From a virus (lineage: Duplodnaviria; Caudoviricetes): a stretch of DNA of 25,040 nt. The DNA lies in IMG/VR virus record IMGVR_UViG_3300042465_004193, positions 1 through 25,040 of that record. One strand, 5' to 3'. The position numbers and the translations under genes were made by a program. This document shows positions 1 through 25,040 of this stretch, piece after piece; within the stretch, counting starts at the first letter, position 1; each line of letters starts with the position of its first letter. Below the pieces are notes generated by a model. That model made no database searches and had not been told where the DNA came from. It saw nothing but the letters and a program-made list of their open reading frames with translations.

Positions 1-117
1 GCGTTCGAATGAAAAAAGAGAAGTTATATTAACCCCCAATTCTTTTAATCTCGGTTCAATCTCATTTAGCCATTGCTCCTGCGTGCAAGGCATTGATAGT
101 TTTTCTTTTGGTGTCAT
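1..117 (-). CDS. hypothetical phage protein, runs off the window edge (MTPKEKLSMPCTQEQWLNE...)
   Basis: ATG at 117 preceded by an A-rich leader (minus strand AACAACAAACAAA); frame open to position 1. Confidence 0.6.
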   Translation of the reverse strand, partial: MTPKEKLSMPCTQEQWLNEIEPRLKELGVNITSLFSFER

Positions 118-299
118 TTTGTTTGTTGTTTAAGTTATATAATTTGTTAATTGTTTTGTTGGTGCTTGTTAAATGTTTGCATAATTTTTTAGTAAAGTTT
201 CATTCACTTTGTCCAGTTAATTCGTTAAAAAACAAGACATTACATCCTTTGTAAATATTGCAGGTGTTAAATCTTATGGATTCCACCTATAGATGTTTT

Positions 300-548
300 C
301 TATAACAGCTTAACCCAAATGGGGGTTTTAGCCCCCATCCAAGTTCCACGTACATTACAATCAAAAAAATTTAAGGCTTTATCATACTCTATCCCCTGAC
401 TCATCAAAATCTCAATGCATTTATCTACAGAATAAACTAATCGCATTTCCTCCTCCTCTATGCCAATAACCGCATTGTCAAAACCATCAGCCTTGACAAA
501 CTCTTCATTTGGATAGGTATGTATTATTTTATTAAGAACCTGCTTCAT
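300..548 (-). CDS. conserved-type phage hypothetical protein (KADGFDNAVIG motif)
   Basis: ORF 300..575; likely start MKQVLNKII at 548 overlapping the groEL 3' end; ADGFD.A.IG / YS..K.I..L pattern resembles a common aquatic phage family (from memory). Confidence 0.7.
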   Translation of the reverse strand: MKQVLNKIIHTYPNEEFVKADGFDNAVIGIEEEEMRLVYSVDKCIEILMSQGIEYDKALNFFDCNVRGTWMGAKTPIWVKLL

Positions 549-2148
549 ACGTCCTTGACATCGTAATGATAGCATTCGTACTTAGTATAGTTATTGCAAC
601 TGAGACTGCATTCTGTAGTGCGCTTCTCGTTACCTTTAATGGGTCAATAACACCCATCGAAATTAAATCTCCCATCTTACCATCTTTCAGGTTATAACCC
701 CAACCCTCTTTTTTCTCACCGCTATAAATATCTTCAGAACTTAATCCTGCATTAGTTAATATTTGCTTTAGTGGTGACTCAATTGCAAGCTGAATAATTA
801 AACTCGCAATCTTATATTCGTCAGATGCATCCTTTGCTACAAACTCTGAGCAGTTAATCTCGTACAACGCCTTACCTGCACCCGCTAATATCCCCTCTTC
901 CAAGGCTGAACGTACCGCGCATACCGCGTCGTCTACTCTATCAAATAATTCCTTCTGCTCCAAGTCAGTGTTACCACCAACGTAGATTACACCAACACCC
1001 CCCGTAAGTGATGCAATTCTCTCTAAGATAAAGTCCTTGTCCGTCTTTCTCTTTGCCATTGCGTGAGCGTCCCACAATTGTGCTACACGCTCAGCAATTA
1101 ATGTCTCGTCCGCCTTTGCAGTTGACTTAACAAGTACCGTGCTGTCTCTACCAACAATTACTCTACTTGCGTGACCTAAATCAGCAAAACTGATATGGGA
1201 CAAATCATCTCCGGTTTTCTCGCTGAAGTACGTAGCTCCGACGCTAATAGCAATATCTTGCATCAGCTCGTGCTGCTTGTACCCAAAGTTCGGTGGTTGA
1301 ATTGTACATATCTTTAAGTTGTTCTTCATTACGTTAGCCGCAATAGTGTTAACCACATTGGTAGAGCACGGTGCAATGATTAATAATTTTTTACCCTCAG
1401 ATATAATTGGTTTTAATACGTTCTCAATCTGCAAGATGTTACTAATATCCACATCTGCTACCATTACCATCACGTCCTCGAATATACACTCGTCCTTCTT
1501 TTGGTTATTGATAAACAGCTGAGACGAGTAACCTCTCTCAATCTTTAATCCTTTAGTGGTTTCTGCGTAGGTGTCCGCAGTCTGCGACCTTTCGACGGTC
1601 ACGATACCATTCTTACCCACCTCTTTATATACCTCAGAGATAATTTTACCTATCTCCTTGTCGTTGTTTGCCGATATAGTTGCCACATCGGACAACATTG
1701 CGTTACTTACCTTCTTACTTTTTTTGACCAACTTGTCCACCACCTTAGTGGTTATGTCCGATAGCGCTCTTAATACTTCTGTTCTGTTGTGCCCTTCTTT
1801 AATTGAATCAAGACCGCCTAATACCAAAGCCTCGGTTAGCACAATTGCAGTGGTCGTACCGTCACCGGCACTCGTAGCAGTTCTGTCTGCCGCCTCTTTC
1901 ATAATCTTAACCGCAAGGTTTTCTACAGGGTCTAACAAGTCAATAGACTTAGCTACCGTTACCCCATCCTTTGTTACCGTAATACCGTGTGTGTGATTTG
2001 GTGATTCAATTAACACCGTGTTTCCACTTGGACCTAATGTGCTCTTGACAGCCTTCGCCATCAACTTAACACCATTAGCTAATTTTTCTCTACCCTGCTC
2101 GTCGAACTGTAAGTTCTTAGGAGAGTACCCTAAATTTTCTGTTTGCAT
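532..2148 (-). CDS. groEL: phage-encoded group I chaperonin GroEL (Cpn60)
   Basis: 538 aa; motifs STLGPSG, TKDGVTVAK, AGDGTTTA, GGVGVIYVG, RVDDAVCA, GVIDPLKVTRSALQNAVS. Confidence 0.97.
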   Translation of the reverse strand: MQTENLGYSPKNLQFDEQGREKLANGVKLMAKAVKSTLGPSGNTVLIESPNHTHGITVTKDGVTVAKSIDLLDPVENLAVKIMKEAADRTATSAGDGTTTAIVLTEALVLGGLDSIKEGHNRTEVLRALSDITTKVVDKLVKKSKKVSNAMLSDVATISANNDKEIGKIISEVYKEVGKNGIVTVERSQTADTYAETTKGLKIERGYSSQLFINNQKKDECIFEDVMVMVADVDISNILQIENVLKPIISEGKKLLIIAPCSTNVVNTIAANVMKNNLKICTIQPPNFGYKQHELMQDIAISVGATYFSEKTGDDLSHISFADLGHASRVIVGRDSTVLVKSTAKADETLIAERVAQLWDAHAMAKRKTDKDFILERIASLTGGVGVIYVGGNTDLEQKELFDRVDDAVCAVRSALEEGILAGAGKALYEINCSEFVAKDASDEYKIASLIIQLAIESPLKQILTNAGLSSEDIYSGEKKEGWGYNLKDGKMGDLISMGVIDPLKVTRSALQNAVSVAITILSTNAIITMSRTYEAGS

Positions 2149-2175
2149 TTAATTTGATTTAATGTTGTGTGTTTG

Positions 2176-2183
2176 CAAATATA
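2176..2183 (-). promoter_or_regulatory. Bacteroidota-type -7 promoter element upstream of groEL
   Basis: CAAATATA on + equals TATATTTG (TAnnTTTG) on -, 27 bp upstream of the groEL ATG. Confidence 0.55.
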
Positions 2184-2228
2184 ACAAATATCGCTAATAC
2201 AGAAAAAATATTTTACTTATTTTTGGAT

Positions 2229-2636
2229 ATGAATAATATCATTGCCACTTACCGCTATATACCTTATGGTACGAAAGTTAATGTAGTCGTTACCAATGAC
2301 ATCGCCTCGTCAATTTTACAATACGACTCAGACTACGACGAGTCGGTAGACTACAGCGGTTGGGTGGCATCCTTCGTAGAGGGTAAATTAAATACCTGCT
2401 ATATTATCCTCAAGCAAGAGGCGACCATTAGCGACATCATTCACGAGGTCACGCACCTTGTGCAGTACGTGCTAAAGTATCACAATGTAAACATCGCAGA
2501 CGAATTAGATGAGAATATGGCTTATGGTATATCCTTTTGGTCTGAGCTAATATTAGCCTCTGTGAGACCCGATACCCCATATCTAACAGATTGGGTTAGA
2601 GCGCAGGCTCAAATTGCTCAGAGCCCTTCAAATTAA
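2229..2636 (+). CDS. putative zincin-like metallopeptidase (HEXXH)
   Basis: IIHEVTHLVQ followed by a downstream acidic DENMAY segment; ATG at 2229 preferred over GTG at 2169. Confidence 0.7.
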   Translation: MNNIIATYRYIPYGTKVNVVVTNDIASSILQYDSDYDESVDYSGWVASFVEGKLNTCYIILKQEATISDIIHEVTHLVQYVLKYHNVNIADELDENMAYGISFWSELILASVRPDTPYLTDWVRAQAQIAQSPSN

Positions 2637-3183
2637 ATTTAAAGGCTGCTCCTACTCTCATTTGTCCCGTCACTAAATCATAACCAACAAAGTAGAAGTG
2701 CGGCTGATAAGCCGGGGTAAATACTCCGTCGACAGATAGACTCACTCCTTTTTTACCAAAGAGCACCGAACCTCCTACACCAATTGATGCCTGCTTCTTA
2801 TGGACCATATAATTGGTCTTAGTAATCTGAGCCTGCGTCATTTTAAGTGATGCCAATCTTGATTGAATAGCGTTCTCAGATATGCGCTCCGTTAAAAATA
2901 ATTTAGCTCCCGTAAACTCTATACTATCTTCGTAGGTCTTTGTAGCATAATAGTCTCCTACTACGTACGATGTATCCACCACCGTATTAATGATGGTATC
3001 ATTTTTAATTATGGTCTTAGGTACTAATTTAGTAATGTATTTGGTCTGCGCAGGTAGCTCAACGTACTGCGTGTCAATTTTTACAGTGTCTAATGTTAGA
3101 TTATTGGCACCATTGTGACAACCATTTCTAAGTAATGCAATAGCAAAAACTATTGCTAAAGCCCATCCAAGCGTGTTTTTCAT
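2596..3183 (-). CDS. secreted or membrane-anchored phage protein, possibly a lysis accessory (spanin-like)
   Basis: N-terminal hydrophobic helix followed by RNGC, a T/D/I-rich DT-repeat stalk and a C-terminal beta-rich region. Confidence 0.6.
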   Translation of the reverse strand: MKNTLGWALAIVFAIALLRNGCHNGANNLTLDTVKIDTQYVELPAQTKYITKLVPKTIIKNDTIINTVVDTSYVVGDYYATKTYEDSIEFTGAKLFLTERISENAIQSRLASLKMTQAQITKTNYMVHKKQASIGVGGSVLFGKKGVSLSVDGVFTPAYQPHFYFVGYDLVTGQMRVGAAFKFNLKGSEQFEPAL

Positions 3184-3185
3184 AT

Positions 3186-3370
3186 TTATGTCGTTATGTC
3201 GTTTTTTAATCTCCCTATATATATATATATATTTCCTCCTTTTATATATTTATTTTCTATTAGAAACTAACTTTAAAATTGACATTTTCGACATTCTATT
3301 AATAATCAATTAGTTAACTATCAATAATCGTCGTAAAATCTAACATCTTAATGTCGATATTCTAACATTG
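3186..3370. promoter_or_regulatory. origin-like element, copy A
   Basis: (TA)n at 3216-3232; TTAAAATTGACATTTTCGACATT at 3273; IHF-like AATCAATTAGTTA at 3304-3316; repeated GACAT/ATGTC boxes; homologous to 14130-14270. Confidence 0.55.
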
Positions 3371-3394
3371 TAATTACTTTGTTATTACTTTGAT

Positions 3395-3427
3395 AAAAAA
3401 AAGAGGAGCCTAACTAAAGACTCCCCT
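3395..3427 (-). terminator. Rho-independent terminator
   Basis: minus strand AGGGGAGTC-loop-GGCTCCTCT followed by a T run, downstream of the 3460..3603 ORF. Confidence 0.8.
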
Positions 3428-3459
3428 AAACCAAAACATATAACTATAACAAACAAATA

Positions 3460-3603
3460 CTATTTCATCAATTCTTGTTTCTTCAATTGGACTATGTTCT
3501 TAGCCTTAGCAGCCTTAGCAGCTAATATAGACTTACCCTTATCTCCTTGAAAATATTTCTTTACACCAAAGGCACTATCGCCTCTGTCCTTACCGCCCAT
3601 CAT
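3460..3603 (-). CDS. small basic hypothetical protein (47 aa, MMGGKDRGDSAFGVKKY...)
   Basis: not in the ORF track; TAATG overlap with the upstream gene; ends in TAG before the terminator. Confidence 0.6.
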   Translation of the reverse strand: MMGGKDRGDSAFGVKKYFQGDKGKSILAAKAAKAKNIVQLKKQELMK

Positions 3604-3830
3604 TACTTAATGAATTTTACGTACTCGGGACCCTCAGACATCTCAGACCTTCTGTTGCCCATAGCTACCGCTTCAGCCATCATCTCAATCTTACCTGCCT
3701 TCTTTAATTCTTTTCTTGCAATTGCAGCGGCAGTGATACCTGAGATACCTGTATTAGGTCTGTCGTTAATCAATCTACCGTTCTTTACCGTCAAACCACT
3801 TAGGTTTGCACTGTTTTTAAAATTATCCAT
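3603..3830 (-). CDS. small basic hypothetical protein (75 aa, MDNFKNSANLSG...)
   Basis: 3' part of ORF 3603..3965; ATG at 3830 lies just downstream of a TATCTTTG promoter element. Confidence 0.7.
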   Translation of the reverse strand: MDNFKNSANLSGLTVKNGRLINDRPNTGISGITAAAIARKELKKAGKIEMMAEAVAMGNRRSEMSEGPEYVKFIK

Positions 3831-3856
3831 ATGATATATAATAAGGTTTAATAATA

Positions 3857-3864
3857 CAAAGATA
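3857..3864 (-). promoter_or_regulatory. Bacteroidota-type -7 promoter element
   Basis: CAAAGATA equals TATCTTTG on the minus strand. Confidence 0.6.
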
Positions 3865-4098
3865 TAAAAAAATATTAGATGATAATAGTGTCGGGGCTGT
3901 ATAGCGGTTTGGCGAGCCGACCCCCGCGACGGAAACGGAATTTTTTTCGGCAGGGGGGGGTGCAATTCCTCCGCGCGCCTCCAAATTTTTGGCGTTTTTG
4001 TGTGGGTACCTTAGCACCTGAATGAATGCCCGCGCGCGATAAGATAAGCAACAAAGGCACCGCGCAATGTAGGTTAATCAATTCGCGACACGTCCGCG

Positions 4099-4118
4099 CA
4101 CCGCACCGCACCGCACCG
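4099..4118 (+). repeat. 5-bp tandem repeat (CACCG)4
   Basis: CACCGCACCGCACCGCACCG. Confidence 0.9.
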
Positions 4119-4198
4119 AAAAAATACAAATTGAATACAGGACGCAAAAACAAAAATAAAAAATAAAAAAAAGAAAATCGCTGAAAGCCTTTGCCCGC

Positions 4199-4214
4199 GT
4201 GTCTTTGAAGACAC
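4199..4214. repeat. 16-bp palindrome copy 1 GTGTCTTTGAAGACAC
   Basis: direct reading; one of six copies. Confidence 0.9.
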
Positions 4215-4356
4215 AAAGCAAATTAAAAAAGGCGCCTGAATAGAGGCGGTTCCGTCCCTCCCTCCGTAAACATTGTAAACCTGAAAAAAAACTTTGCACC
4301 TGAAACGCCTATAAACATTGACGTTTAAAAATAATTGTAAAAAAAAGTATAATATA

Positions 4357-4388
4357 TTTGCATATTAAATAGTATTGCACTATAATTG
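4357..4388 (+). promoter_or_regulatory. Bacteroidota-type early promoter
   Basis: TTTG (4357-4360), 20-bp spacer, TATAATTG (4381-4388), upstream of the first plus-strand gene. Confidence 0.6.
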
Positions 4389-4447
4389 CATACCCAATGC
4401 ACACAGCAAAGGGACAAAAAAAACGTAACTAACTAAAAATCAAACAA

Positions 4448-5092
4448 ATGACAAATTTATTAAACATTGAGGCTTCATTCCTCAACATTCCTGAGGTTAA
4501 ACAAGGTTTAAACCTATTAGAAATTAAAAGATTAAACGCCACACTATCAAACGGGCAAAAAAAGAAATTCGCGACCACGTTAACCCTTAGCGCTGTAGTT
4601 TTAAAGGCGTTCGAGTGGTATAGCAGTGACGCGGGTAAACAGCTAATGAGCAATGAGGGTATTTCGTGGACGGCGGAGGATTTCGCAAATAAGGTATTCG
4701 GGTGGCAAAAATCGTATTTCTATAAAGTAGTTAAGGCGGGCAAATTAGCGCCTGAGGTAGTGGATAATTTTAACGCGAAATGTGACGAAATTGAGGCGGG
4801 CGGTGACGAGCCTAATAGAACCTTAGAGGGTTTATTAAAATTCGCAAAGGCGGTGGACGAAAATACCAATGTAGGTGGAGAGAGTGACGGAGAGAGTGAC
4901 GGAGAGAGTGAGAGCGCGGAGGTGGAGGTGCGGGTGCCCACTATATTGACGTTCACATTTAAACCTGAGAACGACAAAAACGTAGCGGTGCGAATAGACG
5001 CGAACGGAGTAATAAAGACCACTAATAGCAACGACGAAATTTATAGCGCCTTGCAAGTATTAATGAACAAATTAGCTGAAAACCAAAATTAA
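4448..5092 (+). CDS. first early gene, putative HTH-type DNA-binding protein with an acidic linker
   Basis: 214 aa; WTAEDFANKVFGWQKSYFYKVVKAG resembles the HTH-like segment of DUF3102/ParB-type phage proteins; GESD repeats. Confidence 0.6.
   Translation: MTNLLNIEASFLNIPEVKQGLNLLEIKRLNATLSNGQKKKFATTLTLSAVVLKAFEWYSSDAGKQLMSNEGISWTAEDFANKVFGWQKSYFYKVVKAGKLAPEVVDNFNAKCDEIEAGGDEPNRTLEGLLKFAKAVDENTNVGGESDGESDGESESAEVEVRVPTILTFTFKPENDKNVAVRIDANGVIKTTNSNDEIYSALQVLMNKLAENQN
4877..4911 (+). repeat. 12-bp tandem repeat (GGAGAGAGTGAC), about 3 copies, encoding GESD
   Basis: direct reading. Confidence 0.9.
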
Positions 5093-5095
5093 TCA

Positions 5096-5111
5096 GTGTC
5101 TTTAAAGACAC
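5096..5111. repeat. 16-bp palindrome copy 2 GTGTCTTTAAAGACAC
   Basis: perfect palindrome 3 bp after a stop codon. Confidence 0.95.
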
Positions 5112-5130
5112 ATAAAACCCCCTAAAAAAT

Positions 5131-6060
5131 ATGAAAACAACACAAAAACAAATCGGCATTGAGTACACGTTAACGGGTGACAGCACCCGCGGTGAAATTA
5201 CGGGCTACCATCGTAAACCTGAGGCGCTAAAATTAAATAAGACGCCTTATAGAGTGGATATATCAGGTTTAAAAACTGCGGGCGTACGTCAAGCTATAAA
5301 AATTGACGGCGCGGTTTACGAGTCTAAATTTACGATAGGTATGGAGGTGGAAAAAAATAATTTGCATCGAGGCGCGGTGCGCGAATATGAATTGTTTTGC
5401 GGGTTTGAGCGCGACGGGTCGTGTGGGTATGAGGCGGTGACACATATACTGCCTTTGATACCTGAAAGCAAATGGCGTACAAAAATTTACGATATGATGC
5501 ACAAAGCGGAGAAAATCATCGATGACCGCTACAGCCCGTCAAGCAGTAATTGTGGTGGTCACATTACATTGGCGGTGGACGGAATGATGGGTGAGCAATT
5601 AAATTTTGAGGTGCGAAAATATTCGGGCATTGTGCTTGCAATGTTTAGAAATAGACTAAAAAACGTGTACTGCGGTGCCAATCGTCGAATGCAAGCAGGG
5701 TATATGAGCGAGTATAACAGCGCGCCCGCGGGACGTGGTACGTACGACCATAACGGGTGGCACTATAAATACCAAACAGCATTAGTTAAGGGTAATTTGC
5801 TCGAATTTAGATTGCCGAGCCGTTTCGAGTCGGTAAAGCAAATGATGCGTAGGTACGAATTAATGTATGAATTGGTAAACTTTGCGGTGAACGTGCAAGG
5901 GACGCAAAAAGCATTCTTTGCGAAAATACGCCCTATTATCCTATCAATGTATAACGGAGAAACGGAGAAAACCGACGAAATATTTAAATTGGCGGTGGAC
6001 TTTCAAAAATTTATTAACACGGGGGTGATTAGTGATGCAATAGCGCAGTACCTTAGGTAA
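5131..6060 (+). CDS. putative amidoligase (COOH-NH2 ligase, glutamine synthetase-like fold)
   Basis: motifs IGMEVE, ERDGS, GYEAVT, NCGGHI, HYKY, LEFRLP match the amidoligase-2 family pattern. Confidence 0.8.
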   Translation: MKTTQKQIGIEYTLTGDSTRGEITGYHRKPEALKLNKTPYRVDISGLKTAGVRQAIKIDGAVYESKFTIGMEVEKNNLHRGAVREYELFCGFERDGSCGYEAVTHILPLIPESKWRTKIYDMMHKAEKIIDDRYSPSSSNCGGHITLAVDGMMGEQLNFEVRKYSGIVLAMFRNRLKNVYCGANRRMQAGYMSEYNSAPAGRGTYDHNGWHYKYQTALVKGNLLEFRLPSRFESVKQMMRRYELMYELVNFAVNVQGTQKAFFAKIRPIILSMYNGETEKTDEIFKLAVDFQKFINTGVISDAIAQYLR

Positions 6061-6087
6061 GCGCTACGGGGGCGCTCAGGCGCTCCC

Positions 6088-6138
6088 GCTGTAGTGGAAT
6101 GAGTGTTCCACCTGATGAGTCTAAAAAGACGAAACGGC
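6088..6138 (+). ncRNA. type III hammerhead ribozyme (HH1)
   Basis: stem III GCUGU/ACGGC; cleavage triplet GUA (6091-6093); stem I GUGGAA/UUCCAC; core CUGAUGA (6112-6118); stem II GUC-UAAAAA-GAC; GAAA. Confidence 0.9.
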
Positions 6139-6161
6139 AAACCTTTAAACCAATAAACAAG

Positions 6162-6383
6162 ATGGACTTAACAAAATTTACAAAGGAAAAAATTACTGAC
6201 GAAAATTTAATAAACGCAATTACTTTTCAGGGTATTGACATTTGGGAAAGCGCCGACGGGAACCAATGGGTTACAGATTGGAACGGCAATTTAATATTGT
6301 GCAAAAACGAAGATTTGTGGTTAGGTGATGAGTGGGGAAGCACTGAAACGGAGATGTTTATTTTAAAACCTTTAAACCAATAA
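6162..6383 (+). CDS. hypothetical acidic early protein (MDLTKFTKE...)
   Basis: ATG at 6162 after an A-rich leader; the longer 6099 start runs through the ribozyme. Confidence 0.7.
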   Translation: MDLTKFTKEKITDENLINAITFQGIDIWESADGNQWVTDWNGNLILCKNEDLWLGDEWGSTETEMFILKPLNQ

Positions 6384-6386
6384 ACT

Positions 6387-6551
6387 ATGAAAAAACTAAA
6401 GATGGCTAAGTTGTGGGCAGTGGACTGCTTTTGCTTAGGTAAGTACGTGCAGATGTACACGTTCAAAAAGTGTTCAGATGCAGTAAAGATGGCGCTAACG
6501 ATTGACGGGGCTAAGGTAGAGCGTAGAGAGTGTTTAACGGACAAGTATTAA
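6387..6551 (+). CDS. small hypothetical protein (54 aa, MKKLKMAKLWAVDCFC...)
   Basis: fills the gap between neighbours; preceded by the same 20-bp leader as 6162. Confidence 0.6.
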   Translation: MKKLKMAKLWAVDCFCLGKYVQMYTFKKCSDAVKMALTIDGAKVERRECLTDKY

Positions 6552-6556
6552 AGCAT

Positions 6557-6781
6557 ATGGACAAGTTCAGAGTGTGCGGGATAACCTCAGAGGGATACCC
6601 GCAAGTAGAGGTGAGCGATTTATCGTACGATGAGGCGGTAAAGGAGATGAATAGGCGAAAGAGTTTCTTTCCTGATGTGGATTTCTATATTGATGTGGCT
6701 CCTGATGAGGCACCAATGCGCAGAATAAATACAAGGGAGGTGGCTGATGGTTGGGAGGATTTCTTTCCTGATTCACACTGA
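6557..6781 (+). CDS. hypothetical early protein (MDKFRVCG...)
   Basis: ATG at 6557 within ORF 6530..6781. Confidence 0.65.
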   Translation: MDKFRVCGITSEGYPQVEVSDLSYDEAVKEMNRRKSFFPDVDFYIDVAPDEAPMRRINTREVADGWEDFFPDSH

Positions 6782-6797
6782 GTGTCTTTAAAGACAC
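6782..6797. repeat. 16-bp palindrome copy 3 GTGTCTTTAAAGACAC
   Basis: perfect palindrome abutting a stop codon. Confidence 0.95.
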
Positions 6798-6798
6798 G

Positions 6799-6840
6799 GC
6801 TATGTATGGTATAAACAAGGGTTCGAGTCTCTTGCATAGC
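6799..6840 (+). ncRNA. tRNA-like minihelix (acceptor-like stem plus T arm, no anticodon arm)
   Basis: GCUAUG/CAUAGC stacked on CAAGGG/CUCUUG closing a 7-nt UUCGAGU loop; linker UAUGGUAUAAA contains a D-loop-like UGGUA. Confidence 0.65.
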
Positions 6841-6879
6841 GCGAGCAATATTGCTTAATTAAACCAAATAACAAACAAG

Positions 6880-7185
6880 ATGAACAAAAAAATGTATGTT
6901 GTAAAGTACAACGATGCCCACGGAAATGGGGACAATCAAAATTTAGAAGTTATAGTTGAAAATCGTAATCAATTTTTAAGTTGGTTGGATGAACATAACG
7001 AGAGTAGAGATGCCGAGCCTGAGACAGAAGATGAGTTCGAGCTTATACCTTTAAATGTATATTCCTCAGGGAGTATAACTATTCCTATTTATTATTACGA
7101 GGACGACGACAACGAAAAGGTTTACGACGTCGAGGAAATGACCAAAGAATTTGAGACGGCAATTTATCAATTAGAAAGAAAGTAA
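6880..7185 (+). CDS. acidic hypothetical early protein
   Basis: 101-aa ORF with an A-rich leader. Confidence 0.75.
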   Translation: MNKKMYVVKYNDAHGNGDNQNLEVIVENRNQFLSWLDEHNESRDAEPETEDEFELIPLNVYSSGSITIPIYYYEDDDNEKVYDVEEMTKEFETAIYQLERK

Positions 7186-7186
7186 G

Positions 7187-7375
7187 ATGAAAAAAAGAAC
7201 AATTTTATTAGCCTTAGGTGGCGTGATTTATTCGGGTGTGATAGTCTACCTGATGAGTATTTTAAACAGCCTCAATCCATTTGAGTGGGTGGTGCTGATG
7301 TGTACAATGTTTTTATCCTTAGGCGCAGTAGCGTACGGGTGTAATAGATTAGATAACAATTTAAACAACAAGTAA
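7187..7375 (+). CDS. small two-TM membrane protein
   Basis: 62 aa with two hydrophobic stretches. Confidence 0.7.
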   Translation: MKKRTILLALGGVIYSGVIVYLMSILNSLNPFEWVVLMCTMFLSLGAVAYGCNRLDNNLNNK

Positions 7376-7376
7376 G

Positions 7377-7523
7377 ATGGAGATTTACATCGAGTACCTA
7401 AACAAAGACAACGGCTACAAGGTAGCACGTAAAGACTTTGGTTCGTTCGAGAGCGCTCGCAGTTGGGGACAGCAGAACATTGACAATTTTATTTTGGATA
7501 TGATTAAAATTAAAGTATTATGA
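7377..7523 (+). CDS. small hypothetical protein (48 aa, MEIYIEYLNKDNGYK...)
   Basis: fills the gap; ATGA overlap with the next gene. Confidence 0.65.
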   Translation: MEIYIEYLNKDNGYKVARKDFGSFESARSWGQQNIDNFILDMIKIKVL

Positions 7524-7753
7524 GAGATTTAGATTTATTAATCAGACAAGCAATAGCAAAATCTGATAAAGACCAATATGGTCAGTGTGTTACAAGACAT
7601 ACAACAATTTATGGTTTATTCAGGAATGAAGGTGATGAGTTTCGAGCAGAAATAGAGGCACATTTAAAAAGCGGGAATAGTAAATATGTATTACAATGCT
7701 ACGGAGGAAGTCTCGGTGTGTTCTATGCAATTAATCCTTGTCCTAAAAAATAA
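7520..7753 (+). CDS. hypothetical protein
   Basis: 77-aa ORF in operon. Confidence 0.7.
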   Translation: MRDLDLLIRQAIAKSDKDQYGQCVTRHTTIYGLFRNEGDEFRAEIEAHLKSGNSKYVLQCYGGSLGVFYAINPCPKK

Positions 7754-7782
7754 TTAATTAAACAATTTAAACAAATAAAAAA

Positions 7783-8145
7783 ATGGGTAGATATTATAGA
7801 GGCGACATCGAGGGCAAGTTTTGGTTCGGGTTGCAAACAAGTGATTGCGCAAGTAGATTTGGTGGTCAGGCAAATGAACCACAATACATCGAGTATAAAT
7901 TTGATGAGGACGATTTAGATGGTATTAAAAAAGAGATTGCAAAAATTCAGGAGTCACTGGGAGAAAACCTCAAGAGAATTAGTGACTATTTTAAAAACAA
8001 TAACGGCTATACTATGGAGGAATTTCAGGCTATGGGTATAACTGATGAGATGCTATCTGACTACGCTGACTTAGAGTTGGGTATTCAAATTAGAGATTGC
8101 GTGATAGCAGAGGGTAGTTGTAATTTTGATGCAGATTTAAACTAA
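7783..8145 (+). CDS. hypothetical phage protein (MGRYYRGDIEGKFWFG...)
   Basis: 120-aa ORF flanked by 27-bp direct repeats. Confidence 0.8.
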   Translation: MGRYYRGDIEGKFWFGLQTSDCASRFGGQANEPQYIEYKFDEDDLDGIKKEIAKIQESLGENLKRISDYFKNNNGYTMEEFQAMGITDEMLSDYADLELGIQIRDCVIAEGSCNFDADLN

Positions 8146-8167
8146 AACAATTTAAACAAATAAAAAA

Positions 8168-8368
8168 ATGGAGCAAAAAGTAGACGTGTACCAAGAGCGA
8201 CAAGAGTTGTTGCAAGAGGTGATTGATAGATTGATTTACCTACCGAAGTATCGTAGGAGTTCTTTCAAAGATAAGTTAGATATACTTATCAGAATGTACC
8301 CGATTGAGTTCAGGGAAGTTAACGGAGTGAGAGTGTTTGAAATAGTAAAGGAGACGTGTGATGAATAA
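8168..8368 (+). CDS. hypothetical protein
   Basis: 66-aa ORF with a repeated leader. Confidence 0.7.
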   Translation: MEQKVDVYQERQELLQEVIDRLIYLPKYRRSSFKDKLDILIRMYPIEFREVNGVRVFEIVKETCDE

Positions 8369-8558
8369 GAAAATTGTATGGAGCGTGGTCGAGGTGCCGA
8401 CGAATTACGCCAAAATATTCTACAAGAAAACAAACTTAGTAGTGGCGCAGTTCGATACCAAACAACAAGCTAACGAGTTTACGGAGGTCAACAATATTGA
8501 CGCGTACCACGATGAGATGATTGAGTGCTTCGCTATCAAACCAAGCTATAAAGATTAA
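8361..8558 (+). CDS. hypothetical protein
   Basis: overlaps the previous stop; ATG at 8361. Confidence 0.65.
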   Translation: MNKKIVWSVVEVPTNYAKIFYKKTNLVVAQFDTKQQANEFTEVNNIDAYHDEMIECFAIKPSYKD

Positions 8559-8569
8559 ATTAAATTAAA

Positions 8570-8601
8570 TTTGGATATGTGCAATATATGTGCTATCTTA
8601 G
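8570..8601 (+). promoter_or_regulatory. Bacteroidota-type promoter
   Basis: TTTG (8570-8573), 20-bp spacer, TATCTTAG (8594-8601). Confidence 0.6.
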
Positions 8602-8662
8602 TGTTTTATTAACAAACCGAGTTCTCCGCCTTGTTAGGTGGTGCTCATAAACCAAACAAACT

Positions 8663-9757
8663 ATGTGCGTAATTATCGTAAAGCAAAACAAAAACAAGAT
8701 GCCAATTGATGTGGCTAAAACGTCATCAAAAATTAATCCTCACGGATTGGGAGTGATATGGTTGGATACCTACGAGGTATCGCACCATACCTCTAAAGAG
8801 TACAAGATTCTCGACACCGACAGACCATTCATTGCGCATTTCAGATACGCTACAATTGGTGCAGTAGGTTTAGATAACACACACCCATTTAAGTGTGGTA
8901 AAAACAAAGCAGAGTGGCTAATGATGAACGGGACGATTCGTGGGTTGGGTGACACCAAGAAGTGTGACTCAAAAGTTCTTGCCGAGCAGATTGGCTCCAA
9001 GCCACGTCACACGTGGAGGGAAGTATTGGAGCAGTACGATAGCAGATTCGTAACTATCAACACACGTAACCGCACGTTTCAGATGTACAACAAAGATATG
9101 TGGCACAAGAAAGACGGCATATGGTACAGCAAAGATAACGTGTTGCAGGATAATTTAGTGGCTGTGTACGGCACGCTCAAGAAAGGCGAGAGTAATTACT
9201 ATTCATACCTTACCGACTCAAAGTTAGTCGGTAAGGGTGAGACCAAAGACAAGTACCCACTAATAATCAAGGGATTGCCTTACCTGATAGATGACATTGG
9301 AGTGGGACATAATGTAGAGGTGGACGTGTTCAAAGTTACTGATGCTACGCTTGCCCGATTAGATGCGTTGGAGGGACACCCACATTGGTACCAAAGAAAG
9401 TTGGTGCCTATCAAGACCGCTAAAGGTAACGAGTTGATGTGTTGGGTATACTTTAATATAGAAGAGAAAGTTAACGGGCAGAAGATGCACAAGACATTCA
9501 AGCGGGAGCCCGCACCATTAAAAAAGATTGAGAATAATTATTGGAGTTCTAAATTCCATAAGCCATACGAGTTGCAGTGGGACGAGAGGCAGAGTATAAT
9601 GCAAGACGAGGAGCAACAAGAGTACAATATAGATGAAGAGACACCAATGTGTGTAGAATGTTATAACGATTTGAAGTTCGATGGGTTCGCAAACTATCAT
9701 TGCGGGGGTTGTGGTAGTTGGTTCACGGAGACTGAAATCGTCAGGTTTAGACCATAA
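8663..9757 (+). CDS. class II glutamine amidotransferase / gamma-glutamylcyclotransferase (AIG2-like) fusion with a C-terminal Zn ribbon
   Basis: N-terminal Met-Cys, NPHGLG, AHFRYATIG, HPF, MNG (Ntn GATase); VAVYGTLKKG and LDALEG (GGCT); CVEC...CGGC. Confidence 0.88.
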   Translation: MCVIIVKQNKNKMPIDVAKTSSKINPHGLGVIWLDTYEVSHHTSKEYKILDTDRPFIAHFRYATIGAVGLDNTHPFKCGKNKAEWLMMNGTIRGLGDTKKCDSKVLAEQIGSKPRHTWREVLEQYDSRFVTINTRNRTFQMYNKDMWHKKDGIWYSKDNVLQDNLVAVYGTLKKGESNYYSYLTDSKLVGKGETKDKYPLIIKGLPYLIDDIGVGHNVEVDVFKVTDATLARLDALEGHPHWYQRKLVPIKTAKGNELMCWVYFNIEEKVNGQKMHKTFKREPAPLKKIENNYWSSKFHKPYELQWDERQSIMQDEEQQEYNIDEETPMCVECYNDLKFDGFANYHCGGCGSWFTETEIVRFRP

Positions 9758-9766
9758 AAAGCGGGA

Positions 9767-9782
9767 GTGTCTTTAAGGACAC
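9767..9782. repeat. 16-bp palindrome copy 4 GTGTCTTTAAGGACAC
   Basis: one mismatch; embedded in the longer hairpin CGGGAG...CTCTCCCG. Confidence 0.85.
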
Positions 9783-9784
9783 TC

Positions 9785-9838
9785 TCCCGTATCGAGATGA
9801 GTTGTCTCGACTGATGATTCCTAAAGGATGAAACGGGA
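9785..9838 (+). ncRNA. type III hammerhead ribozyme (HH2)
   Basis: stem III UCCCGU/ACGGGA; GUA (9789-9791); stem I UCGAGA/UCUCGA; CUGAUGA (9811-9817); stem II U-UCC-UAAA-GGA-U; GAAA. Confidence 0.85.
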
Positions 9839-9862
9839 TTTAAAAAACTAAAACAAAAACAA

Positions 9863-10093
9863 ATGACAAAAGAATTTAAGTTTAATATCGACGTAAAGTA
9901 CGTACGATATGAAAGAGAAGAGTTTTCAGTAAGTTGCAATACTGAGGAAGTAGCTATTCAGTTAGCGAAAGAGTACGTATCAGGTATGAAAAAAGAGTTC
10001 TCTGATGGGGAGTACGTTGAAGACATAACGATTAGCGACTCTAATGGAGACTACATTGAAGACGTAATGGCGGAAGGAGATATGATAGTATGA
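9863..10093 (+). CDS. acidic hypothetical protein
   Basis: 76-aa ORF with an A-rich leader. Confidence 0.7.
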   Translation: MTKEFKFNIDVKYVRYEREEFSVSCNTEEVAIQLAKEYVSGMKKEFSDGEYVEDITISDSNGDYIEDVMAEGDMIV

Positions 10094-10416
10094 AAAAGCT
10101 AAAGCTATCGGAGCTAAAGGATTGGGTACAAGAAAATCAATTCCCAACAATCGACCTCGAAATTTTTGAGGTCAACAACAAATCTATATTGGTGTATTCT
10201 ATTCAGATGAAAATCAACGAGGTGGACATTGAGATGCTCATTCATTGGAGCGAAATCGAGCAGTATTTTATCGAGGATTTTGGTGCAGTAAATATGAACC
10301 TATTCGGTGAGCAGACGCTATGCCTACCCGACATTGACTTTCCCGTTGACATTTACTTTCAAGATGGGAAGTTTGAAATTATCGAGAGTTTAATAACTAA
10401 AACAATAACAAACTAA
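10090..10416 (+). CDS. acidic hypothetical protein
   Basis: 108 aa; ATGA overlap. Confidence 0.7.
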   Translation: MKKLKLSELKDWVQENQFPTIDLEIFEVNNKSILVYSIQMKINEVDIEMLIHWSEIEQYFIEDFGAVNMNLFGEQTLCLPDIDFPVDIYFQDGKFEIIESLITKTITN

Positions 10417-10904
10417 TGGCAAATTTTACAGCACAATACGTCGTATTCGAAGGAAGTAGAGTAGGCGAAGTAATGGAGGCGTTCAAGGACGCCTCTGAAA
10501 GAGAGCAGAAAGAGAACAAAGGGCAGTGGATAATTGATAGTGAGTTCACGAGTGCGTTGTTTAGTATCGAGGTGAGCGAGGAGAACGAGGGAGAAGTAAG
10601 ATTCCTAACGAAGTACAATCCAGACTTGTTCCAGATGGGGTTAATCGCTCAGCAGTATGACGTGAGGTTCAAGTGTTTCTATGAGGACGAGATGCAAAAC
10701 TATGTGGGCTATGCAGAGTTCAAGGGTGGGCAGTTGCACGATTTTTTTCTTGATGATTCGGAAATAAAATCACATATTACAAGCGTAGACAAGGCGCACA
10801 CCTACAACGGAAAAGATTATGAGTCCTATGCAGAAGCATTGGAGAAAGTTCTATACGATAAGGTGCGTAATGAGAGCGAGGGAGAAATATATTTTGACAT
10901 TTAA
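10416..10904 (+). CDS. hypothetical protein, possibly YubB/DUF1281-like ferredoxin-fold domain
   Basis: 162 aa; VRFLTKYNP and FYEDEMQNYVG resemble the F.T.W.P / Y.E.G..F.G pattern. Confidence 0.55.
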   Translation: MANFTAQYVVFEGSRVGEVMEAFKDASEREQKENKGQWIIDSEFTSALFSIEVSEENEGEVRFLTKYNPDLFQMGLIAQQYDVRFKCFYEDEMQNYVGYAEFKGGQLHDFFLDDSEIKSHITSVDKAHTYNGKDYESYAEALEKVLYDKVRNESEGEIYFDI

Positions 10905-10914
10905 ACCAAAACAT

Positions 10915-11307
10915 ATGAAAGTATCTATTAACATTGAGTTGACGAGGGAAGTCTTGGAAGACATCTTTGTAACCGCATTAGAGGGCGGAAGTAATTATTG
11001 GTATCTAATTCAGGAGCAAGCCATCAAAAAAATCAGGGAAGTTGTGCCCGATAGAACCATACCAATCAGTGAGGCTTTATTCTCAGCAGTGTACGACCAC
11101 GACGTTGACATTGAGATACACGACCTTGAGGAGTCTGAAAAAGTTATTGGAACCATCAGTATGACTACGATGAATGAAAGAATACAGCAGTGTGCTACCG
11201 ACGATAATAGTTGGGCAATCCTAAACGAAATAAACGAAAATGGAGATGCCACAAGTTCAGATGTAATATTCCAATACATTGTAATGGGCGAGGTAGTTTT
11301 TGGATAA
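10915..11307 (+). CDS. hypothetical phage protein (ALEGGSNYW motif)
   Basis: ATG at 10915 after an A-rich leader, inside ORF 10819..11307. Confidence 0.75.
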   Translation: MKVSINIELTREVLEDIFVTALEGGSNYWYLIQEQAIKKIREVVPDRTIPISEALFSAVYDHDVDIEIHDLEESEKVIGTISMTTMNERIQQCATDDNSWAILNEINENGDATSSDVIFQYIVMGEVVFG

Positions 11308-11340
11308 TAAAATATTGTTTAACAATTTAATAAAAATAAA

Positions 11341-11712
11341 ATGAGCTTAATAGCAGAAGAAATCCTAAAGGAAAAATTAAAAGACAAACCCGATAAATTG
11401 TACATCCAAACATTGCAGAAGATGCAAGATGGAGAGATGAGTTTAGAGTTGTTTATTAACACGGGCAGAATAACACCAAGAGAGTTGTTTATACGCTACA
11501 ATCCAAAGGCAAGACTCAGACCTGATTGTATGGACGTGGTAAGATACGTTGGTGGATTCTACATTCAAATCTTAAAGACGGGAGAGTTCTTGCTTGAGAT
11601 TAACGACGCAGACCAATCAGACGAGATGAACAGCATCATCAAAGATAAGTCGCTCGATTTAGTAGAAGAAGAGTTGTGGCACAGAGTCGCAAGAAAATTT
11701 ATTTCAAAATAA
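11341..11712 (+). CDS. hypothetical protein
   Basis: 123-aa ORF. Confidence 0.75.
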   Translation: MSLIAEEILKEKLKDKPDKLYIQTLQKMQDGEMSLELFINTGRITPRELFIRYNPKARLRPDCMDVVRYVGGFYIQILKTGEFLLEINDADQSDEMNSIIKDKSLDLVEEELWHRVARKFISK

Positions 11713-11745
11713 TTGCACGAGTAATGCATATAATATGTATATTTG
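11713..11745 (+). promoter_or_regulatory. Bacteroidota-type promoter for the recombination/replication module
   Basis: TATATTTG at 11738-11745 with an upstream TTG at 11713. Confidence 0.65.
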
Positions 11746-11772
11746 TGACCAATCAAATTTAATTACAATAAA

Positions 11773-12075
11773 ATGAAAAAAGATATATTTAATGAGTGTG
11801 TGGAGAAGGTAGTTCAGACATTTCGTATAGAGAGAAAACACCTATTTAAAAAATCAAAAGTTCAGGAGTATGTAGATGCAAGACATTTGTTATACTATCT
11901 ATGTTCAGTAAGACCAATGCCTTTGGCAACAATCAATAACTATATGAACCAAAATGGCTATGAGACAAGTTGGTCAACAATATATAGGGGCGTATCTTCA
12001 TTTGAAAACAAGATGAAACAAGATGCAGACTACAAAAGATTAGTAAGAGACATTCAAAATTCAATCACAATTTAA
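11773..12075 (+). CDS. DnaA domain IV-like HTH protein
   Basis: KSKVQEYVDARHLLYYLC...LATI...STIYRG parallels the DnaA C-terminal R...AR.IAMYL...DH.TV pattern. Confidence 0.7.
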   Translation: MKKDIFNECVEKVVQTFRIERKHLFKKSKVQEYVDARHLLYYLCSVRPMPLATINNYMNQNGYETSWSTIYRGVSSFENKMKQDADYKRLVRDIQNSITI

Positions 12076-12086
12076 TCCAAAACAAA

Positions 12087-12704
12087 ATGGCAACAAACAC
12101 AACAGCAGTTTTGAGCACCAACGAAGTGTTCAAAAAATTATCAGCAATCAGTATCAAGGACAAGATTGAGCGCAAGGGCAACCTTGACTACTTATCTTGG
12201 GCTAACGCTTGGTCTTTATTAAAGACCCACTATCCAAACGCTCAGCGTAAGATTTACGAGCACGAGCACACGGGCTTAAATTATTTCACTGATGGAACCA
12301 CAGCCTACGTTAAGGTTGGTATCATAGTAGATAACATCGAGCACATCGACTACTTACCCGTGATGAATTTTCGTAACGAGGCAATTCCAATTGGGAAGTT
12401 AACGTCGATGGACGTAAACAAAACAATTCAGCGCTCGACGGCTAAGGCTATCGCTATGCACGGATTGGGTTTAAGTTTATGGACAGGCGAGGACGTGCCT
12501 GAATTAACGACGGCTCCAGTGGCTCCGCCAGTAACAAGTGAGTTGGAAGAGTTGAAGAAAGATTCAGCAAGTTGGGCTAAAGTTTGTTCGTATATCGAAG
12601 CAAATAAATCACTTGGTATTGAGGCAATTGGAAAACAATTGAGTAGAAAATACAAAATGAGTCCCGCAGTTAAGAAAGAGATTGCTAATTTAGTAAATTC
12701 TTAA
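12087..12704 (+). CDS. single-strand annealing protein (Sak3/DUF1071-like)
   Basis: LDYLSWANAW, LPVMNFRN, VNKTIQR..AKAIAMHGLGLSLWTGED. Confidence 0.85.
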   Translation: MATNTTAVLSTNEVFKKLSAISIKDKIERKGNLDYLSWANAWSLLKTHYPNAQRKIYEHEHTGLNYFTDGTTAYVKVGIIVDNIEHIDYLPVMNFRNEAIPIGKLTSMDVNKTIQRSTAKAIAMHGLGLSLWTGEDVPELTTAPVAPPVTSELEELKKDSASWAKVCSYIEANKSLGIEAIGKQLSRKYKMSPAVKKEIANLVNS

Positions 12705-13435
12705 TGATGGACATCATCGAACAATTGCGAGATGACAATAACTACTACGGAGTATTAGGCAAGCAGTACCTATCCAATTCGGATATAGGTACTCTGCTTA
12801 ATAATCCTCAGAGTTATGGTAAGTCGAGACCTGATAGTAAAAATTTATTGGAGGGTAGGTATTTTCATCAGTTGCTAATAGAGCCTGAGAAAGCGCAAGT
12901 GATTCCCTTTGTAGACGTGACGACAAGGACGACGAAAGAGTACAAGAATTACTGCGAGGAGAATAACTTAGAAATGTGTATGCTTAAAAAAGAGAAGGAG
13001 GACATCGAGAGATTAGTGAGCGTGATGAAGCGTAACATTACATTCTATGATGAGATTTATAGAGATGGTAACTTGTTTGAGACTCCCGCAATCACGGAGA
13101 TTGCAGGGTTGAAGTGGAAGGGTAAGGCGGATATTTTAACTAACGATTCTATTATTGACCTAAAGACTACGGCAGATATTCAGAAGTTTAAATATTCTGC
13201 GAGGTCTTATAATTACGATTCGCAGTGCTACATATACCAAACATTATTTGGAAAGCCATTGGTGTTCTATGTGGTCGATAAGGCAACGGCTCAGCTTGGT
13301 ATCTTTAGACCGACTGAGGAGTTCGTACGAGGCGGAGAGGCTAAAGTAATTAGGGCTGTAGAGGTATACCAAAAGTATTATGGTGCAAACCCTACGGACG
13401 ACATTGCAAATCATTACATCGAGGACACGCTATAG
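12704..13435 (+). CDS. PD-(D/E)XK exonuclease (RecE / exonuclease VIII-like, DUF3799)
   Basis: LSNSDI, G..FH..L.EP, KGKADIL, IIDLKTT, Y..Q..IY. Confidence 0.85.
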   Translation: MMDIIEQLRDDNNYYGVLGKQYLSNSDIGTLLNNPQSYGKSRPDSKNLLEGRYFHQLLIEPEKAQVIPFVDVTTRTTKEYKNYCEENNLEMCMLKKEKEDIERLVSVMKRNITFYDEIYRDGNLFETPAITEIAGLKWKGKADILTNDSIIDLKTTADIQKFKYSARSYNYDSQCYIYQTLFGKPLVFYVVDKATAQLGIFRPTEEFVRGGEAKVIRAVEVYQKYYGANPTDDIANHYIEDTL

Positions 13436-13437
13436 GC

Positions 13438-13453
13438 GTGTCTTCAAAGACAC
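13438..13453. repeat. 16-bp palindrome copy 5 GTGTCTTCAAAGACAC
   Basis: reverse complement of copies 1 and 6; 2 bp after a stop codon. Confidence 0.9.
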
Positions 13454-13463
13454 TTAGACCAAT

Positions 13464-13688
13464 ATGAAAAAGAAAGATACAGCAAGATTTATTATTGAAA
13501 AAATTGGTGGATTCCCTTTTAGCTTAGTTAGAAATAATAGGAGTAGACCATTAAAAGTTGCAGTATTGTTATTTAACTTTTTTTGGTTTGTAATAGTAAT
13601 GACTATATTTATACCCTACTTTTTTTATGCTATGACAATGGAAATAGTAAATGGAATTATAGATGATAATGATAGTCATAAAAAATAA
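13464..13688 (+). CDS. small membrane protein
   Basis: 74 aa with a long hydrophobic stretch. Confidence 0.65.
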   Translation: MKKKDTARFIIEKIGGFPFSLVRNNRSRPLKVAVLLFNFFWFVIVMTIFIPYFFYAMTMEIVNGIIDDNDSHKK

Positions 13689-13696
13689 TGCCCAAT

Positions 13697-13744
13697 CATC
13701 AGCTTAACCTTAGAGGTTGGTGGTCGGTTAAAACAGACTAAGGT
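13697..13744 (+). ncRNA. putative cis-regulatory pseudoknot in the SSB leader
   Basis: CAUCAGCUU/AGGUUGGUG stem; loop ACCUUAG complementary to CUAAGGU (13738-13744). Confidence 0.5.
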
Positions 13745-13763
13745 AAATTTTAAAAAAAGTAAA

Positions 13764-14051
13764 ATGTCACAAGACGAAAAAATTTTTGCAGACGGATTCT
13801 CTTTCAAACGTCAAGAGAATGCACCCGATTTTGTTATCGGAAGAGTATCAATCAAGGTAGACGATGCAATTGCATTTATGCAGAAGCATCAAAAGGGTGG
13901 ATGGGTTAACCTGAACGCCAAGTACGCAAGAAGCGGTAACGCTTACTTGGAGTTGGACACATTCGAGCCTAAAGGCAAAGGTGAAGTACCATCGGTAAAG
14001 TCAGCACCCGCTCCTGCTCCTGAAGAGGACGGGGAGGTGTTGCCATTCTAA
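13764..14051 (+). CDS. putative single-stranded DNA-binding protein
   Basis: 95 aa; beta-rich body, P/A linker and acidic tail ending EEDGEVLPF; follows annealase and exonuclease. Confidence 0.7.
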   Translation: MSQDEKIFADGFSFKRQENAPDFVIGRVSIKVDDAIAFMQKHQKGGWVNLNAKYARSGNAYLELDTFEPKGKGEVPSVKSAPAPAPEEDGEVLPF

Positions 14052-14066
14052 AACCAATTAAAGGCG

Positions 14067-14095
14067 AGGGGAGGGGCATTCTCTCCCCTTTTTTT
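14067..14095 (+). terminator. Rho-independent terminator
   Basis: AGGGGAGGGG-CATT-CTCTCCCCT followed by a T run. Confidence 0.85.
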
Positions 14096-14129
14096 GGCTC
14101 TAATCGGTGACGAAAATGCTAAATTATTC

Positions 14130-14270
14130 TCCTCTATACTCTATATATATATATTCTATTATTATTATTATTTATTAATTATAAAGGAAAGTTAAAATTG
14201 ACATTATCGACATTAGTATTAGTAATCAGCAAGTTATCTAATCAAAATCTATCATAAAATCGACATACAA
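14130..14270. promoter_or_regulatory. origin-like element, copy B, directly upstream of the primase-helicase
   Basis: (TA)n at 14142-14154; AT-rich tract; TTAAAATTGACATTATCGACATT at 14192; IHF-like AATCAGCAAGTTA at 14224-14236. Confidence 0.6.
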
Positions 14271-16693
14271 TGACACATAATATAACAATCTTCCAAAATA
14301 TCAGGGACACGGACACTCCGTTCTATCGTGACGTGCATATAATCCTTGAAAGAATAAAGAATGGAGCAACAAAGGAGTTAGTAAAGAAGATTCGTTTAGA
14401 GAAAAGAAAACCTGAGCGAAATGAATTGAAGAAACAATTGCCCGCGATATGCTTTAGCGGAGAGTTCAATAAGAGAGCCGACAGCGCATTAATTGTTCAT
14501 AGTGGACTCATATGCTTAGACTTTGACGGATACGTTAAACAGAAGGAGCTATTGCAGGATAAGGAGAACCTATCAAAGAACAAGTATGTGTTCTCGGTAT
14601 TTATATCTCCATCAGGTAACGGACTTAAAGTTTTAGTAAAGATTCCCGCAGACGCAGAGAACCACGTAAACTATTTTAATTCCCTTGAGAAGTATTTAAA
14701 TTCACCATACTTTGACAAGACAAGTAAAAACATTTCAAGAGTATGCTACGAGTCTTACGACCCGCTGTTGCACATCAACGAAAATTCGTCAATTTGGGAC
14801 AGCATCGAGGAGGCAGAGTATACCGAAGTAAGTAAGTACAAAGACAAGCCAACCATACCAATCACGGACGAGAACAAGATAGTGGAAATACTTGTGAAGT
14901 GGTGGACATCAAAATACCCAATGGCTGAGGGACAAAGAAACCATAACGCATTCATACTTGCAATGGCGTTCAATGATTTTGGAGTAAACAAAAGTCTTGC
15001 ATCGTACGTACTAAACCAATACGCAACACAAGACTTTACCATATCAGAGATTCAAAGGACAATAGATTCGGCATACGTGCACACTACAAACTTTGGTACG
15101 AAGTATTACGAGGACGAGGAGAAGGTAAATCAAATCAAAGCAAAACTTAGAAGAGGTGTTTCAAAAAAAGAGATTCGCTATCAGTTACAAGATTCCCATT
15201 TGGATAGCGAGATTATAGAGGCTGTACTGAATAAGGTTGAGGAGGAGAATGAGAAGCAAACTTTTTGGAACAAGAACGATAAGGGAGTCATCAAGATAAT
15301 TCATATTCTATTCAAGCAGTTCTTGGAGGATTCAGGATTCTATAAATATTGCCCTGAAGGTGGTAAGAATTATGTATTTGTAAAAGTAACCAATAACCTG
15401 ATAGACCATACATCAGAGAAAGAGATTAAAGATTTCGTGCTTGCGCACCTATTTGAGTTGGACGACATCAGCGTTTACAATTACTTTGCGGACAACACGA
15501 GGTTCTTTAAGGAAGAGTTTTTATCTATGCTTTCAACAATAGATATTTATTTTATTGAAGATACGAAAGACTCTGCGTACCTTTACTACAAGAATTGTGC
15601 GGTTAAGATTACAAAGAGAGAAATTATACCAATAGACTACTTGGACTTGGGCGGTTACGTTTGGAAAGACCACGTAATTGATAGGAATTTTAATATTTGT
15701 GATGTTACGGATAGATGCGATTACAAGAAGTTTGTATCAAACATTTGTGGTAACGATGAGGCAAGGACAAGTTCAACGGAGAGTACAATAGGATTCCTAC
15801 TGCACGCTCACAAGAATTTATCATTCTGCCCCGCAGTAATTTTAAATGACGAGGTTATAAGTGATAACCCCGAAGGTGGTACAGGGAAGGGATTGTTTAT
15901 GAATGCGCTTAGTTGTATGAAGAAGTTAGTCGTTATAGATGGGAAGTCGTTTACATTCGAGAGGTCGTTTGCCTATCAGTTGGTGTCAGCAGATACGCAG
16001 ATACTATGTTTCGATGACGTGAAGAGATACTTTGACTTTGAAAGATTATTCTCAGTTGTAACTGAGGGGCTAACGCTTGAGAAGAAGAACAAGGATGCGA
16101 TTAAGATTCCATTCAGTAAGTCTCCTAAGATAGCTATCACAACAAACTACGCTATCAAGGGTTCAGGTAATTCATTCGCAAGAAGGAAGTGGGAGATTGA
16201 ATTGCATCAGCACTATAACAAGACCCACACTCCGCTTGATGAGTTTGGTAAGTTAATGTTTGGAGATTGGAATGATGACGATTGGTGCGAGTTTGATAAT
16301 TATATGATTGGTTGCCTGCAAGGATTTTTAAATACGGGATTAGTTAAATCTAAATTTGTAAACTTAAAGATTCGTCAGCTGTCAGCAGAAACGTGTCACG
16401 ACTTTATCGAGTGGTGTGGATTGATTGATGGTCAAGAGACATACAGACATCTTGAGTCAGAGAGAAGATTGTACAAGCAAGACTTGTATCAAGACTTTAT
16501 CAATGAGTATCCTGACTACGGACCAAAGGCAAAGATGACAATCAGCAGAACAAGATTCTATAAGTGGTTAATTGCTTACGGAATATTTAAAGAAGGCATA
16601 ATGCCCGAAGAGGGAAGAGACCAACAAGGGCGTTGGATAATAATTAAAAAGAAACAAGATTCAGTTAATCAAAATATTTTAAACAATGAGTAA
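14270..16693 (+). CDS. primase-helicase (VirE-N/BT4734-like primase domain, PriCT, P-loop helicase)
   Basis: KKQLPAICFSG, SGLICLDFD, FISPSGNGLK, DKTSKNISR.CY.SYDP; GQRN (PriCT); Walker A GGTGKG, Walker B LCFDD, ITTN. Confidence 0.88.
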   Translation: MTHNITIFQNIRDTDTPFYRDVHIILERIKNGATKELVKKIRLEKRKPERNELKKQLPAICFSGEFNKRADSALIVHSGLICLDFDGYVKQKELLQDKENLSKNKYVFSVFISPSGNGLKVLVKIPADAENHVNYFNSLEKYLNSPYFDKTSKNISRVCYESYDPLLHINENSSIWDSIEEAEYTEVSKYKDKPTIPITDENKIVEILVKWWTSKYPMAEGQRNHNAFILAMAFNDFGVNKSLASYVLNQYATQDFTISEIQRTIDSAYVHTTNFGTKYYEDEEKVNQIKAKLRRGVSKKEIRYQLQDSHLDSEIIEAVLNKVEEENEKQTFWNKNDKGVIKIIHILFKQFLEDSGFYKYCPEGGKNYVFVKVTNNLIDHTSEKEIKDFVLAHLFELDDISVYNYFADNTRFFKEEFLSMLSTIDIYFIEDTKDSAYLYYKNCAVKITKREIIPIDYLDLGGYVWKDHVIDRNFNICDVTDRCDYKKFVSNICGNDEARTSSTESTIGFLLHAHKNLSFCPAVILNDEVISDNPEGGTGKGLFMNALSCMKKLVVIDGKSFTFERSFAYQLVSADTQILCFDDVKRYFDFERLFSVVTEGLTLEKKNKDAIKIPFSKSPKIAITTNYAIKGSGNSFARRKWEIELHQHYNKTHTPLDEFGKLMFGDWNDDDWCEFDNYMIGCLQGFLNTGLVKSKFVNLKIRQLSAETCHDFIEWCGLIDGQETYRHLESERRLYKQDLYQDFINEYPDYGPKAKMTISRTRFYKWLIAYGIFKEGIMPEEGRDQQGRWIIIKKKQDSVNQNILNNE

Positions 16694-16970
16694 CGATTAC
16701 GATTACATAAACCCTTCCCACTACAAGGTTGGTGGGAAGGAAGTCTACGAGATGATGATAGACATTTGGGGTAAAGAAAAATACATTTCTTATTGCGAGA
16801 TGAATGCGTTCAAGTATCGTATGAGATTGGGGCATAAGCCCAACCAACCCGTCGATAGAGATTTAAGCAAGGCGAGATGGTACGAAGAGATGGCATCAAA
16901 TTTGAAAAGTGAATTAGATAAGCAAGAGAAAATTAAAAATAATTTTGGACCAATAATAAATAGACTATGA
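16686..16970 (+). CDS. DUF3310 family protein (T7 gp1.7 / SaV-like)
   Basis: INPSHY, NAFKY..R.G.K, DL.KA.WY. Confidence 0.85.
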   Translation: MSNDYDYINPSHYKVGGKEVYEMMIDIWGKEKYISYCEMNAFKYRMRLGHKPNQPVDRDLSKARWYEEMASNLKSELDKQEKIKNNFGPIINRL

Positions 16971-17137
16971 GAACAGGAGTTGAATTATTAAGAGAGATAG
17001 TTGAAACTAAGGCTAACGAGTTAGACGCAGATTTCAACCAATACCAAGCGGGTGCTAAGAATGCATTAGTAGAGGTATTAGAAATTATTAATGAGTTATT
17101 TTTTATAGAAGTTAAACAAGAAACAGAAAAGTTATGA
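16967..17137 (+). CDS. small hypothetical protein (56 aa, MRTGVELLREIVE...)
   Basis: ATGA overlaps at both ends. Confidence 0.7.
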   Translation: MRTGVELLREIVETKANELDADFNQYQAGAKNALVEVLEIINELFFIEVKQETEKL

Positions 17138-17505
17138 GCGTAATATTTATAATACTCGCAGCGTTTTGCAACGCGGTAATGGATGTGCTATCAACGAGAT
17201 ACTACATTTCAATTTTTAGTATTCCAAAGAACCGCCAGTTCTGGGATTGGAATATGTCGTGGAGAAATAAATGGCAGTGGGGCGAAAAAGCAAACGGAGA
17301 GAGATTTTTATTCTCAAGTACGATGCTATCGTTCCTTACGGACGGATGGCATTTGGCTAAGGCTATTATGTTAATGTTCATTTCATTTGCAATTATTTTT
17401 TACAAGCCGATGTTAGGCGTGTTGGATGTATTTATATTTTCAATTGCGTGGGGATTAACATTTGAGTTTTGTTATAACAAATTATTAATTAAAAAAATAA
17501 GATGA
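17134..17505 (+). CDS. membrane protein
   Basis: hydrophobic helices; SWRNKW and TDGWHLAK motifs. Confidence 0.75.
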   Translation: MSVIFIILAAFCNAVMDVLSTRYYISIFSIPKNRQFWDWNMSWRNKWQWGEKANGERFLFSSTMLSFLTDGWHLAKAIMLMFISFAIIFYKPMLGVLDVFIFSIAWGLTFEFCYNKLLIKKIR

Positions 17506-17843
17506 CAGACGAACAATACATTCACGTTGCTATGTTAAATTCATTTAATGTAGTTACGGGTAAGATTTCAATAGAGGACTTATTGTATTCAGGTTTGAAT
17601 ATGGTGGTTCACTTGCCAAGTGAAGATATAGAGGAAGACAAGCTATTGATTATGATTTCATACTTTGAACAAGAGGAGATGTATGAGGAGTGTATTGAGT
17701 TGCGTAAAATATATGACGAAAAATTTTCGGAGATAACTATTCCAAAGCCCGTTGTAAAAAATATATGCGATTGTAAGAAACCAACAATAACAAAATATAG
17801 CAGAAGTGTAAGATGTGGAACGTGTAACAAACAAATAATCTAA
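17502..17843 (+). CDS. hypothetical protein with C-terminal Cys pairs (possible Zn finger)
   Basis: CDC...CGTC. Confidence 0.7.
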   Translation: MTDEQYIHVAMLNSFNVVTGKISIEDLLYSGLNMVVHLPSEDIEEDKLLIMISYFEQEEMYEECIELRKIYDEKFSEITIPKPVVKNICDCKKPTITKYSRSVRCGTCNKQII

Positions 17844-19261
17844 TGGACATACTCGAAAGAATACCATCATACTCAGATGAGATGATGTGGAAATATTGTG
17901 AGTCACTAAAAAATATTGTTCTCACAAAGAAACCAAATAAAGACGCATTAAAATACTATACACCAAAAGAAATAATTGATAGAGTTGTTTTGAGTTGTGA
18001 TTACTATAAAAATAATATGACAGGTTCAGATAAGTTTAAACTACGAGATTACCAAGAGAACATTATTCAGTGGGGCTCAGAGATTCTATCTGCAAAAGGA
18101 TTCGTGTATCTTACTATGGAGGTTAGAACGGGTAAGACGCTAACAAGTTTAGGTATAGCAAAGGCTATAGGTGCCGAGAATGTTTTATTTATCACAAAGA
18201 AGAAAGCAATTGACTCTATTGAACGTGATTACAATCTAATGAATGGTACGTTCAATTTAAAAGTAATTAATTACGAGAGCCTACACCTTGTAGCCAACGA
18301 ATGTAAGTGGGATTTAATCGTATGCGACGAAGCGCATTCAATGGGGGCTTTCCCAAAGCCAAGCAATCGTGCTTCGTTGGTGAAGTCGGTGATTCAAAAA
18401 TACAAAAGCAAAGTAATTTTATTGTCAGGCACACCAACACCTGAGTCATTCTCTCAGATGTATCATCAAGTGTATGGTATTCCTAATAACCCGTTCAGCG
18501 AGTTTGTAAACTTTTATAAGTTTTGCGCCAAGCACGTTAAGATAAAGCAGAAAAAAATTGGCAGTATGTTCATTAATGATTACAGCGAAGGCTTACCAAG
18601 CATTCTCGATGTGATGAGACCATACACCATAAACTACACGCAGGCTGACGCAGGATTTAAAGTTGTAACGACAGAGAATGTTTTACAAGTAGAGTTGAAG
18701 CAGTCTACGTATGAGCTGATTAAAAGACTTAAAAAAGATTTAGTGATAGAGGGTAAGGAGGAGTTGATATTAGCTGACACAGCAGTGAAGTTAATGAGCA
18801 AGCTACACCAATTATATTCAGGGACGGTAAAGTTTGAGAGTGGTAAATCTATGGTAATAGATAACACCAAGGCAGAGTTTATCAATTCACATTTCAAAGG
18901 CAAGAAGATTGGTATCTTCTATAAGTTTAAAGAGGAATTGAATGCGCTTAAGGATGCGTTTGGTGATGAGCTAACAACAGAGCTTAGTGTCTTTGAAGAC
19001 ACAGACAAAAGTATAGCACTACAAATTGTATCAGGCAGAGAAGGAATTTCTTTAAGGCAAGCATCGTGCCTTGTTTATTACAACATTGACTTTAGCGCAA
19101 CAAGCTACTGGCAGAGTAAAGACCGAATGACCACCAAAGAACGTCTTGAGAATGACGTGTATTGGGTCTTCGCCAAGGATGGTATTGAATATGACATCTA
19201 CAAAGCAGTAACAAAGAAAAAAGATTATACAGTTTCACATTTTAAAAAATTATTATTATGA
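17843..19261 (+). CDS. superfamily 2 helicase (phage SNF2/ResIII-like)
   Basis: LRDYQ, RTGKT, INYESL, CDEAH, LSGTP, GREGISL, QSKDR. Confidence 0.9.
   Translation: MDILERIPSYSDEMMWKYCESLKNIVLTKKPNKDALKYYTPKEIIDRVVLSCDYYKNNMTGSDKFKLRDYQENIIQWGSEILSAKGFVYLTMEVRTGKTLTSLGIAKAIGAENVLFITKKKAIDSIERDYNLMNGTFNLKVINYESLHLVANECKWDLIVCDEAHSMGAFPKPSNRASLVKSVIQKYKSKVILLSGTPTPESFSQMYHQVYGIPNNPFSEFVNFYKFCAKHVKIKQKKIGSMFINDYSEGLPSILDVMRPYTINYTQADAGFKVVTTENVLQVELKQSTYELIKRLKKDLVIEGKEELILADTAVKLMSKLHQLYSGTVKFESGKSMVIDNTKAEFINSHFKGKKIGIFYKFKEELNALKDAFGDELTTELSVFEDTDKSIALQIVSGREGISLRQASCLVYYNIDFSATSYWQSKDRMTTKERLENDVYWVFAKDGIEYDIYKAVTKKKDYTVSHFKKLLL
18987..19002. repeat. 16-bp palindrome copy 6 GTGTCTTTGAAGACAC, inside the helicase CDS
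   Basis: identical to copy 1. Confidence 0.9.
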
Positions 19262-19476
19262 CAAGTTTGACAGATTACTTGTTCCATTACAATGAGCACA
19301 CCGACTTATGGAACGCATTCACAAGAGAGGACAGCACTACTTACTTTAATGACATCAAAAAATGTAAGTCATTACTTGCAAGTGAGAACCTTAAAGTGTT
19401 AGTTGATTATATTGCTACCGAGAAACATATTTATGACAGAGCAACAGATACAAACAAGAAGAATAAAAGAGCTTGA
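19258..19476 (+). CDS. hypothetical protein
   Basis: 72 aa; ATGA overlap with the helicase. Confidence 0.65.
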   Translation: MTSLTDYLFHYNEHTDLWNAFTREDSTTYFNDIKKCKSLLASENLKVLVDYIATEKHIYDRATDTNKKNKRA

Positions 19477-19672
19477 GGAGCAGGGGTACTACGTTATTAA
19501 ATTAATGAAGACCAATAAGAATGGTATACCTGACTTGATAGCAATACCACGTGACTCAGACGTACTCTTCAGCGAAGTAAAGAAGCCTGATGGGAAGTTG
19601 TCAAAGCTACAGGAGTACAGAATAAAAGAATTAGAATCATACGGGATAAAAGTAGAAGTGTTTAAAGGATAA
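19433..19672 (+). CDS. VRR-NUC domain nuclease
   Basis: MTEQQIQ, GIPDL, F.EVK..DGKLSKLQ. Confidence 0.9.
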   Translation: MTEQQIQTRRIKELEEQGYYVIKLMKTNKNGIPDLIAIPRDSDVLFSEVKKPDGKLSKLQEYRIKELESYGIKVEVFKG

Positions 19673-19682
19673 ATTAAATTAA

Positions 19683-20207
19683 ATGGAAAAGATTTTAGAT
19701 GTAAATGTAGATTTAGAGATAGTAACAAAAATTATTAGAGATAAATTTAATGTAGAAATTTTTGATAAGAAAAGAAATAAAGAAATTGTAGAGGGTAGAT
19801 TGATTTGCGCTAAGTTGCTTCATTCAGCAGGCTATACCTATGCCTCTATTGGTAAAGCAATGAAGAGAGACCACAGCTCAATTATATATTATGTAAAGAC
19901 TTTAGATAATTTAGTTATACAACCAAATGAGTTGAGGTATAAATACCACCAATGCAAGGATATATATTTTAAAGAGAGTAATGACTTATTAGATAAAATA
20001 AATAGAACACATTACGCAGACGAAGTCCTTTTGCTAAGAAAGCAGTTGCATAACTTATCAAACAACGTGCACAGATTGTCATCATTTTACGATAAGTACA
20101 AAAGACTTGAAGATATTGTATTGTTGGTAAACGAAAGAACTGAGTTTGGTAAAGAAGATGAAGTAAGAAAAAGAATAATGAGAATGTTCAATACTATAGA
20201 AAAATGA
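19683..20207 (+). CDS. DnaA domain IV-like HTH protein with a C-terminal coiled region
   Basis: KKRNKEIVEGR...YTYASIGKAMKRDHSSIIY. Confidence 0.8.
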   Translation: MEKILDVNVDLEIVTKIIRDKFNVEIFDKKRNKEIVEGRLICAKLLHSAGYTYASIGKAMKRDHSSIIYYVKTLDNLVIQPNELRYKYHQCKDIYFKESNDLLDKINRTHYADEVLLLRKQLHNLSNNVHRLSSFYDKYKRLEDIVLLVNERTEFGKEDEVRKRIMRMFNTIEK

Positions 20208-20208
20208 A

Positions 20209-20406
20209 ATGAGTATAGAAAACTTTAAAGAGGAGAACGACAGAGCGTTTAGAATCTTCTTCAGTATAGACAGCTGTCATAAGACGTTGACCGTTGTCTA
20301 CGAGAAATTAGTAGACAGAGAGTTTGATGCAGTAAAGAATGATATTAGAAGTATTATTACTGAACTGAAAGGAATTATTAAATCAGTTGATGATGACGAC
20401 TTTTAA
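20209..20406 (+). CDS. hypothetical protein
   Basis: 65-aa ORF in operon. Confidence 0.65.
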   Translation: MSIENFKEENDRAFRIFFSIDSCHKTLTVVYEKLVDREFDAVKNDIRSIITELKGIIKSVDDDDF

Positions 20407-20809
20407 AACAGATGAGGATAAAATAAGAGAACTTAAATCCGTAACAACATTTGTAAATATTTTTGGTGGTTCATTCAAAAGACTTGATGCTAATGACGTG
20501 AACTTTAAGATATTCGATAAGGATAAAAACTTAATTGCGTATGTTGAGGTTATACCAAGATTACGCTCAATGAGAATGGCTTACCCATTAATTGTTCCAG
20601 TAAAGAAAATGATTAAGCTGATTGATAAGCGACTAAACCCAACACTTATATGGTGTTGTGAGGATGGTATTATTTATGGTAGGATTGAGCATCTTAACGG
20701 AACTATAAGTTTTGATGGGCGCACCCCAAGTGCAGGTACGCCCAATAATTCAGAGTTGATGGCTTACTTTGATAAGCAGAAGTCTTTAAAGTATATACGC
20801 TTTACCTAA
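20390..20809 (+). CDS. hypothetical protein, possibly a degenerate PD-(D/E)XK fold
   Basis: E..D..RE...DVNF...AYVEV pattern lacking the canonical D and K residues. Confidence 0.55.
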   Translation: MMTTFKTDEDKIRELKSVTTFVNIFGGSFKRLDANDVNFKIFDKDKNLIAYVEVIPRLRSMRMAYPLIVPVKKMIKLIDKRLNPTLIWCCEDGIIYGRIEHLNGTISFDGRTPSAGTPNNSELMAYFDKQKSLKYIRFT

Positions 20810-23800
20810 GAACCAAATCTTTTAGTTTTACCCTTACCGCTTGCTCCAAACCTTTGAGTTTTCTTTGTTCCGCTTGCCCCAAATCTTTTTACGCTTCCGT
20901 CAGAGTTTCTACCTGTATAATTCATCTTCTCGTCCTTCATCTGTTGAACTTTCTTTCTAAGAAGACTCTCTACCTCTTTTTCTTCCTTGTGACTCTCATA
21001 CCAATCAGACCCCTCACCAAAATTTTGTTCCCACAAATCTTTATTGTATCTTTTTAGGTCTGACTCGCTGTCGTACTCCTCACCCGTATCAGGGTCTACC
21101 AATAACTTTTTCTTTGCTTGCTTTTCTTGAGCGTTCTCTTGCTTAATTGCTTTTTTCTCTTCGCTATCAGCATCTACCTCATCAATCTTTTCTCGTGCCT
21201 GTTTAATGATGGCTTCATCATTAGATTCCTCGATGATACTTTTAAGTGCGTTAATTTTTTCTTGCTTATTAGACTCTCTCTCCTCTTTATTTTCTTTAGC
21301 CTGAGCTTTCTCAGCAGTCGACTTTGTATTCTTCTTAGCATACTTAACAGCATTCTTAACCACCGTGTTTACCTCCGAAGGAGCAAGACCCATATTTGAT
21401 AACATTGCAAATGGCAATAAATATGTTATTTGTTCTTGTCTTTCACTTGAGATGGTGTGTTTCTTATTAAAGTCATCAGTGTACTCTCCTGTTGCCGCTA
21501 ACTTAGTCATATCATAAAGCTCCGTAGCTCTTTGCGCTGATATACCAAACGTCCCCAAGTTAGAGGTCCAATCAGATTTTCTTACACCAAAAGTAGATAC
21601 AGGTAAACCTGTTCCTTCTTCTAATAAAGTGGAAACTGTTTCTACTGCTGCTTGAATTGGTTTATCTACAATAGGAAGCGGAGATATAATATCCGTAATC
21701 GTACCAGTCCACTGACCCTTGATTATATCATTCATACGCTTATCTTTTTCTTCCTCGTCCTCATCTTCTCCCATTCCCATCTTAGTTAATGTACCTAATG
21801 TAATAGCGATACCTGCACTAATCATTTTAAATGTAGCTAACTCGACTCCAAAACCTGCAACAGATTTTGCTGCAATTTTTTTATCTTCTGCAGTTGCAGT
21901 CTTGTCGGATAATGTTGCAAGGTCCGCACCTAATCTTGCCGATTGATTCATTCTAAAACTTGCAAATGGCATTAACATTTTCACAAGAACTTGATTAGCC
22001 GATTCCTTACTTGCAAATAATTTACCTGATAAATCTACATCAGATATATTCTGCTGTCTGTCAACCATACGCTGAGCGTAGTTTGCCGCCTTCTCATTTA
22101 ACTCGTGAGTATTATAATCAATCCCCTTTGTATCTACTCCTTGCTCCTTTAAAGACTTTTCGTAATAAGTCATCCAAGATGCTCTTGCTATAAATACATC
22201 AGGGTTAACTAAAAATAATTCTAAGTATTCTTGATTTACTTTTTCAATAGTTTTTATTGTCTTATCAAAATTACCTTTAGATGCAATATCAATTAATTTA
22301 TTAAGAGATTCAATTTGGGCTTGAGATTCAACACCTCTATTTGCAATTCCGTAACCCGACTCGCTTATAAACTTTTGTTTAGCCGCATCAAATGCACCCA
22401 TCACATCTAAACTACCCGCATTAATTAATGTGTTTGTACCAACGGATACCGTCTGCTTGATAGGTTGCGTAACACCACCTAAAGCCTGACCTACACCAAA
22501 AGCTGCAAGTCTATTTAATCTTCTAACAGCCTTAGAGAATTGGTCGTCTGTATAAGGGTTTTTATTTCTAATGTTCCTTATATATAATTGTATCCTATCT
22601 TTTAATATTTTAGCATCGTCAGCTGTAGGTACAATCTTTTCAAAATCTTCTGAGTTTTCAAATGCCTCTATTTGTCTGATAGGTGCTGCAGTTTTTATAT
22701 CAACAAGAGCATCGTACATTGCATTTGAATTGTTCTTATCAAAAGATAGCTCAATATAAGATGTAGGCTTACCATTCTTTTTATTGGTAGGTAAAGTTTC
22801 AGGCTTAGTTGCCTTCATTAATACGCCTGTTTCTTTTTTATAGATTGTACCATTATTATTATGAAATGCAGATTCATCGTTTGCTAAATCAACTTCGCCT
22901 GTATCAGAACTTATCTTTGCAAATCTATCAGGGCTACTATAATTAATATCTTTTTCTAATATTTTATTATATATATTCTCAGATACGTCAGATAACTCTT
23001 GGTATATATTAGCCCACTCGTTCATCCAAAAATCAATAGCCTCTAAGTTAGTCTTGTCGGTTTTGTTTTTTATTTCTTGGATATTATTAGTATCTGCTAA
23101 AATCTTATCGTATGCCTTTTGATATAACTTACCCTTTTGTTTTTCTACGTCGTTACCTTTAGATAAAACTTCAATAGATTCTTCAAGTAAATTCTTTCTT
23201 CTGTTGAACTCACTTTTCATTTCCTGCTCAGTACCAATAACATTCCTCATCATAAATGAAGACATATTTCTTTCTACGTTATTATATTCGGTATTAAACG
23301 CCTCACCATTAGCTTTTTTGTTAAAGAACTGCTTTACGTAGTTATTAACAATAATATTTGATTTAGTTTGAGCATTAGATTTACCATTAATAAGATTGGT
23401 AACACCCATCATATCCTGTACCTCACCCGACCTATTAAACCCTTTGAACATTTTTTCAAATAGGATAGGGAGCGTTGTAGTTTGTTCTGCTAAGAATCTA
23501 CCAAATCCTTTTGAAAAATACTTCATTAAAGGTTGAGCCTTAATACCTGATTTCGCTAATTTACGCGCGTTTAATCTACCAGTATAGTCAGAAACAACCG
23601 TCTGCATTTTTGCAGTAGATTGGTTTTGAATAAAGTTAGCAAGAGCATCTACAGCTTGAAGAGATTCTTTAGGAGTAAGAATACTTAGGTCCATATCCAT
23701 AAATTGCTTTATTAAAGTTTTTTGGTTTTTAGTCAGCTCAACTTTTTCTCCTGTATAGAATGCATCGTAATTTGTCTTTAATATCTCATTTATTACTCCT

Positions 23801-25040
23801 GAGTAAGCCTTAAATGCTTTATCTAAAAGACTTCTTACAATTGACTCGTTATACTTTGTTACTTTAGCTTCGCCTTCGCCTTCTAATAAAATCCTTAATT
23901 GTTCAGGAGTCATATCTGATGCATCAATATCCATCAACTCCTGTATCTCTGCTCTTTGCTCTTCTAATATTTTTTTATCTTGAACTCTTAACGTATCACT
24001 AATATATCTTGTGGCATCTTGAATACTTACAACGTCAGAGAATTTAACTTTCTCTCCTCTTAAAGTAGAACCCTTTACAGAACTCTTAATTTGAGAAGCC
24101 ATCTCATTATACGCATAAATATCCTCCACCATTGATGGGTCAATATTTATAAACTCTTCCGCTAACTTTCTAAAATCTGCATTCTTATCTTTATTCTTAG
24201 ATAGTTTTTTAATATCTGCTTTAAGACCACTTGCTGTTTTTAACTGAGCACCGTACTCTGCATCTGCAAATACCTTACCCATATAGTCAACAAATCTTGA
24301 TACAGATGTAGGGCTTAACATATTTACTTTAGCAAACTTGCTTATAATAAAACCTCCCTGTCTTGCTGTAATATTACCCGACTTCACAAGCGCTTTAATC
24401 TCTTGAGCCATTAATATAGCTGCTTTTTTTGTAGCTGCTACTGCTGTCTTTGCTCCCTCTTGTAGGTCTTTAAGTCGCTTAATATAAAGCTGCTTCTCGG
24501 TTAGCGTAAACTTCTTAACATCTTTTAGTGTACCAAATAACTTCGCTACGCTTGGCGCAGACTTTAGGTTGATACCAAATTTAGTCTTAATATCGCGGAT
24601 AATTTTTTCGCGTTGTACGTCTGTGGCATTCTCGTAAACCTTAGACCCCATCACGTAACTAATTACGTTCTCAGTTATCTTTGCTTGGTCTACATTACGT
24701 TTCTTAGACTTCTCTATGATGCCCTCAACTTCACCCATCATCCTGTCAAATCCTTGAGATAACTTCTCAGATATTTTTACTCTTGCAGATGCAGGAGTCT
24801 CGGGAGACATAGCACTTTTAATTTTAGATGCAGGTACACCTTCACCTTCTAAGAATAATTTAATGGCTTCCTCAGAAAATCCTTGAGCTCTTGCTTCTTT
24901 AACAACCTTAGTAATTGGGTCTGTTAATTGAGCCCTTGATATAGGTGATTGTTTTTCTTTAATATTGCGAGCTTGTTCTTCTAATATAGGATTGTCACTA
25001 AAAAAATCGTGTCCAATATATTCTAATTTACCTAAATCTT
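20806..25040 (-). CDS. very large helical phage protein, 5'-truncated by the window; probable internal virion/ejection protein
   Basis: frame has no stop from 24810 to the window end, so more than 1400 aa; alpha-helical, K/E-rich; opposite strand to the replication genes. Confidence 0.75.
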   Translation of the reverse strand, partial: DLGKLEYIGHDFFSDNPILEEQARNIKEKQSPISRAQLTDPITKVVKEARAQGFSEEAIKLFLEGEGVPASKIKSAMSPETPASARVKISEKLSQGFDRMMGEVEGIIEKSKKRNVDQAKITENVISYVMGSKVYENATDVQREKIIRDIKTKFGINLKSAPSVAKLFGTLKDVKKFTLTEKQLYIKRLKDLQEGAKTAVAATKKAAILMAQEIKALVKSGNITARQGGFIISKFAKVNMLSPTSVSRFVDYMGKVFADAEYGAQLKTASGLKADIKKLSKNKDKNADFRKLAEEFINIDPSMVEDIYAYNEMASQIKSSVKGSTLRGEKVKFSDVVSIQDATRYISDTLRVQDKKILEEQRAEIQELMDIDASDMTPEQLRILLEGEGEAKVTKYNESIVRSLLDKAFKAYSGVINEILKTNYDAFYTGEKVELTKNQKTLIKQFMDMDLSILTPKESLQAVDALANFIQNQSTAKMQTVVSDYTGRLNARKLAKSGIKAQPLMKYFSKGFGRFLAEQTTTLPILFEKMFKGFNRSGEVQDMMGVTNLINGKSNAQTKSNIIVNNYVKQFFNKKANGEAFNTEYNNVERNMSSFMMRNVIGTEQEMKSEFNRRKNLLEESIEVLSKGNDVEKQKGKLYQKAYDKILADTNNIQEIKNKTDKTNLEAIDFWMNEWANIYQELSDVSENIYNKILEKDINYSSPDRFAKISSDTGEVDLANDESAFHNNNGTIYKKETGVLMKATKPETLPTNKKNGKPTSYIELSFDKNNSNAMYDALVDIKTAAPIRQIEAFENSEDFEKIVPTADDAKILKDRIQLYIRNIRNKNPYTDDQFSKAVRRLNRLAAFGVGQALGGVTQPIKQTVSVGTNTLINAGSLDVMGAFDAAKQKFISESGYGIANRGVESQAQIESLNKLIDIASKGNFDKTIKTIEKVNQEYLELFLVNPDVFIARASWMTYYEKSLKEQGVDTKGIDYNTHELNEKAANYAQRMVDRQQNISDVDLSGKLFASKESANQVLVKMLMPFASFRMNQSARLGADLATLSDKTATAEDKKIAAKSVAGFGVELATFKMISAGIAITLGTLTKMGMGEDEDEEEKDKRMNDIIKGQWTGTITDIISPLPIVDKPIQAAVETVSTLLEEGTGLPVSTFGVRKSDWTSNLGTFGISAQRATELYDMTKLAATGEYTDDFNKKHTISSERQEQITYLLPFAMLSNMGLAPSEVNTVVKNAVKYAKKNTKSTAEKAQAKENKEERESNKQEKINALKSIIEESNDEAIIKQAREKIDEVDADSEEKKAIKQENAQEKQAKKKLLVDPDTGEEYDSESDLKRYNKDLWEQNFGEGSDWYESHKEEKEVESLLRKKVQQMKDEKMNYTGRNSDGSVKRFGASGTKKTQRFGASGKGKTKRFGS

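Follow-up and report, generated by a model that had tools for sequence, protein, structure and literature searches.

The cluster of GCGGTG words beside the divergent gene switch of this phage genome is, with a probability of about 60%, mostly a by-product of a codon shift, rich in GC and CG steps, in the first two genes after an element that probably marks the left end of the genome in a podovirus of the Bacteroidota, probably one with a short repeat. Read in this way, the locus would be an end-proximal, recombination-prone compositional regime rather than an armour of Chi sites, and in kind it would be the end of a podovirus with a short direct terminal repeat (DTR) and a microrepeat array. 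The observations on which this reading is built are a conserved element, a C-rich array, the codon shift, a decay with distance, phage-specific words that are shared in both orientations and a fast turnover of alleles.

The phage, its relatives and its probable host

The window that was analysed is an entire 25-kb contig, which codes for GroEL, Sak, an exonuclease VIII (ExoVIII)-like nuclease, a primase-helicase, an SNF2 helicase and a VRR-NUC protein. Lake-water metagenomes hold this phage (22 of 24 runs are labelled lake water), and its closest annotated genome is MW202828 (60,850 bp), which it matches at 80% in the primase and 47% in ORF309. The window represents 25 kb of a lake podovirus of the ~60-kb type that is kin to phages of Flavobacteriia. 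Because the terminase and portal of MW202828 find their cultured matches only among phages of Flavobacterium, Cellulophaga, Tenacibaculum and Maribacter (86 records), the host is probably a member of the Bacteroidota. None of the 41 candidate bacterial genomes scanned contained relatives of ORF309. Relatives of the primase occur on four MAG contigs, one labelled Flavobacteriaceae and three with unrelated labels; these contigs are likely to be mis-binned phage DNA, and therefore no host call was drawn from them. The genes and the RNA of the window that matter for the present analysis are the following:

4448..5092, plus strand: ORF214, first early gene, no family; GCGGTG at 4800, 4850 and 4985
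5131..6060, plus strand: ORF309, conserved early gene with 933 homologues, putative amidoligase (Amidoligase_2-like; Atlas lead PF12224)
6086..6140, plus strand: hammerhead ribozyme-like RNA (type III), 3' of ORF309, full model length with the core intact
12087..12704, plus strand: Sak single-strand annealing protein, the phage's own recombinase (PF06378, E 4e-33)
12704..13435, plus strand: exonuclease VIII-like PD-(D/E)XK nuclease (phrog_412, E 1.5e-25; PF12684)

The Atlas lead for ORF309 has a value of 0.97, and PF12224 is found in 12% of the members of one cluster; the protein itself gave no Pfam match and no PDB sequence match, its predicted model has a pLDDT of 65, and a homologue was absent among the cultured phages searched. 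The hammerhead-like RNA scores 39.4 bits (E 4.8e-6) against Hammerhead_3 (RF00008), which is under the gathering score of 48.5 bits, and none was detected at the Rfam gathering threshold in the seven relatives scanned. Sak is carried by 46 of 49 relatives and the exonuclease by all 49.

Organization of the divergent gene switch

Relatives were collected as 160 loci fetched with the ORF309 alignment, of which 154 genes were dereplicated to 98. The gene order is kept across them: minus-strand genes, an element of ~165 bp, a low-complexity array, a 16-bp palindrome, a promoter, ORF214, usually a second palindrome, and ORF309. The corresponding features of the window are:

3842..4006, plus strand: conserved terminus-like cis element at the divergent switch (alignment and nhmmer profile)
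4002..4198, plus strand: non-coding low-complexity array, C-rich on the plus strand; CACCGC at 4058, 4099, 4104 and 4109, and (GCACC)x4 at 4098-4117
4199..4214, no strand: 16-bp palindrome GTGTCYTNNARGACAC, first of six copies (6 vs 0.01 expected), found family-wide
4324..4386, plus strand: early promoter-like region with TATAAT matches (consensus matches only)

The element consists of an AT-rich lead-in, AGTG...GG, a T-tract, a G-tract, ~27 nt and a further T-tract. Its nhmmer profile (E 7.6e-35) detects it in 70 of the 73 dereplicated loci that have enough flank, a count that is partly circular in that the profile was built from 50 sequences. The profile also matches MW202828 (E 1.8e-6), reaches E 0.8 with elemoA and finds no match in Gundel or Panino. 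The element is likely to be a terminase or end-processing signal.

The array measures 100-175 nt in 57 of 71 relatives, has 58% GC and contains more C than G in 66 of the 71. Its wording varies: the top 5-mer takes 41 different forms among the 71 arrays, CACCGC occurs at least twice in the arrays of 4 of the 71 phages only, and CCGC and GCGG together total two or fewer in 7 of 60 loci. The other copies of the palindrome GTGTCYTNNARGACAC in the window lie at 5096, 6782, 9767, 13438 and 18987, and it is likely to serve as an operator or promoter element. The Bacteroidota promoter -7 box is TAnnTTTG, and TATATTTG at 4353-4360 fits it as a match to the consensus only.

GCGGTG and codon use in the first two genes

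A recount of the window reproduced all 14 coordinates that the initial annotation had listed for GCGGTG and its complement CACCGC, and it added, to the remark that none had been noticed elsewhere, one more minus-strand copy at 717, inside groEL. On both strands of the whole window 15 copies are thus seen vs 3.96 expected, a number that 0 of 100 dinucleotide shuffles reach, and GCGGTG is the top hexamer of the window. All ten plus-strand copies fall within ORF214 and ORF309 (in the latter at 5189, 5374, 5434, 5572, 5672, 5884 and 5992). They do use two reading frames, as had been claimed, seven of the ten being in-frame Ala-Val GCG-GTG and three being shifted by one base. Three of the four minus-strand copies in the array belong to the one GCACC tandem. 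The polarity flip reported for the shorter GCGG/CCGC was also found, with 9 CCGC vs 1 GCGG at 3900-4200 and 22 GCGG vs 3 CCGC at 4240-6000. The GC skew changes sign where transcription changes strand, which is the same place as the flip, and the flip arises because the array is C-rich on the plus strand while the coding strand is G-rich. Lagging-strand primase sites were ruled out by argument, the C-rich strand to the right of the switch being the wrong template.

In ORF214 and ORF309 together, 25 of 39 Ala codons (64%) are GCG, vs 55 of 360 (15%) in the other genes; for Val, GTG accounts for 18 of 34 vs 76 of 372; and the CG dinucleotide occurs 113 times in the two genes vs 55 expected. Under the codon use of the rest of the window, 0.96 plus-strand copies of GCGGTG would be expected rather than ten, and under the codon use of the two genes themselves 4.1 (family-wise 0.19). 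A null that also preserves codon junctions raises the expectation to 5.1 and fully accounts for GCGG, at 21 vs 20.4. For GCGGTG the nominal p under this null is 0.002, but 47% of 1500 shuffles contain some hexamer that does as well (family-wise 0.47), and once the choice of the best hexamer is allowed for, the excess holds under neither of the last two nulls. Correction for Ala-Val codons had been set beforehand as the refuting test of the Chi idea; after it the plus-strand excess vanishes for GCGG and shrinks in part for GCGGTG, and the nominally high count of the latter even under the strictest null is a point against our main explanation.

The synonymous shifts are not all toward GC. Both AAA (79% vs 49%) and CAA (88% vs 59%) are higher in the first genes, and their rise rules out plain GC-biased conversion as the sole cause. 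The observed over expected ratio (O/E) of GC plus CG steps is highest just inside the end, both in the window (1.43 and 1.73) and in the 50-locus family (1.14-1.20), MW202828 (1.58) and Gundel (1.59 and 1.67), and TA steps are lowest there across the family. This compositional shift is confined to the inside of the left end, the right end having none, which is likewise a point against our main explanation; a gradient of composition from early to late genes runs genome-wide. The gradient, the inclusion of AAA and CAA among the shifts and the seven in-frame Ala-Val sites might all be seen as translational adaptation, in which early genes take the codons that the host prefers (GCG, GTG, AAA, CAA) and the array is an unrelated product of slippage. 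Such an origin is improbable, because the non-coding array shifts alike, phage by phage (its dinucleotides follow the near-minus-far shift with rho 0.72 for GC and 0.53 for CG; n=43 phages), and shares words with the first genes in both orientations.

Behaviour of the words across the family

Among the relatives, GCGGTG density peaks in the bin of ORF309 (1.03/kb; 93 loci) and is 0.02-0.16/kb away from it, at distances of at least 2 kb upstream and at least 4 kb downstream. The word ranks 4th among hexamers family-wide in the ORF309 homologues (67 vs 21), which counts against our main explanation; in a within-gene shuffle of 98 homologues, neither GCGG nor GCGGTG was among the top 25 words. 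The first genes of 19 of 43 phages contain no GCGGTG, and those of five contain five or more.

The words of each phage's array are richer in its own first genes than in the genes of other phages, by a log2 difference of 0.67 in the reverse and 0.69 in the same orientation. The difference (reverse/same) drops with distance to 0.37/0.45 and then 0.20/0.41, and across the switch it is 0.10/0.07. The pooled O/E of array words in the first genes is 1.60 for the reverse and 2.24 for the same orientation, with the reverse exceeding the same in 13 of 41 phages. Under the junction null, own-array words retain a residual O/E of 1.17 and 1.28, beyond composition alone. The loci share kinship, so that the p-values of these family word tests overstate independence. 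Chi sites should be enriched in one orientation, but family-wide both orientations are rich, and it is the window alone that looks polar.

Richness in both orientations, the residual beyond the junction null and the decay with distance are features that could be produced if, in the 2-5 kb that enter first, the sites of some DNA-binding protein were selected irrespective of their orientation; this protein might be a host factor, the small terminase or a DnaA-IV-like protein of the phage. Two DnaA C-terminal-like proteins are encoded in the window, both near or below the cut-off. We nevertheless think selection of this kind unlikely, as the words vary among close relatives though the element and the palindrome are conserved, and the sites turn over freely. 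GCGGTG sites are gained and lost among three close relatives, in which their third positions are no better kept than others (13/17 vs 341/431; 10/14 vs 184/252; 12/18 vs 245/379). The turnover of alleles at this spot is fast: between the window and one relative, L001, four-fold divergence is 40% in ORF214 and 21% in ORF309 vs 0% in 13 genes at 6.9-14 kb, and divergence peaks at 0-2 kb in three of five informative pairs. Chi would be a single word that selection maintains and that phages with related hosts have in common; no such word was found in this family.

Position and length of the probable genome end

A genome end is likely to lie inside the window near 3.9 kb, where the initial annotation had tentatively placed a terminus; the conserved element, the position of the DTR of Tenacibaculum phage Gundel and a step in depth agree on this placement.

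3886..4250, no strand: predicted short direct terminal repeat (~2x contig depth in runs X4, X5 and X6; Gundel analogy; edges inferred)

The repeat is likely to be ~0.3-0.45 kb long, with a left edge at ~3886-3900 and a less certain right edge somewhere in 4220-4350. From the start of the element through the first palindrome there are 328 bp in the window, against a median of 263 among relatives, and Gundel has a PhageTerm-predicted DTR of 322 bp (PMC8776804). The Gundel repeat sits exactly at its divergent gene switch, and the repeat predicted in the window has the same place, ahead of the early genes. The start of the Gundel repeat resembles the element of the window by eye only, nhmmer giving no confirmation. 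A short DTR is the probable form of this end; a pac-type end is a doubtful alternative, and a long DTR is a little more doubtful still.

Depth was given as one figure per contig, which is not copy number; all 24 runs provide contigs only, mixed strains co-occur in them, and the figures are indicative. Contig depth is about doubled over ~3.9-4.25 kb in three of seven runs (X4, X5 and X6), which is weak evidence for a repeat. X5 has 38.4 at 3942-4217 vs 22.5 at 5338-6700, and X6 has 65.5 at 4008-4217 vs 36 at 3681-3884 and 31.7 at 5374-6700; in X4 the depth is 35.1 at 3681-3898, 51.2 at 3938, 69.8 at 4007 and 32.9 at 4225-4258. Runs X1-X3 do not resolve a step of a few hundred bases, and X7 is ambiguous. 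Contig ends that pile up at the element are uninformative, as 81 of 154 loci are left-truncated, mostly on short contigs.

The direct repeat of ~2.2 kb (3.9-6.1 kb) that had been suggested earlier is not supported by contig depth, which shows no doubling at 5.1-6.0 kb in X3-X6: over ORF309 (5084-5990) X4 has 25.8 and 26.4 vs 23.4, X3 has 9.1-10.3 throughout, and X5 and X6 are at baseline. Weak hints of a longer redundancy, in the opposite sense, come from X1, whose contig 3752-13755 at 62.8 exceeds the contig to its left, at 54.4, by 15%, which is above what a 330-bp repeat gives, from X2, with 6.4 at 4584-5997 vs 3.3-5.7 in its other listed pieces, and from X7, with 8.5 at 4775-5310. With a long terminal redundancy (a 2-kb repeat, or pac/headful packaging) the first kilobases would be present twice, so that CGCG, GCGC and CCGC restriction sites might be tolerated there. 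Avoidance of these words, and of CTAG, AATT and ACGT, does relax near the end, but that of GATC, CCGG and TATA grows stronger there. Together with the depth of X3-X6 and the 322 bp of the Gundel repeat, this leaves long redundancy as a very unlikely source of the word cluster.

With a repeat of ~0.3-0.45 kb, the ten plus-strand copies likely lie outside it, and if the end is a short DTR they are separated from the left end by 0.9-2.1 kb. Chi is active only if the enzyme arrives from its 3' side (bioRxiv 2021.07.08.451572), and plus-strand GCGGTG would therefore be inactive for entry at the left end. The earlier argument that the orientation of the copies would protect both ends would then fail for the plus-strand copies, which would face the inactive way for an enzyme entering from the left.

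Chi sites and host genomes

Among known Chi words, that of B. subtilis is AGCGG. The view that GCGGTG is the Chi of a host AddAB, selected near the ends as an armour, has several points in its favour. Polarity is clean in the window, the array words are phage-specific, as host-dictated words would be, and GCGGTG is ~4 times as frequent as its reverse in some Bacteroidota genomes. Terminal, oriented Chi clusters exist in phages LLS, MD8 and P1 (PMC12315714; bioRxiv 2021.07.08.451572), and Bacteroides possesses AddAB, the Chi of B. fragilis being unknown as of 2010 (PMC2887965). Given a short repeat, both ends would be served only if the active strand were CACCGC/CCGC, and the left end alone if it were GCGG(TG).

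For a test in host-type genomes, 151 genomes of the phylum of a Flavobacteriaceae MAG were compared by their ratio of GCGGTG to its reverse, which carries no skew information and served to pick favourable genomes, and two of the top four were used. Strand was assigned from local GC skew, which is imperfect; 600 kb were taken from G097 and 360 kb from G057, and stretches with |skew| <= 0.02 were dropped (10 of 40 and 2 of 20). GCGGTG polarity was 65% in G097 (58% expected) and 63% in G057 (55% expected), compared with Chi polarities of 75.5% in E. coli and 89.7% in S. aureus (bioRxiv 2021.07.08.451572). The word ranks 82 of 3949 and 464 of 3521, respectively, in over-representation, and its C-rich reading is lagging-biased. 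These genomes, chosen as the most favourable Bacteroidota and not as known hosts, lend no support to the leading-strand skew that had been proposed as a check.

The family-wide observations also run against Chi: both orientations are rich, the array words take 41 different forms, GCGGTG is missing from the first genes of 19 of 43 phages, the sites are not preferentially kept and local codon use explains most of the excess. Moreover, this phage has its own Rec module, a class that in lambdoids is mostly without Chi (PMC12315714), and the Chi density of LLS-type phages is inverse to local GC (PMC12315714), whereas here word density follows it. An armour of Chi-like sites is thus improbable. We give no better odds to a host-specific word in the terminal array and first genes of each phage, whether Chi-like or some other end-sensing motif, that would be read regardless of orientation.

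A possible origin of the compositional regime

The preferred reading, a codon and composition shift next to a probable short-repeat end, can be accommodated by the following scheme, of which the recombination mechanism is our proposal. The terminase would cut at or near the element to give a short repeat, after which the ExoVIII-like nuclease and the Sak protein that the phage itself encodes would resect and anneal the ends. The array, being GC-rich and strand-asymmetric (C on one strand, G on the other), might provide the hairpin-poor annealing core of the repeat, its microrepeats arising from slippage. Frequent exchange initiated at the ends could then hold the array and the first genes together as one GC/CG-rich block. 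The words permitted in that block may be set by the restriction-site avoidance of each phage (compare the 7 of 60 loci that are almost without CCGC/GCGG), and protein coding would favour the G-rich orientation on the plus strand, from which the flip would follow.

Comparison with known phage ends

Phage T7 has arrays of short heptamer repeats beside its terminal repeats, and their unit is conserved among its relatives. In the window as in T7, an array of non-coding microrepeats adjoins or lies inside the short terminal repeat of a podovirus; the difference is that here the length and C-skew of the array are conserved and the unit is not. Gundel (Pachyviridae) shares a terminase and portal lineage with MW202828 (TerL 31%) and likewise has its repeat at a divergent switch before the early genes, followed by low-complexity DNA, with GC/CG steps that peak inside the end. 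The array of Gundel, however, is GT-rich, the profile of the element has no match there, and the window is without a terminase or portal gene of its own. The elemo phages of Flavobacterium (Elemovirus) are similar in size (~60 kb) and in carrying GroEL/ES, and their TerL and portal stand at 46.8% and 46.3% to MW202828; the T-tract/G-tract/T-tract at their switch is a likeness by eye only (nhmmer E 0.8). They differ in having ERF in place of Sak, and the ORF309 homologue is absent from cultured phages. Kinship with Pachyviridae, Pervagoviridae and Elemovirus is read throughout via MW202828 only, the window being without core portal and structural genes.

In phages LLS, MD8 and P1, too, copies of a short word rich in G gather close to an end of the genome and look polar. 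There the word is the host's, proven for E. coli or proposed for Pseudomonas, and stands in one orientation (PMC12315714; bioRxiv 2021.07.08.451572), whereas here it varies and is rich in both. Phages of the LLS class are without a Rec module, and their clusters are not accounted for by codon use; the present phage encodes both a recombinase and an exonuclease, and codon use explains most of its cluster.

Implications

The present case is a caution for the search for Chi sites, as a codon shift combined with strand skew can make a polar G-rich word beside a transcription switch. If a motif set by the host were involved after all, the end-processing motif of the host could be read from the terminal 150 bp, which would then serve as a barcode for host prediction and offer a first handle on the Chi sequences of Bacteroidota. 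Neither such a Chi nor the end gradient described here was found reported in the literature searched, a scope outside which most subscription papers fall. For the phages themselves, sequence alone has served to place where the genome probably ends in an uncultured but widespread group of lake and marine podoviruses, and has shown an end-anchored compositional gradient and zone of allele exchange that extends to a cultured relative whose end is predicted.

Mosaicism and short-word usage near the terminus

Relative to the related locus L001, the four-fold divergence of positions 2596-6060 is 8-40%, while that of the genes lying between 6.9 and 14 kb is 0%, and on this sequence comparison the former stretch is a mosaic block with the predicted terminus at its centre. 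In relative L033, the coding strand of the homologue of ORF309, an early gene, carries 15 CCGC vs 3 GCGG, the reverse of the polarity in the window. Seven other relatives (L032, L044, L058, L062, L066, L071 and L079) have no more than 2 CCGC/GCGG each over their 11-21 kb, which suggests that their hosts cut CCGC. CATG, CTAG, GATC and GGCC are absent from the whole window, and CCGG and CCAG/CTGG are almost missing from it; avoidance of GATC and of CCAG/CTGG, the latter non-palindromic, is family-wide.

Other genes and RNA elements

532-2148, minus: phage-encoded GroEL, close to the predicted right end
5131-6060, plus: putative amidoligase (ORF309)
6086-6140, plus: Hammerhead type III-like RNA, directly 3' of ORF309
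8663-9757: glutamine-amidotransferase/gamma-glutamyl cyclotransferase fusion
20806-24810, minus: 1334-aa ORF without family

The putative amidoligase and the fusion likely form a peptide-modification module within the early genes. The 1334-aa ORF probably encodes the distal portion of a giant virion protein, of the kind of the 3859-aa ORF in MW202828, the closest annotated genome. A GC hairpin overlaps the Hammerhead-like RNA, and a comparable CTGATGAG...GAAAC core lies upstream of ORF214, another early gene, in relative L005.

A repeated palindrome

4199, 5096, 6782, 9767, 13438, 18987: 16-bp palindrome GTGTCYTNNARGACAC, 6 copies (0.01 expected)
11773-12075 and 19683-20207: two DnaA C-terminal-like proteins

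The related loci usually carry several copies each of this palindrome, the start of ORF309 often lying ~33 nt downstream of one, and MW202828 has the variant form GTGTCGTTAACGACAC. The two DnaA C-terminal-like proteins are candidate binders of the palindrome, which is likely to be an operator or hairpin promoter common to the whole family.

Follow-up and report, generated by a model that had tools for sequence, protein, structure and literature searches.

Why would a phage place a self-cleaving ribozyme just behind a stop codon, with a hairpin in between? The window (the whole 25,040-nt stretch of viral DNA analyzed here) holds two such hammerheads. The earlier note had read them as gated by an upstream arm that a terminating ribosome would mask. 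With moderate confidence, based on folding models and comparison with relatives, we favor another reading: a repeated intergenic cassette likely cuts early polycistronic phage RNA, and its hairpins would cap the 3′ ends and shield the ribozyme rather than gate it. The ribozymes and their neighboring genes and leaders are:

5131..6060, + strand: putative divergent amidoligase gene (glutamine-synthetase-like fold, from structure-model matches), 309 aa, upstream of HH1
6088..6138, + strand: HH1, type III hammerhead (RF00008, 39.4 bits, E 2e-5)
6139..6164, + strand: A-rich leader of the gene after HH1, with its likely true start at ATG 6162
8663..9757, + strand: class II glutamine amidotransferase-like/gamma-glutamyl cyclotransferase fusion gene (Pfam), 364 aa, upstream of HH2
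9785..9838, + strand: HH2, type III hammerhead with U10.1-U11.1 (RF00008, 34.4 bits, E 5e-4)
9839..9865, + strand: A-rich leader of the gene after HH2, which starts at ATG 9863

The search with the Rfam hammerhead model that the earlier note proposed recovered both motifs over their full length, with an intact core and type III topology, at the positions where it had placed complete hammerheads. Both score below the RF00008 gathering score of 48.5 bits, which is a curation threshold and not a structural feature and is also missed by eight of the nine relatives scored. Each contains the CUGANGA and GAAA core elements and an NUH cleavage triplet; stem III is open, and stems I and II are closed by loops. 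The triplet is GUA, as had been stated, and it ends at 6093 and 9791, with the predicted cuts 3′ of A6093 and A9791. The loop sequences had also been read correctly, and they are specific to this phage group. HH1 has the G10.1-C11.1 pair. The mismatch U10.1-U11.1 at positions 9818/9829 of HH2 had been overlooked; it is common to 45 of 195 family members, is described in the available text of PMC3088659 as a natural variant at the start of stem II, and is replaced by G10.1-C11.1 at the same site in L208. A relative from run X1 (share of words 0.06) carries two compensatory pairs in stem I of HH1 (6095/6110, 6099/6106) and turns the stem III wobble at 6136 into a Watson-Crick pair. The RF00008 matches and these compensatory changes confirm, at the sequence level, that both hammerheads are real. 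The 12.6-kb contig of a relative in the same run spans both cleavage sites; it is uninformative on cleavage, since contigs do not preserve RNA ends and the library possibly contains DNA. Our first hammerhead detector found HH1, missed HH2, and gave 0.05 hits per shuffled window (20 shuffles). With a detector that misses U-U variants, relatives presented up to four hammerheads per locus; this window has two, on the same strand. Neither the window nor 60 kb from three relatives yielded any further class of ribozyme.

The 309-aa and 364-aa ORFs end with the stop codons at 6060 and 9757, in agreement with the earlier note. The ORF at 5131-6060 had no Pfam, PHROG, or PDB sequence match, and none of relevance appeared among 39 homologues. 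The best Foldseek matches of its predicted model were glutamine synthetases (best E 9e-5, TM about 0.3), and an atlas cluster at score 0.97 has Amidoligase_2 on 12% of its members. The ORF at 8663-9757 matched Pfam GGACT (E 1e-22) and GATase_4 (E 2e-4, under its cut-off). The ATG at 6099, within HH1, is probably not a real ORF start. Leaders in the family are A-rich, and G is absent from -15 to -6 (74 leaders). The phage host is likely a member of Bacteroidota, and a search for a cultured close relative of the phage found none.

The same layout recurs among 170 unique hammerheads, from loci found through protein homology and grouped into 95 sequence clusters for folding tests. Its order is stop codon, 4-10 nt spacer, hairpin, hammerhead, A-rich leader, and ATG. 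A hairpin lies at most 3 nt from stem III in 158 of the 170, with no gap in 144, and hairpin sequences differ widely. In these 158, the abutting hairpin is strong and can coexist with the active fold. The earlier note was right that the 5′ arms lie close to the stop codon: the distance is non-random and corresponds roughly to one ribosome edge. The hairpin begins 4-10 nt past the stop in 122 of 157 cassettes vs. 4 of 108 terminator-like hairpins from the same loci (a set from which relatives were not thinned out), and the median spacing is the same across four gene classes. With this spacer, the proposed inhibitory sequence falls inside the footprint of a terminating ribosome. We also considered P1, the hairpin abutting each ribozyme, as an intrinsic terminator and rejected it, as both P1 hairpins run into stem III and not into a U-run.

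Under the favored reading, the hammerheads would cleave polycistronic RNA between genes. The upstream piece would be protected by the hairpin, which, as had been proposed, would stay attached at the freshly cut 3′ end, followed by 5-8 nt of tail (95/95 clusters). The downstream piece would gain a 5′-OH leader of about 68 nt. The spacer length would hold the hairpin just outside the terminating ribosome, and the hairpin would keep upstream sequence away from the ribozyme. In some cassettes, including HH1, the spacer is predicted to fold back onto the last codons (P0); it would then be tied up in the absence of a ribosome and covered in its presence. A ribosome may also aid cleavage non-specifically by covering upstream sequence. 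The elements at the two junctions are:

6041..6066, + strand: P0, stop-spanning hairpin made of coding 6041-6046 with spacer arm 6061-6066 and, inside it, stem 6049-6052/6056-6059
6062..6067, + strand: competing arm of HH1 proposed in the earlier note; alternative partner 6091-6096
6068..6087, + strand: P1 hairpin of HH1, ending at the first base of stem III (-15.7 kcal/mol, gap 0)
9737..9744, + strand: coding stretch complementary to the HH2 catalytic core at 9811-9818; predicted off-state in untranslated RNA
9762..9789, + strand: P1 hairpin of HH2; ribozyme-compatible register 9764-9785, slipped register 9762-9767 with the stem III 5′ strand

The competing pairings survived in part. Both form when short 5′ fragments are folded alone (6061-6100 of HH1, -23.4 kcal/mol; 9758-9795 of HH2, -16.7 kcal/mol). 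However, the 6-bp pairing of HH1 costs three stem I pairs and is absent from the lowest-energy fold when the whole ribozyme is included, and the HH2 hairpin, with a 16-bp palindrome (9767-9782) as its core, has the register 9764-9785 that leaves stem III undisturbed. P1 of HH1 is compatible with the active hammerhead fold. P0 is present in the lowest-energy fold of all seven close relatives of HH1, with two-sided changes in L127, L128/L208, and L129/L209. The covariation expected for the competing hairpin was found instead between the HH1 arm and the upstream coding end. In untranslated RNA, this pairing would sequester the arm and keep the ribozyme active. The predicted active fraction of HH1 varies from 0.01 to 0.62 across 0-120 nt of upstream sequence. 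For HH2, the lowest-energy folds of the window and three close loci contain an 8-bp helix between coding end and core, and the folding model predicts HH2 to be off in naked RNA. A search for more close relatives of HH2 returned only three, all already in the set.

At the family level, native 14-nt arms cost 1.81 kcal/mol, compared to 1.94 for shuffled and 1.80 for swapped arms (95 clusters), and the predicted active fraction is no lower with the hairpin included (median 0.40 without and 0.51 with it, 95 clusters). Both results count for cutting and capping. The effect of the 5′ start counts against it: the median predicted active fraction is 0.51 from the hairpin, 0.09 from the stop, and 0.03 with 30 nt of coding sequence, and removing the 9 nt after the stop brings it back to 0.43. 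Since the fraction drops with natural upstream sequence, the equilibrium model, which ignores tertiary contacts and folding order, does not predict most cassettes to be on without a ribosome. Pairing between spacer and coding end counts in favor: -2.46 vs. -1.45 shuffled (p 0.003) and -1.37 swapped (p 0.027; n=84), with 13-19 of 84 cassettes in the top 5%, whereas 218 hammerhead-free genes showed no such excess. Counting against it, P0 is clear in just 15-23% of cassettes and strongest in related GATase junctions. For 27 of these, RNAalifold returned no consensus structure. A hand-drawn structure of the GATase junctions gave 66.8% vs. 62.4% paired and covariation of 0.170 vs. 0.116 (0/500 shuffles), having been drawn from the same sequences; pairs changed on both sides showed no excess (256/500 shuffles).

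How probable is it, then, that a 5′ arm evolved to occlude the cleavage site or stem III as long as no terminating ribosome lies over the arm? We consider it very unlikely, even if both short-fragment pairings would arise during transcription before the stem III 3′ strand, and the HH1 arm-to-site pairing is retained in six of seven close relatives. Changes there are one-sided only, and the exception, L127, also has a stem III mismatch and may be a weakened ribozyme. The HH2 8-nt arm is equalled by only 3% of its shuffles, but by 17-22% of swapped arms; that of HH1 is equalled by 7-40% of shuffled or swapped arms. Across the 95 clusters, arm inhibition exceeded the shuffle in 40 (p 0.92), and direct arm-to-site pairing showed no excess at 8, 12, or 16 nt. 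We thus rejected the competing arm as a selected family feature, and the gate proposed in the earlier note found no support as a conserved feature. Moreover, the upstream partner of the HH1 arm is stronger than its cleavage-site partner in six of seven relatives and covaries on both sides. If the coding part is blocked but the arm is not, the off fold of HH1 has an advantage of only 0.5 kcal/mol over the on fold, and that of HH2 has none. A three-state switch of opposite sign at HH1 seems even less probable. Here, P0 would mean on, a ribosome on the last codons would free the arm and turn the ribozyme off, and termination would cover the arm again. In six of seven close relatives both partners are open to the arm, and blocking the coding part alone makes the lowest-energy fold inactive in the same proportion (6/7). 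However, the margin is 0.5-1.6 kcal/mol where the ribozyme is otherwise intact, the off state would be brief, and dual pairing is no family feature. Overall, the comparison of relatives gives no support to a dedicated ribosome-operated off-switch as the design common to the family.

Translation could still matter with no dedicated arm, if upstream sequence misfolds the ribozyme and the terminating ribosome masks it. We consider this unlikely, though less so than either switch above, and HH2 would be the strongest case. Its coding/core duplex (-11.9 kcal/mol) exceeds all 83 of 83 foreign gene ends, although such pairing has no family-wide excess (4/84 in the top 5%). The stop-to-hairpin spacing agrees with masking, as do the entry-tunnel edge, which the available text of PMC7518266 places 9 nt away from the stop codon's first base, and the active fraction that masking restores in the models. 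On the other hand, genome compaction down to a minimum distance imposed by the ribosome accounts for the spacing equally well, native gene ends are slightly less inhibitory than foreign ones (2.22 vs. 2.40 kcal/mol; 58/84, p 0.014), and the limits of the folding model and of the unthinned terminator set apply. The ribosome-edge spacing and the predicted off-state of HH2 together leave room for ribosome-assisted cleavage. We regard as similarly tentative a natural ribosome-sensing switch, in which the ribosome-length spacer, with P0 (HH1) or the core helix (HH2), would let the ribosome time hammerhead folding. It is also most improbable that the hairpin is mainly the by-product of a DNA-level palindrome, likely a protein-binding site, in a mobile cassette, with incidental RNA pairing. 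The 16-bp palindrome does occur 7-14 times per genome vs. about 0.03 expected, is found in both orientations, inside ORFs (23/55 copies), and at some terminator tips, and is carried by 117 of 170 hammerheads. However, HH1 and dozens of others have a hairpin lacking it, and the stem extensions flanking it use G-U pairs, mainly ahead of hammerheads and terminator U-runs. A literature search for the palindrome sequence gave no match.

Clustered phage hammerheads are already published (Perreault 2011, PMC3088659). In the available text of that paper, phage hammerheads arranged in tandem show cleavage both in vitro and in E. coli, which counts for cutting and capping, and several intergenic hammerheads per phage transcript, as here, are proposed to divide it into mRNAs the length of an operon or gene. 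Absent from that text are the hairpin against stem III, a set distance to the stop, the stop-spanning hairpin, and the palindrome. As far as the available text goes, RTS (Chemla 2020, PMC7518266) is a stable hairpin just beyond the stop-codon ribosome footprint, proposed to insulate against re-initiation. The cassette hairpin has the same position, but RTS is a genome-wide folding trend with no ribozyme, and the phage hairpin is fused to a cutter. The glmS ribozyme (review PMC6765202) likewise self-cleaves inside bacterial mRNA and could set expression, but requires a metabolite cofactor; no ligand or conserved switch is evident for the hammerheads analyzed here. The same review leaves the role of the many phage hammerheads as an open question. 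Our literature search, mostly without subscription papers, found nothing on hammerheads with amidoligase or glutamine amidotransferase genes and, among the papers listed, none on a ribosome-gated natural hammerhead. Work attributed to Liang and colleagues in 2015 reportedly places REP hairpins near stop codons in E. coli, as repeated palindromes at most 15 nt from the stop. REPs share a repeated palindromic hairpin near the stop with the cassette, but are a host repeat with no ribozyme.

The family thus offers a stereotyped layout that can be tested and brings its own natural controls: stem III joined directly to a hairpin, a ribosome-edge spacer, and sometimes a covarying stop-spanning hairpin. 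If cleavage depends on translation, it would be a natural ribosome-gated ribozyme; if not, an example of a phage making mRNA ends without terminators.

Finally, the window holds a third cassette:

6782..6841, + strand: 16-bp palindrome and, behind it, a tRNA-like minihelix (acceptor-like stem and T arm), with compensatory changes in L001, L003, and L004

ARAGORN found no tRNA there, and the fold alone is no better than shuffles (z -0.42). The palindrome-plus-minihelix arrangement has 25 distinct sequences among the loci compared. In hammerhead-less phages, inspection by eye placed a tRNA-like element in the same slot at about 10 of 72 amidoligase junctions and 6 of 73 GATase junctions, which counts for cutting and capping; a tRNA-like cutter able to replace the ribozyme would be a further natural control in the family.

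Both hammerheads of the window were recovered at full length by the Rfam search proposed in the earlier note, as type III motifs at 6086-6140 (E 2e-5) and 9784-9839 (E 5e-4), each under the gathering score. Inspection of the sequence confirmed the cleavage triplets, loops and stop codons described there for HH1 (after the 309-aa amidoligase-like gene) and HH2 (after the GATase-like/GGCT fusion). For a relative on a contig from sequencing run X1, eight differences from HH1 were listed within 6020-6215. Compensatory changes at two stem I base pairs account for four of them, and another converts a stem III wobble to a Watson-Crick pair. At the sequence level, these compensatory stem changes indicate that the hammerhead fold is under selection.

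A U-U mismatch opens stem II of HH2 and of 45 of the 195 family members. Perreault 2011 (PMC3088659) describes this start of stem II as a natural variant in its section 8 and proposes polycistronic RNA processing by clustered phage hammerheads; the window has two hammerheads, and HH2 carries the variant. A review (PMC6765202) considers the purpose of phage hammerheads unresolved. Family-wide, the U10.1-U11.1 variant occurs with a GUA triplet in 37/38 cases, is most frequent after the GATase gene (23/38), and may tune the cleavage rate.

We gathered loci by protein homology and by sequence pattern, and the detector gave 494 matches, corresponding to 195 unique hammerheads. For 170 of them, the locus came from the protein-homology search, which involved no selection for a hairpin. 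When these were folded with the ribozyme constrained active, 158/170 had a hairpin (-6 kcal/mol or stronger) no more than 3 nt from stem III, and in 144/170 it lay directly against stem III (gap 0). Hairpin sequences diverged widely, and the predicted cut preceded the next ATG by a median of 68 nt. We give very little credence to an incidental hairpin. At three amidoligase stops (L254, L258, and L266), the hairpin adjoining stem III begins 18 nt before the gene end, and its loop contains the stop codon. The window has further intergenic hairpins without a ribozyme at 8609-8642 and 13688-13727, the latter with a related copy on the run X1 contig.

Taken as a whole, a cut-and-cap reading (transcript cut, hairpin cap, 5'-OH leader, ribosome-limited spacer) is the one we lean towards. 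Cuts in the early transcript would likely fall after A6093 and A9791. RNA upstream of a cut would retain P1, the hairpin directly 5' of stem III, with a 5-8 nt tail as its 3' cap, and a structured 5'-OH leader would open the downstream piece. The spacer would have the minimum length that a terminating ribosome permits and, in some cassettes, would fold back as P0, a hairpin across the stop codon.

Elements and genes of the window
4199, 5096, 6782, 9767, 13438, 18987: six copies of a 16-bp palindrome
6782-6841: palindrome plus tRNA-like minihelix (6799-6841: acceptor-like stem and T arm)
Gene content: GroEL, Sak annealing protein, exonuclease VIII-like protein, primase, helicase

A hammerhead follows the stop in 52/72 amidoligase and 37/73 GATase genes; at the remaining stops, a tRNA-like element fills the slot in about 10 and about 6, respectively (counted by eye, with a few stops mis-located). 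The palindrome-plus-minihelix occurs in 25 distinct examples, and the minihelix at 6799-6841 shows compensatory changes in relatives. Host RNase P or Z may cut it. Because two unrelated cutters exchange, the selected property seems to be cutting, not a ribozyme-specific switch.

The palindrome is the core of the HH2 hairpin and is missing from the HH1 hairpin. Five related records carry 7-14 copies each vs. about 0.03 expected; 23/55 copies lie within ORFs, both orientations occur, and some copies sit at terminator tips. A separate site at the DNA level, riding on available hairpins and putatively bound by a protein, is the likely explanation. Two proteins (11773-12075 and 19683-20207) have DnaA C-terminal-like helix-turn-helix matches, one under the Pfam cut-off, and are candidate binders. 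The copy at 18987 lies within the helicase gene, and all five related records have an ORF copy with a similar flanking peptide.

The earlier note proposed that a competing 5' arm blocks each hammerhead until a terminating ribosome covers it. Both competing pairings do form in short folded fragments, but across the family they show no excess over control arms. For this test, 147 hammerheads with a hairpin 0-30 nt past the stop (23 others were dropped) were reduced to 95 clusters by an 80% identity cut-off. The native 14 nt before the hairpin cost the active fold 1.81 kcal/mol in the ensemble, compared with 1.94 for shuffled arms and 1.80 for arms of other cassettes; native exceeded shuffled in 40/95 clusters. 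Arm-to-site pairing tested directly at 8, 12, and 16 nt gave no excess over controls either. The window arms were above average, not extreme, with 7-40% (HH1) and 3-22% (HH2) of controls equally strong. The HH1 cleavage-site pairing is kept in 6/7 loci with one-sided changes only and is absent in L127. An evolved anti-ribozyme arm fails as a family design; a dedicated arm is highly improbable, and a switch of opposite sign slightly more so.

Non-specific help from the ribosome is a different matter, unlikely in our judgement, with HH2 as its leading case. In an equilibrium model, any upstream sequence lowers the predicted active fold, which counts against the cut-and-cap reading: the median active fraction was 0.51 when folding began at the hairpin, 0.09 when it began at the stop and 0.03 once 30 coding bases were added. 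Removing the 9 nt after the stop brought the modelled fraction to 0.43, as ribosome help would predict. Hairpin position also favors it: the hairpin starts 4-10 nt after the stop in 122/157 cassettes vs. 4/108 terminator-like hairpins from the same loci (full unthinned sets, different hairpin finders), and the median distances of the four gene classes all fall at 6.5-8 nt. To stay clear of the entry tunnel, Chemla 2020 (PMC7518266) begins its analysed region at 9 nt, counted from the stop's first base, and the family hairpins begin there. P0 has been lost in HH2, where the lowest-energy fold, in the window as in three close loci, joins the catalytic core to the end of the coding sequence in an 8-bp duplex that is stronger than with any of 83 foreign gene ends. 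Against this, such pairing reached the top 5% in 4/84 cassettes, the chance level; further relatives for HH2 were sought and none found.

Once the last codons are folded in, the HH1 arm reaches back over the stop codon to pair with 6041-6046. P0, P1, and the active hammerhead form the lowest-energy fold in the window and 5/6 close relatives; the sixth, L127, has P0 and a mismatched stem III. P0 is conserved in 7/7, with substitutions on both strands, some amino-acid-changing. In the 84 clusters whose spacer measures 3-13 nt, pairing between spacer and coding sequence exceeded that of shuffled (p 0.003) and swapped (p 0.027) sequences, p-values that are indicative because several tests were run. 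On rerun, 13 and 17 of 84 fell in the top 5% (8 and 10 of 63 with the GATase class removed), and 218 control genes showed no excess. Among GATase junctions in register (27/40), two pair-count measures supported P0 at 0/500 shuffles and one at 4/500, two gave no support, and RNAalifold found no consensus structure. Together, these results place a real P0 in a minority of cassettes. Our literature search returned no match for a stop-spanning covarying hairpin or for the spacing contrast with terminators. The HH1 counterpart at 8933-9010 of L127, the closest relative, combines a stem III A-G mismatch with a GUC triplet, retains P0 and P1, and may be weakened.

The window is the entire 25-kb virus record and includes a phage-encoded GroEL chaperonin (532-2148). 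The GATase-like/GGCT fusion is a 364-aa gene. The 309-aa gene had no match in a family search; its structural model matched glutamine synthetases as well as an atlas cluster in which 12% of members carry Amidoligase_2. We take 8570-8601 (before the GATase gene) and 11713-11745 (before the replication genes) to be promoter-like sites of Bacteroidota-type consensus; hence, HH2 may sit on its own transcript. The host is likely a member of Bacteroidota, since relatives' bins were Flavobacteriaceae, Cytophagales, and Flavobacteriales (3/3 loci) and family leaders are A-rich without a Shine-Dalgarno-like G-run, as PMC6847099 describes for this phylum. Finally, over 6546-8171, blocks of small genes (6546-6777, 6868-7187, and 7514-8171) are missing from the run X1 relative, possibly by modular gene loss, and the end of one joint lies 5 bases short of the palindrome at 6782.
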